Assembly (NCBI GenBank): GCA_964503265.1
Contig: CAZCYO010000004.1
Location: 162,157-226,156 of the forward strand
Source of the DNA: an uncultured Gammaproteobacteria bacterium
GTDB taxonomy: Bacteria > Patescibacteriota > Microgenomatia > Levybacterales > UBA12049
DNA: 64,000 nucleotides
Reading direction: 5' to 3'
Each line of letters begins with the position of its first letter. Within the stretch, counting starts at the first letter, position 1. This document shows, piece after piece, positions 1 to 64,000 of this stretch. The notes beneath the pieces were generated by a model that was not told the DNA's origin, ran no database searches, and saw nothing but the letters and a program-made list of their open reading frames with translations. The translations under genes were made by a program, and so were the position numbers.

Positions 1-24
1 AGATCGCTAAGAAAAGATATTTCT

Positions 25-1287
25 TCATGTCTCTTTCTTTTTTTTCTTACTAACAAAAGCGATAATACTAGCACAAATGACATAATAACCTATCACGAGA
101 CTGACAGGAAATAGTGTCACCGTCAGGGTAAGATTGTACTTCCCTAGGTATTCAACCACAGAGGTAAAGTACCAGAGAAAAGGGAAAGACAAATATAAAA
201 AAGGTATCGCAAGTGGCCGAAGCAGTATGCCAAGTAGTGCTGCAAGTGATCCAAGAACCATGAGTGGTGGAATTGTCCAGAGCACCAGTGCATTAACGAG
301 CACTGAAAGCACTCCATACTGTCCAAAGGTGAGAAACATCACTGGAACTGTCGCAATTTGTGCTGCTACTGTCGTTGTTACATCTTCTAGAAACACCCAT
401 TTCTTTTCAAGAGAAACAAATAATGGCTTTATCACGAGAATGCCAAGGGTTGAGAGAAATGATAGCTGAAAACCGACATCTTCAATAAGAACTGGCTTCC
501 AAAGAAGGAGTAGATATCCGGTTATTCCAAGCGTAAGAAACGCTGTATGTTGCCTACCTAGAATACTAGCTGAAAACACGAGGATACCCATGATCGACGC
601 ACGGAGAATGGATGGCTGTAACCCACTTAATACTGCATAGAAAAGCACACCGAGAATACTAATAATTACAGCATGCTGGCGTTTACATACCTTTCCAAGG
701 AGAAAAAAGAGTGCGCCAGCAACCATAGAAACGTTCATACCAGATGCTGCGATAACATGAAGTACTCCGCCTGATTTAAGGGATGCATGAAAGTCATCTG
801 GTAATCCTTCATTTATCCCAAACACAATTCCCATCAGCAGACTATCGGCCGGTTGAGGAAGATATGCATGAAACGTTTCTGAGACATTTTGACGAATGAA
901 ACGCGCATATGTAACAAGAAAGTTACTCGAATTAGAAGAACGTATAATTTTTGGATAATCCAATGAATAGATTGTCTTTTCAACCCCTATGCTTTTTATG
1001 TTTTTTGCTTTAAGCGTTCCTTTGACTAGTAAACTGTCACCATAATGATACTGTGGAAATCTCCCCGATGTAACAAAAATTCGCCAATGATTTCTATAAT
1101 ACAGGATGAACGATTGTTGATTTCCTGATAGCTTTGGTTCTGTGAGAAGCGTTGCAGTCAGGGTAATTGATTGACCATTAGTTAGAACCTCCCCGGGTCG
1201 ATAAAATACGAGATACCGTCCAGCAAGTAAGAGAAATAACCCGATAAATATAATAATATAACTATTTCTAGCCATAGCCACCATCAA
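25..1287 (-). CDS. comEC: ComEC/Rec2-family DNA internalization channel, competence domain only; no C-terminal metallo-beta-lactamase domain evident
   Basis: 420-aa polytopic membrane protein. Motif LHVIAASGMNVSMVAG resembles the ComEC competence-domain signature. comEA lies immediately upstream on the same strand. Confidence 0.6.
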   Translation of the reverse strand: MMVAMARNSYIIIFIGLFLLLAGRYLVFYRPGEVLTNGQSITLTATLLTEPKLSGNQQSFILYYRNHWRIFVTSGRFPQYHYGDSLLVKGTLKAKNIKSIGVEKTIYSLDYPKIIRSSNSSNFLVTYARFIRQNVSETFHAYLPQPADSLLMGIVFGINEGLPDDFHASLKSGGVLHVIAASGMNVSMVAGALFFLLGKVCKRQHAVIISILGVLFYAVLSGLQPSILRASIMGILVFSASILGRQHTAFLTLGITGYLLLLWKPVLIEDVGFQLSFLSTLGILVIKPLFVSLEKKWVFLEDVTTTVAAQIATVPVMFLTFGQYGVLSVLVNALVLWTIPPLMVLGSLAALLGILLRPLAIPFLYLSFPFLWYFTSVVEYLGKYNLTLTVTLFPVSLVIGYYVICASIIAFVSKKKKKET

Positions 1288-1347
1288 TCTCCTGAAAAAA
1301 CCTGCAGTTTCACAGCGAGTCTTGAAGTGTTCCGAGTATAAAACTCA

Positions 1348-2085
1348 CTACTGCACCGTAATCTTATCTTTCAATTTTTCATACGTAGCCTGACCGACTG
1401 CTTTTTTCGTAACGAGATCTTCTGGATGTGAATATGGTCGACTGGAAATAATTTTACTCGCAGTAACAGACCCTACACCTGGCAAGCTATCAAGTTCTTC
1501 TGTTGAGGCTGTATTGATGTTTATCAGACCAGACGACCTAGTGCTTGCTCCAAGTACAGTCTGCCCCGATTGAATCGGGGTCTGCTGACCAACTGAGGCT
1601 GTCAAATCTTCTCCAAGAAATGGAATATATATTTTCATACCATCTGAGAGTTTTTCAGCTAAGTTAAGACCTTTCGCTACTTTTTCATGGTCTACAGTCC
1701 TACTCAGTCCTCCAGATTTCGTTATCAAATCCTGTAATCGTGCAGTACTCTCAAGGTGATATACACCTGGTCGTACAACTGCTCCTTCGATATCAACGAC
1801 AATTTCAGAAATCTGAGTTGGAGAGATCGTACCAGTAGCTACAGGTTGGTCTGAGGTCTGAAACGTAACATCTTCAACAGATGGCTTATGCATAAACTGA
1901 ATCAAACCATACATAAAGACTACTAAACCAATCAGGAAGAGGCCAATCACTAAGCCATATTGTTTAAGAAGTAGTAGGGGCTGAACAGTTCCCTCTTCCA
2001 TAAAAAATACTGTTATACGAGATGCTGAAACAAATTCAGCAGCAACACTATATTTACCGTAGCAACAAACACCAGAGCTTTGCAA
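1348..2085 (-). CDS. comEA: ComEA-like competence DNA-binding protein with N-terminal membrane anchor and C-terminal helix-hairpin-helix
   Basis: C-terminus NINTASTEELDSLPGVGSVTASKII matches the ComEA HhH motif. A TM segment lies near the N-terminus. The true start may be the internal Met at about 2001. Confidence 0.6.
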   Translation of the reverse strand: MQSSGVCCYGKYSVAAEFVSASRITVFFMEEGTVQPLLLLKQYGLVIGLFLIGLVVFMYGLIQFMHKPSVEDVTFQTSDQPVATGTISPTQISEIVVDIEGAVVRPGVYHLESTARLQDLITKSGGLSRTVDHEKVAKGLNLAEKLSDGMKIYIPFLGEDLTASVGQQTPIQSGQTVLGASTRSSGLININTASTEELDSLPGVGSVTASKIISSRPYSHPEDLVTKKAVGQATYEKLKDKITVQ

Positions 2086-2093
2086 TACGTAAT

Positions 2094-4634
2094 TTAGGAG
2101 ACGACGAAGTTAAGAATTTTACCAGGAACGTAGATAACTTTTCTGATTTCCTTATCACTAATATATTCAGAGACACGAGTATTTGACTGTGCAATCTGCC
2201 TAACAGCTGCCTCATCAGTACTTTCCTTACTTCCAACCGTTATAACCACACGAACTTTCCCATTTACTTGAACGGCTATAGAACATGAATCCTCTATTAA
2301 GTACGTCTCGTTAACCACAGGCCATGATTGGCTATGAACTGAATCAGTATGAGCAAGTACACTAGTCCATAATTCCTCTGCCATATGAGGGGCAAATGAA
2401 GCTAATAATAACACCATCACTTCATACTCCTGAGTGCTAACCTTTTCCTTCTTACTAAGCGCATTGAGCCATTCCATAAGCGATGCAATAGCCGTATTAA
2501 ACTTCAACTCAGCAATATCTTCCCCCACCTTTTTAATCGTTCTATGCATAATTGATAGATCATCAGATGATACATTAGTTCTACCTTCTAACTCCTCACT
2601 ACTAACTGCTAACTTCCCTTGTAAGTCCCATACGCGTTTTAAGAAACGATAGGAACCGTACACACCGTGAGTATCCCAGGGAAGATCCTGACTCCATGGT
2701 CCCATGAACATTTCATACACACGAAGCGTATCAGCACCAAATTCACGTACGACATCATCTGGATTAATGACATTACCAAAGCTCTTACTCATTTTCCTTC
2801 CATCTGGCCCTCCAACAATCCCGACGCGTCTGAGCCGTGCAAATGGTTCAATAATATTAGTCATTCCACGATCTACAAAGACTTTCTGCCAAAATCGTGC
2901 GTATAAAAGATGCAGGACAGCGTGTTCTGCTCCTCCTAAATACCAGTCAACAGGCATCCACCGCTCTGCGGAATCTCCAATTTCCAATTTCCAATTTCCA
3001 AGGTTTGGAATAATATCCTTATTCAATTCTGCGTTTCTTGCAAAAGCAAGAAAATACCATGAACTGCCTGCCCAATTAGGCATGGTGTCAGTCTCGCGTG
3101 TTGCAGGTCCACCACATGTTGGACATGTCGTGTTAACCCATTCCTTCATGGTTGATAACGGAGATTGACCATTATCTGTCGGTTCATACCGCTGTACGTC
3201 AGGAAGAGTGATTGGCAACTGGTCTTCTGGGATCAACACGACTCCATTCTCATCACCACATGTTGCGCAATACACAAATGGAAATGGTTCGCCCCAGTAT
3301 CGTTGTCGTGAAAAAATCCAATCACGCAACTTAAATGTTACTTTTTTTGATCCTTTTTTATTTATTTCGAGATATTCTGATATGTTCGTTATTGCTTCTT
3401 GTGATGTTTGACCAGTAAATTCACCTGATGAAACCAACGTTCCATATTCAGTCGTTGCTTTAGTTAGCTCTGATTCCCCAGCTGTATTTTTCGTCGCAAT
3501 AACTTCAACGAGTGGTAAGCTATATTTTTCAGCGAAAGCAAAATCTCTTGTGTCATGTGCTGGGACTAACATCACTGCGCCATGTCCATACCATCCGATC
3601 ACATAATCAGCGACCCAAACTGGAAGCTTCTCCCCAGTAATAGGATGACTTGCATAGATCCCTGTGAAAACACCTGTTTTTTCTTTCTCAAGCTGTGTTC
3701 GCTCCATTTCAGATTTTCGACTCGCACTTTTGACATATTCCGATACATTTTCAACCACTCCACTGTCATTTATGGCACTACCTGAGAGCAGATCCTTCAC
3801 TAATTGATGTTCTGGAGCCACCACTATCGCAGTCACACCAAACAATGTATCGGCTCGAGTTGTAAAAACCTTGATTCTTGATTCTTGCTTGTCCGCCGAA
3901 GCTTCAGCGAAGGAGGAATCGTTCACGGCAAACTCAATTTCCGTCCCTTCACTTTTGCCTATCCAGTTTCGTTGCATCTCTAAAATTCCCTCAGGCCAGT
4001 CAAGTCCTTCCAAATCAGTAAGCAGTCGATCGGCATATGCCGTAATTTTCATAATCCACTGAGGCATTTCACGTTTTTCAACAGGCGTACCACAGCGCTC
4101 ATGACGTCCATCTGCCAAGACTTCCTCATCAGCCAGACCTGTTAGACATTTGGGACACCAGTTCATAGGGATTGATTTACGGTATACTAAGCCTTCTTTA
4201 TAGATTTGCTGGAATAGCCATTGAGTCCATTTGTAGTAGTTAGGATCAGTTGTATTCACTTCTTTTTTCCAATCATACGAGAAGCCAAGTGATTGCATTT
4301 GTGACTTAAATGTAGCAATATTTTGCGTAGTTGCCTCCTGAGGCTTGATGCCTGTTTTAATTGCGTAGTTTTCAGTTGGCAAACCAAAAGCATCCCATCC
4401 CATCGGATAGAGCACTGACTTACCTTGCATGCGATAATATCGAGCGAGCACATCTGTTGCGGTATAAATACGTACATGCCCGACGTGAAGCCCCGCACCT
4501 GATGGATACGGGAACATGCCTAACACATACGTTTTACTTGTCCCTGATTTTGTTGCATAGAGATCAGATGACTCCCAGAACTGTTGCCATTTTGGTTCAA
4601 TATCTTTAGGGATATATTTCTTCGTAGTATTCAT
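2094..4634 (-). CDS. leuS: leucyl-tRNA synthetase
   Basis: 846 aa. HIGH-type motif PYPSGAGLHVGHV, KMSKS motif KMSKSFGNVINP, and LeuRS-typical length and editing-domain region. Confidence 0.92.
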   Translation of the reverse strand: MNTTKKYIPKDIEPKWQQFWESSDLYATKSGTSKTYVLGMFPYPSGAGLHVGHVRIYTATDVLARYYRMQGKSVLYPMGWDAFGLPTENYAIKTGIKPQEATTQNIATFKSQMQSLGFSYDWKKEVNTTDPNYYKWTQWLFQQIYKEGLVYRKSIPMNWCPKCLTGLADEEVLADGRHERCGTPVEKREMPQWIMKITAYADRLLTDLEGLDWPEGILEMQRNWIGKSEGTEIEFAVNDSSFAEASADKQESRIKVFTTRADTLFGVTAIVVAPEHQLVKDLLSGSAINDSGVVENVSEYVKSASRKSEMERTQLEKEKTGVFTGIYASHPITGEKLPVWVADYVIGWYGHGAVMLVPAHDTRDFAFAEKYSLPLVEVIATKNTAGESELTKATTEYGTLVSSGEFTGQTSQEAITNISEYLEINKKGSKKVTFKLRDWIFSRQRYWGEPFPFVYCATCGDENGVVLIPEDQLPITLPDVQRYEPTDNGQSPLSTMKEWVNTTCPTCGGPATRETDTMPNWAGSSWYFLAFARNAELNKDIIPNLGNWKLEIGDSAERWMPVDWYLGGAEHAVLHLLYARFWQKVFVDRGMTNIIEPFARLRRVGIVGGPDGRKMSKSFGNVINPDDVVREFGADTLRVYEMFMGPWSQDLPWDTHGVYGSYRFLKRVWDLQGKLAVSSEELEGRTNVSSDDLSIMHRTIKKVGEDIAELKFNTAIASLMEWLNALSKKEKVSTQEYEVMVLLLASFAPHMAEELWTSVLAHTDSVHSQSWPVVNETYLIEDSCSIAVQVNGKVRVVITVGSKESTDEAAVRQIAQSNTRVSEYISDKEIRKVIYVPGKILNFVVS

Positions 4635-4810
4635 GCTGTATATTATACAGTATAGTTATTCATTTGTACCAAGTGTCTCTATAATTACTGACAACTTCTC
4701 ATCTTTTTTCCCTAAACACAGTCACTCTTCACATATAACATACACTCATGGACGTTTTGTCAGTTTCCGCCTCTCATTGACAAGTTTTTGAAAATATCAA
4801 TTAGATTGAT

Positions 4811-5680
4811 TTGTCAGTCTTTTTCTTATTATTTTTGTATCTATTTTTCTATGTTTTTTCAGTGACAGTAAAAGTACCGCAAAGAATGTATAACATCGCC
4901 CATGAGTCGATTAATGATACTTTGATACATATTCTTTTGCGATATAAACGAATTACCGAACACTATTCATTGACGATATATCATTCACGTTTAGATAATT
5001 TCCTTGATTCTTCTGAGGTGATTGATTATTCTAGTAGTATGTTCGTTTCTGCCCAATTACTTTCACTTATCATTCCATACCTGGCACTTGTCGTTATTAC
5101 GACAACACCCATTTCAGAATTTCACGTTCCCATTCTAGGATTAGTCACGTTCTTTTATCTTCTTTTTTCTTTTATCTCGCGTAAGAAAACTCATTCAGAT
5201 AACCAAACGCAAAATCTTACAACCTCAGCAATTATTCTTTTTTTAGTACTCTCTGTAATATCGCTTACGGGCGGAACCGCTTCGTTATTTTTCTTTCTTC
5301 TCTATTTTATGGCCTTTTTAATTGCTTTCACAGCACCACCTGAAGCTGTGTTCGTCTTTGCAGCCACGACTGTATTATTCTACCTTTTCTTGGAAGGACG
5401 AACTGTTGAATCGTTCTCCCTCTCACTCCATCTTATGTCTGTCGTTCTACTTTCCCCGCTTGCATACTTTTTTGGGAAAGAATTTCAAGAACAAGCAAAA
5501 CAAAAAGTAGAACATGATCGAAATGAGCAGAAGAAAGAGAGTGCAACGACAAATATAAGCAATGACGTGATAGAAGTGCTAAAAGATAACAGAGCCACAC
5601 TAAGTGATGAAAGTGTCGAAAAACTTAATGATATCCTCGAAGAAGCAGAAGAAATACGAGAAATTGATGGCATCAAGTAG
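4811..5680 (+). CDS. hypothetical polytopic membrane protein with acidic coiled-coil C-terminus
   Basis: Long ORF with several hydrophobic helices; no recognisable family. Confidence 0.35.
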   Translation: MSVFFLLFLYLFFYVFSVTVKVPQRMYNIAHESINDTLIHILLRYKRITEHYSLTIYHSRLDNFLDSSEVIDYSSSMFVSAQLLSLIIPYLALVVITTTPISEFHVPILGLVTFFYLLFSFISRKKTHSDNQTQNLTTSAIILFLVLSVISLTGGTASLFFFLLYFMAFLIAFTAPPEAVFVFAATTVLFYLFLEGRTVESFSLSLHLMSVVLLSPLAYFFGKEFQEQAKQKVEHDRNEQKKESATTNISNDVIEVLKDNRATLSDESVEKLNDILEEAEEIREIDGIK

Positions 5681-6449
5681 TATGTATAGAGTAGTATGTA
5701 TCATTACTTATCAGGCGAAATTATTAATTCTTCTTGTCCTACTTGCGACATGCTACTTGCTACTTGCTACAATACAATCCCATGCATTTACCATGAGTAA
5801 TGGGAATTGGATTATCCAGATGGGAAACCTTAATTCGGCAGCAGGAAAACCATCAAATAGCAACTTCAAGCTTGGAGTGACAGTCGGAGAAAATGGTCGA
5901 GGGCTTTATACGGGAACGAATTACAAAGTACGAGCAGGATTCCAATATATTAGTTCGATTATTCGATTTAGGTTTAGTATTTCAAACCTCCTTATCGACT
6001 TTGGAACACTCACACCAACTAATCCTGTTAAAAGAACGAATACATTGACAGTCACTAATGGCTCTGCAAACGGATATGCTGTAACCGCATTTGAAAACCA
6101 CCAACTCCTCGTTCCGGCCTCAGGGGTACTCATACCAGATACAACGTGTGACACTGGGCTCTGCACCGAAAGCACCGCTGCCTCATGGCCTGATTCAAGT
6201 ATTCTTGTGTATGGATTTGGCTATCGTTGTGATAACCTCTCAGGCACAGATTGTAGTACCTTCTCGACTGACTATTATAAGCAGTTCGCTGATGATTCAA
6301 AAGCAGAGACGCCACAGACTGTTATGTCTAGTCTTCTGGTGGGCAAAAATCGACAGGCGCAAATAACGTACAAAGTAAACATATCAGGTACACAGGCAGC
6401 TGGAAGGTACTCAAATGTGATTACCTATATCGCAACACCGACATACTAA
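5661..6449 (+). CDS. secreted protein, short member of the C-terminal ...TYIATPTY family (paralog of the three large proteins downstream)
   Basis: Signal-peptide-like N-terminus (LLILLVLLATCYLLLATIQSHA). C-terminus GRYSNVITYIATPTY parallels YRTMFTYVATATF in the downstream genes. Start chosen at an internal Met; the ORF track starts at 5604. Confidence 0.4.
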   Translation, partial: KLMASSSMYRVVCIITYQAKLLILLVLLATCYLLLATIQSHAFTMSNGNWIIQMGNLNSAAGKPSNSNFKLGVTVGENGRGLYTGTNYKVRAGFQYISSIIRFRFSISNLLIDFGTLTPTNPVKRTNTLTVTNGSANGYAVTAFENHQLLVPASGVLIPDTTCDTGLCTESTAASWPDSSILVYGFGYRCDNLSGTDCSTFSTDYYKQFADDSKAETPQTVMSSLLVGKNRQAQITYKVNISGTQAAGRYSNVITYIATPTY

Positions 6450-6507
6450 TGTGCGGAGTTAGTAGATAAAAGTTGGGAGTTAGGAGTTAGAATAATTACT
6501 AATACAT

Positions 6508-7530
6508 ATGAAAAAAATAATATTGTTTCTTTTTCTATCTCCTATCTCCTATCTCCTATCTCCGATGCCTTCAGCTTTCGCCGAAGGCATTGATCTTGGC
6601 ATCTATCCTCCAATTATTCAAATAGATAGTACTCCTCCTTCTAGTATAAAAGCTCCTCTGGCTATAGAAAATAATAGTGAATCAGATGTAACTGCGACAA
6701 TCCAATATAAACTCTTTCGTCCCTCTAAAGATGAAAACGGTACTATTACGTATCTAACAGGAAAAGAAGCCGTGCCATCCCCAGATCCCCTTCTGTTTCA
6801 AAAAGTCCAAGTGATGGAAAATGATCATGTCGTCACAGCGGTCAAACTCGCTCCTGGTCAACAAAAAAACCTTGAGGTTCATATCGGCATTGATAAAGCT
6901 GCAGTTCCAGCCGATTACTACTTTTCAATCGTTTTTTTAGCCAAACAATCAGATACATACCAAAGTAGTAGTGACACTAGCCTCGATAATCAAAATGCGA
7001 CGATAACAACTGGTGGAGTTGCGACAAATGTTCTCCTCTCAATTGGTCCAAAAGGCAAACCAACTGGTAAAATTAGTGAATTTTCGAGCTCACCATTTGT
7101 CAGTAGTGGACCTCTCCCCTTTACGCTTAGAGTTGAAAACACGAGTAATCATAGCATTGCACCAAGTGGGTCTATCTTTATTAAGAATATTTTTGGTCAG
7201 TATGTTGGGAAAGTCGATATCTTACCTGCAACTATTCTTTCTCACAGTACCCGTGCACTCACTGATACAAAAAGTATTGATGAAAATACCGCATCTAGTT
7301 TTTACCAGGCAAATCATCCAAATCAAAAACCTATCATGTTGTGGCCAGAAACATTTTTAGTCGGGCCATATACAGTCGGTGTCTATGTAAAACTTTCAGA
7401 TGAAGGCCCAATCATTACAAGAACACTCTATTTTTTTGCATTCCCCTGGCAAGGTGTAATCGTACTCATAATACTCCTTCTAATGGGCATCATTGTACGT
7501 GAAAAAGTGAAAAAAAGACTACACGGTTAA
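6508..7530 (+). CDS. cell-surface protein with signal peptide and C-terminal transmembrane anchor (CscA/DUF916-like architecture)
   Basis: N-terminal signal peptide and a C-terminal hydrophobic helix followed by a basic tail (IVLIILLLMGIIVREKVKKRLHG). Paralog of 9034..10110. Confidence 0.5.
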   Translation: MKKIILFLFLSPISYLLSPMPSAFAEGIDLGIYPPIIQIDSTPPSSIKAPLAIENNSESDVTATIQYKLFRPSKDENGTITYLTGKEAVPSPDPLLFQKVQVMENDHVVTAVKLAPGQQKNLEVHIGIDKAAVPADYYFSIVFLAKQSDTYQSSSDTSLDNQNATITTGGVATNVLLSIGPKGKPTGKISEFSSSPFVSSGPLPFTLRVENTSNHSIAPSGSIFIKNIFGQYVGKVDILPATILSHSTRALTDTKSIDENTASSFYQANHPNQKPIMLWPETFLVGPYTVGVYVKLSDEGPIITRTLYFFAFPWQGVIVLIILLLMGIIVREKVKKRLHG

Positions 7531-7537
7531 TTCATCC

Positions 7538-7572
7538 TTGACAAGTTAATTCTTTTATCGCAATACTGGAGT
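7538..7572 (+). promoter_or_regulatory. sigma70-like promoter (TTGACA-N17-CAATAC) directly abutting the start codon of 7573, possibly a leaderless mRNA
   Basis: TTGACA at 7538..7543; A/T-rich -10-like hexamer about 17 nt downstream. Confidence 0.4.
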
Positions 7573-8994
7573 ATGTTAAGAAATATTATATCTAAGATTG
7601 TGCTTGTATTGACACTTCTGCCTTTACTAGGTGTCTTCGTTCATACCGCAGAAGCAGCGACATTGTCAGCAGTTAAAGATACCATTACTACTTCTCGCCC
7701 ATCAGCTTCATGGTATCTCTCAAGTGACTATGCCACGACAGACACGACTGTTTCAATGACCGGTAATTCTACTTCACGCTATCTTGCCTCAGATTCTGCT
7801 CGACTCATTAGTGGCAATGGAACACCTCTTGGAAGCGCTGTAGTCGTTGCTTCACAATCTGCAGACTTAAAAACAGTGTATCTGGCCAACAGTAGTGGAA
7901 CTGCTGCTAAAACACCTTCAGATATCTTAATCGTACCGATTACAGCTAAACATACCTTTGTCTTTACGACTGTTACTTCTGTTGCATCTACTGGAAAGAT
8001 TGTCATCACCTTTCCTGGGTCTGGATCTAACATTGCTTCTCCCTCTGCTTCCACCTTCTCTTTTAATGGTCTTGCGAGTGCCAACATTAACACCACGTTT
8101 AGCTCAGGCACAACCACGTGTGGATCATATACCATCAGTGCTCCAACTATTACGTGTAACTTAGCTACTGCTGGTATTAACCCAGGTGTTACTGTCACGA
8201 TGGTTATTGGTAATTCAACCCCTGCCCTTATTAACCCTACTAAGTCAAATACTGCAGGTAGCAACGATTCGTGGAGAGTTACTGTGCAAACAACAGATAG
8301 TGGTGGCCTTGTGCTTGATGATGCGAAAATTGCGATTGGCACGATTGACTCTGTTAAAGTTACGGCTGATGTCGATCCATCACTTACGTTTACCATTGCG
8401 GGTGTAGCACCAGGCACAACGTTAAGTGGTATTAGTTCAACGACGAGTGTGTGTGGAGACACGACTACGGCTGGATTGCCAGCTGCAACAGCAACAGAAG
8501 TGAACCTAGGCTCACTTCGTAATGCAGCGATTAGTATAGCTGCACAGCGATTAACAGTCTCAACCAATGGTGCACAAGGATACACGATCTCTGCTACCTC
8601 TAGTGGCCGTATGATTAATCCTGCTACTGGTTTCTGGCTCTATGGATTAAATGGTGACACATTGCTCTCAGCTAATGATACCCCTGTCCCAGCAACCTTT
8701 AGGGCATCTGGATTTGAGGGCTTTGGCATCTCAGCATGTGGATCTCACTCAAGCACAATTGTGAGTAGCCAATGGGGTGGTAATGCATGTGCAACAGGAT
8801 TTTCAAGTGGCTGTAAGTATTCTAATCCGTACAATGTAGGAACAGCATCATTCTACTCAACAATCACATCCTATACTGGTGGCGCCGTCTCCTCTGATGA
8901 CACGATTGTAAAGTATGCAGGCACCGTCTCAGGAACCACACCTCCAGGTACGTACCGAACGATGTTTACTTATGTTGCCACTGCGACGTTTTGA
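7573..8994 (+). CDS. secreted Ser/Thr-rich surface protein with conserved C-terminal domain (FWLYGL ... YRTMFTYVATATF), possible WxL-like wall-binding protein
   Basis: Signal peptide. Near-identical paralog at 10191..11624 and more distant paralog at 11684..13093. C-terminal motif sits at the extreme C-terminus. Confidence 0.55.
   Translation: MLRNIISKIVLVLTLLPLLGVFVHTAEAATLSAVKDTITTSRPSASWYLSSDYATTDTTVSMTGNSTSRYLASDSARLISGNGTPLGSAVVVASQSADLKTVYLANSSGTAAKTPSDILIVPITAKHTFVFTTVTSVASTGKIVITFPGSGSNIASPSASTFSFNGLASANINTTFSSGTTTCGSYTISAPTITCNLATAGINPGVTVTMVIGNSTPALINPTKSNTAGSNDSWRVTVQTTDSGGLVLDDAKIAIGTIDSVKVTADVDPSLTFTIAGVAPGTTLSGISSTTSVCGDTTTAGLPAATATEVNLGSLRNAAISIAAQRLTVSTNGAQGYTISATSSGRMINPATGFWLYGLNGDTLLSANDTPVPATFRASGFEGFGISACGSHSSTIVSSQWGGNACATGFSSGCKYSNPYNVGTASFYSTITSYTGGAVSSDDTIVKYAGTVSGTTPPGTYRTMFTYVATATF
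8097..8840 (+). repeat. about 745-nt block essentially identical to 10727..11470 (offset 2630 nt) inside the tandem paralogs. Flanking parts of the two genes are clearly diverged.
   Basis: Identity begins at tttagctcaggcacaaccacgtgtggatc in both copies and decays near ggaacagc(a/t)tcattctactc. Confidence 0.8.
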
Positions 8995-9033
8995 TCTATT
9001 GCAACAATCTAAGATACTTGTAAGAATAATAGT

Positions 9034-10110
9034 ATGATTCAAATAACTGCCCAGTCAAAAGAATTACTAAAACAACCTGTTATGTCGACATTTAAAGTTG
9101 GAATAACTGTTGGTTTTATGGCAGTAACGCTCTTAGCTGCTTCACCATTTGCAATGTCTCTTTCCCCTTCTTCACAAGCTCATGCTCAATCAGTTAGAAC
9201 CATGACAATTGTTCCACCTACCGTTCAACTAGAACTAAATCCTGGGGAGACAACAGAAGGCACGATGAAGATTATTAATGATAGTGATGAGCCTCTTGAT
9301 CTTTCAGTCATGATGCAAGATTTTATCGTGGATAATAAAAATAGTATCCCAAATATCTTAACGCCTGATACTCTTTCTAATAAATATTCTGCGTCTGCCT
9401 GGATTGGTATTGATCAAATGCTTTTTAGTGTCCAACCGACAAAAACACAGCAACTCCACTACTATGTTCAGGTCCCTAAAAATGCTCGTCCTGGAGGCCA
9501 TTACGCTGCGAGTATTTTTAGTCCAAAGACTGAGAGCCAAGCAAATGGATCAGGAGCTGTCGTTAATTCACAAATAGGAACTCTTTTCTATATTACAGTC
9601 AAAGGTCCTGTTACCCAAAAAGCAACAGTTGAATCATTTACTGCACCAGGATTCTCCGAATACGGTCCTGTGGCTATTACCACAAATATTAAAAACAGTA
9701 GCGATATTCATATTCAACCAAACGGTATGATTACTGTTAAAAATATGTTTGGTCAAACAAGAGAACAGCTCTCTTTTAGCGGGAAAAATATTTTTCCTGA
9801 AGCTGTTCGTGAATTCGTCCATGAAGCAGGTAAAAAATCATTTATGATTGGACGATACACAGCCACTCTTAATGCATACTACGGTAGTAATCATGATCTC
9901 CCACTTGTCGCAACTGTTGCTTTCTGGGTTATCCCATGGAAGATTATCGTCGTGATTACACTTGCAATTATTGCAGCTGTACTTGGCTATCTCGCTATGA
10001 AGAAAAGAAATACAACACCAGAGGAACCAAAAGAACAGCAACCAACTGAATCAGCTACTCACGAAGAAGGAATAAAATCTCAAACAGATGCAGCTCCACA
10101 ACATGAGTAA
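9034..10110 (+). CDS. cell-surface protein with signal peptide and C-terminal TM anchor plus Pro/Glu-rich tail (paralog of 6508..7530)
   Basis: Signal peptide AVTLLAASPFAMS and C-terminal helix IIVVITLAIIAAVLGYLAMKKRN. Domain order shared with 6508..7530. Confidence 0.5.
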   Translation: MIQITAQSKELLKQPVMSTFKVGITVGFMAVTLLAASPFAMSLSPSSQAHAQSVRTMTIVPPTVQLELNPGETTEGTMKIINDSDEPLDLSVMMQDFIVDNKNSIPNILTPDTLSNKYSASAWIGIDQMLFSVQPTKTQQLHYYVQVPKNARPGGHYAASIFSPKTESQANGSGAVVNSQIGTLFYITVKGPVTQKATVESFTAPGFSEYGPVAITTNIKNSSDIHIQPNGMITVKNMFGQTREQLSFSGKNIFPEAVREFVHEAGKKSFMIGRYTATLNAYYGSNHDLPLVATVAFWVIPWKIIVVITLAIIAAVLGYLAMKKRNTTPEEPKEQQPTESATHEEGIKSQTDAAPQHE

Positions 10111-10154
10111 TCGGGTTATAAATTCTCCAAAGGTTAAATAAATGTCTTAAATCC

Positions 10155-10190
10155 TTGACCAAAATATACATTTTCTGTTTAGATTAGTAT
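10155..10190 (+). promoter_or_regulatory. sigma70-like promoter (TTGACC-N17-...TAGATT) upstream of 10191
   Basis: Positional analogue of the 7538 promoter in front of the duplicated gene. Confidence 0.35.
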
Positions 10191-11624
10191 ATGCGTTTTT
10201 ATTCAAACTCACTTATACTGAGCTTTCTCAGTATAATAGTACTTTTTCTCGGTGTTCACCCAGTAGAGGCAGCGACATTATCAGCAGTAAAAGATACTAT
10301 TACTACTTCCCGCCCATCAGCTTCATGGTATCTCTCCAGTGACTATGCAAGTACCGATACAACAGTATCTCTAAGTACTAATAGCTTATCCCGCTATCTC
10401 GCGTCTGACTCTGCTCGGCTTATCTCCCCTGGAACACCCGCAACAGGAGCGGTTCCTCTTGGAAGTAGTGTCGTTATCGCTTCTCAATCTGCAGATTTAA
10501 AAACAGTGTATCTAGCCAACAGTAGTGGAACTGCGGCAAAAACACCTTCAGATATATTAATAGTACCGATTACTGCCAAACATACAGTTGTCTTTACCAC
10601 GGTTACTTCTGTTGCATCTACCGGAAAAATCGTCATTACATTCCCAGGAAGTGGTTCTAACATTGCATCACCATCTGCATCAACATTTTCCTTTAACGGA
10701 TTAGCAAGTGCTAACATTAGTACGACCTTTAGCTCAGGCACAACCACGTGTGGATCATATACCATCAGTGCTCCAACTATTACGTGTAACTTAGCTACTG
10801 CTGGTATTAACCCAGGTGTTACTGTCACGATGGTTATTGGTAATTCAACCCCTGCCCTTATTAACCCTACTAAGTCAAATACTGCAGGTAGCAACGATTC
10901 GTGGAGAGTTACTGTGCAAACAACAGATAGTGGTGGCCTTGTGCTTGATGATGCGAAAATTGCGATTGGCACGATTGACTCTGTTAAAGTTACGGCTGAT
11001 GTCGATCCATCACTTACGTTTACCATTGCGGGTGTAGCACCAGGCACAACGTTAAGTGGTATTAGTTCAACGACGAGTGTGTGTGGAGACACGACTACGG
11101 CTGGATTGCCAGCTGCAACAGCAACAGAAGTGAACCTAGGCTCACTTCGTAATGCAGCGATTAGTATAGCTGCACAGCGATTAACAGTCTCAACCAATGG
11201 TGCACAAGGATACACGATCTCTGCTACCTCTAGTGGCCGTATGATTAATCCTGCTACTGGTTTCTGGCTCTATGGATTAAATGGTGACACATTGCTCTCA
11301 GCTAATGATACCCCTGTCCCAGCAACCTTTAGGGCATCTGGATTTGAGGGCTTTGGCATCTCAGCATGTGGATCTCACTCAAGCACAATTGTGAGTAGCC
11401 AATGGGGTGGTAATGCATGTGCAACAGGATTTTCAAGTGGCTGTAAGTATTCTAATCCGTACAATGTAGGAACAGCTTCATTCTACTCAACAATCACCTC
11501 CTATACTGGTGGTGCTGTCTCAGCTGATGACACGATTGTAAAGTATGCAGGCACAGTATCCGGCACCACACCTCCAGGTACGTACCGAACGATGTTTACC
11601 TATGTTGCCACTGCGACATTCTAG
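10191..11624 (+). CDS. secreted surface protein, tandem paralog of 7573..8994
   Basis: About 745 nt (10727..11470) are essentially identical to 8097..8840 at nucleotide level. C-terminus PPGTYRTMFTYVATATF. Confidence 0.55.
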   Translation: MRFYSNSLILSFLSIIVLFLGVHPVEAATLSAVKDTITTSRPSASWYLSSDYASTDTTVSLSTNSLSRYLASDSARLISPGTPATGAVPLGSSVVIASQSADLKTVYLANSSGTAAKTPSDILIVPITAKHTVVFTTVTSVASTGKIVITFPGSGSNIASPSASTFSFNGLASANISTTFSSGTTTCGSYTISAPTITCNLATAGINPGVTVTMVIGNSTPALINPTKSNTAGSNDSWRVTVQTTDSGGLVLDDAKIAIGTIDSVKVTADVDPSLTFTIAGVAPGTTLSGISSTTSVCGDTTTAGLPAATATEVNLGSLRNAAISIAAQRLTVSTNGAQGYTISATSSGRMINPATGFWLYGLNGDTLLSANDTPVPATFRASGFEGFGISACGSHSSTIVSSQWGGNACATGFSSGCKYSNPYNVGTASFYSTITSYTGGAVSADDTIVKYAGTVSGTTPPGTYRTMFTYVATATF

Positions 11625-11683
11625 CTACAAATAGCCAACCAGAATCTAGCAAAAAGAGATAACTTACGTTACTATAATTAGGT

Positions 11684-13093
11684 ATGGTAAAAAAATCTTT
11701 TTCTGTTATAGCAACCGTATCTGTTAGCTTCGTTCTACTACTTTTATGTACCCCTTTTGCCCATGCTGCAACGCTGTCTGCTGTCTCTGATAAACTGTCC
11801 ACATCCAGACCTTCAGCTTCAGCATATATAAACGCTGCATATGGATCAAGCGACTCAGTTGTAACGATTGTTAACAACGGTTCGCGATATCTTGCTTCTG
11901 ATTCTGCACGTATTATTGGCTCGCCTGGAAATGTGATTGGCAATCAAGTCACAGTCGCGTCACAATCTGCTGATTTAACAGGTGTGTATCTTGCTAATAG
12001 TACAGGCACTGCTGCTGGCTCCAGTACGTATAAAGATCTTCTGATTGCTCCTATCACCGCCAAGCACACTATTAGTTTTACGACTATTAATGCTGTGGCT
12101 GCAGGTGGAAAGATTGTCATTACATTCCCGGGTACAGGCTCTAATATAGCCTCTCCATCCGCATCAACGTTCTCATTTAATGGACTTACTTCTGGAAATA
12201 TTAGTTACTCTCCAAGTGCAGGATCAAGTACTTGCTCCTCATTTGTGATTAGTGCACCAAGCATTACCTGTACGATAGCTACGGCAACGCTCGATGCAGG
12301 AGTGACGGTGACACTCACGCTTGGCAGTTCAACGCCAGCACTGATAAATCCAACTAAATCAGGTACAGCAGGCACGAATGATGCATGGACAATGACTATT
12401 CAAACAACTGATTCAGGAGGAGTTACCATTGATGATGCGAGAATTAGTATTGGTACGATAGAGACAGTCAAAGTCTCAGGAGATGTTGATCCATCACTCA
12501 CCTTTTCAATCGCCGGAATCGCTGCTAGTACCTCATTTTCATCTCAAGTAAGCTCATGTAATGGTTCAGATTCCACTCAAAATACTCCTTCTTCATCAGC
12601 TACTGATGTTAGTCTGGGTTTCTTACGAAATGGCTCTATCAATATCGCAGGCCAAGTGCTAACAGTGTCTACGAACGGTTCTCAAGGATATACAATTTCA
12701 GCCACAAGTAGTGGTCAGTTTATCAATCCGTCAACAGGCTACTGGATTTATGGACTCAACAGTGATACAGCCTTAAGTGGGAACGATACGCCTGCCCCAG
12801 CTACATTTCGAGCAAGTGGACTTGAAGGGTTTGGATTATCAGCGTGTGGAAGTAGAGTAACAGCTGGGACATGGGGTGCGACTAACTGTACAACTGCGTT
12901 TAGTAGTGGGTGTAAATACTCAAACCCATTTAATACAGGCACTAACTCGTACTATGCAACCTTAGCAAGCTACTCGGGTGGCGCAATCTCAAACGAACAA
13001 ACAGCAGTTAAGTACGCAGGTAGTATTTCAGGAGCCACAGCACCGGGAACCTACAGAACCATGGTTACGTATGTCGCCACTGCTACATTCTAA
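11684..13093 (+). CDS. secreted surface protein, third paralog of the FTYVATATF family
   Basis: Same length and architecture, signal peptide, YWIYGL motif, C-terminus YRTMVTYVATATF. Confidence 0.55.
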   Translation: MVKKSFSVIATVSVSFVLLLLCTPFAHAATLSAVSDKLSTSRPSASAYINAAYGSSDSVVTIVNNGSRYLASDSARIIGSPGNVIGNQVTVASQSADLTGVYLANSTGTAAGSSTYKDLLIAPITAKHTISFTTINAVAAGGKIVITFPGTGSNIASPSASTFSFNGLTSGNISYSPSAGSSTCSSFVISAPSITCTIATATLDAGVTVTLTLGSSTPALINPTKSGTAGTNDAWTMTIQTTDSGGVTIDDARISIGTIETVKVSGDVDPSLTFSIAGIAASTSFSSQVSSCNGSDSTQNTPSSSATDVSLGFLRNGSINIAGQVLTVSTNGSQGYTISATSSGQFINPSTGYWIYGLNSDTALSGNDTPAPATFRASGLEGFGLSACGSRVTAGTWGATNCTTAFSSGCKYSNPFNTGTNSYYATLASYSGGAISNEQTAVKYAGSISGATAPGTYRTMVTYVATATF

Positions 13094-13149
13094 GTAATCT
13101 ATCACTTCAAAGCATAGTGTGCTAATCACGTTTTTGGTCAAGAGAACTT

Positions 13150-14091
13150 TCAATATCCCACAAACCAGGCATGATGTAATAGTTTCCGTGGTTTTCCGCT
13201 AATAAAATAGACTAGCCTATTACTATATATCCATGTGAAGCGTTCAGGCCATATTCTAATGATAAGCAGTGGGATAAGAATAATAAATGGAAGAGCCAAC
13301 CATAATGCGCCAAATGGAATACCAATGAGAAATTTCCATACTTTATCTAGCAGTTCACGCACCCATTTGATAAATTGCTCCCATAGAGGCAGTGATTTAA
13401 GCGTGAGAGTTCGACTTGGTTGCTCTGAGTCTTTTCCATTATATGTAGCATCAGCAAAAAGTGAATAACTCCCGGCTGGAACGTTATCGATAATCACTTC
13501 GTAGTAACCATCGGAGTCAGCTCTCGTCGTAATAATCTTGCCATTAATATGAAGCCGTACAAGGGCTAATGGCATAGTATACCCATACGCCTTTGCATTG
13601 GTGCCAGATGCAATCTCTGCACGCTCTAGCGCCAACGTAGGCGGCAGGAAGATATCTTTCATGGTAATATCTCCAGTTGCAGGTGGAAAGGTAAAACAAG
13701 TGAATGATTCACCTATGTTATGGTAGTCTTTGGCTAAAATACAAAATCCTGAAAACCCAATTTTTATTTGAATACCACTTAACGAGAAGTTACCAAATTT
13801 ATCTGCAACAGTAGAACGATAAAAAACCCCATTTGACGTTAATACGAGTGACGCATATGGTGAAATAAAACCAGACACATTAAGGAAGTACTCACCCACT
13901 GTCGCACTTACCGTAACAGGTGGTGATGTCAGTGAACGCTTAGCAGCAAGCGACAGAGAAGAAGTTATATGAAGGAAAAAAGAAAGAAGAATACAGGCAA
14001 GGACTACCGATGAAATCCCCTTTTTCTTGCTTACGTCTGGTGAACTACTAGATTCATTCCTATTGAAAAATCCCATAATATAATTAGGCAT
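13150..14091 (-). CDS. membrane-anchored surface protein with carboxypeptidase-regulatory-like beta-sandwich segment
   Basis: N-terminal TM, DSDGYYEVIIDNVPAGSY-type motif, C-terminal TM helices. Confidence 0.35.
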   Translation of the reverse strand: MPNYIMGFFNRNESSSSPDVSKKKGISSVVLACILLSFFLHITSSLSLAAKRSLTSPPVTVSATVGEYFLNVSGFISPYASLVLTSNGVFYRSTVADKFGNFSLSGIQIKIGFSGFCILAKDYHNIGESFTCFTFPPATGDITMKDIFLPPTLALERAEIASGTNAKAYGYTMPLALVRLHINGKIITTRADSDGYYEVIIDNVPAGSYSLFADATYNGKDSEQPSRTLTLKSLPLWEQFIKWVRELLDKVWKFLIGIPFGALWLALPFIILIPLLIIRIWPERFTWIYSNRLVYFISGKPRKLLHHAWFVGY

Positions 14092-15350
14092 CTCCTATAG
14101 TTCAAGGCTGGCGCTATGTTTAATCCTTCGCATATAAAGAAACATAGCCCTCTCTAAAGACCCTACTATCATTGTGACAAAGGAGATCGCAAAGAGCAAG
14201 TATTTTGAATCAAAATCATGCCTAATGAAGGGATTTTCATGTGGTGTTCAGCAGTAATAACACCTAAGTAGATACTCAGCAATTACTCATGATATAAAAT
14301 TTTACACCAGTTTTAGGCGACTACTAATTTTAGATTGATAAATCAATCTAAATAAATCTTGTTGTTTACCCCATCTAATTGCTAAAACAGCATTATTTTC
14401 TTTTTGACTATATTTGATGTAGTTAATAAGCCAGAGGTTCTGTGGATGTTAAAAAATAGCACTTTTTTCTACAAATGATTTAGGGGAAATGTATTAGTAT
14501 CAAAGTATATCTTAGCATAGCAAGATTATATTTCGCTTCTTATGAAAATACCTATTTACTACTTTTGTTTCACAGCAATTGAATTATGAAAGCATTTCCA
14601 GAGAAGATCAAGAAACATAATTCCCGAATCATGGCTGATTGACACAGTTTTATCCTCTTTGATCACTCACATCTTAAGAAATCAAATTAGATAAAATTAA
14701 CAAAATATACGAAAATTACCACCCTTTATGTCGCTTCACGGTTATTCCTACTTTTTTCTGTCTAGAATTAATACATCAATTAATATCAAAGAGTGTCAAA
14801 AATATGATACTATAAGGTATTGACAAGGCTAATTCCCTACCTTCACAATGAGTATAGATCTTTTACATTTTCGTTCCATGCTTTCGAGATAATCCGTATA
14901 ATGCGTATAATCTCGAAGCTGAGACGGAAATAACTGAGAAAGCAAAACATAACGTTCTCATTGTGAAATTTAAAAACATTTTTTCACAGGATACGTGAAA
15001 ACTGCCATTTCTCTTTTCACAAACAATCATGAAAGGATTTAAAGTCGGACACGACGCATCACTCACAATTAGTCACAAACATGTGTCAAAGATACAGGAG
15101 AACCTTCCACGTTGGTTTTGGTATCTGACAGCTCTTCCATTGAGTTTTGTACTTAGTGAAGCGTATTTACTCTTTTTCACAAAATAACTCCATGAACAAT
15201 TCTGCCCTTTATCAAGACCAAAAAAGCGCCGTTATATATATACATATATTAATTAACGGCATTATCGCCAGATTATCCCCCGTATAGCCACGCAATGTAT
15301 AAAAAGCAACTAGTCCTTCAGGCAAGAAGACCACAAGCGCTCAGTAAACA

Positions 15351-18300
15351 ATGAATTACATACAGCAATTTAAATCATATCTAGAGACTTCACAAAAGGC
15401 CTCTGTAGCTACAGTGAAGAATTATCTGAGTGATATCCGTAAATTTCAACACTGGCTAGAGACAAAGTCTGGTGAAGCATTTAATCCAACACTCGTTACC
15501 TCAGGGCGTATTGAGGAGTTTAAAGCTGAGATGAGAGAGTTATCTGTTAACTCATCTGATCGATACATCTCCTCCCTGCGAAAGTTTTATGCCTATCTGA
15601 TGACTGAAAACCTCGTGAGTAGTAATCCATTTGCAAGTGAAGATACAAAACAAAAAACTCTCACAAGTGATCCGTATCATCTCAAAGGGTTTAAGAATAG
15701 TTTGTATGAAGCAAACGCTTCTGAACCTACGATCAAAAACTATCTGGCTGATGTTAACCAATTTCTCATGTGGGGTGAGGAAGTTGCGATTAACAAGCAA
15801 TCACATATCGAAAGTGATAAAAACCTTCTTTCCAAGCTCAGCACAAAACTGATTGAAGAATATAAACAACGTCTTCATCACACAGCACATCTCTCACCTG
15901 TTTCTATCAACCGCAAACTCTCCTCTATTCGCAAATATCTAGCCTTTCTGCTAAACCAAGGCGTTGTTGATGCTGTCCCATTTGTGATAAATGCAAAACA
16001 GCACGAATTTTCACAAGAAGAAACTGCAGGGATAAGCGATAATCCCACAGAGGCATCGAGCTCGATAGAATCCAACATAAATGGAAATTCTATCCAGCCA
16101 CTCCAGAAGGAAAAGCTTGATCAAGAAGATCTTAACGTTAATCGCTCTCCTCTAAACCCCTCTAAGACATACTCTTCTTTTGGCCCACTTCGACTCTTCC
16201 AACGAATTGGCGGCCTTAGCAATTTCATATTTGATTTGCTAATGATCTTGCCTCTTGTGAAAATTATTGAGCATGCTCAATACCTATTCGTTAAATTGTC
16301 GGGAAAAGGTATTTTCACAGCAGCTGAAGCTAATATGCAATCAGCTAGTCTAGCTAGCAGAACGGCTGTTAAAGCGATAAATACAGTAGAAGAACTGATA
16401 TCTCAAAGAGCAAGTAGATCTCAAGTAAAAGGAATTCACCATTTCATTACCAGAGATAAAAAAACACTTGCTGATTTTGGATTCCGTGTTTCAAACCTCC
16501 CAAAAGAGATGTATGCGCCAATTTCTTTAACAAATCTTCCCTTTCATAAAAAAATGTGGCACCACATACGATTTACTCGCCCAAACTGGTATCGAAAATA
16601 TCATTCCTATGCGATTACTCACTACTTTCACTTCGCAATTTTAATGATCGTCGTAACAACACTTGGTGTTGGTGTGTATAATGGCGTCTTTAATAAAGCA
16701 CGGGAAACCAAAACGCTCGCTGCTCCCCCTACTGCGCCGCCGCGAATCCTCTCATTCCAAGGGAGACTGACTGATGCATCTGATAATCCAATAACCGCAA
16801 CTACCAATTTGCGGTTTACGATTTATAATGACCTCTCTGCATCAGGCTCAGCAAAACTTTGGGAAGAGGTCAAAACGACTACTCCAGACACTGATGGTAT
16901 TTTTAATACGTATCTGGGACAAGGAACTGTCATTCCTTCAACTGTTTTCACAGATAATGCATCACTTTACCTGGGTATCACAGTCGGCACGAACGATACT
17001 GAGCTGACACCTCGACAACAAATTGCAACTGTTGCATTCGCCGCAAACTCAGAAACACTCCAAGGTCTTCTTCCAAGTACTGGGGCCGGTGCGGGAACGA
17101 CTAATGTTGTGTTGGCGCTCGACTCATCGGGGAACCTTACGATTGGTGGTTCTGCTACCCCTACGTTTCAAGCAAGCGGCGGTCAGTTCACCCTTTCGGG
17201 TACTGTTCTTAAGCTAACGACAACCACTGGTTCAAACAGTAATATACAAATCACACCTGATGGCCTGGGTAAAATCGATATTCAGAAAGCAATGTATAAT
17301 GGCACTCTCTTCTCTCAATTGCCAACTGCGGCTGGAGCTGTCAACGTCGACGATCTCTTCGCAGTAAATGCGACATCTTCTGGTCAATCTGCATTCACGT
17401 TAAATCAGAACAGCACAGGACCATTAATTAGCGCTTCTGTCTCAGGAGTTGCCAAATTTACTGTCGATAATGCAGGAGCTGGAACATTTGCGAGTGATTT
17501 GGCTGTAAACGGAACAAGCATAACCACAAGCCAGAGTTCATTTAATTTATTAAACACAAACGCAGGAACACTTAACTTCGCTGGAGCATCGACAACCCTG
17601 ACGATTGGCGGGACAACTGGCACACTCGCGCTAAGGAACCCCGCTATTACACTTGGAGGTGGTTCAGCTACAACGATTCAAACGGCAAGTAGCCAAACCT
17701 TAACAATTGGAGGAAGCACAACCGGAGATATCATCGTTGGCCCACAGAACGGTGCTGCAGGCGGAACGCTTCGCCCTTCGACAAATAATGCAGTTGATTT
17801 AGGTACTGCTTCATTTGCCTATCGAAATCTCTATGTAAATAACATTATTGGCGCCTCAACTGGAGTCAATGGCTATTGGCAAAGAAATGCAAATGCTATC
17901 TCCCCTGCTAATATAACTGATGATGTACTGATCGGCGCAATTGCAACGAGTTCAGCTAAAATCCGTCTCGGAGGGACAACAAATGCAGACTCTTTCTTCA
18001 ATACAGGAGGAAATGTAGGGATTGGTACCACAACGATTGGATCAAAACTGACTATAGATGCCGGTGCTCTCCGCTTTACTGGTACAGGAGCATTCGGTAC
18101 GGGTACGGATGCTGGCGTTGTGGGAACCGGTGGTATTTCGGGAAGCCTTCAGTTCATTACGGCTGGTAATACGGCTGGCACAATTACAAATGCTGGTAAC
18201 CTCGGTATTGGTACGACCATAGTCAACTCGAAACTCCAAGTATATGGAACAACGAGTGGTAATGCGCTGGCTATGTTCGACCAACGAACGCTTAATGCTG

Positions 18301-21300
18301 ATGTATTAACAGCATCAGCATCTGGCACTTCGCTTTTTACTGTACGTTATAACGGCAATATAGGAATTGGCACATCTATCCCAGCAAGTATGCTTGATTT
18401 ACGTGGCACCACTACTGGTAATGCGCTTGTTTCTTTTGTACAAAATACAACGAATGCAGACATACTTACAGCTTCAGCAGGCGCAACAACCAAGTTGACA
18501 CTCAGACAAAACGGAAATCTTGGGATTGGCACCTCTCTCCCAGCTAGTCTTCTAGATATTAGAGGTACCACCACTGGTAATGCACTCGCCACACTCGTAC
18601 AGAACACAAGCGCAGATATCTTTACCGCTTCAGCTGGTGCTACAACACGATTTGTCATCCAAAATGCTGGCAACGTCGGTATTGGAACTAGTCGCCCAGC
18701 GCAACTCCTTGATGTTCAAGGTGGCGCTGGAATTGTCGCTCAATTCTCAGGAAGAGTGGTTGGAGCTAACGCTGCTGCTTCTAATGAATTTATCACTCTC
18801 TCTCAGCTTAACTCTTCAAATTACTGGCAACTAAATAGTGGGAGTATCTCTCCCTTCTCTAATACGCTTGATATTTTAGCTGGAGGAACTGCAACCGATA
18901 GTGCCAAATTTGCGGTATTAAATATGATAGGCTCTGGTACGCCAACGGCGTCTGTCTCAGCACAAAATGCCGGTGGACAGGCTCTCGTCTTAGCTGGGGA
19001 TGGTTCGATTCAATCCGTCAGAAAGAATACTCTAGTTATTGGAGGATCGACGACGGGAAATATAGACCTTGGTGCTGATGCAAATGCTCGACTCGTAACT
19101 CTGGGTAATACGACCGGAACAAGCTCACTAACACTTAACTCAGGCACGGGAAATATAGGTATCGGAACCAGCATTGCAAAAACCATTACAATTGGAAATG
19201 TCACTGGTGCGACAGCGCTCGCACTAAACGCTGGCACAGGTGGAATCGCACTTGCGTCAACATCAACAGGAGACATCACACTTGCCTCATCAGATACACT
19301 TCTTCTTGATGCGGCAGGAGTACTCGAGCTTAACTCTTCAGGCGGAGTTATTTCAATCGGCAATGATGCAGTAGCACAAAACATAAATCTGGGGACAGGT
19401 GCAGCGGCTCGAACGATTACCTTGGGAAATGTCACTGGTGCAACTGCAGTAAATGTTAACTCTGGTACAGGAGGAATAGCGCTTGCTTCTACGAGTACAG
19501 GAGATATAACCGCAACTTCATCAGACACACTTCTTCTCGACGCTGCAGGAGTTCTTGAACTCAATTCGTCAGGTGGAGTTATCTCGATTGGTAACGATGC
19601 TGTGGCCCAGAACATTAACCTAGGCACTGGTGCAGCGGCTCGAACGATTACTATCGGGAATGTTACTGGTGCAACCGCAGTAAATCTAAACGGTGGTACA
19701 GGTGGCATCTCGCTTGCCTCGACAACAACAGGCGACATTACACTCCTCTCTTCAGACCAGCTTCTCCTTCGATCAGCCAAAGCCGCAGGAGCGACGACAA
19801 CAGAAGCAATTCAACTCGCATCGACTGCAGATTTAGGAGCAACTGATGAGCTTCTTCAGATCAGCGATAGCGCGGGTACGTTCTTCACTGTCATGGGAAA
19901 TGGAAGTATCGGTGTTGGAACAACCACCCCCCTTGCCACACTTGACCTTCGAGGCAATTTAGGCACTACTCCATTTGCTTCTATCTCTGGTCAGAGTTCA
20001 TTTGCCGGCCTCATCGTAGATAACACTGGGGTTGGAGATCTCTTTACTGCGTCGAAGTCTGGTGCGACAAAGTTCACTATTAAGAATACTGGAAATGTCG
20101 GGATTGGGACTTCTCAACCAGCCCAACTCTTTGATGTTCAAGGTGGTGCAGGTATCGTCGCTCAATTCTCTGGAAGAGTTGTGGGTGCTAATGCTAGCGC
20201 TTCAAACGAGTTCGTTACTCTCTCACAGTTGAACGCGACTAACTATTGGCAGCTTAATAGTGGGACAATTGAACCATTTAGTAATTCACTTGATTTACTA
20301 GTTGGTGGCACTGCTACTGCTTCAGCGAAATTTGCTTTTATTAATAACATCGGATCAGGAGCTCCAACAGCGTCTATATCAGGTAATCTCGCAATTGCTG
20401 TTCCAACTGGTGCTAATCCTGCAACCACCTATTCTGCATTTAATGGTGGAACGGTAAACTTTAGAACGAGCGTCGGTGGGGACGCTGGAGCAACATCTCG
20501 ATTATTCATCGCAAATAATGGGAACGTCGGTATTAATACGACAACCCCTGTATATAAACATGAAGTCGACGGCACATTCTATGCTGGAGGGGCAAATGCA
20601 GGCATCGTCATTAGTGGACAGACCATCTTAGGAGGCACATCAGCATTTGGTTCAGTTGTCGACCATAATCTCGTTATCAATGCGAACAGTCTGGCTGGAA
20701 CACTTGCTCTTCAAGCTGCGAGCACAACTGAAATTTTCTTAGATGGAAATACTGGAAACGTCGGACTCGCTGGAGTAACAGCCCCAAATAACTTCCCTAT
20801 CGAAAGTGGAGGAAGTATCGGCCCAACAACTACTAATACCTATGACCTCGGCTCTTCATCACTCCAGTGGCGCAATGTTTATGGTCAGAACTTTTATCAA
20901 AACGGAACACTCGTTAATTTAACTAACTACTGGCAGCGAGCCCTAGGTGTCATCGCGCCATCAAATATAACTGATGATCTTGTTCTCGGTGGTATAGCTA
21001 CATCATCAGCAAAGGTTAGACTTGGAGGAACCACAAACGCAAATTCATTCTTTAATACTGGGGGCAGTCTCAGTATTGGCACCACTACCCCACTTGCCAC
21101 ACTTGATGTCAGGGGGAATCTCGCTACGACGCCTACAGCATCCTTCTCTGGCTCATCTACATTTGCTGGACTACTCGTTGATAACAACGGCACTGGGGAC
21201 CTCTTTACTGCTTCTAAATCTGGTGCGACGAAATTCACTATCTTAAATAACGGGAATATTAAAGCTGCTAATTATACAACCAATGGCGGGATTCTCTACA

Positions 21301-24300
21301 CGGACGCAACAGGTGTATTTAATCAGTCTGCTGCAGGCTCACCGGGACAATGCTTGGCATCTGCCGGTGGGGGTGCTCCAACGTGGAGTAGCTGTGGAGG
21401 AACTAACTATTGGAATCAGGTTAGTGGCATTGGTGTTAGTACTGGTGGTATTACCTACGTTGGCAATACCACGACTGATTTACTTATCGGTGGTACAGCC
21501 ACGACTTCAGCGAAATTTGCCTTCATCAATGTGCTAACTGGCAATCCAACACTTCGAGTATACAGCTCAAACAGCTCGCAATACATCCAAATGAATCATG
21601 ATGGCACAAACGGTAATATCACTGCATCAACTGGAACGATCCAAATTGGAACTGGTGGAGGCACACTATATGTTGAAACAGATATTATTAATGATACGAC
21701 GAGTAATAACGGCTATGTACAGGTATCAGATAAGTTTAAAGTAAATGGTACTGAGTCAGCCGGAAATGCACTGGTCGTTCTCAATAACGCAGGAGCTGGA
21801 GATCTCTTTACCGCGTCAGCTTCAGGTATCCCAAAATTCACTATTCGCACCGATGGCACTGCATCATCTGCTGGAAATCTTACCTTTACAACGGCTGCAA
21901 GTATCCAGACCACATCCGCTCAGAGCTTAACAATCGGTGGAAATACAACTGGAAGTATCATTCTTAACCCAAGTAATGCAGTCGCAGGAGGTGCTGTTCT
22001 CCCAGCAGTAACGAACGTTACCGATCTAGGCACATCAGCACTGCAGTTTAGAAATATTTATGGTCAGAACCTTTATAGTAACGGTGCATTGCTCTCTAAC
22101 TATTGGCAGAGAAATAGTAACGCACTTGCACCACTTAACATTACCGATGATATTTTACTTGGTGCGATAGCTACATCATCTGCGAAAATTAGACTTGGAG
22201 GAACAACGAATGCAGACTCCTACTTTAATACTGGTGGGAATGTGGGAATCGGAAGCACAACTCCTGGAGCAAAGCTTGATGTAGCGTTTGGAACAGTTAG
22301 TACAACAGCATTCAAAAGTATCTCGAACGTCGGCACAATTGCAACAACAGGCGTTTCTAACACGGGGTATGGTATCTATAACAGTATTACAAATACACCG
22401 ACAACTAACGCAAATACCGCATACGGCTTGTACAATTTAGTAACAGATAGTGCCTCTACAGGTAATACTGCCTATGGTGTCTTTAGCCAAGTAGACAGCA
22501 CGCAAAATATAAGTAAAAACCAATATTCAGGTTACTTCACTAACTCGAATACTTCTACGGTTGGAGGGAATATTTTTGGAGTATCTGGTGTTGGTCATGC
22601 AGCAGGAAACCTCGCTTCTGGAACATTTACTATTAAAGGAGGAGATTTTGCAGGTCTAGGAGTTGGGACAAGCACAGGTGGTACACGAAATGTCTATGGA
22701 CTAGATATTCGAGCAAGCACATCTAACGGAAATGGTTCTACAGATACAGTCTACGGCATTAAAGTAACTGGTGGCGGCACACTTACAACAGGAACATTAG
22801 CCACATACGGATTATACATAGCAAATGGAACGATGAATACTACGGGAACAACTACCAATACCGGACTATATGTAGAATCAATAACTGGAGCAGATACCAA
22901 TTACGCAGCGATCTTCGCTGGTGGGAACATCGGTATCGGAACTACTGCTCCACTGACCACGCTCGATGTTCGTGGTCAAACTGCTACCACTCCTATCGCC
23001 TCTTTCTCAGGCACGACGAACTGGGCGGGGCTGCTCGTTGATAATAATAATGCGAACGGGGATCTTTTTACTGCGTCAAGATCGGGTTCAACAAAATTTA
23101 CACTTAATGGATTTGGTGATCAGACGGCTGGCCAAACAGTGCTCGATGGTACAACCACAGCTAACGGAGCTGGTACGAACTCAACCACACTGATCTTAAC
23201 GAGTGCTGCGAGTTTTGATATCGGTAATTACGTTATGGTTTCCTCCACCAACTGTGTGACGGGTGTTAACATCTGTTACGCAAAAATCACCAACAAAGTG
23301 AGCAATACTCTCACTATCTCCCCTGCTATTTCCTGGGCTACGTCTTCTGTCGTCTCAGAACTACACATCCCAGAAATTGGCGGAACTGACCTGGCTCAAA
23401 CCTCAAAATTCCGCTATGGCCGCGGCTACTTCATAGACGGTATCGTGACAGGAAACGGCTCAACCTACTACTCAGATAAAAGGATTACGTTAACTGAAGG
23501 CGATCTTGGAATCGTGGGTGGAAACGTCGGTATCGGGACAGCGACACCGTCTGCACGACTGGCGATCAGACAGGATACCGCAGGAGACCTCCTCTCGATC
23601 AGAGATGGAAATAGTGGCAATGCATTCCAGATCGCCAGTGGTAGTGCGATCGTCTCCAAAGCCACCGGCTTTACAAAAGTTCTTTCCTGTGTGGGCGCTT
23701 CCTGTTCATCAAGTGATACTGGTACGTTCACAGATAGCACCGCTGAAGCATCGACATCAGCTGGAGTACTTCCATCAGCTCTCCTTACAGCTGCGGTAAC
23801 CACAGGAAGCTTCTATGTCGGACTTGATAAACCATTCTCAAGTGTCTACTTTAATATCAGTACTCCAGGCACGAATGTCTCTCTCGTTCGCCAGTACTGG
23901 AACGGCTCTGCATGGACAGCTATGCCAGCCAACACAGACAACACGGAGAGCCTCAAATTTAGTGGCGCAGTCTCATTCCCGTTCGTTCCAGCTACCTGGG
24001 CTCCAACTACCGTTAACGGAACCACCGGTCTCTACTGGATCAAATTCACGACGACGAGTGCTCCAGGCGTCGCACCAAACGTCTTTTCAGTCTCACCAAG
24101 TACCGGAAGCAGATTTACGCTGTATGCACAGAATGGAGATACAACCCCAGCTCTCACTGCGTCTGACTCAGGGTATATCGGGATTAATACAACCAATCCG
24201 ACCGATCGACTAGCAGTAAATGGAAATATCCAAGCATCCATTTTTAGGGACTTAGAAAACCCTGCATATTATATCGATCCGGCAGCTACAGGAAACTCAC

Positions 24301-27300
24301 TTATAGTTAATGGGAATGTCGGTATTGGTACAACTACTGCACAATCAAAGCTTGAAGTATACGGCTCGACACCTGTTGTCATAAATAGGAATACTTCATC
24401 AACTGGTTATGCTAGTTTTAGAGCATATAATGATCAAAATAGCAGTGCGCGATCCCTGGAGATTGATTATTCAGGTAGTGCCTATGCAAGCTCCCTTCTG
24501 ACAAGTGGCGTTACAGGAGAAGCAGCGTCCATTACCACCACTGGCGCCTTCCCGCTCATGTTTGGAACGACTAATACAGCAAGAATGACAATTTTAAGTG
24601 GTGGAAATGTCGGGATAGGAACGACTACTGCACCAGCCCTACTTACTGTTGGGGGTAATATCGGTTTGACTGGTGCAACATCAAATACTATTTTTTATGG
24701 AACTACTGGTGTCGCTGCGCCAGGAGCAGGAAGTGCTGGACAAAAAATTCAGCTTTATGGTACAGCTGGGACTATAAGCTCTACAGATTACGCATTAGGC
24801 ATTGAATCAAATAATCTATGGTTTAACACGGGCGGAACAGGATTCAAGTGGTATGCCTCATCTTCTCTAGTAGGTACACTCAGTAGTGCGGGACTCTTAA
24901 CATTAGCATCAGATATAAATATTCAAGGTCAAGACCTCCAGTTTAACGGGACAGTCCGCATGTCTGATTCTGTATCGTCTTCCTATACAGCTATCTCGCC
25001 ACAGAGTAATACGTTAATTGTCTATAATGGCTCTGCTGATCAAACATTTAGAGTTTATAATAGTGCTGGAAGTCACAACATAAGCCTCGCCTATTCTAGT
25101 ACTAATTATGGAGAACTCGCGACAACAAACCATTTAATCCTGACAGCTGGTAGTGGGAATATAGGAGTCGGAACAACAGCTCCTACAAGAAAAATTTCTG
25201 CATGGACTTCACTTACTGGTGGGTCCCCTTACTCCATGATAAATTATGCAGGTAGCGATGATGCAAACGAGGGAGTTCTACTTATGGGAATTAAACATAC
25301 CACAACAACAAATACTCGATTTATCAAATTCTTCAAAGGTATTAGCAATACCAGTGATAGCTATGCTGGAGCTACTGGTATAGGAAATATTCATGCAAAT
25401 AATACAAACGTTGTGTTCGATACAACTGGAACTGCTGACTTAGGAGAGTATATGTATATGGGAGAATCTGTTGAGGCTGGTGATATTATCTCTCAAACAT
25501 CTACGAATGGAATGAAAGCGACCACAAATAGCAATATTATGGGTGTGATCTCGCGAACTACTAGCTTTATGGGAAGTAGTGGTATCGCTAATGAACCAAA
25601 TACAGATATCGTTGGGTACGTTGGAAAGATTCTTACAAAAGTGTCAACAGTAAACGGCCCAATTCGTAATGGCGATGTCATCACAGCAAGTGTTATTCCA
25701 GGTGTTGGACAAAAAGCGACGAAGGCTGGACAAGTAGTTGGTAAAGCATTAGAAGATTTTGACCCCAATAATAACCCAGATGCATTCTCCTGTCCGGCTG
25801 GAACAGACTCAAACGTAAAATGCGGTAAAATTCTCTTATATGTAAATGCTTCTTGGTATGACCCAGACGTTTACATCACCGATACAGGTAATTTAAATAT
25901 TCAGACAGACGCAGGTGGTAACTTCGTAGCCTTTAATGCTGGAGATGCAGTCTCACGAATTGGTAGTTTTGCTTCAGCAGTTATCGCAAATCTTCAAGTA
26001 GGCGCGATCGATGCTCAGAAGATAACGACACAATCGTTCGCACTTGGCACAGAGAATATGACCGTAGCAGGTCAAAGTCTTAAGAATTATATTCTCTCAG
26101 TAGTTACTCAGGCAAATCTCGGTGGTGGACCTGGAAATAATCTTCCTGAGCTCACCGTAGGTAATCTAAAAACGAACCTCATCTCCCCACTCGCATCAGA
26201 ATCTGCAGTTGTTATCAGTGGTCGAGTCTTTATCGCAGGGAATCCTCTAAGTAACCAAGCTTCACTTGAAGTAACAGGAGATGCATCTATTTCAGGCACA
26301 CTTCGAGTTAAAAAAATCATCGCAGATGATATCGAGGGATTATCTGCGAAATTCGCAACACTCTCTGCCACAACTATCATTAACAACTACAATATAGCTT
26401 CAGATTCCGGTCAAGTCGTGATCCCGTCAAACGGGACCGGAATGACAAATAATTCAGCTTCAGGTTCAGGCCAGATTGAGCCTGCGTATCAGAACGGGAT
26501 TCCGACGCTTCTCTCTGGAAGTATCCAGACGAATTATGCAAATATTGCTTCCCTATCTGGCCAATTCGCCCAGACGAATAATCTCCAGGCAGAATTTGGT
26601 CAGTTTAACCAGGGACTCATGAGCTTGGGTCCGACTTCCCTCTCAGACACATCAGTCATAGGACAGTTATCAGTTGGCGGGAACATGATCCTCGCTGATA
26701 ATACGATTAATGTTCTCGGAGCAGATCTTCAGATCCAGCCACTTCGCCAAGGAGGCGTATCATTTGAAGGCGGACTTGTCGCGATCAATACAGATGGAGA
26801 CTTAACTGTAGGCGGAAGTGCAGTATTTAATCGAGATGTGACGATCAAAGGAGTACTCGCAACGAATATCATCTCCCCTGTTCCTGGTAGTAATTTAACG
26901 ATACGACTTGGAACAGATGTCTCAGATCCAACAAAAGATGGAATCTTTGAGATACAGAATGCTTCTGGATCAGGAGTACTCGCAGTAGATCAAAAAGGCA
27001 ACCTGACAGCGAGTGGTTCTGGCTTCTTTAAAGAGGTGGCTAGTAATCTCTTTAATATCGTTCGAGGTGCCCAGGCAGACACCTCAGTCACAGAAACGAC
27101 TGCTTCTGCTTCTGCGGGAACTGCAGTAATTAAAAGATACTATACAGAGCGAACTATTTTCTCACCATATGTATCTGAAAAATCCCTGATCTATGTCACA
27201 GCTACATCAGATACTCAGGGCCAGACTCCATATATCGCTCGCCAAACAGCTGAAGACCCAGGAACAGGAACGAAGGGATCTTTCACCATCCAAATACCTA

Positions 27301-27347
27301 CTACCGTATCACAGGATATCAAAATTAACTGGTGGATCGTGAATTAA
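15351..27347 (+). CDS. giant (3998 aa) membrane-anchored surface fibre protein; N-terminal cytoplasmic region has two tandem tyrosine-recombinase core-binding (integrase N-terminal SAM-like) domains, then one TM helix, then a huge repeat-rich extracellular region
   Basis: Residues 1-95 and about 110-210 fit the XerD/integrase N-terminal pattern (F..YL....S..T...Y..D...F..WL, LR.FY.YL, ..NPF). TM helix ITHYFHFAILMIVVTTLGVGVY at about residue 425. Many GNVGIGTTTP..LDV.G and NYWQR..ITDD..LG.IATSSAK.RLGGTTNA repeats. No catalytic recombinase domain. Confidence 0.8.
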   Translation: MNYIQQFKSYLETSQKASVATVKNYLSDIRKFQHWLETKSGEAFNPTLVTSGRIEEFKAEMRELSVNSSDRYISSLRKFYAYLMTENLVSSNPFASEDTKQKTLTSDPYHLKGFKNSLYEANASEPTIKNYLADVNQFLMWGEEVAINKQSHIESDKNLLSKLSTKLIEEYKQRLHHTAHLSPVSINRKLSSIRKYLAFLLNQGVVDAVPFVINAKQHEFSQEETAGISDNPTEASSSIESNINGNSIQPLQKEKLDQEDLNVNRSPLNPSKTYSSFGPLRLFQRIGGLSNFIFDLLMILPLVKIIEHAQYLFVKLSGKGIFTAAEANMQSASLASRTAVKAINTVEELISQRASRSQVKGIHHFITRDKKTLADFGFRVSNLPKEMYAPISLTNLPFHKKMWHHIRFTRPNWYRKYHSYAITHYFHFAILMIVVTTLGVGVYNGVFNKARETKTLAAPPTAPPRILSFQGRLTDASDNPITATTNLRFTIYNDLSASGSAKLWEEVKTTTPDTDGIFNTYLGQGTVIPSTVFTDNASLYLGITVGTNDTELTPRQQIATVAFAANSETLQGLLPSTGAGAGTTNVVLALDSSGNLTIGGSATPTFQASGGQFTLSGTVLKLTTTTGSNSNIQITPDGLGKIDIQKAMYNGTLFSQLPTAAGAVNVDDLFAVNATSSGQSAFTLNQNSTGPLISASVSGVAKFTVDNAGAGTFASDLAVNGTSITTSQSSFNLLNTNAGTLNFAGASTTLTIGGTTGTLALRNPAITLGGGSATTIQTASSQTLTIGGSTTGDIIVGPQNGAAGGTLRPSTNNAVDLGTASFAYRNLYVNNIIGASTGVNGYWQRNANAISPANITDDVLIGAIATSSAKIRLGGTTNADSFFNTGGNVGIGTTTIGSKLTIDAGALRFTGTGAFGTGTDAGVVGTGGISGSLQFITAGNTAGTITNAGNLGIGTTIVNSKLQVYGTTSGNALAMFDQRTLNADVLTASASGTSLFTVRYNGNIGIGTSIPASMLDLRGTTTGNALVSFVQNTTNADILTASAGATTKLTLRQNGNLGIGTSLPASLLDIRGTTTGNALATLVQNTSADIFTASAGATTRFVIQNAGNVGIGTSRPAQLLDVQGGAGIVAQFSGRVVGANAAASNEFITLSQLNSSNYWQLNSGSISPFSNTLDILAGGTATDSAKFAVLNMIGSGTPTASVSAQNAGGQALVLAGDGSIQSVRKNTLVIGGSTTGNIDLGADANARLVTLGNTTGTSSLTLNSGTGNIGIGTSIAKTITIGNVTGATALALNAGTGGIALASTSTGDITLASSDTLLLDAAGVLELNSSGGVISIGNDAVAQNINLGTGAAARTITLGNVTGATAVNVNSGTGGIALASTSTGDITATSSDTLLLDAAGVLELNSSGGVISIGNDAVAQNINLGTGAAARTITIGNVTGATAVNLNGGTGGISLASTTTGDITLLSSDQLLLRSAKAAGATTTEAIQLASTADLGATDELLQISDSAGTFFTVMGNGSIGVGTTTPLATLDLRGNLGTTPFASISGQSSFAGLIVDNTGVGDLFTASKSGATKFTIKNTGNVGIGTSQPAQLFDVQGGAGIVAQFSGRVVGANASASNEFVTLSQLNATNYWQLNSGTIEPFSNSLDLLVGGTATASAKFAFINNIGSGAPTASISGNLAIAVPTGANPATTYSAFNGGTVNFRTSVGGDAGATSRLFIANNGNVGINTTTPVYKHEVDGTFYAGGANAGIVISGQTILGGTSAFGSVVDHNLVINANSLAGTLALQAASTTEIFLDGNTGNVGLAGVTAPNNFPIESGGSIGPTTTNTYDLGSSSLQWRNVYGQNFYQNGTLVNLTNYWQRALGVIAPSNITDDLVLGGIATSSAKVRLGGTTNANSFFNTGGSLSIGTTTPLATLDVRGNLATTPTASFSGSSTFAGLLVDNNGTGDLFTASKSGATKFTILNNGNIKAANYTTNGGILYTDATGVFNQSAAGSPGQCLASAGGGAPTWSSCGGTNYWNQVSGIGVSTGGITYVGNTTTDLLIGGTATTSAKFAFINVLTGNPTLRVYSSNSSQYIQMNHDGTNGNITASTGTIQIGTGGGTLYVETDIINDTTSNNGYVQVSDKFKVNGTESAGNALVVLNNAGAGDLFTASASGIPKFTIRTDGTASSAGNLTFTTAASIQTTSAQSLTIGGNTTGSIILNPSNAVAGGAVLPAVTNVTDLGTSALQFRNIYGQNLYSNGALLSNYWQRNSNALAPLNITDDILLGAIATSSAKIRLGGTTNADSYFNTGGNVGIGSTTPGAKLDVAFGTVSTTAFKSISNVGTIATTGVSNTGYGIYNSITNTPTTNANTAYGLYNLVTDSASTGNTAYGVFSQVDSTQNISKNQYSGYFTNSNTSTVGGNIFGVSGVGHAAGNLASGTFTIKGGDFAGLGVGTSTGGTRNVYGLDIRASTSNGNGSTDTVYGIKVTGGGTLTTGTLATYGLYIANGTMNTTGTTTNTGLYVESITGADTNYAAIFAGGNIGIGTTAPLTTLDVRGQTATTPIASFSGTTNWAGLLVDNNNANGDLFTASRSGSTKFTLNGFGDQTAGQTVLDGTTTANGAGTNSTTLILTSAASFDIGNYVMVSSTNCVTGVNICYAKITNKVSNTLTISPAISWATSSVVSELHIPEIGGTDLAQTSKFRYGRGYFIDGIVTGNGSTYYSDKRITLTEGDLGIVGGNVGIGTATPSARLAIRQDTAGDLLSIRDGNSGNAFQIASGSAIVSKATGFTKVLSCVGASCSSSDTGTFTDSTAEASTSAGVLPSALLTAAVTTGSFYVGLDKPFSSVYFNISTPGTNVSLVRQYWNGSAWTAMPANTDNTESLKFSGAVSFPFVPATWAPTTVNGTTGLYWIKFTTTSAPGVAPNVFSVSPSTGSRFTLYAQNGDTTPALTASDSGYIGINTTNPTDRLAVNGNIQASIFRDLENPAYYIDPAATGNSLIVNGNVGIGTTTAQSKLEVYGSTPVVINRNTSSTGYASFRAYNDQNSSARSLEIDYSGSAYASSLLTSGVTGEAASITTTGAFPLMFGTTNTARMTILSGGNVGIGTTTAPALLTVGGNIGLTGATSNTIFYGTTGVAAPGAGSAGQKIQLYGTAGTISSTDYALGIESNNLWFNTGGTGFKWYASSSLVGTLSSAGLLTLASDINIQGQDLQFNGTVRMSDSVSSSYTAISPQSNTLIVYNGSADQTFRVYNSAGSHNISLAYSSTNYGELATTNHLILTAGSGNIGVGTTAPTRKISAWTSLTGGSPYSMINYAGSDDANEGVLLMGIKHTTTTNTRFIKFFKGISNTSDSYAGATGIGNIHANNTNVVFDTTGTADLGEYMYMGESVEAGDIISQTSTNGMKATTNSNIMGVISRTTSFMGSSGIANEPNTDIVGYVGKILTKVSTVNGPIRNGDVITASVIPGVGQKATKAGQVVGKALEDFDPNNNPDAFSCPAGTDSNVKCGKILLYVNASWYDPDVYITDTGNLNIQTDAGGNFVAFNAGDAVSRIGSFASAVIANLQVGAIDAQKITTQSFALGTENMTVAGQSLKNYILSVVTQANLGGGPGNNLPELTVGNLKTNLISPLASESAVVISGRVFIAGNPLSNQASLEVTGDASISGTLRVKKIIADDIEGLSAKFATLSATTIINNYNIASDSGQVVIPSNGTGMTNNSASGSGQIEPAYQNGIPTLLSGSIQTNYANIASLSGQFAQTNNLQAEFGQFNQGLMSLGPTSLSDTSVIGQLSVGGNMILADNTINVLGADLQIQPLRQGGVSFEGGLVAINTDGDLTVGGSAVFNRDVTIKGVLATNIISPVPGSNLTIRLGTDVSDPTKDGIFEIQNASGSGVLAVDQKGNLTASGSGFFKEVASNLFNIVRGAQADTSVTETTASASAGTAVIKRYYTERTIFSPYVSEKSLIYVTATSDTQGQTPYIARQTAEDPGTGTKGSFTIQIPTTVSQDIKINWWIVN
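19190..19885 (+). repeat. three tandem 231-nt (77-aa) coding repeats inside giant gene 1
   Basis: TITIGNVTGATA..NAGTGGIALASTSTGDIT..SSDTLLLDAAGVLELNSSGGVISIGNDAVAQNINLGTGAAAR occurs three times with few substitutions. Confidence 0.8.
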
Positions 27348-27351
27348 CGCT

Positions 27352-30300
27352 ATGAAATTACTCCGACGATTACGTATAATAATAGTATATATGATGAAAG
27401 CTGCCCAGCATGTTTTATCAACTCTAAAAAACCCTCTGCGCAGACGTAAACACCTTCGTCTTATCCAGGTTGAACAGCATATTATTGAGAAGTGTCTCAT
27501 GGTTGGAATCTTCGGTGTTATCATCATCCCCCTCATAGCTTTCTGGCTATCGTTTTCGATTCCGAAATATAATAAAACACTCAAGGTTGATACCTATACA
27601 GCTAAAGACCTGGAGTTTCGACATCCAAAAACATCATTTAGTGTCAAAGAGAAACCTACATTTAAGGTATATGTGGGTGAAATCAAACATGTCGATAATT
27701 CTCCGAAAGCTCGGCTTTTACGCACGCTCACCCTAGTCCCTCGAGCTGAAGCGGATGATACCAAGCTTCCTGACATAGACGTCACACTCCATCACATAGT
27801 TCGTGAATCTGATACAGAAGAAGTCGTTATTCGTCAGTCTGGACCAGATGAGGTAGAGATAGCAGTAGCAGATATTAAAACGTTTAAGCCTGGCAAATAC
27901 CATATAAGTATTACAAGTGGTAAAAGAAATATTGAACAAGATTTTACTTGGGGTGTTTTGGCTGTTAATACAAACAAATCGATCTATTCTCCTGGTGAAA
28001 CTGCGAAAATTGGCATGGGCTTACTTGACGATATCGGACGCACAAAATGTTTTAATTACCCCGATCCACTTATTCATGGCGAGGTTTGGTTAACGATAAC
28101 CGATCCACATGGGAAGCGAACAGAGCTTTCTACCAAAAATGGCTTAGTAACAGGAAGTGAGAACTGTGCTGAGCATTCTGTTACGAACGATGCTGATTTT
28201 CAGACTTCATATAAAACCACTACTCCTGGTATGTATCAGATGCATATGATTGGTGAAAACCAAAATGGGAAGAGAACACTTGATGATTACTTTGAAGTTA
28301 CGGAAAACCAAGACTACGTAGTGGAAAGAACCTCTCTCCCAACGCGTATTTATCCATCAGCTATTTATACGAACACACTAACCGTATCGACAAAATCTGC
28401 ATTTAAAGGACAAATTAAAGAAACCACTCCAGCCTCTTTTCATATTACCTGCGATTCCTGTGAAGTACAGGGAGCTGACTCACTGAATAATGCAAAAGAG
28501 CCTGCGGATAAAAAAGCTACCCACACTATTATTTGGAACGTGGACTGGAGTACAGGAGGGACTCATACACTCACCTACTCTTTCGACCCTCCTCGAATCA
28601 GTCCCGAATTCTATATACTAGGACCTCTTACTATAGCAAATAGCAGCAATACTGTTTTCACGGAAGCACGCCCGTGGCAGATAGCATCTGATGCTGTCGT
28701 TACGTGGAATGGAAACGGCGTTGATAATAACTGGAACACAGCTGGCAACTGGGCAGGCGGTGTGGCATGTACAGCAGCGGCTAATGACTGTACATTTGAT
28801 GGAAGTAATCCAACCAATGGACAGAAAAACGCATCAATTAACGTATCGATCTCTGTTAACACGATAAGTATGCTTGCAACCGGAGGTGGATCAGGGTATA
28901 CGGGAATTATCACCCAAGGAGCAGCTACTACAGTAACAACAGCTGGAACTGGTGGAATTACCGTGTCCGCTGGGACGTTTACGGGAAGTGCCGCCACAAT
29001 TACGATGAATACAGCAGGGGTTCTGACAGTTAGTGGTGGTACCTTTAACGCGGGTACAGGCACATTTACTGCTAGTACAGCTAGTAATACGTATCGTATC
29101 GTCGTATCTTCTGGTACATACACAGGATCAGCAAGTGGCACGCGTACACTGTCAGGTGGAGGTATTCAGGTAACTGGCGGCACTTTTACTGGTGGAGGTG
29201 CAACGTATAACCTCTCAAGTACTGGTTCAAACGCCGGTCTAACAGTATCAGGTGGCACATTTGATGGAGGCTCTGGTCCGTGGACCCTCTCTAGCACAAA
29301 CGCTACAACTAGCGGCGTCTCACATTCGGCTGGATCATTTACTGGTGGTAGCGGAGCCTGGAGTTTGTCTGGTGCGACGGGAACAGGCTATCTGGTGACA
29401 GGTGGAACAGACCACACAACAACGACAAGTACTCTTTCTATCGTAACCAATCTAACTGTGACAGGTGTGACAACCTGGACGAATAGTGCAAGTAGTATTA
29501 CCTTTGCAACGGGTGGTAATTCTACTACGTCATGTGATCGTGTCATAGGAACGAATTTTATACTTACGAAAACTTCAGGAACTCCAACCTATACAAATGG
29601 CGCAAGCTGTTCACTCACCTTTGCCACCTGGAGTGGTTCGACTACACTAGCCTCTTTTACTAATAACGGTATTGCGACAAGTAGTGCAGGCGCAGGGACA
29701 CTCACTATGGGAGATAGTACTATTACAAATGATCGTGAACTTACAAACAACGCTACAATTAATTTCCAAAGAACGTTTAATAACAGCCGAGGCATACTCA
29801 CGAATAGTGGTACTATTACCCATAGTACAAATGCCTCAACGGATGCTGGAGCTTTTACTTGTCAAAATACGATTGGTGGAACATTTAATATGTCAGGCGC
29901 GAACTCCAGTACCTTTACGATATCTGATGGAGCTGGTGGTGATTGTGTTATTACTTCAATTACCATTGTGAGTGGAAACTATACTACATTTACAAATGCG
30001 GGCACTATTACCTTAGGTAGTGGGACATTAATTATTAGGAATGGTGCAGCTGGTGCTACTGATGGTGATGTCATAAATACAGGCTCCCTCACCATAGGGG
30101 CAAGTGCGACGTTAAATATTGAACGTGACTTTGACAGCAGCACTGGTACACTCGTGAATAGTGGAACCTTAAGTTTTCAAGATAACGCCACAGATGATAA
30201 TGGGATTCTTAGCTGTAGTGCTAGTACCACACTAAATGGAACTGTGGGCTTAGATAAAGATAATGGTACAGCTACATTTACCATTGGGACTAACTGTACG

Positions 30301-33300
30301 ATTACTAATGGAGTTGCAATCGGCACAAGTAACAATGGTACGTTTACTGTTAATGGCTCGTTAACTGTAGCTAGCGGAACCCTTCTTATACGCGATTTTG
30401 ATCTCGTAGTTGGTGCTAGTGGAAGTCTCTCTATCGGCGCTAGTGGGACCATTCAAGCAGAACGAAATGTTACTGTTAGTGGTTCAATTAGTAATAGTGG
30501 AACGTTAAGTTTTGTAGATAATGCGTCAAATGATAGTGGAACATTTAGCTGTAGCAGCATAGTAAATGGCACTGTCAATTTAGATAAAGATATTGGGGCT
30601 ACTACTTTTACGCTTGGGAGTGGGTGCACCATTACAAATGCTGTAGCAATCGCCTCAAGTAACAATGGCACCTTCACTATTAACGGTTCATTAACCTTAG
30701 CAAGCGGAACACTCCTGGTTCGTGATGCCAACCTAGTAATAGGCTCGTCTGGAGCATTTACGATTAACTCCGGGGCTGTTGTCAACGCGGAGCGAAACTG
30801 GACTGAAAGTAGTGGTTCAGTCACAACAAATAACGGTACGATTAGATTTATTGATAATGCATCATCTGATAGTACGACATTAACGTGTGGCACAGGCAGT
30901 AATCTGGGGAAAGTTGATCTTAATAAGGTTACTGGTGGTAATACATTCGTTCTTGGAAGTGATTGTACTACCGGTAATTTCAACCGCATCTCTGGAATAA
31001 TTAGTAACCCAGCATCAGCATATACATTAAAAGTCCAAGGCAACCTCATGATGAGTAGCACGACAAATATGGGTGGTGCAAATATGACAGTCTCAATGGA
31101 AGGAAGTGGCTTTCAATTTATTAACTTCGCGGCCACGAGTACCACATTCGTCTCTAAATTCCAAGTCAACAAGACTGGTGGATCAGCGATGTTACTGACA
31201 AACAATTTCACGGTAACAGGCCAAGCATGTACTGTCGCTGCTGGAACGTTTGATATAAATGGTCTCACATTTGTCTGCAATACGACAGGTCTCACCGTGA
31301 GCAGTGGCGGCAATCTCCAGCTCCAAGGAGCTGAGACGATCACACTTCCTGGAAATCCAACACTAAGCGCTGGCTCAACTGTCACCTATGCTGGAAATAA
31401 AAATGCTGGAGCAAATACGTATGCACTCAAGAGCTGGTCGTATTCTAATCTCACTATTAGTAGTAGTGATAGTGCGACAGATATTTTCCAACCCGCTGCT
31501 ACCCTTTCTGTAGGTAATGACTTAACGAACACTGCTGGATCACTTGATGCGAAATCTGGTAGTGATTTTGCGATGAATGTCACCAGAGACTTTTCTAACT
31601 CAGGCACCTTCCTCGCCCAGGGAGGAACACTTACTGTGGGGCGAAACTTTACCAATAACGGGACATTCACTGCTGGGACAGGAACACTTACTCTTAACAC
31701 GACGACGACTGCTACACTCGCAGGTTCAGGCTCCCCTGCTGTGACTCTTAATAATCTGACGATTGCGACAAGTGATAAAACAGTTCAATTTACCGCTGGT
31801 CAAACATTTAGAACAAATGGTCTTCTGACAATTACTGGTACTAGTGGACACAATGTCATTATTAACTCAACAACCTCTTCTCAGTGGTTTATTAATCATC
31901 AAGGCACAGAAGCGATAACCTATGCAACGATTACCTACTCTGGCTGTGATGGTGCTAGTACAGATATTACACTTGCTTCTAGTGATACAAATGGTGGCAA
32001 TAACGGAGCATGCTGGTTATTCGTCGCAGACATGTCAGGCACAATTTATACCGATGAAGGAACTACACCATATGATTGCTCTGCAAATAACTTAACAATA
32101 AATTTGTCGGTAAATGGAGGGTCTAATGCCACCACCACCTGTACGCTTAATACTGGTGTGTTTTCTTTTACCAGTGTGACCGGTCCAAGTGATGGGACAC
32201 CCTTTACCGTCTTTATAGACAGCACCGAAACACCCAAGGCAACACTTGTCATGCTCGGTGATGGATCAGCGATAATTACCGGCCTTAAGCTCTATGTTAG
32301 CCACGTTACATTATCACATTTGAATGCCGGCCCAATCACGAATGCAAATCTCGCAACAGCAGATAATGCGGATGCGGGCATTCGCTATAGTGTGGCAAGT
32401 AGTAATCTCACTGTCGATTCTGGAATGGAACTGTATGTGTTAAATTCCAAAACATACACTCCTGGTGGAACCGTCACCACTCAGGGATCTTCTGACTTTC
32501 AACTCGCAAGTAGCGCCACATCTACTCTTGATACTGCCACCAACACAATTGATGGAGATATAGTCGTTGATACAGGCGCAACGCTTAACATCAATACGAC
32601 GACATCAATTAATGGAGGCGCTATGACGACGGCCGGAACTGGCGTTATCACGACAACCAGTGGCACACCAACAGTTACTATTTCTGGAACTGGTACTATC
32701 GGAGGCGGCGGTACAGTCACTGTCTACGCCCTCACCGTTAATGGGACGCAAACCCTCGCTTCTGATACAACAATTAGTAATACTGCCAATGTCGCAGCAG
32801 GAGGCTCACTTGATCTAGGAAGTAAAAACATGACTGTAAGCGGTGGATCGTTTACAAATACATCGACCGGTATTATCGCATGTTCAGGTTGTAGTGCAGG
32901 AACACTGACAATGTCTGGAACAGGAACACTCGGTAGTGGCAATGGAAATATTACGATCTATAACCTGACAACCTCAGGGACAGGAACTACCACATTTTCT
33001 GGTGGCGGAACGAATACGATTAGCAATAACGTAACCGTCGGAACAGGCACGACTCTCAACATCAATTCCACCACAGCCATAACTGGCAGCTTAGCCAATA
33101 CAACAACGGGAATCATTGGAACAACAAGTGGAACGCCAACTGTTACAGTCTCTGGAAGCACCATCGGTGGCGGTTCTGGCGCACTCACATTTTATAACCT
33201 CACCAAAGCAGGCGCTGGTACCACAACCTTCTCTGGAAGTGGAACAAATAGCATAACGAACAATTTAAGTATATCTAATGGTACATTTACACAGTCAAAC

Positions 33301-36300
33301 ACACTCACTATTACCGGGACAGTGGCTGTCTCAACGGGTGCGACATATAATAATAATGCAGATTTGAACATTAACGGAGGCGCATTTACAACAGCTGGGA
33401 CAGGTGTCATTAATACGACAAGTGGCACTCCGACTGTCACTATTTCAGGAACGGGCAATCTGGGCAGCGGCAACGGAAATATTACGCTCTACAACCTCAC
33501 CACGACTGGTACGGGCACCACTACCTTCTCTGGTGCAGGTACAAATACGATAAATAATAACGTATCTGTGGGTGCAGGGACGACACTCAATATTAACTCG
33601 ACCGTTGGCATTACGGGAAGCTTAACGAATACAACATCAGGTATTATCGGCACGACATCAGGAACTCCCACAGTTACCGTTTCAGGAACAAGTATTGGAG
33701 GCGGGACGACAGGTGCGATCACCTTCTATAATCTCACCAAGGCCGGAGCCGGCACGACCACATTTTCAAATGGTGGAACAAATACTATCAATAATAATCT
33801 TTCTGTCTCAAATGGCACACTCACCCAAAGTAGTGCACTTACTGTCACCAATGATATTTCCGTCTCAACTGGTGCGACCTTTAACACCAATGCAACACTT
33901 ACTGTAAACGGTGGAGATATGACTACAGCTGGAACTGGTGTCATCAGTACAACCGCTGGAACAGCGACGGTTACAATGACCGGCACAGGAAATATCGGGG
34001 GTGGTGGTGCGGTCACTGTCTATAGCTTGACCAGTAGCAGCGGAACACAAACCATCTCGAGTACTACAACAATCAATAACACACTGACTGTTAATGGGAC
34101 AATTAATGGCTCTTCAAACCTCACAGTCAACGCAGACTTTACAGGAACTGGAACCGTAACAATGAGTGGTGGAACAACAGAACAGCGAGTCGGCGCTGCT
34201 CAAAACTTCGGAACCGATACCGGAAGTAATAACTGGTCATTTGCAACACTTATCTTCTCAAACTCAACTGGCACGTCAAAAACAGTGACGACACAATCTG
34301 GTGGATCTGGCGGAATTACAGTGTCGACACTTCTTCAAGTCGGCAAAGGTGGAGACAGTGCTGTAACGGTTCTTGACGCTGCGAATAGAACATGGACACT
34401 AACAGGTACAAGTGGTACTCCATTTACCGTGCCAAACGGAACATTTACCGCTAGCACATCAACCGTGTCCTATACTGGCAACAATGGTGCTGGGAACACA
34501 ACCATTCGAGATGTTACTTATAATAATTTGACTGTCAATAACGGCTCTGAAACATGGAACCTAGCTTCTTCTCCATTAAACGTCAATGAAAATTTAACAG
34601 TTAGTGCAGGTACGCTAGATTTACAAACAAATAGTGCAAATATCGGTTCAACGGGTGTTGCGAACTCGGGTGGAATATCTGTTTCTGGAACAATCACCCA
34701 AAGCAGTGCTGGAACGACTACTGTTAAAACATCTGCCAGTGGAACAGCCAGTATTGGCGGCTCAGGAACTATAACATTCTATAACTTAACTATAGCACCC
34801 ACGGCTACAAGCACCACGATTATACTAGGAACAGCAGGATCACAAACAATCACAGTTAGTAATAATCTTAGTGTCGGTGACGGGTCAAACGCAGTTACGG
34901 TCAGTGCAAGTACATATAATCCAATTATTGATGTCAATGGTTCTTTTACGACAAATGCAAGTGGAACATTCGTCGCTCCCCAATCCACCTCATTTACGAT
35001 CGCTGGAAGTATGACGAATAACGGAACGTTTAACCACAACTCTGGCACTGTCACACTCGATACCACAGCGACTGCAACACTTGCTGGATCAGGTAATCCT
35101 GCAATTACCTTTAATAATCTCACTGTTACTACACCAAATAAAACCGTTCTTTTCACGTCTACTGAAACATTTCAAACCAATGGGCTACTCACGATAACCG
35201 GAACAACTGGGAATCCAGTGACTATTGATGCAACCACTAATGGAAACCAATGGTTCATTAACCACCAGGGAACTGAAAGTATTACGTATGCAGCTATCCA
35301 AGACTCTGGCTGTGATGGAAGTAGCACCACAATTACCCTTATTACCACAAATACCGATAACGGAACTAACGGAACATGTTGGGCATTTTCAAGTGATATT
35401 TCAGGCGTTATCTATTCTGATGAAGGATCAACCCCATTTGACTGTTCAGGAGCAAATTTAACTATCGATCTGTCAGTTAACGGTGGAACTAACTATACTG
35501 CAACCTGTACATTAAATACTGGTGTCTTTTCTTTCTCAACTATTCCTCAACCAGCAAGTGGAACACCACTAGCATTCTTCGTCGATAATGCAAATGTCGC
35601 ATCAGCCAAAGCAACGACAATTACAAGGGCCCCAACCCCTTCAACTTCTATTACTGGTATCAAACTCTATAAAGATCATGTCGTGTTAACGCATCAGGAT
35701 GCCGGCCCAATCACGAATGCAAACCTCGCAACAGCAGATAATGCGGATGCAGGCATTCGCTATAGTGTGGCAAGTAGTAATCTCACTGTCGATTCTGGAA
35801 TGGAACTGTATGTGTTAAATTCCAAAACATACACTCCTGGTGGAACCGTCACCACTCAGGGATCTTCTGACTTTCAACTCGCAAGTAGCGCCACATCTAC
35901 TCTTGATACTTCGACTAATGCTATTGCTGGTAACGTCGTTGTCGATACCGGGGCAACACTTACCATTAACGCAGATACTACAGTAAGTGGTGGCGGATTA
36001 ACAACTGCGGGAACCGGCATTATTACAAATAGTAGTAACACACCAACAGTTACTGTTTCAGGAACCGGCACTATTGGTGGTGGTGGTGCGGTAACAATTT
36101 TCAACCTAACCAGTAGCAGCGGAACACAAACGCTCTCATCAACGACTCTGATTACCAATACCTTAACTGTTAACGGAACACTTAGCGGCTCTTCCTCACT
36201 TACTGTGTATGGAAATCTGGTTGGTACTGGAACTGTTAGTCATACTGGCACAACCGAACAGCGAATCTCTGGTTCACAAAATTTTGGGACAACAAGTGGC

Positions 36301-37515
36301 AGTAATGCATGGTCGTTTGGAACGCTCATTTTCTCAAATGGCGCTGGGTCATCAAGAACTGTAACAACCCAAACCGGTGGAAGTGGAACAATTACTGTCT
36401 CAACACTTCTGCAAATTGGTAAAGGTGGAGACGCTGCCGTAACTGTGCTTGACGCTGGGAATAGAACATGGACACTCTCGGGAACAAGTGGCACACCATT
36501 TACTCTCCCCCAAGGAACGTTTACTCCTAATACATCAACTGTTAGTTATACCGGAAATAACAGTGGCGGAAATACGACATTTGCGAATACGACATATAAT
36601 AACCTCTCCTGTAATAATGGTTCTGAAACATATAACGCTGCTGCTTCTCCACTCAATGTAAGTGGAGATTTGACAGTAACTGCAGGGACACTTGATATGC
36701 AAACCAACTCACTTAATGTTGGCTCAACATCTGTCGCAAATTCAGGTGATATCGCAGTTGCTGGAACACTCACACAAAGTGCATCGGGAACGACAACTGT
36801 TAAAACATCAGCGGGTGGAACGGCAACTATCGGTGGTGCTGGAACACTCACGTTTTATAATCTTACGATCGCACCAACAGCAGCTGGTGGAACCATCACA
36901 TTAGGCTCTGCGGGAGGTCAAACACTTTCTGTATCCAATAATTTATCTATAGGCGATGGTGCCAATGCTTCAACTATCACAGCAGATGTTAATACACCTA
37001 TTATTGATGTAAATGGATCTTTCACAATAAATGCCAGTGGGATATTTGTCGCTCCTCCCTTCTCTGCATTTAGAATCGCTTCAAATATGACAAATAACGG
37101 CACGTTTACTCCAAACGGTGGGACGGTAACATTTGATACAACAGGTACAAGTATTATCGCTGGATCAGGAAATCCAGCAGTCAATTTTTATAATCTATCT
37201 TCAACTACTGCTGGGAAAACGCTGCAATTTACAGCTGGTGAAACGTTCCAAACAGATGGTAATATAACAATTACTGATGTGAGTATCAACTCGACCAGTA
37301 GTTCACAATGGTTCATTAACCATTTAGGCTCAGAATCAATAACAGGCACCGTCACCATTACGTATTCTGGATGTGATAGTGCCAGCACAAACGTAAGTGC
37401 GATCATCGCAACAGATGGTGGAAATAATGGATCATGTTGGAAATTTGCCGGTCAGGAAGTCGGAAAAAGAATTAAAGGAACTTCAACAATTAATGGAAAC
37501 GTACGGTTTAAATAA
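27352..37515 (+). CDS. giant (3387 aa) Gly/Thr/Ser/Asn-rich surface protein with N-terminal TM anchor and beta-helix-like repeats, including a roughly 1100-aa module present about three times
   Basis: Starts 4 nt after the previous stop, so probably co-transcribed. TM helix MVGIFGVIIIPLIAFWLSF. Repeated GTGTTTFSG, LTIGGTxGTLTxxN and WFINHQGTE..ITY..I.YSGCDG motifs. Confidence 0.8.
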   Translation: MKLLRRLRIIIVYMMKAAQHVLSTLKNPLRRRKHLRLIQVEQHIIEKCLMVGIFGVIIIPLIAFWLSFSIPKYNKTLKVDTYTAKDLEFRHPKTSFSVKEKPTFKVYVGEIKHVDNSPKARLLRTLTLVPRAEADDTKLPDIDVTLHHIVRESDTEEVVIRQSGPDEVEIAVADIKTFKPGKYHISITSGKRNIEQDFTWGVLAVNTNKSIYSPGETAKIGMGLLDDIGRTKCFNYPDPLIHGEVWLTITDPHGKRTELSTKNGLVTGSENCAEHSVTNDADFQTSYKTTTPGMYQMHMIGENQNGKRTLDDYFEVTENQDYVVERTSLPTRIYPSAIYTNTLTVSTKSAFKGQIKETTPASFHITCDSCEVQGADSLNNAKEPADKKATHTIIWNVDWSTGGTHTLTYSFDPPRISPEFYILGPLTIANSSNTVFTEARPWQIASDAVVTWNGNGVDNNWNTAGNWAGGVACTAAANDCTFDGSNPTNGQKNASINVSISVNTISMLATGGGSGYTGIITQGAATTVTTAGTGGITVSAGTFTGSAATITMNTAGVLTVSGGTFNAGTGTFTASTASNTYRIVVSSGTYTGSASGTRTLSGGGIQVTGGTFTGGGATYNLSSTGSNAGLTVSGGTFDGGSGPWTLSSTNATTSGVSHSAGSFTGGSGAWSLSGATGTGYLVTGGTDHTTTTSTLSIVTNLTVTGVTTWTNSASSITFATGGNSTTSCDRVIGTNFILTKTSGTPTYTNGASCSLTFATWSGSTTLASFTNNGIATSSAGAGTLTMGDSTITNDRELTNNATINFQRTFNNSRGILTNSGTITHSTNASTDAGAFTCQNTIGGTFNMSGANSSTFTISDGAGGDCVITSITIVSGNYTTFTNAGTITLGSGTLIIRNGAAGATDGDVINTGSLTIGASATLNIERDFDSSTGTLVNSGTLSFQDNATDDNGILSCSASTTLNGTVGLDKDNGTATFTIGTNCTITNGVAIGTSNNGTFTVNGSLTVASGTLLIRDFDLVVGASGSLSIGASGTIQAERNVTVSGSISNSGTLSFVDNASNDSGTFSCSSIVNGTVNLDKDIGATTFTLGSGCTITNAVAIASSNNGTFTINGSLTLASGTLLVRDANLVIGSSGAFTINSGAVVNAERNWTESSGSVTTNNGTIRFIDNASSDSTTLTCGTGSNLGKVDLNKVTGGNTFVLGSDCTTGNFNRISGIISNPASAYTLKVQGNLMMSSTTNMGGANMTVSMEGSGFQFINFAATSTTFVSKFQVNKTGGSAMLLTNNFTVTGQACTVAAGTFDINGLTFVCNTTGLTVSSGGNLQLQGAETITLPGNPTLSAGSTVTYAGNKNAGANTYALKSWSYSNLTISSSDSATDIFQPAATLSVGNDLTNTAGSLDAKSGSDFAMNVTRDFSNSGTFLAQGGTLTVGRNFTNNGTFTAGTGTLTLNTTTTATLAGSGSPAVTLNNLTIATSDKTVQFTAGQTFRTNGLLTITGTSGHNVIINSTTSSQWFINHQGTEAITYATITYSGCDGASTDITLASSDTNGGNNGACWLFVADMSGTIYTDEGTTPYDCSANNLTINLSVNGGSNATTTCTLNTGVFSFTSVTGPSDGTPFTVFIDSTETPKATLVMLGDGSAIITGLKLYVSHVTLSHLNAGPITNANLATADNADAGIRYSVASSNLTVDSGMELYVLNSKTYTPGGTVTTQGSSDFQLASSATSTLDTATNTIDGDIVVDTGATLNINTTTSINGGAMTTAGTGVITTTSGTPTVTISGTGTIGGGGTVTVYALTVNGTQTLASDTTISNTANVAAGGSLDLGSKNMTVSGGSFTNTSTGIIACSGCSAGTLTMSGTGTLGSGNGNITIYNLTTSGTGTTTFSGGGTNTISNNVTVGTGTTLNINSTTAITGSLANTTTGIIGTTSGTPTVTVSGSTIGGGSGALTFYNLTKAGAGTTTFSGSGTNSITNNLSISNGTFTQSNTLTITGTVAVSTGATYNNNADLNINGGAFTTAGTGVINTTSGTPTVTISGTGNLGSGNGNITLYNLTTTGTGTTTFSGAGTNTINNNVSVGAGTTLNINSTVGITGSLTNTTSGIIGTTSGTPTVTVSGTSIGGGTTGAITFYNLTKAGAGTTTFSNGGTNTINNNLSVSNGTLTQSSALTVTNDISVSTGATFNTNATLTVNGGDMTTAGTGVISTTAGTATVTMTGTGNIGGGGAVTVYSLTSSSGTQTISSTTTINNTLTVNGTINGSSNLTVNADFTGTGTVTMSGGTTEQRVGAAQNFGTDTGSNNWSFATLIFSNSTGTSKTVTTQSGGSGGITVSTLLQVGKGGDSAVTVLDAANRTWTLTGTSGTPFTVPNGTFTASTSTVSYTGNNGAGNTTIRDVTYNNLTVNNGSETWNLASSPLNVNENLTVSAGTLDLQTNSANIGSTGVANSGGISVSGTITQSSAGTTTVKTSASGTASIGGSGTITFYNLTIAPTATSTTIILGTAGSQTITVSNNLSVGDGSNAVTVSASTYNPIIDVNGSFTTNASGTFVAPQSTSFTIAGSMTNNGTFNHNSGTVTLDTTATATLAGSGNPAITFNNLTVTTPNKTVLFTSTETFQTNGLLTITGTTGNPVTIDATTNGNQWFINHQGTESITYAAIQDSGCDGSSTTITLITTNTDNGTNGTCWAFSSDISGVIYSDEGSTPFDCSGANLTIDLSVNGGTNYTATCTLNTGVFSFSTIPQPASGTPLAFFVDNANVASAKATTITRAPTPSTSITGIKLYKDHVVLTHQDAGPITNANLATADNADAGIRYSVASSNLTVDSGMELYVLNSKTYTPGGTVTTQGSSDFQLASSATSTLDTSTNAIAGNVVVDTGATLTINADTTVSGGGLTTAGTGIITNSSNTPTVTVSGTGTIGGGGAVTIFNLTSSSGTQTLSSTTLITNTLTVNGTLSGSSSLTVYGNLVGTGTVSHTGTTEQRISGSQNFGTTSGSNAWSFGTLIFSNGAGSSRTVTTQTGGSGTITVSTLLQIGKGGDAAVTVLDAGNRTWTLSGTSGTPFTLPQGTFTPNTSTVSYTGNNSGGNTTFANTTYNNLSCNNGSETYNAAASPLNVSGDLTVTAGTLDMQTNSLNVGSTSVANSGDIAVAGTLTQSASGTTTVKTSAGGTATIGGAGTLTFYNLTIAPTAAGGTITLGSAGGQTLSVSNNLSIGDGANASTITADVNTPIIDVNGSFTINASGIFVAPPFSAFRIASNMTNNGTFTPNGGTVTFDTTGTSIIAGSGNPAVNFYNLSSTTAGKTLQFTAGETFQTDGNITITDVSINSTSSSQWFINHLGSESITGTVTITYSGCDSASTNVSAIIATDGGNNGSCWKFAGQEVGKRIKGTSTINGNVRFK
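32326..32535 (+). repeat. about 210-nt segment nearly identical (about 99%) to 35701..35910 within giant gene 2, the core of a larger duplicated module
   Basis: gccggcccaatcacgaatgcaaa(t/c)ctcgcaacagcagataatgcggatgc...caactcgcaagtagcgccacatctactcttgatact appears at both sites. Confidence 0.8.
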
Positions 37516-37518
37516 CAC

Positions 37519-38181
37519 CTACCCACTATCCCCTCTAAGCACTACTGCTTTTTGATACAGGAGTTGCATATTATCACGAGCCGTCTCAAGCGCTTCTTCT
37601 CTTATGGCATGTGCAATTGGAAGTGGATATGTATTCATTTTTATCTGATTTATGTTTATGGCAGGAGTAAACGTCACAAATCCTTCACCACTCAGAGAAA
37701 AAAAATAGCTGAAGAGGTCAATAATAGGATCATTCGTAAGTCTGCCGTCCCGTTCATAGAGTGCTTGACGAAGTTCCATCTCACGCGTAGCAGAAACCGC
37801 TTTCCCCACCTCTAATTTATATGGTGTTTTTACCTTAGCTTCAACACCTATATCGTTCATTTCAGGTACACGATAGAAACTAAATGAAGCAGTAGACACA
37901 TCAGGAGTTGCCCCTGGACTATGAGTAATTTTATAGCGAAATGGTAGTCGATCAATTCCCTTTTTTTTATCATCAACGGTACTAAGATACGAGATTTCCC
38001 CAAGTAATCCCCCGCAATCACGCATTAAAGAAGCAATAGCTTTCACTCGTTCAGGTATTGATAGTTGTACCAGCTCTGGTCGAGGGAAAAGAGAGTCGTT
38101 ATCTGGAAAAATCCATGCGTGAGATGCAAGCTTGCGAGAAATATACTCACCATATTCCGATTCGTGTTCAAAGGAAGACAT
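37519..38181 (-). CDS. hypothetical cytoplasmic protein
   Basis: 220-aa ORF convergent with the giant gene; no recognisable motif. Confidence 0.35.
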   Translation of the reverse strand: MSSFEHESEYGEYISRKLASHAWIFPDNDSLFPRPELVQLSIPERVKAIASLMRDCGGLLGEISYLSTVDDKKKGIDRLPFRYKITHSPGATPDVSTASFSFYRVPEMNDIGVEAKVKTPYKLEVGKAVSATREMELRQALYERDGRLTNDPIIDLFSYFFSLSGEGFVTFTPAININQIKMNTYPLPIAHAIREEALETARDNMQLLYQKAVVLRGDSG

Positions 38182-38217
38182 GAGCGTATTATACGATAGT
38201 TTTTATTTCGAAGTTAC

Positions 38218-40386
38218 TTATGGAGTTGCTGTAGTAACAGGAGTTACAGAGGAAGTACCTGTTGGAGTTGGTGTTGTACTGACTTTTGGTGTTGGAGACA
38301 CTGTCGGACCTGGAATTTGGACTTTCGGATTTCTCTCTGGAAGCTGAGCAGCTGGTTTATTTACATCAAGTTGTGATTGATCTGTACCTGTTTGTGTTTG
38401 TGCTGCAGCAGATTGCTGTTGTCCTGTTTTAATTTTTTGCTCAAGAACAGCAATTTCTTCAGTTATTTTCTTTAATGAATCAGCATCATTCGAAATTAAT
38501 TGTTTAACAGCTTGATATGCTTGCAGTGCGTTTGGAAGATCGCCTTTTTCTTCAAGTGCATGTCCTAAGTTATAATACGCATTTGCATAATCAGGTTTTA
38601 GTTGCAGTGCTTGTTGGAATGCATTTTGTGCTTGGTCCCACATGCGTAATTGATAATAAATCCCACCGAGATTTATATACTGTTGTGGATTCGTGTTATC
38701 AAGTGAAATAGCTTGTTGGTTAGTGAGAATCGCAAATTGATCAGCGTTTTGTCCAAATCCAATCAAACTTCTATATACTCCTGACAAGTTATTCCAATTA
38801 GCCACATTTAATGGTGATACTGTTGCAGCAGAGCGACCTGCGTTAATGGATTGCTGAATCAAGGTTAAGATTTGCTGCTGTACCTCAGCTGATGGGCTTG
38901 AGTTTTTCTGTGCTTGAATATTACTACTCAGTGAGTTAGCAAGTGCTAAATTAGTCTGTGAGAAAATACGATAATACGCATCGCGATACGGAAATTGTTG
39001 AATTGCTTGGGTTTGTAACTGATACGTTTGTGCTCCATTATTTGCATTCGCTGCGACAAGTGAACGCTGGAATGTCATATCTGAGAGTACATATGTTCCA
39101 GATAAGTATCCCAGACCACCAACGAGTGCAATCATGACAATAAAGAGTAAGACAGGGAAAATTTTCGCATAACTACTTTGTGTTCTTTCCCCTTCTTCAC
39201 TTGCATGAATAAGACCTCGTTTTAAGGTTACGAAATAAAACTCTAAATCAGCAAAATGTTTTGGATGCGCTTCTGCTTCACGAGCGGCAAATAATGCAAG
39301 AAGCACAAAAAGCAATGTCTGTAAAACAAACGAGAACGGTAAAATAAATGATGTAATAAATGCAATAACAAGTGGGAGATAGAGCACCTTACTTCGAACA
39401 AATCGATAGATAATAAGTCCGTACCCTAACACACCTAAAAAACCAGTCGTAGCAAGGAGCTCTAACACAAAACTACTTGATCTAAAGAACGTAAATGTCC
39501 AGAGTGTCGAATCATTGTTAAACGATGATTGTTTAAAGCGAGTAAAATCTGTCAAATAGGTTCCATATCCTGAACCAAAGAGAAAACTCTTCATCACACG
39601 CCCTGCGTCTTGAGAGATTGCCGCGAAAGCAGTTTGAAATCCAGTAACATACGGGAGGATATATGGTTTTTGAAGTACCACTAACATATACACTGATGCT
39701 AATAATCCGACGAGTACTAAAATCGTTGCAACGGCAAATCCTACTGCGACTCCTTCAGCTGTCTCCTCTTCTCGGCTTCCAAAGACTTTTTGTGCCTTAC
39801 TTGAGATATTTCCGACAAGTGATGATGCAAAATATGCACCAATTGGAAGAACGAAGGCTAAATACAATGATTGATCAAGTAACGAACCCACGGGTGTGAA
39901 GGTCTGGACATGGGTGTATTGCATAGGCAGAATATAAATCTTGAGAAGTGATAATACAGAAATAGCACTTGAAAGTACTCCTCCTCCGACCAAACATGCC
40001 GAGACATACAACAATGCTTTTTGTCCACGAACAGTATTCACAAAAACAAAATACAATAACACAGCAAAAAGGAGTGGAACATATGCAATTAGCGCATCAA
40101 ATCGATTAACTGATAAATATGATGAAACAAAAACAATAACAGTAAAAAGTAACAAAGGTAAATCAAATGGTGTTGTTCGAAGTCGGACTTTTCCCTCAAT
40201 AATCATCCGTACTCCAAAAAGGATAAGCGATACAAAAACGATGCCCCCTAATAATATCTGTTTAGGAAGAATAAACGCATCTGTTGTAATAGTTAAGAAC
40301 AGTAATGGAAAGACCAGGAGCGATACTCCAAGAAGAAAGAGCGATAAGTTCTCTAAGTAGGATAACACTTCGTTTTTCGTATTCAT
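38218..40386 (-). CDS. polytopic membrane protein of O-antigen ligase/polymerase (Wzy_C-like) type with C-terminal TPR repeats and Thr/Pro-rich tail
   Basis: About 10 TM helices in the N-terminal 400 aa. TPR-like repeats (YYNLGHALEEKGDLPNALQAYQ, INLGGIYYQLRMWDQAQNAFQQALQLKPDYANAYYNLG). PT-rich C-terminus. Confidence 0.5.
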   Translation of the reverse strand: MNTKNEVLSYLENLSLFLLGVSLLVFPLLFLTITTDAFILPKQILLGGIVFVSLILFGVRMIIEGKVRLRTTPFDLPLLLFTVIVFVSSYLSVNRFDALIAYVPLLFAVLLYFVFVNTVRGQKALLYVSACLVGGGVLSSAISVLSLLKIYILPMQYTHVQTFTPVGSLLDQSLYLAFVLPIGAYFASSLVGNISSKAQKVFGSREEETAEGVAVGFAVATILVLVGLLASVYMLVVLQKPYILPYVTGFQTAFAAISQDAGRVMKSFLFGSGYGTYLTDFTRFKQSSFNNDSTLWTFTFFRSSSFVLELLATTGFLGVLGYGLIIYRFVRSKVLYLPLVIAFITSFILPFSFVLQTLLFVLLALFAAREAEAHPKHFADLEFYFVTLKRGLIHASEEGERTQSSYAKIFPVLLFIVMIALVGGLGYLSGTYVLSDMTFQRSLVAANANNGAQTYQLQTQAIQQFPYRDAYYRIFSQTNLALANSLSSNIQAQKNSSPSAEVQQQILTLIQQSINAGRSAATVSPLNVANWNNLSGVYRSLIGFGQNADQFAILTNQQAISLDNTNPQQYINLGGIYYQLRMWDQAQNAFQQALQLKPDYANAYYNLGHALEEKGDLPNALQAYQAVKQLISNDADSLKKITEEIAVLEQKIKTGQQQSAAAQTQTGTDQSQLDVNKPAAQLPERNPKVQIPGPTVSPTPKVSTTPTPTGTSSVTPVTTATP

Positions 40387-40541
40387 GAGCAGAATAATTA
40401 GTATGAACCGTTTCCCTATTCAAAGTAAAGAGATATAGTAAAAACGTGTACGGCTTAATCAGGCTTTAGATTGAAAAACCGTATAAATCTACTCTAACAA
40501 AGAGGAAATAACACTGTCAAGTTTTCGGTGTTTTTTTTGGG

Positions 40542-40612
40542 TGGACCCGAAGGGAATCGAACCCTCTATTTCTCCATGCCATGGAGATGTGTTACCGGTA
40601 TACCACGGGCCC
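40542..40612 (-). tRNA. tRNA-Ala (anticodon GGC)
   Basis: Minus strand reads GGGCCCG-TG-GTAT-ACCGGTA-ACAC-A-TCTCC-ATGGCAT-GGAGA-AATA-GAGGG-TTCGATT-CCCTT-CGGGTCC-A. It has a G3:U70 Ala identity pair, T-loop TTCGATT and anticodon loop AU-GGC-AU. The D-stem has one mismatch. CCA is not encoded. Confidence 0.6.
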
Positions 40613-40691
40613 AAGAGTAGGAGTGAGAAGAAAGCAGTTATTAGCTAGAATAGTTCGCTAACTCCTAGCTTTTATACTCTATCTCCTCTCC

Positions 40692-41870
40692 TTATGGAAG
40701 GTAGCTCAATGGATTAACAAGTGCACCGTTGGCACGTACTTCGAAGTGAAGATGTGCTCCAGTCGTACGTCCAGTTAAGCCTACCCAGCCGATAATCGTT
40801 TGACCAGCCACTGTTCGTTGTCCGGCTGAGACATTGGCTGCTTGCATATGACAGTAATGAGTCGCTACGCCTGCTCCGTTATCAACCCAAACATTATTTC
40901 CATATCCCCCGTCCCACCCGCCAATACTAACCACAGAGACTGTACCATTCTGTGCTGCATAAATAGGTGTTCCAAGCGGTGCAGTGATATCAAGCGCCAT
41001 ATGATACCACGATGCGTACTGTGAAATACCTGAGTTGCCAGGAAGTGGGAATACCATTCCTCCACCACCAACCACAGGAACGTTACTATCACGAGCAATG
41101 TATTGCTTCTGCAGCGGCCTAATCACAGGCTTTTCAGATGGCTTAACTCCATCTGGTACGATCAATATCTGTCCTTCAACGAGTGAGAATGTCTCGGGAT
41201 TAGCAAAGTCGTTAAACGGAAAATCTACGATCTTCTGAGCGTCTGTTCCAAATTTTTCTGCAATTGTATAGACAGTTTCACCCTTACTTACTTTATGAAC
41301 GATTCCAGAAACAGGCGGGATCTGGAGCTGATCGCCTATCGCAACATCATCACTCGTTAGGTTGTTCGCCCATTTAATGGTGTCAACCGTAATTTCATTA
41401 CTTGGATTTGAGAATTTTTTCGCGATGCTACTCATCGTATCTCCACGCTCTACTGTATATGTCACAAGTTTTGAGCGTAAATTTGAGGATCTATCTGTTT
41501 GGAACACGCTATCTGACACTTCAATTGATTCTTGGATAGGCGCAGCATTGGCAGAAAGAGATGAAGGGGTATTTCCCGTTAAGATCGGGTAGGTTTCAGC
41601 GAGGTACGGAGCAATAAAAATACCTATTCCGAGTACTCCCATCGTCGTGATATGTAGAAACGGTCGAGCATACCGCCCTCGTTTCATTAAAAAGAATTTG
41701 ACGAGAAGATTTTTATTTTTTTCAAACGTTCGACTAGCTGTAAGTACTTTCTTTTTAGCATATGCGTAGAAGAACTCAGCAAATAGACGGAGTTCTTTCC
41801 ATGAAGCTTGAGAGAATCTCTCAAGATATGTGCGGATTGTACTCATACGAGTGAGCAAGTAGCATAGCAA
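40692..41870 (-). CDS. M23-family peptidoglycan endopeptidase with two LysM domains and N-terminal TM anchor
   Basis: LysM-like segments (GDTMSSIAKKF..., GETVYTIAEKFGTDAQKI). M23 metal-binding region HMALDITAPLGTPIYAA ... TGRTTGAHLHFEV. Confidence 0.8.
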   Translation of the reverse strand: MLCYLLTRMSTIRTYLERFSQASWKELRLFAEFFYAYAKKKVLTASRTFEKNKNLLVKFFLMKRGRYARPFLHITTMGVLGIGIFIAPYLAETYPILTGNTPSSLSANAAPIQESIEVSDSVFQTDRSSNLRSKLVTYTVERGDTMSSIAKKFSNPSNEITVDTIKWANNLTSDDVAIGDQLQIPPVSGIVHKVSKGETVYTIAEKFGTDAQKIVDFPFNDFANPETFSLVEGQILIVPDGVKPSEKPVIRPLQKQYIARDSNVPVVGGGGMVFPLPGNSGISQYASWYHMALDITAPLGTPIYAAQNGTVSVVSIGGWDGGYGNNVWVDNGAGVATHYCHMQAANVSAGQRTVAGQTIIGWVGLTGRTTGAHLHFEVRANGALVNPLSYLP

Positions 41871-41975
41871 ACGAGCGTAAGAAAGTCAAAACCGGAGGCT
41901 AGAAGTAAATTATTGAATCACGAAGTATGAAAATTTATCTAATTAGATAGAATAATAAGCTTTCTTGATTCAAGC

Positions 41976-43301
41976 TTAGGATTTCCCGAGGTTATTGATG
42001 AAATCTTCGTTATTTTTGGCTTCAGTTAATTTTTCGACAAAGATTGCTGTTCTTTCATCTGGATTTAACATATCCATCATACGTCGCATTGTAACGATCT
42101 TCTTATAGTTAGCATCGGTAAGAAGTAATTCTTCTTGGCGAGTCCCTGATCTTTCGATATTGATCGCTGGATAAATCCTACGCTCTGCAAGTCGTCGATC
42201 AAGATGCAATTCCATGTTCCCTGTTCCTTTAAACTCTTCATAGACGAGATCGTCAAGTCGTGAACCTGTGTCTACAAGTGCGGTTCCGATGATGGTTAAT
42301 GATCCGCCTTCACTACAGTTACGTGCTGCGCCAAAGAATTTTTTAGCAGGCCAGAGAGCTGCTGGGTCAAATCCTCCAGTTAAGGTTCGTCCACTTGGTG
42401 CAACTGATAAATTGTACGCACGAGCAAGACGTGTAATTGAATCAAGAAGCACAATAACATCTTTTCCCATTTCGACAAGTCTTTTTGCGCGTTCAAGGGT
42501 AATTTCTGCAACTCTCGTCTGGTTTTCTGGTGGTTCATCGAAATTAGATGCGATTACTTCTCCTTTAACAGACATCGATAAATCAGTTACTTCCTCTGGT
42601 CGCTCACCGATAAGAGCAGCCATGAGATGGACTTGTGGGAAATTCTGTGTAATACCTGAAGCAATTTCTTTAAGAATAGTTGTCTTACCTGCTTTTGGTG
42701 GAGAAACGATCATTCCACGCTGCCCAAATCCGATAGGAGCAACTAAATCAATAATACGAGTCGAAAGTGGACGTTCCCCTGTCTCAAGTACTACCATTTT
42801 CTTTGGATAAATCGGAGTTAGATCATCAAACCATGGTCGTTTCATTGACTCTTCTGGTGTTAACCCATTTACTTTCTCTACTTTTAAGAGACCATAATAT
42901 CGCTCTGTGTCTTTAGGTGGACGTGCTACTCCATCGACTGCATCTCCAGGACGAAGCATAAAACGGCGAATCTGTGATTGGGAGATATAAATATCACGAG
43001 CAGATGGCAGAAATTTAGGACGTAAGAATCCGTGTCCTTCTGGTTGGAGATCTAAATATCCCATAACTTCTTCTGTTGGCTGTGAGTTAACTTGATTAAA
43101 GTATGGTTGGTTAGACCCATATCCACCTTGGTCCATACCAGAATCCATTTGCTGATCAGATTGCATCCCATTCATGGGCATAGGTGCACCCATTTGTGAC
43201 TCATCAGGCGCAGCAGAACGAGCACGAGTAGAACGTACTGGTGCTTTACTTACAAACTCAGAGACTGAGGAAGTAGATGGTGCTTTGCGGGTATATGGCA
43301 T
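41976..43301 (-). CDS. rho: transcription termination factor Rho
   Basis: Walker A PPKAGKT. Rho-characteristic block VLLDSITRLARAYN and C-terminal GGSLTIIGTALVDTGSRLDDLVYEEFKGTGNMELHLDRRLAERRIYPAINI. Confidence 0.9.
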   Translation of the reverse strand: MPYTRKAPSTSSVSEFVSKAPVRSTRARSAAPDESQMGAPMPMNGMQSDQQMDSGMDQGGYGSNQPYFNQVNSQPTEEVMGYLDLQPEGHGFLRPKFLPSARDIYISQSQIRRFMLRPGDAVDGVARPPKDTERYYGLLKVEKVNGLTPEESMKRPWFDDLTPIYPKKMVVLETGERPLSTRIIDLVAPIGFGQRGMIVSPPKAGKTTILKEIASGITQNFPQVHLMAALIGERPEEVTDLSMSVKGEVIASNFDEPPENQTRVAEITLERAKRLVEMGKDVIVLLDSITRLARAYNLSVAPSGRTLTGGFDPAALWPAKKFFGAARNCSEGGSLTIIGTALVDTGSRLDDLVYEEFKGTGNMELHLDRRLAERRIYPAINIERSGTRQEELLLTDANYKKIVTMRRMMDMLNPDERTAIFVEKLTEAKNNEDFINNLGKS

Positions 43302-43499
43302 AGAAGTTAGATCAAAATTAAATTGTAAAAGTCAAAAAAATTTGTTTTTTGGATATCCTTTCTAAAATAGAAACGTAAGGTTACAAACCTGGGAAAACGT
43401 ATGGTTAGAAGCTCGTCAATAACCGTAATTGTTGACATTACACCATATTTCGCCTTATTTGTCAATAAGCAATCCCTAGACAAAGCGCTACTCTTGAGC

Positions 43500-43529
43500 T
43501 TGACAAGGTCCTATAGGTATTGATATACT
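43500..43529 (+). promoter_or_regulatory. conserved promoter module cTTGACAAggtcctataggtattgaTATACT (-35/18 nt/-10)
   Basis: One of at least seven copies of the same about 32-nt module (43500, 47628, 48903, 50132, 56620, 57520, weaker 57821). Confidence 0.6.
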
Positions 43530-43554
43530 CACACCTCTAGCGAGGTAATTTCAA

Positions 43555-44295
43555 ATGGCAAATCTCAAATTTCAAATAGTATTATTACTTATTACTAGCT
43601 ACTTACTACTAGCTTCCACTCCTGTGGCACTTGCAGCAACTACTCCAACGCCTACCTGCAAACCACTCTTTGGAGGTGGCATCTATAATTGTAATGGAAG
43701 TAAACTCACCGTTGATAAAACTGTTCAGGACGTTCAATCAGGCTCATTTGTCCAAAATCTCGGTGTTAACGATGCTCACTACTCTCCAGAAAGCACAGTC
43801 GCATTTAGAATCGTCGTTAAAAACCCAAGCTCAGATACCATAAAAAATATTACGGTAAAAGATACGTTACCACAATACGTTACCTATGCTACTGGAGACG
43901 GTAAGTACGATAGTGCGACAAAAAGCCTAACTATCACACTCGCATCTCTACCTGGTGGCAAAACCCAAACATACGATATAAAAGCAAAAGTTGCAAACAT
44001 TAAAGATCTTCCCCAGGACCAAGCTGTGATGTGTTTAACAAACCAAGTAATCGTTAAAAATGCAGATCAAACGATTTCTGATAACGCACAATTCTGTATT
44101 CAACGACAAGCGACAGTCGGTAACACGACACAGACTACACAAAACACCAGTAAGGGCGGCCAAGTCGTTTATCCTGTAACCGTTAACCAAACAGTCAAAA
44201 AAACGCCACCAACTGGACCTGAAGCACTTGCCTTAATCGCCCTCGCACCTGCAGGATTATTCGGCGCATTCCTCAGACGAAAAGCTGGAAAATAG
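43555..44295 (+). CDS. secreted DUF11/CARDB-like surface protein with C-terminal sorting-signal-like tail (PPTGPE + hydrophobic segment + RRK)
   Basis: Signal peptide. ITVKDTLPQYVTYATGDG repeat-domain motif. C-terminus KTPPTGPEALALIALAPAGLFGAFLRRKAGK. Paralog at 56657..57349. Confidence 0.65.
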   Translation: MANLKFQIVLLLITSYLLLASTPVALAATTPTPTCKPLFGGGIYNCNGSKLTVDKTVQDVQSGSFVQNLGVNDAHYSPESTVAFRIVVKNPSSDTIKNITVKDTLPQYVTYATGDGKYDSATKSLTITLASLPGGKTQTYDIKAKVANIKDLPQDQAVMCLTNQVIVKNADQTISDNAQFCIQRQATVGNTTQTTQNTSKGGQVVYPVTVNQTVKKTPPTGPEALALIALAPAGLFGAFLRRKAGK

Positions 44296-44508
44296 GTAAC
44301 GATTTATCAACTCTTCTCTAATCCCCCTCCTATATCGTATAATCCCTTCACTCTTATGATCTCTTTGTCACACATGCGATAAAAAAGAACTGAGAGTATT
44401 CGTTCTTTAACAGTGTACAGAGAGACAATTTCAAGGATCACACGTTGTAATGAAGTGTTTCATCACAATGTGTGGTTCTTGACTTTATTTCAGTCAAAGG
44501 AGGTAGAC

Positions 44509-45021
44509 ATGATCTGGCGATTTTCACTGGTAGCATTACTACTAGCGGCACTTTCAGGGTGTGGTAACCCTACCCCGACAGCACAACCGCCGACTGTAGC
44601 AATCACACCGACTATCCTCGCGTCGTCGCCAATCCCGACATTCACTCCGACTCGAGTGCTGCCATCCCAGATCCCCACGTTCACACCGACTGTGATGAGG
44701 ATCAGCGAGCCTTACTGCGTCGAAAACGTCCCGAATACAACCCAGTATGAGGCGACAGCTCAGGAAGTTAAGATCTCCATTACCATCAGCAACTGCGGCG
44801 TAAATCCTTGGGAAAACACACGAGCGATTCGTGTCAGTGGCACAACAGTCTTTCCCACCCCTCTGGATACTATTCCGTTCACAAAATCTGGAGAACAACG
44901 CCGGTTAACACTGCGAGGAAAGAAACCCAAAGTTGGCTTCTATGAGGCCACTTACACTATCTCTGGTCCGTTGGGGACTTCTCAAAGCTTCTTCACCGTG
45001 AACTTTGAGATTAAACCCTAG
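44509..45021 (+). CDS. small lipoprotein with Pro/Thr-rich linker
   Basis: AAGGAGG 7 nt upstream of the ATG at 44509. Lipobox LLAALSGC. Noticeably higher G+C than neighbours. Confidence 0.5.
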   Translation: MIWRFSLVALLLAALSGCGNPTPTAQPPTVAITPTILASSPIPTFTPTRVLPSQIPTFTPTVMRISEPYCVENVPNTTQYEATAQEVKISITISNCGVNPWENTRAIRVSGTTVFPTPLDTIPFTKSGEQRRLTLRGKKPKVGFYEATYTISGPLGTSQSFFTVNFEIKP

Positions 45022-45084
45022 GTTCAAATGAACTGATGTAGGAGGAGATAGAAAGTATGCTAAGGCATGCTTCTGAGAGCAGGG

Positions 45085-47373
45085 CTATTTGGCTCTATCT
45101 TGATCGCCTTGCGGCGGCCCAGGTCTTTGTTCTCTCTGTACACTATCTTCCCTATCCCTATCTGCTTGCTCTTCTCTATCCCTCTCAGGTGTCGCTCGAT
45201 CAAGTGTCGTCATTACCTTTGTATAGCGTTCTTTCGAAAGTCGTTTTACTTTATCCATATTCTGTGACTTAGATCTCGGAAGAGGTAGTGTATAGCAATG
45301 GAATGGTGACTGGGTAATACCATCAATATATAATTTAATAATTGCTTGATAATTTCCAAGTGCAAGTAAATCCTCAGGTTTAAACCGCTCTGAATATTCT
45401 TTTCCTAAATACTGCGCATCATCTGCGCCTACTAAAAATGTCATTAATGTGCCTGCATTTCCGAAAATAGCTGCTCGAACATCTTCTGGGATTTGGGCGA
45501 TATACTGATTCGCTAAGATCAAACAGAGACGGAATTTTCGTGCCTCAGACAGAATTTTAATGAACGACGTCGTAGCAAAGTTTTGAAACTCGTCCACATA
45601 CAAAAAGAAGTCTCGTCGCTGTTCCTCAGGAATTGACACGCGGTTCATCGCGGCCAGCTGTACTTTCGTGATGATCATGGCTCCAAGTAGCGCTGCATTA
45701 TCCTCTCCGAGGTACCCCTGAGACAGATTAAGAATAAGAATCTTTCCTTCATTCATCACTTTCTCAATATCAATACTCGACTTTGGATGCCCGATGATGT
45801 TTCGAATTCTGGTACTACTCGTGAACTGTCCGACTTTATTCTGAATTGGTGAAATAGCCTCAACACGGAGTTTATCTGTCATCTTTTCAAATTCATTTAC
45901 CCAGAAACTATGGAGAACTGGATCTTTCAGTCGTTCAATTACTTTCGCACGAAATGTCGGATTTCCAAGCATTTCAGGGACCATAAGAAGTGTGGGATTT
46001 GGCATCTCAAGGACCGATACGATCGTGTTACGGAAAATATACTCTAAGCGTGGACCCCACGAATCACCATATAACTTCTTAAAAATCGCGATAATACCTG
46101 ATGCGACGAGTTCTTTCTGGGATTCATCAGTAATCTCAAGTGGATTTAAGGCAAATGAGCGCTCATTATCGGCTGGATCCATGTAGACGACATCATTTAC
46201 TCGGTATGACGGAATGTACTGGAGAATATGCTCGCATAAATCACCGTGTGGATCGATGACACACAGTCCTTCCCCATTTCGAATGTCTGAGATCGCCATA
46301 TTTGCGATAAACGTAGACTTCCCAGTTCCTGATTTTCCGATGACATAAACGTGGCGGCGACGATCAGTTCGTTTGATGCCAAAGACTGATTGTTTATTTT
46401 TATATTCAGTTCTCGCAAAAAAATTAACATCTTTTTTCTCTTCTTCAGTCATTGACTCGGCCACGGGCAAGTTTTCCGGCGCTTGAGAGAGAATCGTTTT
46501 GTGCCAGGAAATGTTCGGGATCGTCGATAGCTTCATGGTCGGGAAATGAAACAGTGTGGCTAATTCCTGGACATTGAAGACATGAATATTCGTCATAATA
46601 CTTTTCTTACGATGAAGCATTTCATTCACAAAACGAGTTTTCTCCCATGGAAGCACTTTTCGAATCACTAACCCATTTCCTGAAGGATGATTAAACGATG
46701 AGAAACTCGTCCCTACTTCATATAGATAGTGGGCTGAGCGTTCCTTCGTCTCAGCATTTACTGCGACACGAATGGATACTCCAAATCCAGCTGACGCTGC
46801 TTTTTGGGTGATTATTGCCGCATATGGATTGGCAACTGCTGCACCACTGCCGTCAGTATGTTTGGCTGAAGCTGTCGAATTCGCTGCTTTTTGCCAAGAC
46901 TGAGAAATGGGAACGAGTAAAAATTGAACTGAAACTGTATCTCCCATCTGGCTTTTCGCGAGTATCCCAAGCACTGATGAGAGTGGATCCACTTCTTTAA
47001 ACTCACTAAAGTAGCGAATCGGATAGACATAACTATGCGTCGTTTTAAGCCACGCTGTCGAGAGTGTGTCCTTTTTCGCAAACATTTCAGGCAAGTAATC
47101 TGGGACTTTCGCAAGCATAGCTTTTGTATATTGGGAGATAAGTTGGCTTTCGATAAATGATTGGTAGGCAGTCGGCACAGAAACGTAGAAATGGATAATT
47201 TGCTCTGATACTGCTATTTCAAGCGTTAGTGGAATTCCTTTTTTCCATAACAAATAAAAGCGGTGACGCATGTTCGTCAAACTCGCTAAAAATTGCACCA
47301 TGGATTCAGGCGTTTCCTCACCAGTACGAGATGTTTTAATCTCAAGCAGAACTCGATCAGTTGGAGTAGGCAT
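45085..47373 (-). CDS. TraD/VirD4-like P-loop ATPase (type IV coupling-protein / DNA-transfer family) with acidic Arg/Asp/Glu-rich C-terminal tail
   Basis: Walker A VIGKSGTGKST. Downstream blocks YVDEFQNF (Walker B-like) and LILANQYIAQIPEDVRAAIFGNAGT typical of TrwB/TraD/VirD4-type ATPases. A HerA/FtsK-like ATPase cannot be excluded. Confidence 0.5.
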   Translation of the reverse strand: MPTPTDRVLLEIKTSRTGEETPESMVQFLASLTNMRHRFYLLWKKGIPLTLEIAVSEQIIHFYVSVPTAYQSFIESQLISQYTKAMLAKVPDYLPEMFAKKDTLSTAWLKTTHSYVYPIRYFSEFKEVDPLSSVLGILAKSQMGDTVSVQFLLVPISQSWQKAANSTASAKHTDGSGAAVANPYAAIITQKAASAGFGVSIRVAVNAETKERSAHYLYEVGTSFSSFNHPSGNGLVIRKVLPWEKTRFVNEMLHRKKSIMTNIHVFNVQELATLFHFPTMKLSTIPNISWHKTILSQAPENLPVAESMTEEEKKDVNFFARTEYKNKQSVFGIKRTDRRRHVYVIGKSGTGKSTFIANMAISDIRNGEGLCVIDPHGDLCEHILQYIPSYRVNDVVYMDPADNERSFALNPLEITDESQKELVASGIIAIFKKLYGDSWGPRLEYIFRNTIVSVLEMPNPTLLMVPEMLGNPTFRAKVIERLKDPVLHSFWVNEFEKMTDKLRVEAISPIQNKVGQFTSSTRIRNIIGHPKSSIDIEKVMNEGKILILNLSQGYLGEDNAALLGAMIITKVQLAAMNRVSIPEEQRRDFFLYVDEFQNFATTSFIKILSEARKFRLCLILANQYIAQIPEDVRAAIFGNAGTLMTFLVGADDAQYLGKEYSERFKPEDLLALGNYQAIIKLYIDGITQSPFHCYTLPLPRSKSQNMDKVKRLSKERYTKVMTTLDRATPERDREEQADRDREDSVQREQRPGPPQGDQDRAK

Positions 47374-47627
47374 ACAATATAATTTACAATTCCTAATTTC
47401 TAATTTCTAATCAATACAAGACACAGTAAACAGCTACAGGTAAATCATTTGAGTTTGATTAAAAATTTTACATGTTAAATTATAAATTCTGTCTTTATTC
47501 TACTCTACTCCCCATTATTTGACAAACGTTTGGCCAATTGAAAACAACCAACCAGGTAATCCCCCTCTTGCATTTTTGATTTATATAGTATAAACATAAT
47601 ATACATTACCAGGTTTATCTGATGAGC

Positions 47628-47655
47628 TTGACAAAGTCCTATAATATGCTATACT
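47628..47655 (+). promoter_or_regulatory. conserved promoter module copy (TTGACA-16-TATACT) driving the leader that contains element A and the SLH gene
   Basis: gcTTGACAaagtcctataatatgcTATACT. Confidence 0.55.
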
Positions 47656-47710
47656 CTGCTGACGTACGCTAAATCATTCTCTCCTCGTGAGGGATTTTTT
47701 TATCGCTACT

Positions 47711-47825
47711 GCACATTAACCCTCCTACGCTTAAAGCTACGGAAGGGTGAACATGCTAAAGTACCATTTTGCTAATAAGAAAGGGCTTGCCCTCTCGAAG
47801 CTTTAGCGAAGTGGGGCACATTAAC
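47711..47825 (+). repeat. element A of the gcacattRac-bounded repeat family (about 96-nt body between 10-nt direct repeats), in the 5' leader of the SLH gene
   Basis: gcacattaac at 47711..47720 and again at 47816..47825. Body is ccctcctacgc-[gcttaaagc hairpin]-tacggaagggt...gggcttgccctctcgaagctttagcgaagtgggg. Confidence 0.6.
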
Positions 47826-48034
47826 AAGAGAGAGTGTATTTTAGAAAAGAATAGTTTTCTAGGTACTACCTGCAGTGTTTCGAATCCACTTCGAGATAGC
47901 GCTGGTGGTGCCTGGAAAGGAGCTAGCAAAGAAAGGAGGAAACATTAGATACGACAAGTCGTCGCATCTTATTCCCTGCTTTCCACGCGCCACTAACTAA
48001 CGTCGTTACTGTATAAATTCGGAGGCGCCAAATT

Positions 48035-48667
48035 ATGTTTCGCCGATTCGCACCCCTAGCGCTCGCGTTGATCCTCACCCTGGGTACTGTTACATCCGCA
48101 CTCGCGGGTGGCTTATACCCGGACGTGTCGGACAACGACAGCCGCATAGTGGCGATCCAGTGGATCACCTCTATGGGAGCCATGACTGGTTACACCGACA
48201 AGCGGTTTGGCGTTAATGACAACGTCACCCGCGGGGAGATGGCAAAAATCCTCGGGGTTATCCTCGGCGTTCAGCCCCAAATCGGGGCTACGTGCTTCAA
48301 CGATATGGGATCCTACGATCCTACGCTGCGAGCGTACGCCTGTAAGCTGGCCCAAATGGGCCTACTGAAAGGCTATGCCGACGGCCGATTCGGGCCAAAC
48401 GATCCAATCTCGCTAACGCAGATGATATCACTCATCGTGAGGGCGAAAGTCGCCTCTGGCGACTGGGTAGCCGTCACGACGGATGATCCCTCGATCTACC
48501 CGAACGTAACGACCATGAGTACCAGGCTCGAGATACTGACGTATCTCGAGCATCAGATTCAGGTGCCCAAGTCGCCCAATGTCCACGGGAATCTGAATGG
48601 AGCGTACGCACCGGTGACTCGCGGCGATGCCGCTTGGTACTTAATGCTTAGCTTCTACAAGACGTAA
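48035..48667 (+). CDS. secreted protein with S-layer-homology (SLH) domains; first gene of the high-GC mosaic region
   Basis: Signal peptide ALALILTLGTVTSALA. SLH-like segments GYTDKRFGVNDNVTRGEMAKIL and GYADGRFGPNDPISLTQMISLIVRA. G+C far above the window background. Confidence 0.6.
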   Translation: MFRRFAPLALALILTLGTVTSALAGGLYPDVSDNDSRIVAIQWITSMGAMTGYTDKRFGVNDNVTRGEMAKILGVILGVQPQIGATCFNDMGSYDPTLRAYACKLAQMGLLKGYADGRFGPNDPISLTQMISLIVRAKVASGDWVAVTTDDPSIYPNVTTMSTRLEILTYLEHQIQVPKSPNVHGNLNGAYAPVTRGDAAWYLMLSFYKT

Positions 48668-48678
48668 GTTCACGGCTA

Positions 48679-48722
48679 GTCCGCCACATAGTGGGGCCTA
48701 CCGGCTCTACTGTGTGGCGGAC
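48679..48722 (+). terminator. long terminator-like hairpin after the SLH gene
   Basis: gtccgccacatagtgg / ctactgtgtggcggac forms a roughly 15-bp stem 12 nt after the stop codon, followed by a C/T-rich tract. Confidence 0.5.
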
Positions 48723-48902
48723 AACGCCACTTTCTTCTCTAAATACAGATTTTTAATACCTTTCTATGAACGAGTAATAATTGCATTACTCCCTTCAAAC
48801 AAAAACTAAATAAAATCGAGTTACTCCTCTCTCTTGTTATAATTTTCCTCATTTGACATCACTTCTCCTCTTTTCTATGCTTATTCTAGGTAGTATTTTC
48901 TT

Positions 48903-48932
48903 CTTGACAAAGTCTTATAGGAGATACTATAC
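48903..48932 (+). promoter_or_regulatory. conserved promoter module copy (TTGACA-18-TATACT)
   Basis: tcTTGACAaagtcttataggagatacTATACT. Confidence 0.55.
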
Positions 48933-49024
48933 TGCCGCTACGTTTTATTATCACTGAATATCTTCATTGCTTGATATATCCGTGACATAAAACAGCATCG
49001 TTACCACCAGCTCAAGCTAAATAA

Positions 49025-49093
49025 GGTTTACCCCTAACGTAGCTTTAGCCCCGATTGAATCGGGGTTAGCGAAGTGGGGCTCTTTAACAAGGC
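49025..49093 (+). repeat. element B, a 3'-half copy of the same family carrying an inserted 16-nt palindrome
   Basis: ggtttacccctaacgtagctttagc[cccgattgaatcggggttagc]gaagtggggctctttaacaaggc. Compare the 3' half of C. Confidence 0.5.
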
Positions 49094-50131
49094 ACACAGA
49101 TTGATATTTTTTGTTTTCGAGAGGAAAACGAGAAAAGGATGACATATTCCCCGTCAGCTAGTAGCTTACAAAGTTGTGTAAATTACTAGCTGATTTGTGG
49201 GAGTATACGATTTGGCGTGATCGTCTACGATCCCAGATCAGTAGAGACTGTCCCCAGCCTCTTCTCCATCCATCCTTCCTCCTCATTTCCTCCTCTATCC
49301 GGGAAGCAGGGAACCCAACCCTGCTTCCCCCCCCTTCTCTTTTGAGAAGATTTACGGCTTAGGAGGTGCCACACTCCGAAAGCTTCAAAAGTAATTTCAT
49401 TACTTTTCCAAGTGTATAAAGGCACTTGTTATTCATATCTGGCTTCTTGCTAGATATGGTGTGTGGGCAGGTGGTTCCCGACACCTGCCCCACTCTTTTC
49501 TGCCATCTTCTTCTCGCCCCGGCGTGGTTTTTACCAAAGCCGGGACGAGATTATACATACTGAGGACCTTCTCATCACTCTATCCATTAGACTCGCACCG
49601 CGGGTCAGGATGGCGGGTTACGACCCGTTACGATGAGAAGTCCTCAGAAGGCCCGGATTCGTCCGAACGATCCCCGGGGGAGTTTTTTCCCCGGAGATTA
49701 GCCTGTTTCAGCTTTCGGAGACAATATCGTCACCGGAGCTGGACTTGTATCTAGCAGGAACTTCTCGCATCACGAGAAACGCACCGGCATAGTAGCCGGT
49801 ACTTTCTCACGTGAGTGAGACCTGCACCTATCTGACGTCGTCAGGAATCCTGGGGTCGGCCTTCTGGCCGACCCCACAATCTCTTACGAGAAGCGAAAGA
49901 AAAAAACGATCTATCATCTGTGTGCCTTACTTTTTTATAACCCCACGCTTCAATTACCGCCTATTTCCCGAATTACGGCCATTATTTGGTACGTTTTCCC
50001 CGACTCGGAGATTTTCATCATAGTCGGTCAGCTATAGCTTTTCTTCTGGTATTCCGTAACGCTCCCCGCCTCGATCATCTTTACTATATAGAAATTTACT
50101 CGTCTCACCACAAGAGCAGAAACCGGACGAC

Positions 50132-50160
50132 TTGACAAAACTATAGGACTGTGATATGCT
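50132..50160 (+). promoter_or_regulatory. conserved promoter module copy (TTGACA-17-TATGCT)
   Basis: cTTGACAaaactataggactgtgaTATGCT. Confidence 0.45.
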
Positions 50161-50464
50161 TCATTTCTAGTTGTGGTTTGGGATATGTGTTGGAGTATCA
50201 GATAACCCTCACGACTTTATAACAGTAAAACGCCCAACATATATCCCCCGACCGTAACAGGCGGGTTTTTTTGTACCTTTTTGCATTTGCGCAGAAAGAA
50301 AACAAATAACTCGGAGCACTTTAACAAGGCAACGGATAAAAAATTAATTGATACTTCTTTACTAAAAGGAGTTCCTGATGCGTACTGTCCACAATATGAT
50401 GGTGCGCGCCAGGAGCTCCTGAATGTGAGGGAGCTAGACAGAAAACTCTTGAAAGGAGTTACTC

Positions 50465-50704
50465 GTGAAAAACATACTCTCAGTTCTCCACTTCATCGCT
50501 GCATTTCTTGCGGTGATCGCAGTGTCGGGAACAATATTCCTCATACTCTTTGGTATTCATGTAGAAGTCCATATTGTCTGCTTTACCGCAGGAATATCAG
50601 GGCTATTCGCTTTCACGATCACGCTTCTCTATGTAGTGTTCGCACTGCCATCTGGAAACCTGGTGTCATCGGAAGTTCCGACCGCGCCTGATAACTCCCG
50701 GTAG
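50465..50704 (+). CDS. small two-TM membrane protein (high-GC)
   Basis: GAAAGGAG upstream. A GTG at about 50462 may be the true start. Two hydrophobic helices. Confidence 0.35.
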   Translation: MKNILSVLHFIAAFLAVIAVSGTIFLILFGIHVEVHIVCFTAGISGLFAFTITLLYVVFALPSGNLVSSEVPTAPDNSR

Positions 50705-50733
50705 TTAGAGCCGCACAGAAAGGATAGAGACAC

Positions 50734-51195
50734 ATGCCACATCCAACATCGAGGCCAACAAGCAGGTTCGCGCTCGTCGCGAGCGTGTTTGCCTTAGTCG
50801 CGAGTATCTCAGTCTTCATCTTTTCCTTCAACGCTAACACAGCCGCGAAGGAGGAATATAACCGCGTCGCAGCACATGCCACGGAGGTCTCCTCTCGGCT
50901 GTTTGAAAACCGCATTAGCGGTAATCTGACTAAGGGGGTGCTCCTCCAGTACTGTGCTATCAGCTGTGATAGCGCCGACTTTACGGAGATCACAGTAGAT
51001 GGCTTCACCGTCGTCAAGTACACGCCTCCCTTTCGGGGAGCATGTGCGCAGATCAGGCGAAGCGGATACATTATCACAGCGCCCTCAATTTCGGTTGAGA
51101 GTCGAGATATGTATCCCCTCAATGAACCACAAATCGCTTACTGCGGGACGTGGTTCTTCGGAGCCAAATTTCCGGAACAGCCAGTACGCAAGTAG
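50734..51195 (+). CDS. membrane-anchored Cys-containing extracytoplasmic protein (high-GC)
   Basis: RBS AAAGGA. N-terminal TM ALVASVFALVASISVFIF. Confidence 0.4.
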   Translation: MPHPTSRPTSRFALVASVFALVASISVFIFSFNANTAAKEEYNRVAAHATEVSSRLFENRISGNLTKGVLLQYCAISCDSADFTEITVDGFTVVKYTPPFRGACAQIRRSGYIITAPSISVESRDMYPLNEPQIAYCGTWFFGAKFPEQPVRK

Positions 51196-51273
51196 CGATA
51201 CTGCTGTTTTCACCCTCTCTAGAGACCCGCGTGGGGGATCTACCGACACACTATCTCTATTCTAGGAGGTCAC

Positions 51274-51483
51274 ATGCAACCATCCGCACAACAAAAACCT
51301 ACTCCCGCAGTGACTGCGGGTAGGATCGCCGAGACGGCGATCCAGACCTGCGCCATACATGGCATTCAAATGCAACCCATAAGGGGTTGGTGGAATGCCA
51401 CTAAGCGTGAGTATGTCAGCGGTGATGTGTGCCCGGAGTGCGAGAAGAGCGAAGGCATCTACACGCCAAAGCTCGTCCAGTAA
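51274..51483 (+). CDS. small Cys-containing protein (possible zinc ribbon, CAIHG...CPEC)
   Basis: RBS TAGGAGG 5 nt before ATG; high-GC. Confidence 0.35.
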   Translation: MQPSAQQKPTPAVTAGRIAETAIQTCAIHGIQMQPIRGWWNATKREYVSGDVCPECEKSEGIYTPKLVQ

Positions 51484-52100
51484 CCCTCAGGAGGCAACAT
51501 GCTATTTCTTGCACTGACGACAGACCCAGAGTATATCCCGATTGATTCGGGAGAAACTCTCGTGTACGCCCTTGGTGTCCTCTTGGTTTGCTGGCTCTTT
51601 TACGAGATCGGCCACTACCGCCGTTAGCATACGGTGGGATGAAGGCTCGTTCTGGTTAACATATCCGTTGCCTTCATCTCTTATTAGTACAATACTGTAA
51701 CGATAAGAGATGAAGTTTTTATGAGAAATAGCTATGATTTCTTCTTCAATTGCGAAGAATGGAAGACTAGTTATTTCATTGCACATTTACAAGGCAACCT
51801 TATACGTATAACTAACTCTCTTCAGATACAAAAAGAGGGCTCATATATGCCGCTTTTACTGTTCTCGGGAAACCAGCAGTACTCCAAAAGCGGCAGGTAT
51901 GAGTCCTCAGAAATGGTCTGGGGAAAAGAAGAAAGGATACCTTCGTGTTCGTGCCGTTTGACCTGATTTCATCGAACTCAGGCACGGATTCTCAAGTGTA
52001 TCTCCTCGTGCTCGCTGCACTAGGAGCATATCTGACAATCGAAGACATCATTCGGAATTGGCGCAAGTAGCGCTAAGAAGACATCTCTACAAGGAGGCAC

Positions 52101-52576
52101 ATGACCACAAAGCAGATGCTCATCATCGCGGCCGTGATCGGTACGCCGATCGGGCTCTGGCTGATCTTCGCGATCATCATCTTCGATGTGTTGACGAAAA
52201 AAGCCCTGAAAGGGTTTGAATTCGTCATCCGACACGCGATGGGCGGCCACTAGCCGTTAGAAAGGAGCATACTATGCCCGACACTGTGAGCATCCTACTC
52301 ACGATCGCGATCGCAGCCATCATCATCGTGGCAATTTGTTTGTTTCGATCTGAAGATGTGAGTAATACCTCACACATCAGCGGCGCTGAGAAGCGCTAAA
52401 GAAAGGAGCGACCCATGTTCGCACGAATCTGGCTGTGGCTCGCACTCGCCCTCGGCCTCGATGACGGCGTGATCTACTCGGATCCTGGGGTGAATTTGGG
52501 CTACGGCTCAATCAACCCCACTCCTGTCAAGTGGAGCGACTCACTTCGTGAGCTGCTCGACGACGGAAAAATCTAG
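52101..52576 (+). other. array of three consecutive small hydrophobic-peptide ORFs (52101..52253, 52274..52399, 52415..52576; 50, 41 and 53 aa), each with its own AAGGAG(G) RBS
   Basis: Each ORF has a strong SD at -6 to -9, one predicted TM helix, high G+C and tight spacing. Confidence 0.35.
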
Positions 52577-52837
52577 CCTTCCTTTCTTCACCATGTTATA
52601 CCTAACTCATTTTCCAACACCCTTTTCCCTAAGACCGAGGCATTTTCGCTTCGTTTCACTGCAGTTTTCTGTAGCGATTTCTTCCGGATTGGGGGGATGG
52701 CAGATGTTTCAGGTTGCCTTACCCCCTATGGCGAGAAATCATTCTCGATATAGGGGGTGAATTTATTAGATTAGAATTGTTTTCTTACTTCTTCAATTGC
52801 GAAGAAAAAGAAAACGGTTATTTCGCACATTAACCCT

Positions 52838-52967
52838 CCTACGCATAAATTCTAAACAGAATTTAGCTACGGAAGGGCAAGACAGTACGCCATTAAGCTA
52901 CTTCTTTGATAGGTTTACCCCTAACGAAGCTTAAGCGAAGTGAGGCACATTAACAAAGCATACGAAT
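52838..52967 (+). repeat. element C, a full copy with an extended hairpin (taaattct-aaac-agaattta)
   Basis: gcacattaac at 52838..52847 and 52958..52967. Upstream conserved hairpin cttcttcaattgcgaagaa at 52790..52808. Confidence 0.6.
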
Positions 52968-53106
52968 ACAGATTTCAGCGCGAGGAGAGGATATCTATCA
53001 CCTCTTTCCGCTGAAATCTGAAAAAATCAGATGAACGATCACTTCGTGAAAGGACTGCCTATGGCTGACTGATCTACTGTCGGATTGTTTAGATAAGGAG
53101 GTTCAC

Positions 53107-53682
53107 GTGTCTTCTCGAAAGGCTCACGCACTCTTTGCTATACTTCTGCTCCTGATCGCATTCATGCCAAGTCCGGCCGCAGCGAGCAACGATGCTCAAT
53201 TCGGTCGGCCGATCGTCGCTCCACAAATCTTGTGGCGCGAAGCGCAGCTCACAACCTGCGCGAACGTCTCTTCGGCGACACCGACATGTATCGTCATCGA
53301 CCTCATGGTCGATAACGATGGCAGCCACATTCAAGAGTTCTCGCTTACCCGCGAGGACGCTCGGAAGAATCGCCGGGCGATCCAAGTTTCGGTGTCTGAG
53401 GACACTAAAGGACTTCGGATCACGGACACCAGCGCGACATTTTCTCGCACCATCAACGCAAAAAATGCCGTGGACGGCAAGGAGATCAAGATCAAAGTCG
53501 ATCTCACCTGGCGTCAGTCAGGACCAGAACGCCCCTTCGAAGGGCCACAGATTCCTGAAGAACCCCGCTTCTTGCGTCAAGCACGCGTGAGCGGGACAAT
53601 CCAGATCGGATCTGAAAAACCGATCACCGTCTCAAGCAACGCTGGCGTTCTCATCCGGTGCATCGCGACACCGGCACAATAG
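53107..53682 (+). CDS. secreted hypothetical protein (GTG start, high-GC)
   Basis: RBS AAGGAGG. Signal peptide ALFAILLLLIAFMPSPAAAS. Confidence 0.45.
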   Translation: MSSRKAHALFAILLLLIAFMPSPAAASNDAQFGRPIVAPQILWREAQLTTCANVSSATPTCIVIDLMVDNDGSHIQEFSLTREDARKNRRAIQVSVSEDTKGLRITDTSATFSRTINAKNAVDGKEIKIKVDLTWRQSGPERPFEGPQIPEEPRFLRQARVSGTIQIGSEKPITVSSNAGVLIRCIATPAQ

Positions 53683-53880
53683 CCTGAAGCTTCAGGTGCA
53701 GATACGATTTGTAAGACAGTGCTGTCTTATATGGGTCAATGACGACCCGTCGTATCTCACTTGTGAGGCCAAAAGGTACATATATTCGTATGCTTTCTGT
53801 CTTCCGATAACATCGGGACTGATGAGTTCTATTCACTGCAAATGCGTAGTGATGAGAACGAAACAGAATTTGATTTACTA

Positions 53881-53945
53881 TCCACTCAATAAACTCGAAG
53901 GGCTCGCCCCTCGAAGCTTTAGCGAAGTGGGGCACTTTGACAAGG
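53881..53945 (+). repeat. element D, a 3'-half copy
   Basis: tccactcaataaactcgaagggctcgcccctcgaagctttagcgaagtggggcactttgacaagg is nearly identical to the 3' half of E. Confidence 0.5.
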
Positions 53946-54086
53946 TATACAGGATTTAACATTCTTTCACGCAAGTGAAAGAGTTGTCTTATATTTTTTT
54001 AACGTGCCGCGAAGTAGGGAGAGGAATACTCCCCTCTCTCTTCTTCGCGGCACTGATAATTGATCGATACGCCTAAGGGGGTAAAG

Positions 54087-54476
54087 ATGCTCAAGGAACT
54101 CCTCAAAAACGATCTGGTCTGTTATGCACTGTCGATCCTCGTTTTCTGTCTTCTCTGGCTGGTAGCAAGGTTGTTACCATCGAAGCTCATGGACGACTAC
54201 AATCCGGATTCAGTCGAGCAATAAAGGAGGTTTATCTATGGTCGACCTGTTAGCTCCACTATTCTTCTTCGGAGGAAGTGGGCTCATCATCGTTCTCATC
54301 TTTCTCACCATTCCTGGACCAGTTCCAGCGTGGTGGGTGGATTTTATTGAGCGGTTTCACCGCACATAAGGAGGACAGGTATGGACGGTCGTACAGTCGA
54401 GCTGATTTTCATCATCGTATGGATCGTGCTCAGCTACCCAGCATACTGCTGGATTCGTGGCGAGCGCATACCGTAA
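54087..54476 (+). other. second array of three small hydrophobic-peptide ORFs (54087..54224, 54238..54369, 54381..54476; 45, 43 and 31 aa), each with an AAGGAGG-type RBS
   Basis: Same organisation as 52101..52576. Each product has one TM helix. Confidence 0.35.
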
Positions 54477-54591
54477 GGAGGCTAATACATGCCTACTGCG
54501 CGTTCACCCCCAGACGAGCGTATGATCCCGTTTCTTTTTCATCTCCCGGCGAGTGCCGGGAGCTCTGAGAGAGAATATCAAGAGAGGTCCG

Positions 54592-55767
54592 ATGGACAAA
54601 ATCTCATGGATTCTCATGATCTTCGGTGTGATCCTCGCGATCATGGTCGTTCCCTACGCCAGGAGGCGTTCGGAACGCAGTCACGAAATGCGTGACCGCA
54701 TCATGCGGTCAACATTGATCCTCGGGATTGCCATCATGGGCGCCCAGGGTCTCGCATTCATTCACCCGGCTTCAGCCGGGGCAGAGCCCTACTATCCGAC
54801 ACAGGTTCACACCTTCGTTCGGAGCGAGGCGCTCCCGCAAAGCTTCAGCTTCACGCCTAATGGCGTGCAAGACTGTGGTTGCGGCGGACTCGCCTCGCTG
54901 AACATGCCACAAGGAAATGTGGCACTAAGCGAACAAGGTCTTCCTTTGGCAACTCGCTACGGCGGGGTACTCACAGTCGTGTTCGGCGAGTCGACCAAAT
55001 TCCGGGTTTCAAGCCCGGATGCCGAGTTGACAATGCAGGTGGACGGGAAACCGTTCGCCAAGACGTTCTATCTCACAGAGATCGGAAAAACCTTGACCCT
55101 GGACATCAAACCAGGTGACAAGGTTGACCGCCTCATGGTGGAGCTCAAGTCGAGCTTCCCCATGGTGAACATTTACGCTGATGAGGCACCCATCCCTGGC
55201 AGCATCTATTTCCCGCAGACCCGGCATAACATCGCCAAGGTATTCCAGTCTTACTGGGAGAACCATGGCGGCGTGAGCGTGAACGGCATGGCCGTCACCA
55301 CGAGTGGGTACGAGCGAAACGGTCCAAATATCTACCTGGTGCAATACTTCGAGCGCGTCCGCCTGGAGTACCACCCGGAGAACACTGAGGAAAAGTACAA
55401 GATCTTGCTCGGCCAGTTCGGCGTCGTGATTCACGGTGGAATCGATCCACCTATTGCGAAGCCTACTCCGAGCCAATACGACGACAGTATCCGGTACTTC
55501 CCTGAGACTGGGCACACCGTCGCGGGACGCTTCCTAACATACTGGAATACCCAAGGCGGGTTGAGCCAGTTCGGCTACCCGATCACCCAGGAATTCTACG
55601 AGCGCCTCGATGACGGGGTATCGCACACCGTGCAATACTTCGAACGCGGGCGCATGGAATTCCACAGCGAGAACAGGGAGCCCTATATGGTGCTGCTCGG
55701 CCAATTCGGCCGGCAGATGGCCGCTATCACAGCGGCTGATCGCGACAGCACCAGCACCCACCGCTAG
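54592..55767 (+). CDS. membrane-anchored extracytoplasmic protein with tandem ~45-aa repeats (F..YW...GG....GYP...EF.ER......HTVQYFERGR.E.H.EN.....LLGQFG)
   Basis: TM near the N-terminus. At least two copies of the repeat, which is shared with 61085..61903; high-GC. The ORF track starts earlier, at 54553. Confidence 0.5.
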   Translation: MDKISWILMIFGVILAIMVVPYARRRSERSHEMRDRIMRSTLILGIAIMGAQGLAFIHPASAGAEPYYPTQVHTFVRSEALPQSFSFTPNGVQDCGCGGLASLNMPQGNVALSEQGLPLATRYGGVLTVVFGESTKFRVSSPDAELTMQVDGKPFAKTFYLTEIGKTLTLDIKPGDKVDRLMVELKSSFPMVNIYADEAPIPGSIYFPQTRHNIAKVFQSYWENHGGVSVNGMAVTTSGYERNGPNIYLVQYFERVRLEYHPENTEEKYKILLGQFGVVIHGGIDPPIAKPTPSQYDDSIRYFPETGHTVAGRFLTYWNTQGGLSQFGYPITQEFYERLDDGVSHTVQYFERGRMEFHSENREPYMVLLGQFGRQMAAITAADRDSTSTHR

Positions 55768-55874
55768 TCGACTGTGATTACTGATAGCATGGTACCCAGG
55801 ATTCACCTGGAGGGAGCTTAGCTCCCCCATGCTCGATGGTCATTGAACTTTTCTTTCTACAAGGAGGGTAACCA

Positions 55875-56168
55875 ATGTCCACGATCGATCTCATCAATAC
55901 CCGCTGGGACGCATACACTCCCAGCACTGAGGAGCCTCCTCGCCCGCTGAACCTTCGATGGTTCTGGCGAACGCTTCTCGCCGTCCTGGATGGCATTATC
56001 GTCATGCGGGACTGCCTCAGCCTCGGGCTGAGCATGCTGATCGTTTTCTTGGAATGGACACACGTCCTAACCAAAGGAAAACGTCGGATCGTGCCTACAA
56101 TCGGCGGGATCTGGATCATGGTGGCCATCACGGTCACCATTCTCGATCACATGTTCTACCCTCGATAA
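55875..56168 (+). CDS. small polytopic membrane protein (high-GC)
   Basis: RBS AAGGAGGG. Three hydrophobic helices. Confidence 0.4.
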   Translation: MSTIDLINTRWDAYTPSTEEPPRPLNLRWFWRTLLAVLDGIIVMRDCLSLGLSMLIVFLEWTHVLTKGKRRIVPTIGGIWIMVAITVTILDHMFYPR

Positions 56169-56619
56169 GACAACGAACCCACGCGAGCCACCCCGCTCAC
56201 ACCCATACTACGGCCTCTGCGCTGTGGAACATGTGCGTGAGCTGACGTAACCCGCCGAGTGTGGATCAAGTAACTGAAAGGAGATTTGGAATCGATATCT
56301 ATCGATTACCGTCTCCCGCCAGAGACTTCCAAATCCCCTCCTGTATACCTTGATCCATACCTTCTCAATAGTATAATTTTTAATTTGAAATTCGAAATGT
56401 TAAATCACTGTTTAAAAATTCAATTTAGTAATACATTTAGATTTGATTAAAAATTTAACATAGTAAATCTACAATTAAAGCAAGCTATAGGCTTATTATG
56501 GCGTGTCCCTTTATTTTTCGTAATAAGTCTATCAATACTAATATCACTACTTCTTATCTGCTTTGTTTTCAGCCTTTTTTACTCTTCAGTAGCATATAAA
56601 AGTACTCTTGCAATTACTA

Positions 56620-56649
56620 TTGACAAAGTCTTATAAGATATGCTATACT
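56620..56649 (+). promoter_or_regulatory. conserved promoter module copy (TTGACA-18-TATACT) 7 nt before the ATG of 56657, predicting a leaderless transcript
   Basis: atTGACAaagtcttataagatatgcTATACTcccatttATG. Confidence 0.55.
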
Positions 56650-56656
56650 CCCATTT

Positions 56657-57349
56657 ATGTTAACAACAAAAAACATTTTACTCGCTACAGGCCTTACTCT
56701 TGGTCTTCTTTCTATGTCTACAACAGCATTTGCTGATTATGGCAATTGCCAAACAACCTATGGTCAATACGGTGGACAAAACTGTAATCCATCAATTAAT
56801 CTGTCAATTGATAAGAAAGTACAAAATCCTTCAGACAATTCATTCGTCGATAACTTAGGCGCAAACGAGACGAAGTACAATGCGTCATCTCCTATTACCT
56901 TTCAGATTAAAGTTACCAATACTGGAACAATCGCTGCTACAAACGTCGTTGTAAAAGACACGCTCCCAGCAACTGTTGATTATGTATCTGGACCTGGATC
57001 TTTCGATACTAACAGTAAAGTATTCTCATATACTCTCGGACAGATTAATCCTAATGAAACGAAAGTGTTTACTATTACTGCAAAAACTCCAAGTGAAGAT
57101 AAATTTGCTTCAAACCCAACCTGCATGACTAACACTGCAACTGTGACTGGTAACAGTGCAAACACTGCGACAGATACAGCTCAATTCTGTGTCCAAAAAG
57201 GAAATCCTACCACGAAAGGTGGAACTCCTGTCTATCCAGCACCTACTGTTAAAAACACACCATCAACTGGACCTGAAATGCTCCCACTGATCGGACTTAT
57301 CGGAAGTGGCTTTATCGGCTCACTTCTTCGAAAACGAACGAGTAAATAA
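56657..57349 (+). CDS. secreted DUF11/CARDB-like surface protein with PSTGPE sorting-signal-like C-terminus (paralog of 43555..44295), low-GC host-type gene embedded in the mosaic region
   Basis: Signal peptide. VVVKDTLPATVDYVSGPG motif. C-terminus KNTPSTGPEMLPLIGLIGSGFIGSLLRKRTSK. The same promoter module as 43555 lies upstream. Confidence 0.65.
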   Translation: MLTTKNILLATGLTLGLLSMSTTAFADYGNCQTTYGQYGGQNCNPSINLSIDKKVQNPSDNSFVDNLGANETKYNASSPITFQIKVTNTGTIAATNVVVKDTLPATVDYVSGPGSFDTNSKVFSYTLGQINPNETKVFTITAKTPSEDKFASNPTCMTNTATVTGNSANTATDTAQFCVQKGNPTTKGGTPVYPAPTVKNTPSTGPEMLPLIGLIGSGFIGSLLRKRTSK

Positions 57350-57379
57350 GCACGTATATTGCCAAAACGACTCGTTCAC

Positions 57380-57403
57380 ATCCTGCGAAAGCAGGATTTT
57401 TTG
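57380..57403 (+). terminator. intrinsic terminator after the DUF11 gene
   Basis: atcctgc-gaaa-gcaggat hairpin followed by TTTTTTG, about 30 nt after the stop. Confidence 0.75.
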
Positions 57404-57519
57404 TATAAAGAGAGAAAAGATCAAACATTGCAAAGCATTACCTTTTCAAATAGGAAAATAAAGGACTCATTTATCATAAAAAATGGAGTAAATTTATAGC
57501 TATGAAGGAGCCGTGAGAC

Positions 57520-57548
57520 TTGACAAATCCTATAGGATATGATATAGT
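57520..57548 (+). promoter_or_regulatory. conserved promoter module copy (TTGACA-17-TATAGT), immediately upstream of a MITE
   Basis: cTTGACAaatcctataggatatgaTATAGT. Confidence 0.45.
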
Positions 57549-57585
57549 TCAGGCACATTCGCACGTTTTAATAAAAATATCTAAC

Positions 57586-57673
57586 GTGTCATCCTCGACC
57601 TGATCGAGGATCTATTAGATAACTCCTTATAAAGGAAATCTCTAATAGATTCCCGTTTTCACGGGAATGACAA
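57586..57673 (+). mobile_element. MITE-like element with GTCAT termini and three hairpins (non-autonomous relative of the GIY-YIG element)
   Basis: tgtcatcctcgacctgatcgaggatc...ctattaga-[loop]-tctaatag...gattcccgttttcacgggaatgaca. Terminal inverted repeats of about 12 nt. Confidence 0.6.
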
Positions 57674-58048
57674 ATTATGTTTACGACCAGAGATAAGACA
57701 AGACTCATCCTCTTCTCTTTTCTCCGAGCGTAAGCCCCGATTAAATCGGGGTAAGCCCGGAATACGAATAGATCGTTCTTTTCTCAATTGCGAGATCAGA
57801 ATATATATATCCGTAGTTCTTTGACAAGGTACGCAATTTTTTAGAAACGCTAATAACTAGTTTGAGAAAGCTTAGAGTTAGATACTGCACGCTCTTCTGA
57901 GGGCGTGCGATACCTAACTCTAAGGTGGTTCGGATAGTGAAATTCATCAGAATTTCTTTTTCTATCCAGCCACCTCTCAAACAACTCTCACGGAGCAGTA
58001 ATGCTTCGTGTCGTCGGATATATTCTTCTCACATCTGAAGGAGGTGCT

Positions 58049-58441
58049 ATGTCCTGGAAAGGTCGATTGGTAGCTTTGCTCCTCGGAGCAGGGTTACTCT
58101 GTCTGGCCCTCTGGGGCCAACCCTCCGACAGGGCGGGTCCCACTCGGGAACCGCCGTTGAGGAGAGTCTCTGATCGTCGTCAACAACAATTCAAGGAGGA
58201 CACATCGATGGATAAGAAGCCCGCACTCAACTGGCTGACCATCGTTCTCGCGATCGTGAGTGCCCTCGGCACTCTGATCTTCGTTCCGCTCGTCATCGTC
58301 CTGATGATGCTCACGGATCAGGCCACCGTCACGGTGGCTATGTTCGTCGGCCTCGTCTACGTGTCGATCATCGCGCACATCGCGCTGCTCTTCGCCATCG
58401 GCTTCCGCAAGAAGTCGGAGGTGGTTAGCCGCGTTCCGTAG
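58049..58441 (+). CDS. small membrane protein (high-GC); may be two cistrons, a signal-peptide peptide and a two-TM protein starting at 58208
   Basis: RBS GAAGGAGG before 58049 and CAAGGAGG before the internal ATG at 58208. Confidence 0.35.
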   Translation: MSWKGRLVALLLGAGLLCLALWGQPSDRAGPTREPPLRRVSDRRQQQFKEDTSMDKKPALNWLTIVLAIVSALGTLIFVPLVIVLMMLTDQATVTVAMFVGLVYVSIIAHIALLFAIGFRKKSEVVSRVP

Positions 58442-58490
58442 TTCCAGTGCACAGTTCGTGCACTATGATACTCACAGGAGGAACACTAGA

Positions 58491-59294
58491 ATGAATGCCC
58501 GACGCCGACCGTTCGCGATCTTCGCCGCCATGTTGGCGGTGTTGGTCTTGCTCGCAGGATGCTCGTTCGGCACCGCGACGCCGACCCCCTCGGGGGCCGC
58601 GCCCGCAGCCACAACGGATCCCACCGCACCCGCGGCGACGACCGTCCCGGTCACGCCAAGCTCCGCGCCCAGCGCGGCGCCGACGTTGACCCCGTATCCG
58701 ACCCAGGTTCCGTTGCCAACCCAGGCACCGCTACCGACACTCACCCCCTACCCCACGCAGGCACCGCCCGCGGCGGCCATCGCGCCGACCGCAACCGCGG
58801 TTCCCTCGCAACCGGGTGGGACTAAGCCATCTGCCGCTCCGGCGGTCAAGACCCTCCCCGAGGGTGTCACCGACCTAGGCAATGGTGTCGGGTGCGTTGA
58901 CCCGAAGGTCGTCGCCAAGATCATCAACCGCTATCACGCGGCTGGTAACGATCCCGGTCCGGCGGCCCGCGAACTCGACACGCTGTTCGACCAGAGCGCC
59001 TCGCAAGGGGTGTTCATTGGTCAGCATGCTGCCGACGTCAACTTCACCTTCCGCCCGGCCCCCCAAGAAGGTGGTTCGGGCAGCATCGTCTTCTGGCACA
59101 ACGCCCTCAATGGCGGGCCCAACAAGCTCGACACCGGGCCGAACGCCAAGATGATGGGACTGTTCCTGCAAGGCACCTACGGGATCTACGGCGCGTGGGA
59201 TACCCACGTGAAGCTCGTCAACAATGACGGGCGGTCCGCGTGGACCTGCAGCTACCTGAATCCCGAGCAGATGCTGGATTACTGGGGCAAGTAG
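58491..59294 (+). CDS. lipoprotein with long Pro/Ala/Thr-rich linker (very high G+C, roughly 70-78% in places)
   Basis: RBS CAGGAGG. Lipobox LLAGCS. PT/PA-rich low-complexity region typical of proteins from high-GC Gram-positive or Chloroflexi-like donors. Confidence 0.5.
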   Translation: MNARRRPFAIFAAMLAVLVLLAGCSFGTATPTPSGAAPAATTDPTAPAATTVPVTPSSAPSAAPTLTPYPTQVPLPTQAPLPTLTPYPTQAPPAAAIAPTATAVPSQPGGTKPSAAPAVKTLPEGVTDLGNGVGCVDPKVVAKIINRYHAAGNDPGPAARELDTLFDQSASQGVFIGQHAADVNFTFRPAPQEGGSGSIVFWHNALNGGPNKLDTGPNAKMMGLFLQGTYGIYGAWDTHVKLVNNDGRSAWTCSYLNPEQMLDYWGK

Positions 59295-59337
59295 CCCCTT
59301 TCAGCATCGCGTTTCTATCACCCGCGTACCCTAGTCA

Positions 59338-59368
59338 TCGGGGTCGGCGATTAATTTCGCCGACCCCA
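59338..59368 (+). terminator. terminator-like GC hairpin after the lipoprotein gene
   Basis: ggggtcggcg-attaattt-cgccgacccc has a perfect 10-bp stem and no U-tract. A similar stem ggggtcggcc-ttct-ggccgacccc occurs at 49849..49872. Confidence 0.4.
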
Positions 59369-59419
59369 GTTCCCTTGTAGAGAAGCATTTGTTTCTCTCC
59401 AGAGGTACTGTCTATTTTC

Positions 59420-59548
59420 ACTGTCATTCTGGATTTACCTGTCATCCTCGACTCGATCGAGGATCTATATGATACATCCTATAAGGAACTATCCAAAAGA
59501 TTCTCGTTTTCACGAGAATGACAAATCTAAGAATCAGGATGACAAATA
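59420..59548 (+). mobile_element. nested or composite MITE of the same family
   Basis: Outer termini ctgtcattctgga...atcaggatgacaa enclose inner tgtcatcctcgactcgatcgaggatc...ttctcgttttcacgagaatgacaa. Confidence 0.5.
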
Positions 59549-59563
59549 TTTAGAAAGGAGCAT

Positions 59564-59809
59564 ATGAATACTAATAACAACATCGTTTTAATCGCAGGAA
59601 GTTTCGTAGTCGCAGTGATAATCGCAGCGTTTACATTCTCTTCTGTAAATAAAAGTGAAGCTAAGCAGCAAGCAGTAACATCTTGTATGCAGGTTGCACA
59701 AGTACAGTCACAAACAGCTAAAACAGCTGATGACACTGTCTATACGACCACGTACAAACTTCCTATCGAGGAATGGTACAAGCGTTGTATGAAAGAAAAA
59801 GGATATTAA
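59564..59809 (+). CDS. small secreted/membrane protein (low-GC, host-like)
   Basis: RBS GAAAGGAG. N-terminal hydrophobic helix. Confidence 0.4.
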   Translation: MNTNNNIVLIAGSFVVAVIIAAFTFSSVNKSEAKQQAVTSCMQVAQVQSQTAKTADDTVYTTTYKLPIEEWYKRCMKEKGY

Positions 59810-59993
59810 TAGACGGAAAGCGTAAGGGATTTTTCCTTTTCGCTTTCCGATCTGTCCGCTGCCCCCGCGACATGCTCGGAGAAGAAAGCATGAAATACCT
59901 TTTTTCAGCTCTCTTCCCCAAGCGTTTATTCGCCAGGGGATTTTTTTTGTCTAAGCCTATGCATTTGCGCAAAGGCAGAAGACATAAAAAATC

Positions 59994-60123
59994 GCACATT
60001 GACCCTCCTTCGCATAAATTCTAAAAAGAATTTAGCTACGGAAGGGTAAATGTAATTTAGTACCCACTCAATAAACTCGAAGGGCTCGCCCCTCGAAGCT
60101 TTAGCGAAGTGGGGCACATTGAC
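59994..60123 (+). repeat. element E, a full copy whose two bounding repeats both read gcacattGac (co-varying with each other)
   Basis: gcacattgac at 59994..60003 and 60114..60123. Hairpin taaattct-aaaa-agaattta. Confidence 0.6.
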
Positions 60124-60194
60124 AGTACGAGAGATTAATTTTTAAAAACTCCAATAAGAGTTTATGGACCTCTCCGTTGTGGATATAACTAACA

Positions 60195-60260
60195 CATTGT
60201 CATTCCGGCTTGTCCGGAATCAGATTCTGGTAAAGCTTTCACTTTTCCAGAATGACATGT
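60195..60260 (+). mobile_element. short variant MITE (acattgtcattccgg...ccagaatgacatgt) with two hairpins
   Basis: Terminal inverted repeat tgtcattc/gaatgaca. Internal hairpins cattccgg-cttgt-ccggaatc and attctgg...ccagaat. Confidence 0.45.
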
Positions 60261-60287
60261 TATTTCTACTACGGAGAGGAGTTCTCC

Positions 60288-60512
60288 ATGAACTTCACGG
60301 AGGGTACAGCCATCAACGGCTCGAACCTTTCCCCGGAAATCCGGGATCACGGCCGCCGAATAGGCACGTACTGGGCTGCGCTGATTCTCAAAGATCTGTG
60401 TGTGCGAGGGCTCAATTGGGCCAACGCTCACCTCGATCCGAGGGATCAAGTGAAGCTCCAGATACCGTCCAGGCCGCAACCGCGCAAGCGGACGCGGCGG
60501 AAGACACCCTAG
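60288..60512 (+). CDS. small basic protein (high-GC)
   Basis: RBS GGAGAGGAG before the ATG at 60288. The ORF track extends to 60252. Confidence 0.3.
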   Translation: MNFTEGTAINGSNLSPEIRDHGRRIGTYWAALILKDLCVRGLNWANAHLDPRDQVKLQIPSRPQPRKRTRRKTP

Positions 60513-60578
60513 TCCAAGGATCCCAGGCAAGGGTCGGCCACTTGGCCGGCCCTCACTGCACATACGGAGGAGGCATCC

Positions 60579-60809
60579 ATGTTCGCACGCCTACGTGACC
60601 TGACACCGGAACAACGATACGACATTTTCCGCCTCGGTGGAATCGGCGTACTCGCCGGCATCATCGCGGTGCTCTCAGAAGTGCAGGCGATCTGGACCAC
60701 ACAACGTCCAGCCCGACCCGCACCCGAGCAACACCCGCTCGCGGCACGCACCGCTCCCACCGAATCGGTGGAACTAGCGCGCCAGGAAGTTCCGATCAAC
60801 GAAGCATAA
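60579..60809 (+). CDS. small membrane-associated protein (high-GC)
   Basis: RBS GGAGGAGG 6 nt upstream. Confidence 0.35.
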   Translation: MFARLRDLTPEQRYDIFRLGGIGVLAGIIAVLSEVQAIWTTQRPARPAPEQHPLAARTAPTESVELARQEVPINEA

Positions 60810-61084
60810 GGAGGACAGTAATGTCATCTATTCGCCCGCCTCCACTATTCCCGTTCAGGTTGAACGGGATGAAGGAAGAAAGAAGGAGAAAGCTATAATG
60901 CCAATCTTGATCGGAGTTGTCTCGCTCGCGACTGCGTACCGTGGTTGGTTGATCTACAAGCAACTGGAGCACACGCTCCCACGCTTGGCCAACCAGCTCA
61001 AGAAGCAGTTCGCCAAGTAGGTCTCTCCGCCACCTTAAAAGGCGGAATTGACTCATGTTCACACTCTACTCCAGGAGGAACACA

Positions 61085-61903
61085 ATGCGACGAATACTGA
61101 CTAGTCGGTTGTTAACAATCGTACTCACGATGTTGCTCACCCTGGGCGGCGTTGCCGTCCAGGGCCTCAACGCGCAAGCGCTGAGCAGCAACAACATCGC
61201 GACCGTCTCTGCTACGCTGAACATCGTCTTCCCGACTCGCCCTGACATCCAGGTGATCTCCAGCCTCTCCGAGGCTGAGTTCTCTGTGACGAAGGCTTCG
61301 CTCACCGCTCCCAGCGACTTCTGTTTCCCCGAAACGGGCAACTGTATCACTGGGCGCTTCGCCGAGTATTTCTGGGCCATGGGAGGCGTGCCGGTCTTCG
61401 GCTACCCCATCTCGGGGGAGTTCAAAGAGACTAGCGTCACCGATGGCAAGGATCATACCGTCCAGTACTTCCAGCGCAACTTGTTCGAGGCTCACGCCGA
61501 GAACGCGAAGCCGAACGACGTACTGAGCGCGCTCCTCGGTCTCGAGGAGTACAAGTCGCGATACTTCTTCGTCGACGTCAGCCGGATGCTCGAGTTGTAC
61601 TACGGGAAGTTCACCACATCCCCAAATGACATCGGGCCGTTCATCAAGGCGCTCGATGTCGAGTTCAACAGTCGCCTCGGCCACGCCGGGGAAGACATTC
61701 CAAACACCGGTGCTACCGTCAAGGCCGGCTCGGTGTTCTGGACGAACACGGGTGGCAAGCCGATCGGCGGCAGCTACACTGCACTCGCGCAGAACGGCAC
61801 GGTCATCGTGGGTTATGCCCACACCGACGTCTTCGTTCCCACTGGGGGACGCTGGCTTCGCATCTACGGGTTCTTTGACCCGCGGATGATGATCGACAAG
61901 TAG
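61085..61903 (+). CDS. secreted protein carrying the same F..YW..GG..FGYPI...HTVQYF.R repeat as 54592..55767
   Basis: RBS CCAGGAGG. Signal peptide LLTIVLTMLLTLGGVAVQGLNAQA. Repeat CITGRFAEYFWAMGGVPVFGYPISGEFKE...HTVQYFQRNLFEAHAEN...LLG. Confidence 0.5.
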   Translation: MRRILTSRLLTIVLTMLLTLGGVAVQGLNAQALSSNNIATVSATLNIVFPTRPDIQVISSLSEAEFSVTKASLTAPSDFCFPETGNCITGRFAEYFWAMGGVPVFGYPISGEFKETSVTDGKDHTVQYFQRNLFEAHAENAKPNDVLSALLGLEEYKSRYFFVDVSRMLELYYGKFTTSPNDIGPFIKALDVEFNSRLGHAGEDIPNTGATVKAGSVFWTNTGGKPIGGSYTALAQNGTVIVGYAHTDVFVPTGGRWLRIYGFFDPRMMIDK

Positions 61904-62004
61904 TCGGCACAATCTCTCGTCACTGTCTGGACCGGTCCGTCACCTGACGGATCGGTCCCAGACCTAGTGTGAAGAAACAGTTTTCTTCATAGTAGATCTG
62001 TTGA

Positions 62005-62089
62005 CCCGTCATTCTGGAGCCCCGATGTCCATCGGGACGATAGAATCCCAAATAATGTGAGATCCTATCGCTTCGCTCCAGGATGACAA
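62005..62089 (+). mobile_element. variant MITE (gtcattctggagc ... gctccaggatgac) with internal cccgatg-tcc-atcggg palindrome
   Basis: Inverted termini; internal palindrome related to the mobile 16-nt palindrome family. Confidence 0.45.
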
Positions 62090-62117
62090 CGTACAATAAT
62101 CACGCTACACTTACTCT

Positions 62118-62933
62118 ATGACTACTCCACGTATTTCAATCCTTATCCCCGTTTATAACGGCTCTCGTACTATTACGGAAACTATCGATTCTGTGTTTAA
62201 AAGCACCTACACGAACTTTGAAGTGCTTCTGATCAATGACGGAAGTACTGATGACAGCGGAAAGATTTGTGAGGAGTTGGCAAAGACGCATTCTCAGATT
62301 CGTTTTTTTAATCACACAGTCAATCGTGGATTATCTGGCACACTTAATTTCGGGGTCTCTGAAGCCAAAGGAGAATATATCGCACGAATTAATCAGGATG
62401 ACGTCATGACACCAGATCGACTTGAAAAACAGCTCGATTTTTTAACTGCTCATCCAGAGGTAGTGTGTGTCGGTGGTGCGATTGAGCTTTTTACTGACTC
62501 TGGTAAGATAGTTGACCTCGTTCGCTTCCCTCTAACGGATAAAGAACTTAAAGCCAAATGGCTGTATTTAAGTCCATTCTCTGATCCGACAGTCATGTAT
62601 CGGACCGAAACTGTAAAGAAAACAGAGGGCTATACCCAGAAATTCTGGCCAGTGGACGATGTGCATATGTGGTACCAACTAGGAACTATCGGGAAGCTCG
62701 CTAATCTCAAAGACATCGTCACAAAGGTTCGCTGGCATGAAGAAGCAGGGTCAATTAAATCACATAGAACACAAATGAATAAACTTTACGAGCTTCATCT
62801 CTGGGCAGCGACACATATCGAAAAACCCTCACTCTTCGTTCGAACATTTTGGTTTTCCCAGTATATGGCAGGGATTATTTTCCCACCGAAATTTAATTGG
62901 TTTATCTACCGTATCTTAAAGAAATTTAAATAA
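62118..62933 (+). CDS. family-2 glycosyltransferase
   Basis: N-terminal ISILIPVYNGSRTITETIDSV...FEVLLINDGSTDDS...RFFNHTVNRGLSGTLNFG is a typical GT2 GT-A fold signature. Low-GC. Confidence 0.8.
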   Translation: MTTPRISILIPVYNGSRTITETIDSVFKSTYTNFEVLLINDGSTDDSGKICEELAKTHSQIRFFNHTVNRGLSGTLNFGVSEAKGEYIARINQDDVMTPDRLEKQLDFLTAHPEVVCVGGAIELFTDSGKIVDLVRFPLTDKELKAKWLYLSPFSDPTVMYRTETVKKTEGYTQKFWPVDDVHMWYQLGTIGKLANLKDIVTKVRWHEEAGSIKSHRTQMNKLYELHLWAATHIEKPSLFVRTFWFSQYMAGIIFPPKFNWFIYRILKKFK

Positions 62934-62939
62934 TATCTA

Positions 62940-63294
62940 CCTGTCATTCTCGACTCGATCGAGAATCTATAAGATAGCACCATATAAATCTTTAAATTCT
63001 GGATTCTTTGCCTCGATTAACTCTAATTTCCAAGCACGGTTCCAATGCTTCAACTGTTTTTCTCTTACAATTGCATCATGAACATTCTGATATTCTTCAA
63101 AATATAATAGCTTTGTAATGGTATATTTATGTGTAAAACCTTCCGTAAATTTATGTTTATGTTCGTAGATTCTTGTAATTAAGTCGTTTGTTACTCCTAT
63201 ATAGAGTGTTTGGGGTTCACTTCCTAGAATATAGACAAAATACATAAGTATATGGAATTATCTAAGAGATTCCCGATCAGGTCGGGAATGACAG
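62940..63294 (+). mobile_element. full-length hairpin-bounded element encoding the GIY-YIG protein, presumed autonomous parent of the GTCAT MITEs
   Basis: Left end ctgtcattctcgactcgatcgagaatctataagatag and right end tatctaagagattcccgatcaggtcgggaatgacag match the MITE arms at 57586 and 59440. The GIY-YIG ORF replaces the central loop. Confidence 0.6.
62967..63245 (-). CDS. GIY-YIG nuclease-domain protein (UPF0213/YhbQ-like), carried inside a hairpin-bounded mobile element
   Basis: MYFVYILGSEPQTLYIGVTNDLITRIYEHK contains the GIY-(10)-YIG motif; 92 aa. Flanked by the GTCAT-type terminal hairpins of the MITE family. Confidence 0.7.
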   Translation of the reverse strand: MYFVYILGSEPQTLYIGVTNDLITRIYEHKHKFTEGFTHKYTITKLLYFEEYQNVHDAIVREKQLKHWNRAWKLELIEAKNPEFKDLYGAIL

Positions 63295-63296
63295 TA

Positions 63297-63959
63297 CTAA
63301 TTATTTTTCTTTTTAACAATCCATCGTCCAAAAAAGAATATCCCCCCGATCGTCACTATCCAGCCTAGTACCATGAGGCGCTCTGGGGTATAAAATACGT
63401 AGAGGGTTTTACTGCCGGTTACTCCGCTCATTTCATAACAGTTCGCAAAACCGTCACATTTACTTGAGGAGTAGGATTTCCCTAGGCCGAAGAGCACTCC
63501 CATCCAGCTATCATAGAGCTTCCACTGGGAATCAAATCCTTCGTTAAAAAGAAGCATGCTTTTTTCGTTCGCCTTAAGGTTCGTTACTGACAATTTCCAC
63601 AGGGATGGTAAGAGATGTGTGCTTTTAGTGACATCAGCAACATGATAGGTAGCAGTCGTATTACCTGGACTGAGTGACAACTCTTTCCAGGCACTCGGAT
63701 ATGGCTGAAAAGAAAAGCCGCTAAGAAGCATCATTCCTTCGTTTTCAGAATCTTGGTGGATCGAAATCTCTTTCATCGCGGTATCAGAAAGGCCAGGAAT
63801 TCCTCCGAAATAGCCATATGCTGTTTGTAACGGTGCTTTTTCAAGTTGACTGGTTATTTTTTCATTTGTTCTGGTCTGAAAAAGAGAGTCGTACCATAAT
63901 TCTGGATTTTGGTATGTTTTAAATCCTGGCACATCGGGATATCCCTGCTGAAGCGACAA
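63297..63959 (-). CDS. hypothetical extracytoplasmic protein with C-terminal TM anchor
   Basis: C-terminal helix LGWIVTIGGIFFFGRWIV followed by KKKNN. The N-terminus may extend beyond the window. Confidence 0.35.
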   Translation of the reverse strand: MSLQQGYPDVPGFKTYQNPELWYDSLFQTRTNEKITSQLEKAPLQTAYGYFGGIPGLSDTAMKEISIHQDSENEGMMLLSGFSFQPYPSAWKELSLSPGNTTATYHVADVTKSTHLLPSLWKLSVTNLKANEKSMLLFNEGFDSQWKLYDSWMGVLFGLGKSYSSSKCDGFANCYEMSGVTGSKTLYVFYTPERLMVLGWIVTIGGIFFFGRWIVKKKNN

Positions 63960-64000
63960 ATATTCATCGGCGTATGAATAAAATTGATCAGCGACGAGTA

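Follow-up and report, generated by a model that had tools for sequence, protein, structure and literature searches.

A 17-bp palindrome with a 4-nt target duplication as a probable ultra-small insertion element in CPR bacteria

A short palindrome flanked by a direct repeat lies in frame inside a comEA gene, and the same palindrome recurs in non-coding DNA of the same genome. We asked whether so short a sequence is an insertion, what its exact unit is, and what could have moved it. The window, that is, the whole stretch of DNA that was analysed, is 64,000 nucleotides long. We conclude that the palindrome is most probably an ultra-small non-autonomous element, a perfect 17-bp palindrome that enters at a 4-nt staggered break, duplicating 4 bases and adding exactly 21 bp.

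Architecture of the unit and its copies in the window

The unit consists of the palindrome CCCCGATT-N-AATCGGGG, in which two 8-nt arms enclose one base (8+1+8), and of a 4-nt target-site duplication (TSD), giving 21 nt per insert in all three copies of the window (Table 1). A preliminary description of this DNA had reported the three copies as a 16-nt palindrome with a 5-nt duplication. All three copies were found in place, and the motif, with up to two mismatches, occurred at 4 loci of the window (7 matches, both strands) against an expectation of 0.06, a number reached by no shuffle. The idea of an insertion with duplication held, but the sizes had to be corrected to 17 and 4 because the fifth base of the supposed repeat, a C, already belongs to the palindrome, of which it is the initial base, and the TSDs of other copies are not followed by C.

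A blind scan of the window for hairpins (stem of at least 6, loop of at most 5) with a flanking direct repeat of at least 4 nt returned four candidates, three of them members of the palindrome family, whereas Markov shuffles returned 0-1. No copy had a match in Rfam. The direct repeat actually extends to 6 nt at the comEA copy (GCAGAC on the coding strand) and to 8 nt at the copy at 57731, so that the exact phase of insertion cannot be fixed from those two sites alone.

The hairpin form of the element is clear, and paired changes are seen in the variants GTCCGATTCAATCGGAC (L177) and TCCCGA..TCGGGA (51536), although in few cases only. The second of these belongs to a degenerate relative, TCCCGATTGATTCGGGA, that had been placed at 51537..51553. 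Its sequence was confirmed and its coordinates were shifted by one base. Its outermost pair is altered in both arms (C..G to T..A), an inner pair no longer matches, and no flanking duplication was present at this position; its membership in the family is uncertain. A few hairpins of other sequence (L134, L138, L177) have the same 8+1+8 stem and 4-nt repeat, which suggests that the architecture, beyond this one sequence, is what gets mobilised. The orientation of the element is irrelevant and its centre base is free. Copy 3 lies downstream of a GTCAT-type hairpin doublet, at a distance of 60 nt, and its flanks resemble those of copy 2 (family D19).

Table 1. Positions of the palindrome copies and of the features discussed with them, numbered from the first base of the window
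Feature	Position	Strand	Structure	Remark or basis
comEA (SLBB + HHH_3), host of copy 1	1348..2001	-	conserved start ATG at 2001 (217 aa)	
Copy 1, in comEA	1560..1584		TSD TCTG 1560-1563; CCCCGATTGAATCGGGG 1564-1580; TSD TCTG 1581-1584	ortholog DNA and protein alignments
Copy 2, in non-coding repeat	49045..49069		TSD TTAG 49045-49048; palindrome 49049-49065; TSD TTAG 49066-49069	
Copy 3, intergenic, centre-base variant	57731..57755		TSD TAAG; CCCCGATTAAATCGGGG 57735-57751; TSD TAAG	
Possible decayed relative	51536..51552		TCCCGATTGATTCGGGA	membership not established
Uninterrupted paralogues of the copy 2 repeat (empty-site references)	47780..47835; 52909-52964; 53896-53951; 60078-60133	+ (first)		alignment
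GTCAT-type hairpin doublet	57587..57672		TGTCAT-YC-stem-loop-stem-GR-ATC ... inverted copy ... AATGACA	
Further GTCAT-type doublets	59440-59523; 60198-60257; 62942-63293			

Filled and empty sites

On the coding (minus) strand of comEA, copy 1 reads CAG-ACC-CCG-ATT-CAA-TCG-GGG-CAG. As had been proposed, it adds seven residues between the SLBB region and the helix-hairpin-helix domain (HHH_3), which can be written as TPIQSGQ or QTPIQSG. A start at the TTG at 2085 (245 aa) was rejected in favour of the conserved ATG.

ComEA orthologs from GTDB species genomes were only 30-48% identical and hypervariable in the linker, and their alignment left the insert undecided. Closer orthologs were obtained from a search of 5.8 billion proteins. 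The ortholog alignment suggested as a check in the preliminary description then bore out the insertion: two proteins (P0005, P0007) lack exactly the 7 residues, and the others (window, L081, L084, L085, L086) have them together with the palindromic DNA. The palindrome stands at the same codon in ComEA orthologs of 64-72% identity, and the nucleotide identity of the five filled genes is only 62-74%. Two independent assemblies (L082, L083) carry an empty comEA that is 97.9% nucleotide-identical to the filled gene of L081 and differs from it by exactly 21 nt, with GGACAA|CAAACAGTG at the empty site and GGACAACAAA[CCCCGATTAAATCGGGGCAAA]CAGTG at the filled one. In comEA the codons of the palindrome exceed synonymous sites elsewhere in conservation: three of the five are identical across all five orthologs, against 14.5% gene-wide.

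According to these alignments, a clade of orthologs has the comEA insert in common; it is not private to one genome, and is either old or recurrent. Because the copy is common to the whole clade, the element may have been immobile at this site for a long time. The empty alleles may predate the insertion or may have arisen by slippage, and neither case can be told apart from seamless excision; no movement was directly observed.

Copy 2 interrupts one of five paralogues of a non-coding repeat, and the other four have a clean 21-nt gap at this point (alignment A2); taking the insert out restores the uninterrupted repeat, as had been noted. No strain variation was found at copy 2: the two contigs encoding the neighbouring SLH protein (L230, L231) match the window at 100% identity, and what looked like a 38-nt difference proved to be a run of N in a scaffold.

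That the palindrome is inserted DNA is shown by the occurrence of both filled and empty alleles and by the interruption of one repeat paralogue. The insertion interpretation of the preliminary description is supported.

Target sites and possible modes of movement

In public metagenomes, a flanking repeat of at least 4 nt accompanied 32 of the 129 occurrences of the 17-mer among the matches listed, with about 0.5 expected, and about 30 of the 129 when self-complementary flanks were dropped. Flanking duplications, which had been taken as the mark of insertion, are thus carried by independent copies elsewhere far above chance. About 60% of the occurrences among the matches listed have no TSD; such 17-mers stand in other repeat contexts, are terminators or are due to chance. 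By contrast, in viral contigs the 17-mer occurred 22 times, mostly as a terminator hairpin, and once with a TSD. The element is multi-copy in one genome and is present across many CPR-type metagenome contigs, and the hosts identified are Microgenomates-type CPR bacteria.

The target logo of the 32 independent sites (matches listed) had T at 84%, Y at 85%, R at 85% and A at 84%, and no signal beyond these 4 nt. TTGA/TCAA made up 16 of these 32 sites against 0.41 expected (P = 3e-22), and TTAA made up 2. The target is a two-fold symmetric T-Y-R-A, most often TTGA/TCAA, and the duplication is 4 nt; the TCTG, TTAG and TAAG of the window fit this rule only loosely.

We infer that a trans-acting enzyme of two-fold symmetry, presumably dimeric and encoded elsewhere, would cut with a 4-nt stagger and join the element ends. 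The formal signature would be nearest to DDE cut-and-paste transposition of the piggyBac/IS1380 type, given a TTAA-related 4-bp TSD, CCC termini and an allele that looks like the product of seamless excision. The target of piggyBac is TTAA, rarely TTAG, TAAA, CTAA or TCAA (PMC10813416). As in that group, the duplication is a symmetric tetranucleotide of 4 bp bounded by T and A, and the inverted termini start with 5'-CCC, as CCCCGATT does (motif in PMC10813416). Excision there is seamless and restores the target, with which the empty comEA allele is compatible. Unlike piggyBac targets, however, TTGA/TCAA dominates here among the matches listed. piggyBac itself is about 100 times longer than the 17-bp element, and even the Paramecium IESs excised by piggyBac have a minimum of 26 bp. 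On this comparison the likeness may point to a possible working mode; family membership is not shown.

No transposase, of that family or any other, was found among the ORFs searched, which represent only fragments of the genomes. Of the window ORFs 130 aa or longer, nearly all (two giant ORFs excluded) were searched with Pfam and gave no transposase, nuclease or recombinase candidate. For 150 ORFs from element-bearing contigs, the 25 commonest of 161 matched families included no transposase, only housekeeping families and others of non-transposase type. A crude motif screen of the ORFs for HUH/Y gave nothing. An intermediate in the form of a single-stranded hairpin (DNA or RNA) is just as conceivable, since a duplex of 17 bp is rigid and difficult to synapse; we know of no DDE transposase that synapses a duplex as short as this. 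Loss of copies would not even require an enzyme: slippage during replication, from one 4-6-nt direct repeat to the other across the hairpin, could remove them.

Alternatively, a longer MITE or IS with a 4-bp TSD and the termini CCCCGATT... might have collapsed at each site and left the 17-mer as a relic (its footprint, or the result of an internal deletion), in which case the long element and not the hairpin would be mobile. Cut-and-paste elements are known to collapse in this way, from TIR to TIR. The GTCAT-type doublets, possibly a related repeat family, are abundant in the region, and in 7 metagenome contigs (among the matches listed) the hairpin of GTCAT-type ends is exactly the 17-mer. 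This identity lends some substance to the earlier suggestion that the palindrome derives from GTCAT hairpins, but the derivation itself was not demonstrated: in the GTCAT ends the hairpin lies 7 nt inside the tip without a matching TSD, and no long element with CCCCGATT termini and a TSD was seen. A search of 1.5 Mb of DNA bearing the element for CCCGATT...AATCGGG pairs, spaced 25-4000 nt and flanked by matching 4-nt TSDs, turned up only pairs of separate solo copies, and neither the window nor 1.5 Mb of related loci yielded a parent IS with matching termini. More than 30 independent sites are exactly 8+1+8 nt, with no interior remnant. We consider an origin as a relic unlikely. Classical bacterial MITEs (Correia, Nezha, RUP) measure about 50-500 bp, contain an internal segment and can be traced to a parent IS. 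The element resembles them in its terminal inverted repeats (8 bp here), its TSD, its non-autonomous nature and its presence/absence polymorphism, but here the two 8-bp termini abut around one base, 17 bp in total.

A palindrome of 8+1+8 arrangement and 17 bp is also typical for the binding site of a dimer, and one could regard it as a functional site that arose by convergence or spread by recombination, whether as an operator of a dimeric DNA-binding protein, as a DNA-uptake signal, or as a terminator or RNA hairpin, the repeats being incidental. Several copies lie directly 5' of TTGACA, a -35-like hexamer, and in some contigs, viral ones among them, the 17-mer forms the stem of a terminator. 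The comEA palindrome is, moreover, conserved beyond the synonymous background. A functional site would not, however, account for exact but variable 4-nt repeats at about a quarter of the listed occurrences, where 0.4% are expected, for copies within coding sequence in all three frames (MurC, AtpG and L7/L12 included), or for the clean 21-nt filled/empty differences. We regard it as very unlikely that the palindrome arose or spread in this way, although a function gained after insertion is not excluded.

It is equally hard to maintain that the element is a single-strand hairpin element (Y1/HUH, of the IS200/IS605 or RAYT type), whose apparent duplication would combine a carried, fixed cleavage tetranucleotide with an identical target tetranucleotide. 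The element is essentially one hairpin, TTGA/TCAA flanks it on both sides at half of the sites among the matches listed, the neighbouring GTCAT doublets are REPIN-like, and excision in that family is seamless, as in IS608. Yet 12 different strand-symmetrised 4-mers occur over the 32 sites, always the same on both sides, and flanks that vary but always match fit a true duplication, whereas a fixed cleavage site should not produce them. The element leaves no space for guide sequences, and no Y1 transposase was found in the scanned window ORFs or by the ORF motif screen. The PATE derived from IS200/IS605 insert 3' of one fixed tetra- or pentanucleotide without duplication, in contrast to the 12 duplicated 4-mers here (matches listed). 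REP and REPIN sequences with their RAYT are extragenic and carry a conserved 5' tetranucleotide tag (GTAG/CGTC), without flanking target duplications (PMC3116915, PMC3733652). The element shares with them the form of short, GC-rich, multi-copy hairpins, and the GTCAT doublets of the window look like REPINs, but the element has no such tag, has variable TSDs and lies inside genes.

It is barely credible that TPIQSGQ is an ancestral ComEA linker under protein selection, with the nucleotide palindrome and the other matches coincidental, since the peptide does stand at the same position in five orthologs but exactly these 7 residues are missing in two others, the P, I and S codons are invariant despite near-saturated synonymous sites, the identical 17-mer with its own TSDs occurs in non-coding DNA of the same genome, and the 17-mer encodes three different peptides in other genes.

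Four further candidates were rejected. Capture by a type IIA topoisomerase would fit the 4-nt stagger, but the known cleavage preference of this enzyme, G-R-Y-C, does not fit T-Y-R-A. A GANTC methylation site exists only with C or G as the centre base, a DNA-uptake sequence leaves the TSDs unexplained, and P-nucleotide or fold-back repair would not be expected to give one constant sequence.

Other very short repeats and in-frame residence in genes

The element is among the smallest known insertion elements that leave a TSD, and to our knowledge hardly any mobile DNA shorter than about 50 bp has been documented. SDR1-8 of the Nostocaceae, reported by Elhai et al. in 2008, are said to be hairpin-forming, dispersed repeats of 21-27 nt with many copies, nested in repeats and mini-transposons. 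They were reportedly called 'perhaps the smallest known mobile elements', without an encoded enzyme and with an unknown mechanism, and we know of no enzyme proposed for these cyanobacterial repeats since 2008. The present element is similar in its 21-nt hairpin unit, in its abundance (3 intact copies in 64 kb, and many contigs) and in the nesting of copy 2 in a 5-copy repeat. It differs in its host, a Levybacteria-like CPR (Microgenomates) bacterium and not a heterocystous cyanobacterium, and is set apart by its perfect 17-bp palindrome, its clear 4-nt TSD, its T-Y-R-A target and its frequent in-frame residence in essential genes. For SDR5, citing papers describe a precise, site-specific insertion within HIP1 (PMC4390886, PMC5861425, PMC3116915). 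We found no description of the element for CPR in the literature.

The element could represent a distinct minimal class of transposable element, made up of nothing but inverted terminus (17 bp) and duplicating 4 nt at T-Y-R-A, resident in CPR, moved by an unidentified symmetric enzyme or through a hairpin intermediate, routinely inserting 7 residues into essential proteins and able to leave seamlessly. We put this forward tentatively, with doubt slightly outweighing conviction. If true, it would be the smallest mobile DNA that both generates a TSD and obeys a defined target rule, and reduced genomes would have in it a natural source of variation by peptide insertion; a cargo-free 17-bp element with seamless loss would set a lower bound for transposition and repair systems. 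The perfect palindrome, the fixed 4-nt duplication, the symmetric T-Y-R-A rule and the filled and empty alleles offer clean handles on the mechanism, and the wide but patchy distribution makes phylogenetic profiling for the responsible enzyme feasible.

Rickettsia palindromic elements (Ogata et al. 2000) are presented as selfish palindromic repeats that lie in frame in genes, essential ones included, without destroying them (PMC3184786). The element resembles them in its in-frame residence in protein genes. It differs in size and host (21 nt, in CPR), the Rickettsia elements, RPE-1 to RPE-8, being about 100-150 bp long and having no defining 4-nt TSD.

Genic insertions survive as 7-residue additions because 21 nt are 7 codons and two of the three frames are free of stops for most centre bases. 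Besides ComEA, in-frame copies were found in MurC, ATP synthase gamma (AtpG), L7/L12, a prepilin leader, ComEC and a 1486-aa surface protein. MurC, ATP synthase gamma, L7/L12 and ComEA of CPR bacteria tolerate these selfish 7-residue insertions, which bears on the annotation, alignments and phylogenies of CPR lineages and on how 'lineage-specific inserts' in CPR proteins are read. The MurC insert of L205 is missing from 120 homologues and from solved MurC structures. The coding copies give the peptides PI[Q/K]SG, PD[S/L]IG and PR[F/L]NRG.

The repeat unit and its insertions

All three copies of the repeat noted in the preliminary description were located: two are the 16-mer itself (1565-1580 and 49050-49065), and the third, at 57736-57751, is its one-base variant. 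We found that one extra base on the left turns each copy into a perfect 17-nt palindrome, CCCCGATT-N-AATCGGGG, abutted by identical 4-nt direct repeats (Table), so that each unit adds 21 nt. The layout proposed earlier, 16 nt with a 5-nt duplication, fits these three copies only because their fifth base, C, already belongs to the palindrome as its opening base; among other copies, the base after the right-hand repeat is A, G or T, and 17 + 4 fits all. The element pattern, allowing up to two mismatches, occurred at four loci in the window versus 0.06 expected from dinucleotide shuffles (none of 100 shuffles equalled this). The fourth locus, TCCCGATTGATTCGGGA, previously called a degenerate relative and placed one base off its actual position, has no flanking repeat and is possibly a decayed relative. 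We also scanned the window blindly for hairpins of any sequence with a stem of at least 6, a loop of at most 5 and direct repeats of 4 nt or more on either side. This gave four matches, three of which were the element family, versus 0-1 in Markov shuffles. In single-stranded DNA the unit forms a stem of 7-8 bp with a folding energy of -7.3 to -7.5 kcal/mol (z from about -4.3 to -5.2). A separate hairpin with a 6-bp stem and a 4-nt direct repeat (54676-54700) may be a chance occurrence or another hairpin of this architecture.

Copy 2 splits one of the five copies of a non-coding repeat (...CGAAGCTTTAGCGAAGTGGGGCACATTRACA...); when the five were aligned, the other four had a clean gap of 21 columns and a single TTAG. 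This composite family is bounded by GCACATTRAC motifs (...CCCTCCTACGC...GCTACGGAAGGG...GGGCTYGCCCCTCGAAGCTTTAGCGAAGTGGGGCACATTRACAAG) and had no Rfam match.

An exact-match scan of public metagenomes gave at least 129 occurrences of the 17-mer on at least 120 contigs. Direct repeats of 4 nt or more flanked 32 of the 129 occurrences listed versus about 0.5 expected, and about 30 of these 32, among the matches listed, survived removal of self-complementary flanks that merely extend the hairpin. In contrast, the 22 occurrences on viral contigs were mostly terminators of the form AAAAAA[hairpin]TTTTTT, and a target-site duplication (TSD) accompanied just one of them; the flanking repeat therefore belongs to a particular class of copies and not to the motif as such. 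Some element copies share identical longer flanks, as direct repeats within a contig (L199:4788 and 7792; L200:1122 and 1420) or as inverted repeats (L087:587 and 3490), which shows that the 17-mer also travels inside larger duplicated or inverted segments.

Locations of the element, related hairpins, repeats, host genes and neighbouring features (positions without a locus handle are those of the window; L-handles are fetched loci or contigs)
Feature	Location	Sequence or context
Element, copy 1 (comEA)	1564-1580	TCTG repeat
Element, copy 2	49049-49065	TTAG repeat
Element, copy 3	57735-57751	TAAG repeat
Fourth locus	51536-51552	
Hairpin, 6-bp stem	54676-54700	cgca-GTCACGAAATGCGTGAC-cgca
Composite non-coding repeat family	47709-47841, 49024-49099, 52823-52970, 53867-53957, 59992-60139	five copies within 13 kb
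GTCAT hairpin doublets	57587-57672, 59440-59523, 60198-60257, 62942-63293	
Other-sequence hairpin	L134:6969-6993	caaa-ATCGCGTCTGACGCGAT-caaa, 8+1+8 stem with 4-nt repeat
Other-sequence hairpin	L138:661-685	tcca-ACCGCGTCAAACGCGGT-tcca, 8+1+8 stem with 4-nt repeat
Other-sequence hairpin	L177:900-924	agcg-GTCCGATTCAATCGGAC-agcg, 8+1+8 stem with 4-nt repeat
Host gene, MurC	L205	
Host gene, ATP synthase gamma	L149	
Host gene, ribosomal protein L7/L12	L170	
Host prepilin leader	L150	insert just before G/FTLLE cleavage motif
Host gene, ComEC	L092	N-terminal region
Host gene, 1486-aa surface protein	L163	
Longest comEA ORF	1348-2085	TTG start, 245 aa
Sigma-70-like promoter blocks	43500-43532, 47628-47660, 48904-48936, 56620-56652	TTGACAAAGTC-TATA-N-TATACT
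VirD4/TrwB-like coupling ATPase	45085-47373	
Adjacent giant ORFs	15351-27347, 27352-37515	3998 aa, 3387 aa

Proposed gain and loss at comEA and residence in other genes

A ComEA search over 5.8 billion proteins returned a small clade, 62-72% identical to the ComEA of the window. In four of these proteins (P0002, P0003, P0004 and P0006) the corresponding position is occupied by QTPIQSG or QTPIKSG, and exactly those seven residues are missing from P0005 and P0007. At the DNA level the palindrome lies at the same comEA codon in the window and in loci L085, L086, L084 and L081, with gene identity of just 62-74%. Two independent assemblies of the gene for P0007 (L082 and L083), 97.9% identical to L081, read GGACAA/CAAACAGTG at the empty site, and the filled L081 reads GGACAACAAA[CCCCGATTAAATCGGGGCAAA]CAGTG. 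The orthologue comparison proposed in the preliminary description thus came out as predicted. Three independent lines of evidence (the interrupted repeat, the ComEA orthologues and the excess of TSDs in metagenomes) confirm the observation and support its proposed reading as an insertion, once its unit is taken as 17 + 4. The element probably is, or recently was, a mobile insertion element, although we have no direct evidence of current movement and no whole-genome census.

In a neighbour-joining tree of ComEA, the empty P0005 was sister to the rest of the clade and the filled P0006 was sister to the empty P0007. The most parsimonious history is a single gain and, later, one precise loss; repeated gains at this site are not excluded. 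The loss could reflect enzymatic seamless excision, or replication slippage between 4-6-nt direct repeats across the hairpin, a well-known deletion route that needs no enzyme. Across comEA, only 14.5% of degenerate codons for residues shared by all five filled orthologues are identical in all five. Of the five conserved palindrome codons (T, P, I, S, G), three do not vary and each of the other two departs in a single sequence. Of the three substitutions seen in the palindrome, two replace Watson-Crick pairing by G:T pairing on the coding strand. The palindrome therefore either arose later than the genes or has been maintained, through selection, re-insertion or conversion by other copies, and the data do not distinguish among these. 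In L084 (620-665, encoding P0002) an extra CAG codon directly follows the element, with two palindrome substitutions, one keeping a G:T pair on the coding strand, possibly a sign of local slippage or structure-preserving drift. The 245-aa comEA form, also present in public record P0122, was probably called too long, as every close homologue begins at an ATG 28 codons downstream (MEEG..., 217 aa).

The 21 nt correspond to seven codons. Read from the sequence, frame one of the palindrome never has a stop (P-R-F/L-N-R-G), frame two is open if the centre base is C or T (P-D-S/L-I-G) and frame three is open unless it is T (P-I-Q/K/E-S-G); all three peptides were found in long open frames (host genes include those in Table). 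In MurC the segment VDPDLIG aligned with a gap in solved MurC structures and was missing in all 120 closest homologues (57-65% identity; Daviesbacteria/Microgenomates where named), which have FKN-LP-VD-G instead. The element therefore sits in frame within essential, conserved genes in at least two Microgenomates lineages.

Target rule and related hairpins

Empty targets were rebuilt from 32 independent sites, with orthologous and duplicated sites counted once. The strand-symmetrised duplicated bases were T (84%), T/C (85%), A/G (85%) and A (84%), with no signal in the ten bases on either side. TTGA/TCAA accounted for 16 of the 32 sites versus 0.41 expected (P = 3e-22), and T-N-N-A for 22 (P = 9e-17). 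Four TTGA sites form the -35-like hexamer TTGACA, which the duplication restores downstream of the insert, so that a promoter would survive. All four centre bases were seen (A/T 21, G/C 11), and the orientation of the element cannot be defined. From the two-fold symmetric element and the symmetric target we infer a symmetric, dimeric enzyme making 4-nt staggered cuts.

The GTCAT doublets of the window have the form TGTCAT-YC-stem-loop-stem-GR-ATC ... (inverted) ... AATGACA, and from copy to copy their stems are altered on both sides (CCCG/CGGG, CTCG/CGAG, CCGG/CCGG). They look like REPINs, a likeness that is untested. In seven metagenome contigs the GTCAT-end hairpin is exactly the 17-mer, CTGG-ATT[17-mer]AAT-GACA, so the two families have a hairpin module and a host range in common. 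GTCAT-related ends were widespread in metagenome contigs, with no matching TSD evident. The earlier suggestion that the 16-mer may derive from this family is partly supported by the shared module; derivation was not demonstrated.

In all fetched DNA, 8+1+8 stems bounded by an exact 4-nt direct repeat occurred 45 times, versus 4 in shuffles, and 31 of the 45 matches belong to the query family. Three hairpins of other sequence (Table), two of which share the core CGCGTC-N-GACGCG, lie on contigs that also bear the CCCCGATT element; some of the remaining matches are AT-rich and probably chance. These small numbers hint that the substrate is an architecture and not one sequence.

Possible routes of mobilisation, precedents and genomic setting

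No candidate transposase, recombinase or nuclease was found in the window, and the 25 families listed from a bulk Pfam scan of 150 ORFs of element-bearing contigs were all housekeeping or other non-transposase families. Within the 1.5 Mb fetched, no longer element was found that combines CCCCGATT termini with a matching TSD, suggesting that the element is non-autonomous. Any particular enzymology remains doubtful. The closest formal likeness is to the DDE cut-and-paste transposons piggyBac and IS1380, which share the 4-bp duplication of a T..A-bounded symmetric tetranucleotide, CCC termini and a possible seamless excision; the piggyBac target is TTAA, with TTAG, TAAA, CTAA and TCAA occasional (PMC10813416). 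One argument against a conventional DDE mechanism is that the two ends of a rigid 17-bp duplex cannot reach phosphates 4 bp apart. An intermediate that is melted or forms a hairpin, of single-stranded DNA or of RNA, is equally possible, and an RNA intermediate has reportedly been suggested for cyanobacterial small dispersed repeats (SDRs). A Y1/HUH single-strand mechanism is disfavoured by the variable, always duplicated flanking tetranucleotide and by the lack of room for guide sequences.

The SDRs of Nostocaceae are the nearest precedent, although no sequence comparison was made; they are said to be 21-27 nt long, hairpin-forming, nested in other repeats and 'perhaps the smallest known mobile elements'. 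Rickettsia palindromic elements also reside in frame but exceed this element in length by a factor of five to seven, and REPs/REPINs, classical MITEs and IS200/IS605 derivatives each miss at least one defining feature. A full-text literature search found nothing relevant on palindromic repeats, MITEs or target-site duplication in CPR, Patescibacteria or Microgenomates. The element is best filed as an ultra-small palindromic mobile repeat, a little-known class to which the host group and an explicit target rule are new.

The window encodes LeuRS, ComEA, ComEC, Rho, giant surface proteins and a VirD4-like ATPase. Its nearest ComEA loci in GTDB species genomes are from Candidatus Levybacteria and other Microgenomates-type CPR MAGs (30-48% identity). 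Many MAG records titled 'uncultured Gammaproteobacteria' (some 'Clostridium'), including L001, L005 and L006, have ComEA closest to Levybacteria-type CPR, and these titles appear to be taxonomic errors. Over about 45000-64000 the G+C content climbs from about 0.41 to 0.48-0.52; this region, which carries the coupling ATPase, DUF11 and SLH proteins and many Pfam-less ORFs, is where all the small repeat families concentrate, and it is possibly a segment that was integrated or acquired horizontally. Each of the four near-consensus promoter blocks lies upstream of a DUF11 or SLH surface-type protein gene. The two giant ORFs contain many internal diverged repeats (families D1-D13) and are similar in style to the element-bearing 1486-aa protein.

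What the first reader, a model, noticed from the sequence alone, without database searches (positions are those of the whole stretch)
5604..13093. Six-gene surface-protein cluster with Csc/WxL-like logic: anchor proteins alternating with secreted proteins sharing an extreme C-terminal motif
Genes 6508..7530 and 9034..10110 have a signal peptide plus C-terminal TM anchor with basic tail. Genes 7573..8994, 10191..11624 and 11684..13093 (and the short 5661..6449) have a signal peptide, Ser/Thr-rich regions and a conserved C-terminal roughly 150 aa. That C-terminal region contains GFWLYGL/GYWIYGL and ends exactly in YRTMFTYVATATF, YRTMVTYVATATF or NVITYIATPTY. The anchor-plus-C-terminal-wall-binding arrangement recalls Firmicutes csc clusters (DUF916 anchor + WxL-domain proteins). 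Those have a proximal WxL motif and a distal Y-x3-hydrophobic-T-W-x-L motif at the C-terminus. Here the distal motif would be Y-x3-F-T-Y-V, a loose fit. A terminal aromatic residue is also reminiscent of beta-barrel or donor-strand proteins. Either way this is a dedicated, internally paralogous envelope-decoration locus.
Basis: partly seen in the sequence, partly recalled or inferred. Interest (0 to 1): 0.6.

Follow-up and report, generated by a model that had tools for sequence, protein, structure and literature searches.

The report
Chaperone-assembled Pam-type pilus operon, CPR bacterium
This gene cluster most likely builds thin surface filaments (Pam-type pili, first described in 2026) in an ultrasmall CPR bacterium, and its membrane-tethered assembly chaperones are detectably related to the 'WxL-interacting' surface proteins of Gram-positive gut bacteria.

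Summary
Window 5.0–14.1 kb holds a tightly packed, internally paralogous cluster of exported proteins. It has eight genes, not six: M, T, C1, P1, C2, P2 and P3 on the + strand, and a convergent R. The best reading is a Pam-type pilus operon of a CPR/Patescibacteria (Microgenomatia-like) bacterium. This usher-less, donor-strand-exchange system was first described in bioRxiv 10.64898/2026.03.03.709456. Three two-domain pilins and one single-domain tip-like subunit share a C-terminal domain. That domain hits NCBIfam's Pam pilin and PamT models significantly, but below their curated cutoffs. The two 'anchors' are two-Ig-domain, PapD/CsuC-like proteins with a C-terminal membrane helix. R has the architecture of the PamR terminator/anchor. 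The anchors are true DUF916/WxLIP homologues (55 of 59 family members hit PF06030; hhalign 96%; Foldseek hits solved E. faecium WxLIP). The secreted proteins are not WxL-domain proteins by Pfam or hhalign, and the solved WxL chain is absent from the top 50 Foldseek matches. This is a new member of a very recently described kind. The Pam-chaperone/WxLIP homology appears in neither literature I could search, and it is the most interesting by-product.

The parts
5039..5680 (+). M: conserved polytopic membrane protein (213 aa from the ATG at 5039; the mechanical ORF starts at 4811). It has an invariant FFLLYF motif and an acidic C-terminal coiled-coil tail (EKLNxILEE). It is the first gene of the module and its role is unknown.
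   Evidence: Present immediately upstream of T in every related locus examined. Alignment A6 of 7 orthologues has 61% mean column identity. There is only a weak DUF6057 hit. Its stop overlaps the T start by 14 nt.
5667..6449 (+). T: PamT-like single-domain subunit (260 aa). It has a signal peptide (…IQSHA|FT), a ~55-aa conserved N-terminal segment and a pilin-type C-terminal domain ending in …TYIATPTY. It has no NTD and no linker strand. Proposed tip/initiator.
   Evidence: NCBIfam NF058579 CPR_pilus_PamT E 8.7e-13 (48 bits, cutoff 240) and NF058581 E 1e-8. hhalign T family vs pilin CTD 98.5%, E 3e-15. More than 1300 homologues at 57-90% identity among the 120 listed, the most conserved component. 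The family ends in F/Y in 109 of 120.
6508..7530 (+). C1: membrane-tethered chaperone-like protein (340 aa). It has a signal peptide, two Ig-like beta-sandwich domains (30-147 and 170-311), a C-terminal TM helix (314-339) and a basic tail. Candidate donor (G1-like) strand is 170-179 GVATNVLLSI followed by GPKGK, preceded by a low-confidence loop at 151-167.
   Evidence: AF2 model pLDDT 90.4, pTM 0.81. Foldseek hits: WxLIP 9i25_C 3.8e-10, 9i1y 6.8e-10, CsuC/CfaA/Caf1M/SafB/FimC 1e-9 to 3e-7, RbmA 5e-11. PF06030 in 55 of 59 family members. hhalign vs Firmicutes WxLIP 96.3%. N174/L176/L177/S178/G180 are at least 93% conserved.
7573..8994 (+). P1: two-domain pilin (473 aa). Signal peptide (…TAEA|ATLSAV), NTD beta-sandwich, conserved linker strand (VKVTADVDP), CTD ending in -TYVATATF-COOH.
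   Evidence: NF058581 CPR_Pam_pilin_C E 3.6e-6 over res 306-473, covering the whole 148-position model. 94.8% identical to P2 and 64% to P3. In the single-pilin relatives, this slot between C1 and C2 holds the only pilin gene.
9034..10110 (+). C2: second membrane-tethered chaperone-like protein (358 aa), 26% identical to C1. Signal peptide, two Ig-like domains, TM at ~289-324, then a 34-aa charged cytoplasmic tail.
   Evidence: PF06030 E 0.0069. Aligns with C1 over 285 aa. A second, C2-type gene follows the pilin in all related loci that extend that far.
10191..11624 (+). P2: two-domain pilin (477 aa), near-duplicate of P1. An extra pilin copy not present in the related loci examined.
   Evidence: NF058581 E 4.3e-6. 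94.8% identical to P1. Related loci carry a single pilin gene.
11684..13093 (+). P3: two-domain pilin (469 aa), the diverged third paralogue. NTD 28-258, linker 259-268 (VKVSGDV), CTD 270-469.
   Evidence: AF2 model pLDDT 83 with CTD >90 and linker residues 263-268 <50. NF058581 E 2.7e-4 for P3 itself, and 55 of 56 family members hit it, best 8.4e-11. More than 527 homologues, all 120 listed ending in Phe. Conservation peaks at the linker (261-280) and across the CTD.
13150..14091 (-). R: convergent 313-aa protein with PamR-like architecture. Signal peptide, conserved first mature strand (PVTVSATVGEYFLNVSG), two Ig-like domains with invariant Cys117/Cys132, a TM helix, and a cytoplasmic tail ending in LHHAWFVGY. 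Proposed terminator/membrane anchor of the fibre.
   Evidence: Syntenic in all loci that extend that far. The family has 626 representative clusters at E<=1e-3. Alignment A3. Weak CarboxypepD_reg/Big hits. Only 1 of 53 members hits NF058578 PamR, at E 0.0038. The similarity of its first strand to the pilin linker is only suggestive (hhalign P 0.006, probability 6%; HMM scores no better than shuffles).
8098..8846 (+). Exact 749-nt tract shared by P1 and P2 (the second copy is at 10728-11476). It covers the end of the NTD, the linker and most of the CTD.
   Evidence: Direct comparison. The flanks differ mainly at synonymous sites: 39 synonymous vs 4 non-synonymous codons on the 5' side, 11 vs 1 on the 3' side. 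This fits gene conversion between older paralogues, or less likely an assembly collapse.
10728..11476 (+). Second copy of the exact 749-nt tract, inside P2.
15351..27347 (+). Conserved neighbour rather than a demonstrated part: a giant 3998-aa surface protein with an N-terminal Phage_int_SAM-like domain. It probably corresponds to the 'tail fibre-like protein' that the Pam preprint finds next to pam operons.
   Evidence: PF02899 E 7.7e-18. Orthologous giants follow R in L002, L072, L076 and L080. The one in L072 carries Peptidase_S74. Preprint neighbourhood analysis.

Best explanation
The locus is a Pam-type pilus operon of a CPR (Patescibacteria, Microgenomatia-like) bacterium. It would build a surface filament by chaperone-assisted donor-strand exchange, with no usher, no sortase and no ATPase.

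Proposed steps:
(1) All eight products are membrane or Sec-exported proteins. This is shown by signal peptides and TM helices.
(2) C1 and C2 stay tethered to the single cell membrane by their C-terminal helix. Their two Ig-like domains face outward. They capture newly exported subunits by inserting a beta-strand into the incomplete C-terminal Ig-like domain. The likely strand is the conserved 170-179 NVLLSI strand that follows a flexible loop. This step is inferred from the fold, from homology to WxLIP, and from the published Pam and WxLIP models.
(3) T has the C-terminal domain but no N-terminal domain or linker. It would start the fibre and end up at the distal tip (inferred).
(4) Pilins P1-P3 add at the base. 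The conserved inter-domain linker strand (V-x-V-x-x-x-V, residues 259-268) of each incoming pilin would replace the chaperone strand in the groove of the previous subunit (inferred by analogy with the cryo-EM structures of PamA and PamB).
(5) The strictly conserved free C-terminus (-T-Y-V-A-T-A-T-F-COOH) is probably the edge strand and carboxylate that the chaperone reads, as in chaperone-usher pilins (inferred).
(6) R has an N-terminal strand, two Ig-like domains and a TM helix. It would cap the base and anchor the fibre in the membrane (inferred, weakest step).

The three pilin genes are a lineage-specific expansion of a one-pilin core. The core order is M-T-C1-P-C2 with a convergent R.
For: Sequence links to Pam:
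- T hits NF058579 PamT (E 8.7e-13) and NF058581.
- P1-P3 hit NF058581 Pam_pilin_C across the whole model (E 4e-6 to 3e-4).
- 55 of 56 pilin-family members hit NF058581, best 8.4e-11, and nothing else hits consistently.

Architecture:
- The AF2 pilin model has an NTD sandwich, a low-confidence linker and a high-confidence CTD, as described for PamA and PamB.
- T is the CTD only (hhalign 98.5%), as described for PamT.
- C1 is two Ig-like domains plus a TM helix (pLDDT 90). Its Foldseek matches include the chaperone-usher chaperones CsuC, CfaA, Caf1M, SafB, FimC and CupB2 (E 1e-9 to 4e-7, TM ~0.5 normalised to the target) and WxLIP bound to WxL. This matches the preprint's membrane-anchored PapD-like PamC and PamD.
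- The inventory (1 T, 2 chaperones, 3 two-domain pilins, 1 R-like TM protein) equals that of M. amalyticus (PamT, PamC/D, PamA/B/E, PamR).

Conservation:
- Information content peaks at the linker (261-280) and the CTD, as the preprint reports for Pam pilins.
- The C-terminal Phe is invariant in 120 of 120 pilin homologues.

Context:
- All genes are co-directional with gaps of -14 to 80 nt.
- Synteny LeuRS | M-T-C1-P-C2 | R | giant protein holds in loci whose pilins are only 44-73% identical.
- Named relatives are Levybacteria or Patescibacteria. The preprint reports Pam homologues mainly in Saccharimonadia and Microgenomatia and models a Roizmanbacteria homologue.
- No usher, sortase or LPXTG motif occurs in the cluster.
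Against: - All NCBIfam Pam hits are far below the curated cutoffs (21-48 bits against 55 and 240). By NCBI's rules these proteins would not be named Pam proteins.
- The anchors hit no NCBIfam family consistently (no family in more than 2 of 59 members).
- The R family hits the PamR model in only 1 of 53 members.
- I could not compare with the defining M. amalyticus sequences or with the PamA/PamB structures. 25PZ and 25QA are not in the PDB copy, and the supplement holds no sequences.
- Monomer AlphaFold models cannot show strand exchange, and no complex prediction was possible.
- The similarity between the pilin linker and the first strand of R is not statistically significant.
- No ATP-synthase genes turned up among the window's ORFs that I scanned, although the preprint finds them commonly near pam operons.
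- The founding description is itself a preprint. Its chaperone, tip and terminator roles are AlphaFold-based proposals, not experiments.
Confidence: 0.8

Rival explanations
1. One reading: a Csc/WxL-type surface complex. The secreted proteins bind non-covalently to the cell wall through their C-terminal domain. A DUF916/WxLIP membrane protein holds them there, forming a non-filamentous adhesive decoration.
For: The anchors are genuine DUF916/WxLIP homologues. The gene logic (small domain-only protein, large proteins with a C-terminal domain, two-Ig TM protein) mirrors WxL clusters. CPR bacteria are monoderm with peptidoglycan, so wall binding is physically possible.
Against: No WxL domain is found. 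0 of 56 members hit PF13731. hhalign gives 0.6-3.3% against a validated WxL set. There is no dual W-x-L motif, and the 9i25 WxL chain is not in the top 50 Foldseek hits. The subunits hit the Pam pilin and PamT models instead. A highly conserved inter-domain linker strand and an invariant free C-terminal Phe are explained by polymerisation and chaperone read-out, not by wall binding. The wall-binding role of WxL/WxLIP is itself largely an in silico proposal.
Confidence: 0.1
2. A non-polymerising adhesin set. C1 and C2 are permanent membrane stalks, each displaying one T or P subunit by stable strand complementation. R and the giant protein are independent adhesins. The result is a short display complex rather than a long fibre.
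For: The solved WxLIP-WxL complex (9i25) shows such a 1:1 complex can be stable. The chaperone-like proteins are membrane-anchored and present in two types. Nothing in my data demonstrates polymerisation directly.
Against: The strongly conserved linker strand between NTD and CTD has no role in a 1:1 complex. The T-type subunit specifically lacks that strand, which makes sense only if subunits are ordered in a chain. Homologous PamA and PamB form long filaments, by cryo-EM. Pilin gene amplification with gene conversion fits a high-copy structural subunit.
Confidence: 0.07
3. The C-terminal domain with its terminal aromatic residue is an outer-membrane beta-barrel or beta-signal, making these outer-membrane proteins or autotransporter-like.
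Against: The CTD is confidently predicted as a compact soluble beta-sandwich of about 200 aa, not a barrel. The sequence context and relatives are CPR bacteria, which have no outer membrane. No BamA/usher-like gene is in the cluster.
Confidence: 0.01

Closest known systems
Pam pili of Candidatus Mycosynbacter amalyticus (PamA/B/E pilins, PamT, PamC/D chaperones, PamR); bioRxiv 10.64898/2026.03.03.709456; NCBIfam NF058578, NF058579, NF058581
   Same: CPR host. The pilins are two-domain: NTD sandwich, conserved linker strand and a CTD that hits the Pam_pilin_C model. There is a single-domain PamT-like subunit (best hit PamT, E 8.7e-13). There are two PapD-like chaperones with C-terminal TM helices, and an R-type two-Ig-domain TM protein. 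There is no usher or sortase. A giant 'tail-fibre-like' protein is the neighbour. The component count is the same (1 T, 2 C, 3 P, 1 R). Cysteine-containing, Ser/Thr-rich subunits are consistent with the disulfides and O-glycosylation reported for PamA.
   Different: All hits are below NCBIfam's curated cutoffs, which fits a distant (Microgenomatia-type) branch. The preprint quotes ~21% identity for a Roizmanbacteria homologue. The three pilins here are recent paralogues (64-95% identical, with a 749-nt gene-conversion tract), not deeply diverged PamA/PamB/PamE classes, and related genomes have only one pilin. A conserved polytopic membrane protein (M) heads the operon, and I did not find an equivalent described in the parts of the preprint I read. 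R has almost no sequence similarity to PamR. No ATP-synthase genes were found among the window's ORFs that I scanned. The gene order differs.
Firmicutes WxL / Csc clusters (small WxL + large WxL + WxLIP = DUF916-DUF3324-TM); PMC1534035, PMC9772566, PMC10599100; PDB 9i1y, 9i25
   Same: The anchor/chaperone N-terminal domain is homologous to DUF916 (Pfam 55 of 59; hhalign 96%, E 1e-9). The overall two-Ig-domain plus C-terminal TM architecture is the same, and the fold matches solved WxLIP. The cluster logic is the same (domain-only small protein, larger proteins with that domain at the C-terminus). [quoted passage not shown]
   Different: The client proteins are unrelated by sequence. They have no PF13731, no dual W-x-L motif and hhalign of 3% or less. 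Here the conserved motif sits at the very C-terminus (-ATATF-COOH), whereas the distal WxL motif lies 7-18 residues from the end. The WxLIP hallmark NQIDKxxxYFDLK is absent, appearing as a gap in the profile alignment. The second domain is not detectably DUF3324 by sequence. There is no LPXTG partner. WxL clusters are described as wall-bound complexes, not filaments.
Gram-negative chaperone-usher pili (Pap/Fim, archaic Csu/CupE, CFA/I, Caf1/Saf)
   Same: The two-Ig-domain chaperone fold matches (Foldseek E 1e-9 to 4e-7 to CsuC, CfaA, Caf1M, SafB, FimC, CupB2). Subunits have an Ig-like domain with a conserved C-terminal beta-strand motif ending in an aromatic residue. There is a tip subunit lacking a donor strand and a terminator subunit. 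The proposed mechanism is donor-strand complementation followed by exchange.
   Different: There is no outer membrane and no usher. The chaperones are membrane-tethered rather than soluble. There is no PapD_N/PapD_C sequence signal. The pilins have an extra large N-terminal domain, and the donor strand is an internal linker rather than an N-terminal extension. The fibre is expected to be extended rather than coiled (per the Pam cryo-EM).
Vibrio cholerae RbmA (matrix scaffolding protein, tandem FnIII)
   Same: It is the top Foldseek hit of C1 (E 5e-11). The preprint uses it as the structural analogue of PamR, and R here also has two Ig/FnIII-like domains.
   Different: The TM-scores are low (0.23-0.35). 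RbmA is secreted and soluble, with no TM helix and no pilus role. The match reflects a generic tandem beta-sandwich arrangement.

Membership tests
Pam pilus system (CPR) | [quoted passage not shown] | tested here: met
   AF2 model of P3 has NTD 28-258, a linker with pLDDT<50 at 263-268, and CTD 270-469 with pLDDT>90. Linker and CTD are conservation peaks. The groove itself could not be inspected because no coordinates were available.
Pam pilus system (CPR) | Pilin C-terminal domain scores above the NCBIfam NF058581 curated cutoff (55 bits) | tested here: not met
   P1 27.1, P2 26.9, P3 21.1 and T 35.5 bits. 55 of 56 family members hit significantly (best E 8.4e-11), but that best E-value, set against the listed hits (E 1e-8 at 35.5 bits), implies a score still below 55 bits; per-member scores were not returned. 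Homology is supported; curated membership is not.
Pam pilus system (CPR) | PamT-type subunit: C-terminal pilin domain only, no linker strand | tested here: met
   T aligns to the pilin CTD only (hhalign 98.5%, E 3e-15). Its best NCBIfam hit is PamT at E 8.7e-13, but 48 bits against a cutoff of 240.
Pam pilus system (CPR) | Two PapD/FimC-like chaperones carrying a C-terminal transmembrane helix | tested here: met
   C1 model has two Ig-like domains plus helix 314-339, pLDDT 90. Foldseek hits chaperone-usher chaperones and WxLIP. C2 is paralogous with a TM at 289-324. No family in the NCBIfam library was hit by more than 2 of 59 members.
Pam pilus system (CPR) | PamR: RbmA-like tandem FnIII protein with an extra N-terminal strand and a C-terminal TM helix | tested here: inconclusive
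   R has the same architecture (signal peptide, conserved first strand, two Ig-like domains, TM) and conserved synteny. However, only 1 of 53 family members hits NF058578 (E 0.0038), and no structure model was made for R.
Pam pilus system (CPR) | Subunits polymerise into filaments by donor-strand exchange | not testable with these tools
   This needs multimer prediction or experiment.
Pam pilus system (CPR) | Restricted to CPR/Patescibacteria genomes | tested here: met
   Every homologue that carries an organism name is Levybacteria, Saccharimonadales or 'Patescibacteria group'. Neighbouring genes and synteny are typical of small CPR genomes. The window's own organism name was not recoverable.
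Pam pilus system (CPR) | Neighbourhood with a tail-fibre-like giant protein and ATP-synthase genes | tested here: inconclusive
   The giant protein is present and syntenic. No ATP synthase was found among the window's ORFs that I scanned; the only ATP-synt_ab hit belongs to Rho.
WxL / Csc cluster (Firmicutes) | WxLIP N-terminal domain = DUF916 (PF06030) | tested here: met
   The window proteins are below the gathering score (17.6 and 16.8 against 27.3 bits). At family level 55 of 59 hit, best 5e-9, and hhalign against Firmicutes WxLIP gives 96.3-96.4%, E 1-2e-9.
WxL / Csc cluster (Firmicutes) | WxLIP second domain = DUF3324 and conserved NQIDKxxxYFDLK motif | tested here: not met
   No DUF3324 hit appears among the family's Pfam matches. 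The hhalign alignment stops after the first domain, and the NQIDK motif falls in a gap. The fold-level match to 9i25_C does span both domains (297 columns).
WxL / Csc cluster (Firmicutes) | At least two proteins with a C-terminal WxL domain (PF13731, dual W-x-L motif) | tested here: not met
   0 of 56 pilin-family members hit PF13731 at E<=1. hhalign gives 0.6-3.3% against a validated WxL set. W-x-L occurs at most once per protein.
WxL / Csc cluster (Firmicutes) | Structural identity of the client C-terminal domain with the WxL fold | tested here: inconclusive
Classical chaperone-usher pathway | PapD_N/PapD_C chaperone by sequence, and an outer-membrane usher | tested here: not met
   No PapD or usher Pfam hits occur in any cluster protein or in 59 family members. 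Only the chaperone fold is shared.
Sortase-assembled Gram-positive pili | LPXTG sorting signal on pilins and a pilus-specific sortase | tested here: not met
   No LPXTG motif occurs in any of the eight proteins, apart from one non-terminal VPASG in T. There is no sortase hit in the cluster.

The most novel reading that the evidence does not exclude
The membrane-tethered chaperones of CPR Pam pili and the WxLIP (DUF916-DUF3324-TM) proteins of Firmicutes WxL/Csc clusters may descend from one ancestor. Together they would represent a single, widespread 'monoderm chaperone pathway': an usher-less system in which a membrane-anchored two-Ig-domain protein completes an incomplete beta-sandwich of exported client proteins by strand insertion.

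If so, the long-puzzling WxL clusters of enterococci, listeriae and lactobacilli should be re-examined as chaperone-subunit, and possibly donor-strand-exchange, assemblies rather than simple wall-binding modules. Classical chaperone-usher chaperones could then be seen as the diderm, soluble branch of the same lineage.

In the library I could search, neither the Pam preprint nor the WxL papers mention the other system.
Probability: 0.5. Interest if true: 0.65.

Novelty: new member of a known kind. Interest (0 to 1): 0.42.

Why it matters
CPR bacteria make up a large share of bacterial diversity and most live attached to host cells. The Pam pilus is one of the few attachment structures known for them at molecular level. 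This locus shows how the system looks in the Microgenomatia-type branch: a compact, strongly syntenic core (M-T-C1-P-C2 plus R) next to a giant surface protein. Current curated models would leave it annotated as 'hypothetical'. The locus adds two candidate components (M, and the R family with an invariant cytoplasmic LHHxWFVGY tail). It also shows pilin gene amplification with gene conversion. More broadly, the robust homology between the Pam-type chaperones and Firmicutes WxLIP links a new CPR pilus to a widespread family of Gram-positive surface clusters implicated in virulence and colonisation. It offers a concrete, testable mechanism (donor-strand complementation by a membrane-tethered chaperone) for both.

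Tried and rejected
- Sequence searches of P3, C1 and the profiles A1 and A2 against PDB chains found nothing meaningful. The Pam structures 25PZ and 25QA are not in the copy.
- Foldseek of the whole pilin against PDB gave only generic tandem-Ig matches with low TM-scores: integrins, MSCRAMMs, SafDAA-dsc and TasA.
- The hypothesis 'pilin CTD = divergent WxL domain' was rejected at sequence level.
- The hypothesis 'the first strand of R equals the pilin donor strand' could not be established. Linker-HMM scores on 53 R proteins (median -2.6, max 0.9) are no better than shuffles (95th percentile 0.0). hhalign gives only P 0.006, although the best match repeatedly lands on the first mature strand of R.
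- Promoter and terminator scans were at background level.
- I tried to recover the organism name and the 236,902-bp NCBI contig, without success.
- I looked for M. amalyticus Pam sequences in the preprint supplement and found none.
- I suspected rRNA in the GC-rich part of the window. Rfam found only one tRNA.
- The repeat finder did not report the exact 749-nt tract, which I verified by direct comparison.

Full report
**1. What is in the sequence**

- The three ~470-aa proteins are paralogues: P1 7573-8994, P2 10191-11624 and P3 11684-13093. P1/P2 are 94.8% identical and P3 is about 64% identical to either.
- The short protein T shares only the C-terminal domain with them: 28-29% identity over ~131 aa, and hhalign 98.5%, E 3e-15 at family level.
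- The two 'anchors', C1 (6508-7530) and C2 (9034-10110), are 26% identical over 285 aa. Each has a signal peptide and a single C-terminal hydrophobic helix followed by basic residues.
- The quoted motifs (GFWLYGL/GYWIYGL and the terminal …TYVATATF and …TYIATPTY) are there.
- All predicted signal peptides end in classical A-x-A sites, by direct reading.

There are three corrections.
- T most likely starts at the ATG at 5667 (260 aa). That is how it is called in public assemblies, and it overlaps the stop of the upstream gene by 14 nt.
- The shared domain is about 200 aa in the pilins.
- The conserved module has two further genes, described in section 2.

**2. The module and its conservation**

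Contigs carrying homologues show the same order in every case where the contig is long enough: ComEC-ComEA-LeuRS (minus strand) | M (~212 aa membrane protein) – T – C1 – P – C2 | R (287-329 aa, convergent) | giant surface protein. The pilins in these contigs are 44-73% identical to the window's.
- M (window 5039-5680) is a polytopic membrane protein with an invariant FFLLYF motif and an acidic coiled-coil tail.
- R (13150-14091, minus strand) belongs to a family of 626 representative clusters. It has a signal peptide, a conserved first mature strand (x-V-x-A-x-V-G-E-[YF]-x-L-x-x-S-G) and two Ig-like domains with invariant cysteines. A TM helix and a cytoplasmic tail ending in LHHxWFVGY follow.
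- The relatives examined have one pilin gene, whereas the window has three. P2 and P3 are therefore a lineage-specific expansion.
- P1 and P2 share an exact 749-nt tract (8098-8846 = 10728-11476). The flanks differ almost only at synonymous sites (39 vs 4 and 11 vs 1 codons). This indicates gene conversion between older paralogues under purifying selection.
- Short-read assemblies break exactly at this repeat, which argues that the repeat is genomic.

**3. What the proteins are**

Pfam gives nothing for the pilins.

NCBIfam release 20 contains models for a 'Pam pilus system' of CPR bacteria.
- T hits PamT (NF058579, E 8.7e-13) and the Pam pilin C-domain model (NF058581, E 1e-8).
- P1-P3 hit NF058581 over its whole length (E 4e-6 to 3e-4).
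- 55 of 56 pilin-family members hit NF058581, best 8.4e-11.
- All scores are well below the curated cutoffs, so this is a distant branch that NCBI's pipeline would not name.

The models derive from bioRxiv 10.64898/2026.03.03.709456.
- Cryo-EM of filaments from Ca. Mycosynbacter amalyticus identified the pilins PamA and PamB. Each has an NTD beta-sandwich, a single linker strand and a truncated Ig-like CTD that accepts the neighbour's linker strand.
- AlphaFold-based analysis of the operon proposed a tip subunit PamT (CTD only) and two PapD/FimC-like chaperones with C-terminal TM helices (PamC, PamD). It also proposed a third pilin PamE and an RbmA-like TM terminator PamR, with no usher.
- The authors find homologues mainly in Saccharimonadia and Microgenomatia. 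They model a Roizmanbacteria homologue with ~21% identity.

My AlphaFold models fit this description.
- P3 (pLDDT 83) has an NTD at 28-258, a linker whose residues 263-268 have pLDDT <50, and a CTD at 270-469 with pLDDT >90.
- C1 (pLDDT 90.4, pTM 0.81) has two beta-sandwich domains and a terminal helix.
- Foldseek of C1 against the PDB returns RbmA, the chaperone-usher chaperones CsuC, CfaA, Caf1M, SafB, FimC and CupB2 (E 1e-9 to 4e-7), and the E. faecium WxLIP structures 9i1y and 9i25 ('WxLIP bound to long WxL') at E 4e-10 to 3e-9.
- Conservation along the pilin peaks at the linker and across the CTD, as the preprint reports.
- The C-terminal residue is Phe in 120 of 120 pilin homologues and F/Y in 109 of 120 T homologues.

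**4. The WxL question**

- 55 of 59 anchor-family members hit PF06030.
- NCBI already names some orthologues 'DUF916 domain-containing protein'.

To test the link directly I retrieved 68 Firmicutes loci through the WxLIP motif NQIDKxxxYFDLK. I extracted 62 WxLIP and 77 candidate WxL ORFs and validated the WxL set: 49 of 50 hit PF13731.
- Profile-profile comparison gives 96.3-96.4% probability (E 1-2e-9, ~140 columns, first domain) for the anchors against WxLIP.
- It gives only 0.6-3.3% for the pilin CTD, T or the full pilin against WxL. The negative controls score similarly low.
- The chaperone-like component is therefore homologous between the two systems, while the client domains are not detectably related.

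The published WxL literature describes three components: a small protein that is only a WxL domain, large proteins with a C-terminal WxL domain, and WxLIP. [quoted passage not shown] That is the geometry of chaperone donor-strand complementation in chaperone-usher systems (established knowledge: the PapD/FimC G1 strand runs parallel to the subunit F strand). The authors interpreted it as wall anchoring.

The Pam preprint contains no occurrence of WxL, DUF916, DUF3324 or Csc. I found no paper in the held library that links WxL with donor-strand or chaperone-usher biology.

**5. Mechanism**

I commit to the Pam model as set out under 'best explanation'.

Shown:
- export signals and membrane anchors;
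- domain architectures;
- homology of the subunit CTD to the Pam pilin and PamT models;
- the chaperone fold and its WxLIP homology;
- strict synteny;
- conservation of the linker and of the free C-terminus.

Inferred:
- strand complementation by C1 and C2. The candidate strand is 170-179 GVATNVLLSI plus GPKGK after the disordered loop 151-167, nearly invariant in the family;
- T as initiator/tip;
- linker-mediated donor-strand exchange;
- R as terminator/anchor.

The R inference is the weakest. The resemblance between the pilin linker plus first CTD strand (V-Q-V-Q-A-T-V-E-P-T-L-T-F-T-I-A-G) and the first strand of R (V-x-V-x-A-x-V-G-E-Y-x-L-x-V-S-G) is visually appealing. The best hit falls at that position in many R proteins. 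It is nonetheless not significant by score, and only 1 of 53 R proteins touches the PamR model.

**6. Rivals**

A non-filamentous WxL-type wall-bound complex (0.1), and a non-polymerising display complex (0.07), remain possible because nothing here demonstrates polymerisation. Neither explains the conserved linker strand that T specifically lacks. An outer-membrane barrel reading is excluded by the model and by CPR cell architecture.

**7. Novelty and interest**

The system is known, but only since a 2026 preprint, and its Microgenomatia branch is already mentioned there. The locus is therefore a new member of a known kind.

Points beyond the preprint, as far as I could read it:
- the compact M-T-C1-P-C2/R core and its invariant position next to LeuRS and a giant protein;
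- the M and R families;
- pilin amplification with gene conversion;
- above all, the sequence-level homology of the chaperones to Firmicutes WxLIP.

Overall interest is moderate (0.42). The unifying 'monoderm chaperone pathway' reading would deserve about 0.65 if confirmed.

Noticed in passing
window 8098-8846 and 10728-11476: Exact 749-nt identity between pilin genes P1 and P2. The flanks differ almost only synonymously (39 vs 4 and 11 vs 1 codons). This is probably a recent gene-conversion tract. Short-read public assemblies break at this repeat.
   Followed up: yes
window 5039-5680 (+): A conserved polytopic membrane protein (M) has an invariant FFLLYF motif and an acidic coiled-coil C-terminus (EKLNxILEE). 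It heads the pilus module in every related locus and overlaps the T start by 14 nt. It matches no family and I found no counterpart for it in the Pam preprint. It could be an assembly platform or a regulator.
   Followed up: partly
window 13150-14091 (-), C-terminal 40 residues: The R family has a strongly conserved cytoplasmic tail after its TM helix, ending in LHHxWFVGY at the very C-terminus. This suggests an intracellular partner or signal for the proposed pilus anchor.
   Followed up: partly
window 11684-13093, residues 28-47 of P3 (and the same region of P1/P2): The mature pilin N-terminus (A-[AT]-L-S-A-V-x-D-x-x-x-T-S-R-P-S-A-S) is a second conservation peak, with D36, S41, R42, P43 and S44 invariant. 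The linker donor-strand model does not explain it. It could be an inter-subunit contact, a glycosylation site or a recognition site.
   Followed up: no
window 15351-27347 and 27352-37515 (+): Two adjacent giant ORFs of 3998 and 3387 aa. The first begins with a Phage_int_SAM-like domain (E 7.7e-18) followed by a TM segment and long Gly/Thr/Ser/Ala-rich repeats. The second has no Pfam hit. Orthologous giants follow the pilus module in related genomes, and one carries Peptidase_S74.
   Followed up: partly
window ~48000-62000: A mosaic GC-rich island (0.50-0.70 in patches, against ~0.41 elsewhere; 0.704 at 58500-58999) with few ORFs of 150 aa or more. It encodes secreted or membrane proteins with no Pfam hit at E <= 1e-4. 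These include an Ala/Pro/Thr-rich lipoprotein-like ORF (58458-59294). Two ORFs (54553-55767 and 61055-61903) share VQYF(E/Q)R…H.EN-type motifs; the first has them as a repeat followed by LLGQFG. There is no rRNA. The foreign composition suggests horizontal acquisition.
   Followed up: partly
window 45085-47373 (-) and 48035-48667 (+): A TrwB/TraG-like type IV coupling protein (PF10412, E 4e-10) and a small SLH-domain protein (E 3e-20) lie downstream of the pilus region. Rho, an M23/LysM peptidase and a TPR protein lie between.
   Followed up: no
L005, L006, L019, L025, L036, L037, L056 (Firmicutes loci): In each of these seven loci, three small WxL genes lie in tandem within a few kb of the WxLIP motif match. 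This echoes the pilin-gene amplification seen in the window.
   Followed up: no
window 6508-7530, residues 151-184 of C1: A low-confidence loop (151-167) is followed by a nearly invariant strand NVLLSIGPKGK. In position and pattern it resembles the F1-G1 loop, G1 donor strand and anchoring lysine of PapD-like chaperones, and the flexible hairpin of WxLIP.
   Followed up: partly

Follow-up and report, generated by a model that had tools for sequence, protein, structure and literature searches.

Among bacterial one-component regulators built into the membrane, the familiar examples are ToxR, TcpP and CadC, which have a DNA-binding domain of the OmpR-type winged-helix class and a small periplasmic sensor domain, and which act mostly by activation from upstream sites. 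Membrane regulators may be served by partner proteins, e.g. ToxS and TcpH. Attachment to host cells is the presumed way of life of CPR/Patescibacteria, and to our knowledge almost nothing is known of how their attachment structures are regulated or sensed. A core-binding (CB) domain of the integrase kind has been described as a repressor in FliZ, which has no catalytic domain and represses by binding sequences resembling the -10 element (PMC3367168); one such site lies just downstream of the flhDC start (PMC3367168). In Saccharimonadia and Microgenomatia, a tail fibre-like protein is also reported to accompany pam operons consistently (Troman et al. 2026, bioRxiv 10.64898/2026.03.03.709456). 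The words integrase, recombinase and Xer are absent from that report (10.64898/2026.03.03.709456), and literature searches found no published description of the protein family considered here.

The gene at the centre of this analysis, G1, belongs to an uncultured ultra-small CPR/Patescibacteria bacterium and occupies 15351..27347 on the + strand of the window, i.e. the whole 64-kb stretch of DNA analysed. It is one unbroken reading frame of 3998 amino acids (aa), comprising twin CB domains, a linker, a transmembrane (TM) helix and an ectodomain resembling a tail fibre. The presence of two tandem integrase-type CB domains at the N-terminus, proposed from the sequence at the outset, is borne out by each method applied. 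Phage_int_SAM_1 (PF02899) matches twice, at aa 4-87 and aa ~112-204, both times above the Pfam gathering score of 22.3 bits and, when each domain is scanned alone, with E-values of 2.4e-13 for CB1 and 3.7e-9 for CB2. AlphaFold2 models both domains with pLDDT >90, and the best Foldseek matches of these models in the PDB are the core-binding domains of XerA, IntI, lambda Int and Brujita Int (probability ~1, rmsd 1.9-3.6 Å over 91-100 residues). CB1, with the SAM-like fold, spans aa 4-95 (15360..15635, +), and CB2 spans aa 110-208 (15678..15974, +). In the N-terminus, only Phage_int_SAM families give significant E-values in Pfam and there is no match to an OmpR/PhoB-type winged helix; no Pfam family other than CB is significant in the complete protein. 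The catalytic domain (Phage_integrase, PF00589, R-H-R-Y) was not found anywhere in the 3998 aa, as had been noted at the outset. NCBIfam models run against the N-terminal 450 aa agree with this picture: those of XerC, XerD and XerS match over just their first ~100 positions, with 78-86 bits against cut-offs of 330-335, a match to PspC is at chance level, and no Pam component model matches.

CB2 is the better conserved of the two domains and is the one to which single-CB relatives align. Its residues T127, K129, N130, Y131, D134, F138, W141, R188, K189 and S192 are invariant, and the signature residues of the CB motif, invariant in CB2, are nearly invariant in CB1. Both domains are basic in most homologues, CB1 having a pI of 8.9 in G1. 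Four changes between clades (T21S, S68T, S74A and K189R) were considered as candidate specificity-determining residues and were dropped because they are confounded with phylogeny.

The CB domains are followed (15975..16610, +) by an acidic linker at aa 209-273, disordered in the AlphaFold2 model (pLDDT <50 for aa 213-272), and by a strongly basic cytoplasmic region at aa 274-420, with a helix modelled at aa 278-317 and a net charge of +13 in G1 and of +9 to +19 across homologues. The basic region contains a conserved YSxFPPxRLxQK motif and a hydrophobic helix (aa 288-306). It is specific to Levybacteria, other clades being without it, and its helix is weaker than the TM helix proper, which hydropathy places at aa 422-446. 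The latter, together with the juxtamembrane motif TRPxWYxxYHSY, lies at 16575..16688 (+), and R410, P411, Y414, Y417 and Y425 are invariant. There is one conserved TM helix, and the whole N-terminus up to it is basic. As a strongly basic stretch precedes the TM helix, the N-terminus is predicted to lie inside and the C-terminus outside, and G1 is best explained as a type-II membrane protein. The original prediction of a cytoplasmic DNA-binding module, one TM helix and a giant extracellular fibre is upheld by hydropathy and by the basic charge on the N-terminal side. With the topology so predicted, the order of domains (cytoplasmic DNA-binding domain, single TM helix, extracytoplasmic C-terminus) is the one seen in ToxR, TcpP and CadC.

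The ectodomain falls into three parts. A membrane-proximal module (PPRILSFQGRLTD ... PRQQIATVAFAANSETLQG; 16713..17450, +) is kept in all clades and also in the MerR-type relatives discussed later; up to aa 700 of G1, tblastn matches cover ~74-75 of 80 loci. The conservation profile and chunk-by-chunk BLAST then delimit a variable, internally repetitive middle of ~2600 aa (17451..25250, +), mostly missing in the common orthologues of 1350-1600 aa. The ectodomain is rich in T, G, S, A and N, and chunks of it match one another in BLAST with up to 198 bits. Conservation returns at aa 3301-3998 (25251..27344, +), where there is a segment resembling the intramolecular chaperones of tailspikes and tail fibres (aa ~3344-3408) and a terminal beta-sandwich. 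In G1 itself Peptidase_G2 stays under the gathering score of 25 (12.4 bits, E 0.1), while orthologues L005 and L014 reach 31-34 bits, and Peptidase_S74 is present in three full-length relatives (P0218, P0226 and P0088). These are chaperone types found at the C-termini of phage fibres and tailspikes, Peptidase_S74 being of the endosialidase type and Peptidase_G2 of the phi29 gp12 type. The AlphaFold2 monomer of the C-terminal 698 aa has a pLDDT of 52 and is confident for just two beta-rich parts; its Foldseek matches are weak, with phage fibre and tailspike entries at the top of the list and frequent within it. Intramolecular-chaperone domains are typical of trimeric phage fibres, and the ectodomain is probably a trimer of the tail-fibre or tailspike kind. 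Unlike a phage fibre gene, G1 is part of a cellular chromosome, keeps its synteny there, and encodes an N-terminal membrane anchor together with a DNA-binding module on the cytoplasmic side; a PHROGs scan of G1 and of the second giant protein of the window, G2, matched no family to either ectodomain.

The fusion of a recombinase domain to a surface fibre invites the suspicion of an artefact, in which a frameshift or an assembly error has run a truncated integrase gene together with the unrelated gene of a surface protein. Public records label fragments of the family 'site-specific integrase', 'site-specific integrase, partial' or 'recombinase XerD', and most database entries end at contig ends. 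The uninterrupted architecture nevertheless recurs in hundreds of independent assemblies. Searches for giant proteins with the same N-terminus, proposed as a check at the outset, found the single-frame layout in at least 374 species genomes and at least 437 metagenome loci, and in 711 protein clusters (E<=1e-30, clustered at 50% identity), mostly from Levybacteria. All of the 150 best representative proteins have the N-terminus, TM helix and fibre within one frame, their lengths ranging from 415 aa (truncated entries) to 6048 aa. The 480-aa N-terminal module shares 33-45% identity with 21 homologues, the alignment covering the entire module for most of these, and the conservation of the linker and juxtamembrane motifs argues for purifying selection across the junction. 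These conservation data refute the artefact, which is left with a negligible probability, and the public naming of the family as a site-specific integrase is a misannotation.

Upstream of G1, a consensus scan identifies a sigma-70-like promoter at 14820..14849 (+; TTGACA, an 18-nt spacer and CACAAT; 10/12 matches). This is followed by three direct repeats with a 9-bp period, AGATAAT (14887-14893), GTATAAT (14896-14902) and GTATAAT (14905-14911), and by a conserved 3' flank, CTCGAAGCTGAG, for which the family consensus is YTNGARGCTAA. Motif scans mark the whole (14887..14923, +) as a candidate operator. It is the sole exact match to the element within the window. The exact sequence GTATAATNNGTATAAT is present in 64/80 genome loci, always on the + strand and shortly upstream of the orthologue. 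A general form of the pattern, searched on both strands of 169 sequences (1.81 Mb), gives 128 matches, every one on the strand of the gene and none on the opposite strand; 127 are upstream of the gene and one is elsewhere. Wherever the exact tandem motif occurs (111 loci), TTGAC[ATC] is found no more than 110 nt upstream of it (111/111). The gap to the first unit is mostly 45-70 nt in Levybacteria loci and mostly 30-35 nt in those of other clades. Every clade has this arrangement of a sigma-70-like promoter and then two to three direct repeats upstream of the gene. Across the repeat regions the heptamer is invariant and the spacers vary.

Two other descriptions of these upstream sequences were considered. 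The repeat element of the window shows 82% dyad symmetry over 17 nt, but this arises largely from the TATA-rich units and from non-conserved flanks, and direct repeats are therefore the better description. A structured RNA element was rejected because RNAalifold found zero pairs, and no conserved fold, in 28 aligned repeat regions, and because Rfam returned one tRNA and nothing else over the 64-kb window. The original prediction had named a different sequence, a palindrome at 15228, as a possible binding motif. This part of it fails: conservation of the palindrome already breaks down in L001, the closest relative, and the conserved element is the one at 14887-14911. As a general site the palindrome was discarded, its arms being unconserved in L001, L003, L011 and L056; just an AT-rich core is common to three close relatives.

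The sequence of the unit depends on the clade, and the units of a locus change in concert. Levybacteria have GTATAAT with a period of 9, the P0056 clade (~40 loci) has GTCTAAT with a period of 10, and locus L084 has GTGTAAT. Since the last two have no A at the -11 position of a -10 hexamer, the units cannot simply be promoter elements. The unit also follows the type of DNA-binding domain. In some relatives a MerR/excisionase-type helix-turn-helix (HTH; MerR/HTH_17) takes the place of the CB domains on the shared juxtamembrane motif, TM helix and ectodomain, and these genes have direct repeats of AAATCTA after TTGACA-17-TACAAT. Contig L081 carries a gene of each type, the CB-type gene with GTATAA units and the MerR-type gene with AAATCTA units. 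The comparison covers four MerR-type loci, the last protein search for more having given seven matches of which two were usable: L081, L170 and L171 have three AAATCTA repeats immediately after the promoter, and L169 fits partly, with two copies ~220 nt upstream. The N-terminal module is exchangeable for another DNA-binding fold. The match of domain type to repeat type could mean, instead of recognition, that promoter and 5' coding region are inherited as one cassette. The swap of MerR and CB modules, with a repeat type proper to each gene type, is a form of support that could not be seen in the sequence of the window alone.

In non-Levybacteria the repeats begin ~7-12 nt past the predicted -10 element, and in Levybacteria ~20-45 nt past it. 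Such a position is typical of repressor sites and, with the -10-like repeats located at the predicted transcription start or beyond it, favours autorepression over activation of the ToxR kind. The earlier comparison with ToxR and CadC holds as a description of the layout. By analogy, G1 may be likened to ToxR in its layout and to FliZ in its DNA-binding domain. Like FliZ, it has a CB-type fold and no catalytic domain, and its units are -10-like. FliZ, however, is a small soluble protein in which one region is CB-like, and it has many targets on the chromosome, whereas G1 has two CB domains in tandem, is anchored in the membrane and carries an ectodomain of 3500 aa. The sequence similarity between them is marginal (17.2 bits with the FliZ model TIGR03823 against a cut-off of 159.3) and G1 is not a member of that family. 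From ToxR, TcpP and CadC it differs in using recombinase CB domains (or, in relatives, a MerR HTH), in its giant phage-fibre-like ectodomain and in the autorepression-like position of its site.

We consider it about an even chance (probability roughly 0.5) that G1 is a membrane-tethered autorepressor whose CB module binds the repeats at its own promoter and so limits the synthesis of a costly fibre. The cytoplasmic N-terminus would be a sequence-specific DNA-binding module derived from two Xer-type CB domains by loss of the recombinase catalytic domain; its most likely target would be the three 9-bp-spaced repeats downstream of its own promoter (14887-14911). When bound, the module would repress transcription of the operon of a small peptide and G1, so that the amount of fibre inserted, and perhaps assembled, would feed back on the synthesis of a very costly protein. 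The domain identities, the topology signals, the conservation of the architecture, the gene-specific promoter repeats and the dependence of the unit on clade and domain type are computed results; from these we infer that the CB domains contact the repeats, and the location of the site is what points to repression. Relatives with a single CB domain keep two or more repeats, which is compatible with binding by an oligomer. Trimer formation may be linked to the three repeats. Against the model, the two CB domains of each chain have no simple correspondence to a set of three repeats. A bolder version, which we consider rather unlikely, makes the fibre itself the transcription factor: only correctly assembled trimers would align three modules on the three phased repeats, and the number of fibres, possibly also their mechanical or host-bound state, would be read at the promoter, with module and operator interchangeable.

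Other roles for such a protein can be imagined. A host-contact sensor of the ToxR/CadC type, in which engagement of the tip or tension on the fibre is relayed by a change of oligomer or by proteolytic release to a wider regulon more than to the gene itself, would suit the layout, which equals that of membrane-bound one-component regulators, as well as the position of the gene beside a host-interaction pilus operon in Levybacteria. The conserved juxtamembrane and linker motifs also speak for it, as does a small membrane peptide that is often co-encoded, loosely like the ToxS and TcpH partners. We regard such sensing as unlikely because the only conserved candidate site found in the loci scanned is at the gene's own promoter, in a repressor-like position, because no cleavage motif was recognized, and because the ectodomain has the look of a structural part, a fibre with its intramolecular chaperone, and not of a ligand-binding domain. 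If instead the module, which is translated first, served to grip DNA in cis or at many sites, it could couple the nucleoid or the locus to the membrane, aiding co-translational export (transertion) of the 3500-residue ectodomain or positioning the chromosome beneath the fibre, with little regulatory purpose. Its location at the extreme N-terminus, 420 residues ahead of the TM helix, a candidate site in cis at the 5' end of its own operon, a basic region (aa 274-420) that could bind DNA or lipid non-specifically and fibres of ~1200 to 6048 aa on one and the same N-terminus are all compatible with anchoring of this kind. Members of just 695-743 aa retain both the DNA-binding module and the repeats, however, so giant size is not required, and a site overlapping the start region would affect transcription anyway; such an anchor seems to us quite improbable.

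More doubtful still is that the repeats are promoter or leader elements read by RNA polymerase or another factor, as stacked -10-like hexamers or as a signal for translation or RNA stability, with the CB domains at work elsewhere in protein-protein interaction, in recruitment of a Xer recombinase or in binding of imported DNA near ComEC and ComEA. GTATAAT does include the consensus -10 hexamer, TCGAGA-16-TATAAT is also called promoter-like in the scan, the last repeat is 11-20 nt from the start codon in some loci and the comEC/comEA synteny is conserved. The repeats are, moreover, predicted to be transcribed, and a role at the level of single-stranded RNA is therefore possible. Against this, GTCTAAT, GTGTAAT and AAATCTA make poor -10 elements but show the same conservation and phasing, anything from 11 to ~450 nt separates the element from the start codon across loci, a separate canonical promoter is always upstream, and the unit follows the type of DNA-binding domain even on one contig.

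In this family a fibre that faces the host is fused directly to a DNA-binding module. If that module binds the repeats at its own promoter, a soluble fragment of 210 residues and a 40-bp operator would make a simple test system, supplied with natural specificity variants (GTATAAT, GTCTAAT and GTGTAAT) and with a natural domain swap (the MerR HTH and AAATCTA). It would be the second case, after FliZ, of a recombinase core-binding domain recruited for the control of transcription, and could reveal how very small cells ration the synthesis of expensive surface proteins and, possibly, how surface events are passed to the genome. Should the fibre itself prove to be the transcription factor, this would be an unrecognized class of envelope-to-DNA coupling in ultra-small epibiotic bacteria. 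At the least, a widespread annotation error is corrected.

Directly upstream of G1 is a Pam-type pilus gene cluster (5604..13093, +), assigned from NCBIfam matches, signal peptides, Cys counts, C-terminal TM helices and synteny. It comprises a PamT-like gene, three pilin paralogues and two genes whose products combine a signal peptide with a C-terminal TM helix, the layout reported for Pam chaperones (10.64898/2026.03.03.709456); NF058579 and NF058581 match the genes at 5604-6449 and 7573-8994, both below their cut-offs. Pam-like genes are directly upstream in most Levybacteria loci, whereas two distant members, L084 and L170, have none beside them; the association therefore holds for some clades only. 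Since the tail fibre-like protein of Troman et al. is likewise pam-adjacent, and G1 has a fibre-like ectodomain, we infer that the two are the same protein. The synteny of comEC, comEA and leuS with G1 is conserved and may reflect a functional link or a lineage-wide gene order. The gene for G2 (27352-37515) was considered as a conserved partner and set aside, as it is not syntenic in other loci.

Between the repeats and G1 lies a small open reading frame of 52 aa with a hydrophobic C-terminal stretch (15029..15187, +). In the 45 loci where the gap from repeats to gene is at least 100 nt, a frame of 38-66 aa with a strongly hydrophobic stretch occupies this place in 35. The product of the window falls under the hydrophobicity cut-off of that scan, and its C-terminus resembles those of the L011 and L056 frames. 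The frequent presence of a small co-encoded membrane protein is a further likeness to ToxR, TcpP and CadC.

Comparison with the recombinases themselves gives a last, minor point. The core-binding domains of XerC, XerD and phage tyrosine recombinases are the best matches of CB1 and CB2 in both sequence and fold. Unlike those enzymes, G1 has no RHR-Y domain and is membrane-anchored, and its candidate sites are repeated head to tail, where recombinase sites have inverted arms flanking a crossover region. The E. coli dif site is GGTGCGCATAATGTATATTATGTTAAAT (PMC3025954), and the GTATAAT unit resembles GCATAAT, the segment of a dif arm beside the central region, a likeness that is an observation of the present analysis.

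The giant fibre gene G1 (15351–27347, + strand) is a single uninterrupted ORF encoding 3998 aa. The original prediction placed two tandem tyrosine-recombinase core-binding (CB, SAM-like) domains at its N-terminus, and profile searches of residues 1–450 bear this out: Phage_int_SAM_1 matches twice, at aa 4–87 (E 2.4e-13 alone) and aa ~112–204 (E 3.7e-9), and the related models SAM_4 and SAM_5 also match. The NCBIfam models for XerC, XerD and XerS align only over model positions 1–~100, far under their full-length cut-offs, and the FliZ model matches the N-terminus marginally. A Pfam scan of all 3998 aa found no catalytic integrase domain, as had been anticipated, and no families other than those of CB type. 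In an AlphaFold2 model based on an alignment of 22 sequences, both CB domains have pLDDT >90 and are followed by a disordered linker (aa 213–272), a long helix (aa 278–317) and a helix at aa 421–452. The top Foldseek matches of the N-terminus in the PDB are the CB domains of XerA, IntI, lambda Int and Brujita Int. The sole PDB sequence match to the twin-CB region is chain 14 of 9i5v, a 401-residue chain labelled ‘RaiA’ in a ribosome entry, whose own N-terminus aligns with a CB domain (E 0.0014); it may be a further CB domain working outside recombination, or a labelling quirk.

Hydropathy analysis gives one strong segment (aa 422–446) and a weaker one (aa 288–306). As the region preceding the TM helix is very basic (net charge +9 to +19 among homologues) and the weaker segment sits within an insertion unique to the Levybacteria clade, the simplest predicted topology is N-in/C-out. 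The huge ectodomain expected beyond the helix is indeed rich in T, G, S, A and N, with internal repeats. Peptidase_G2, an intramolecular chaperone domain of the phi29 gp12 type, scores above threshold in two orthologues (L005 and L014) and weakly at the equivalent place in the window protein; Peptidase_S74 is present in relatives sharing the C-terminal region and in full-length twin-CB proteins. The AlphaFold2 model of the last 698 aa is of low confidence and its Foldseek matches are weak, with phage tail-fibre and tailspike entries at the top of the list and frequent within it; no PHROG family matches the ectodomain. The ectodomain can thus be described as tail-fibre-like and probably trimeric.

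Giant proteins with this N-terminus are widespread in related genomes. A protein search with the 480-residue N-terminal module matched 65 proteins, nearly all from Patescibacteria/Microgenomates, the closer homologues showing 30–40% identity across the entire query. Most carry the public name ‘site-specific integrase, partial’, which is functionally wrong because the catalytic domain is absent. At least 374 loci carry a family member when one genome per species is scanned, and at least 437 were found in a metagenome scan. When 1.84 billion cluster representatives were searched in full with an HMM, 711 proteins scored E<=1e-30. The top 150 all have the layout of G1 and range from 415 aa (truncated entries) to 6048 aa. 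This conservation in hundreds of loci rules out an artefactual fusion of CB domains to fibre. By length, the complete orthologues form two groups, one of about 1350–1600 aa and one of 2500 to >3700 aa. Only aa 1–700 and aa ~3300–3998 of the window protein are conserved, and the middle of its fibre is, on sequence comparison, a lineage-specific expansion. Alignments show further conserved motifs outside the CB domains, namely YSxFPPxRLxQK, KxFYAP and TRPxWYxxYHSY, the last of which precedes the TM helix; a fourth, PPRILSFQGRLTD, stands where the ectodomain begins. The second CB domain (aa 110–208) is better conserved than the first (aa 4–95), and single-CB relatives retain only the second. We found no description of this architecture in the literature, of which our coverage was incomplete, so the absence is not proof.

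Upstream of these genes lies a gene-specific repeat element, whose consensus, derived from words common to orthologue upstream regions, is (G)ATAATCNGTATAATCNGTATAATCTCGWGGCTAA, its three units recurring every 9 bp. In 64 of 80 genome loci the pair GTATAATNNGTATAAT is present in exact form, invariably in the orientation of the gene and a short way upstream of it, and the window has a single repeat site in 64 kb, at 14887–14911. A generalised pattern gave 128 matches in 169 sequences (1.81 Mb), with 0 on the opposite strand and 1 elsewhere. The heptamers are invariant and the spacers variable, and RNAalifold found no common RNA fold in the repeat regions. A TTGAC[ATC] hexamer stands upstream in all 111 loci with the exact motif, giving the general architecture CCTCTTGACA-N17/18-TATAGT-GTATAAG-N3-GTATAAN-N3-GT[A/C]TAAT-YTNRANCYTAAAC, so that the units begin near or after the predicted start site: about at it in most clades, 20–45 nt past it in Levybacteria. 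In the window, a promoter scan predicts TTGACA-18-CACAAT at 14820–14849. The unit itself differs between clades: Levybacteria, like several other clades, have GTATAAT (period 9), about 40 loci of the P0056 clade have CGTCTAAT (period 10) and the distant member L084 has GTGTAAT, with further variants in small clades; all copies within one locus vary alike. The conserved second-position A of a -10 hexamer is missing from both GTCTAAT and GTGTAAT, so the element is not simply a stack of promoters.

A search with the C-terminal region found a relative, P0096, with two MerR/HTH_17 domains in place of the CB domains. Contig L081 carries one gene of each kind, twin-CB and MerR-type, which have juxtamembrane motif, TM helix and ectodomain start in common. 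A further two MerR-type genes came to light, of which one occupies the leuS-divergent slot in a Woesebacteria genome. In three of the four MerR-type genes (L081, L170 and L171), TTGACA-17-TACAAT is followed directly by three AAATCTA repeats that recur every 10 bp; in the remaining case, L169, two AAATCTAT copies stand about 220 nt upstream of the gene. The CB-type gene of L081 has GTATAA-type units rather than AAATCTA. Two unrelated DNA-binding folds thus occupy one position on the same chassis, each with its own repeats. Exchange of promoter and 5′ coding region as a single cassette is an alternative that accounts for the linkage of fold and repeat type but leaves the long-term conservation of each unit unexplained. 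The swap of folds with matched repeats is the strongest argument that the N-terminus is selected for DNA binding and that the repeats are its target. A bAvd gene, for a diversity-generating retroelement accessory protein, lies at 15537–15899 of L081, directly upstream of the MerR-type fibre gene (16019 onwards), suggesting that some such fibres may be hypermutation targets.

We infer that the cytoplasmic module would bind the phased repeats, located at or just past the predicted start of transcription of its own operon, and, when bound, may repress it. Three repeats, an intramolecular-chaperone-type fibre and the finding that even single-CB proteins have two or more repeats together suggest that the binding species is an oligomer, which would most simply be the fibre trimer. 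Judging from Cre and Xer structures, CB domains may be the part that reads the GCATAAT portion of dif. The G1 unit resembles this sequence, the arm segment adjoining the central region of E. coli dif (PMC3025954). FliZ offers a precedent for such a repressor: it contains a CB-like domain of integrase type but no catalytic domain, and it represses via -10-like sequences, with one site just downstream of the flhDC start site (PMC3367168). A possible alternative, that G1 tethers the chromosome or locus, is compatible with the same repeat site. The proposed likeness to ToxR-like regulators holds for the layout; the contact sensing and proteolytic release put forward with it are hypothetical. We classify the family as a form of membrane-tethered one-component regulation whose DNA-binding domain is unusual and whose ectodomain has no precedent.

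Gene order in Levybacteria is conserved: comEC, comEA and leuS (− strand), a + strand block, G1, a TPR protein, then M23 peptidase and rho (− strand). The genes of the + strand block are similar to those of the Pam pilus operon of CPR bacteria, with NCBIfam scores under curated cut-offs. This cluster (5604–14091), directly upstream of G1, comprises a PamT-like gene (5604–6449, +, sub-cut-off), three pilin paralogues (7573–8994, 10191–11624 and 11684–13093, +) with signal peptides, 6–7 Cys and a Pam pilin C-terminal domain, two + strand genes (6508–7530 and 9034–10110) with a signal peptide and a C-terminal TM helix, a combination reported for the PamC/PamD chaperones (10.64898/2026.03.03.709456), and a divergent membrane protein (13150–14091, −). 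A ‘tail fibre-like protein’ is reported consistently beside pam operons of CPR bacteria, in a paper whose text does not contain the words integrase, recombinase or Xer (10.64898/2026.03.03.709456); G1 is probably this protein. The distant members L084 and L170 keep the leuS-divergent position without pam genes, so the link with the Pam pilus is clade-specific. The comEC-comEA-leuS block, divergent from the fibre gene, recurs in most Levybacteria loci and in L084 (25–4634 in the window, 2140–7362 in L084), and leuS alone holds this position in the Woesebacteria genome of L170 (185–2893). The proximity of the competence genes, originally considered perhaps coincidental, is real synteny, which may reflect either a link to DNA uptake or an inherited, lineage-wide gene order.

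In 45 loci the repeats and the gene are 100 nt or more apart, and 35 of these, from several clades, have in this gap an ORF of 38–66 aa with a strongly hydrophobic stretch, whose product may be a partner protein. The window has a 52-aa ORF (15029–15187) with a hydrophobic C-terminal stretch, below the cut-off of that scan, its C-terminus resembling those of the L011 and L056 ORFs. The words TTTTCAC(A/G) / TGTGAAAA recur 3′ of the repeat element in 59 of 74 upstream regions, including L003, L007, L031, L036 and the window (14961–15022), where two of four TTTTCAC-type copies form an 8-nt inverted pair (14961–14968 and 15015–15022). The palindrome GCCGTTA-N19-TAACGGC (15216–15262), between the small ORF and G1, had been suggested as a binding motif, but its arms are not conserved in the close relatives L001 and L003; these share with the window its AT-rich core ATACATATATTAAT.

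A second giant ORF, G2 (27352–37515, 3387 aa), begins 5 nt downstream of G1. Its basic 42-residue N-terminal tail is followed by a single TM helix (aa 43–65) and a T/G/S/N-rich ectodomain. It lacks a DNA-binding domain and matches nothing in Pfam or PHROG; it aligns with G1 at ~22% identity in many registers and was not found next to G1 orthologues. Further along are a TraG/VirD4-like type IV coupling protein (45085–47373, −) and two DUF11 surface-repeat proteins (43555–44295 and 56657–57349). The region 48035–62000 begins with an SLH-domain ORF (48035–48667), after which come about 13 kb where the + strand ORFs are short and broken. It contains no tandem repeats or Rfam matches, and its GC content is mostly 0.48–0.56 (0.40 at 56–58 kb), against ~0.40 elsewhere; it may be what is left of one or two giant surface-protein genes after decay or frameshifting, or it may be foreign DNA.
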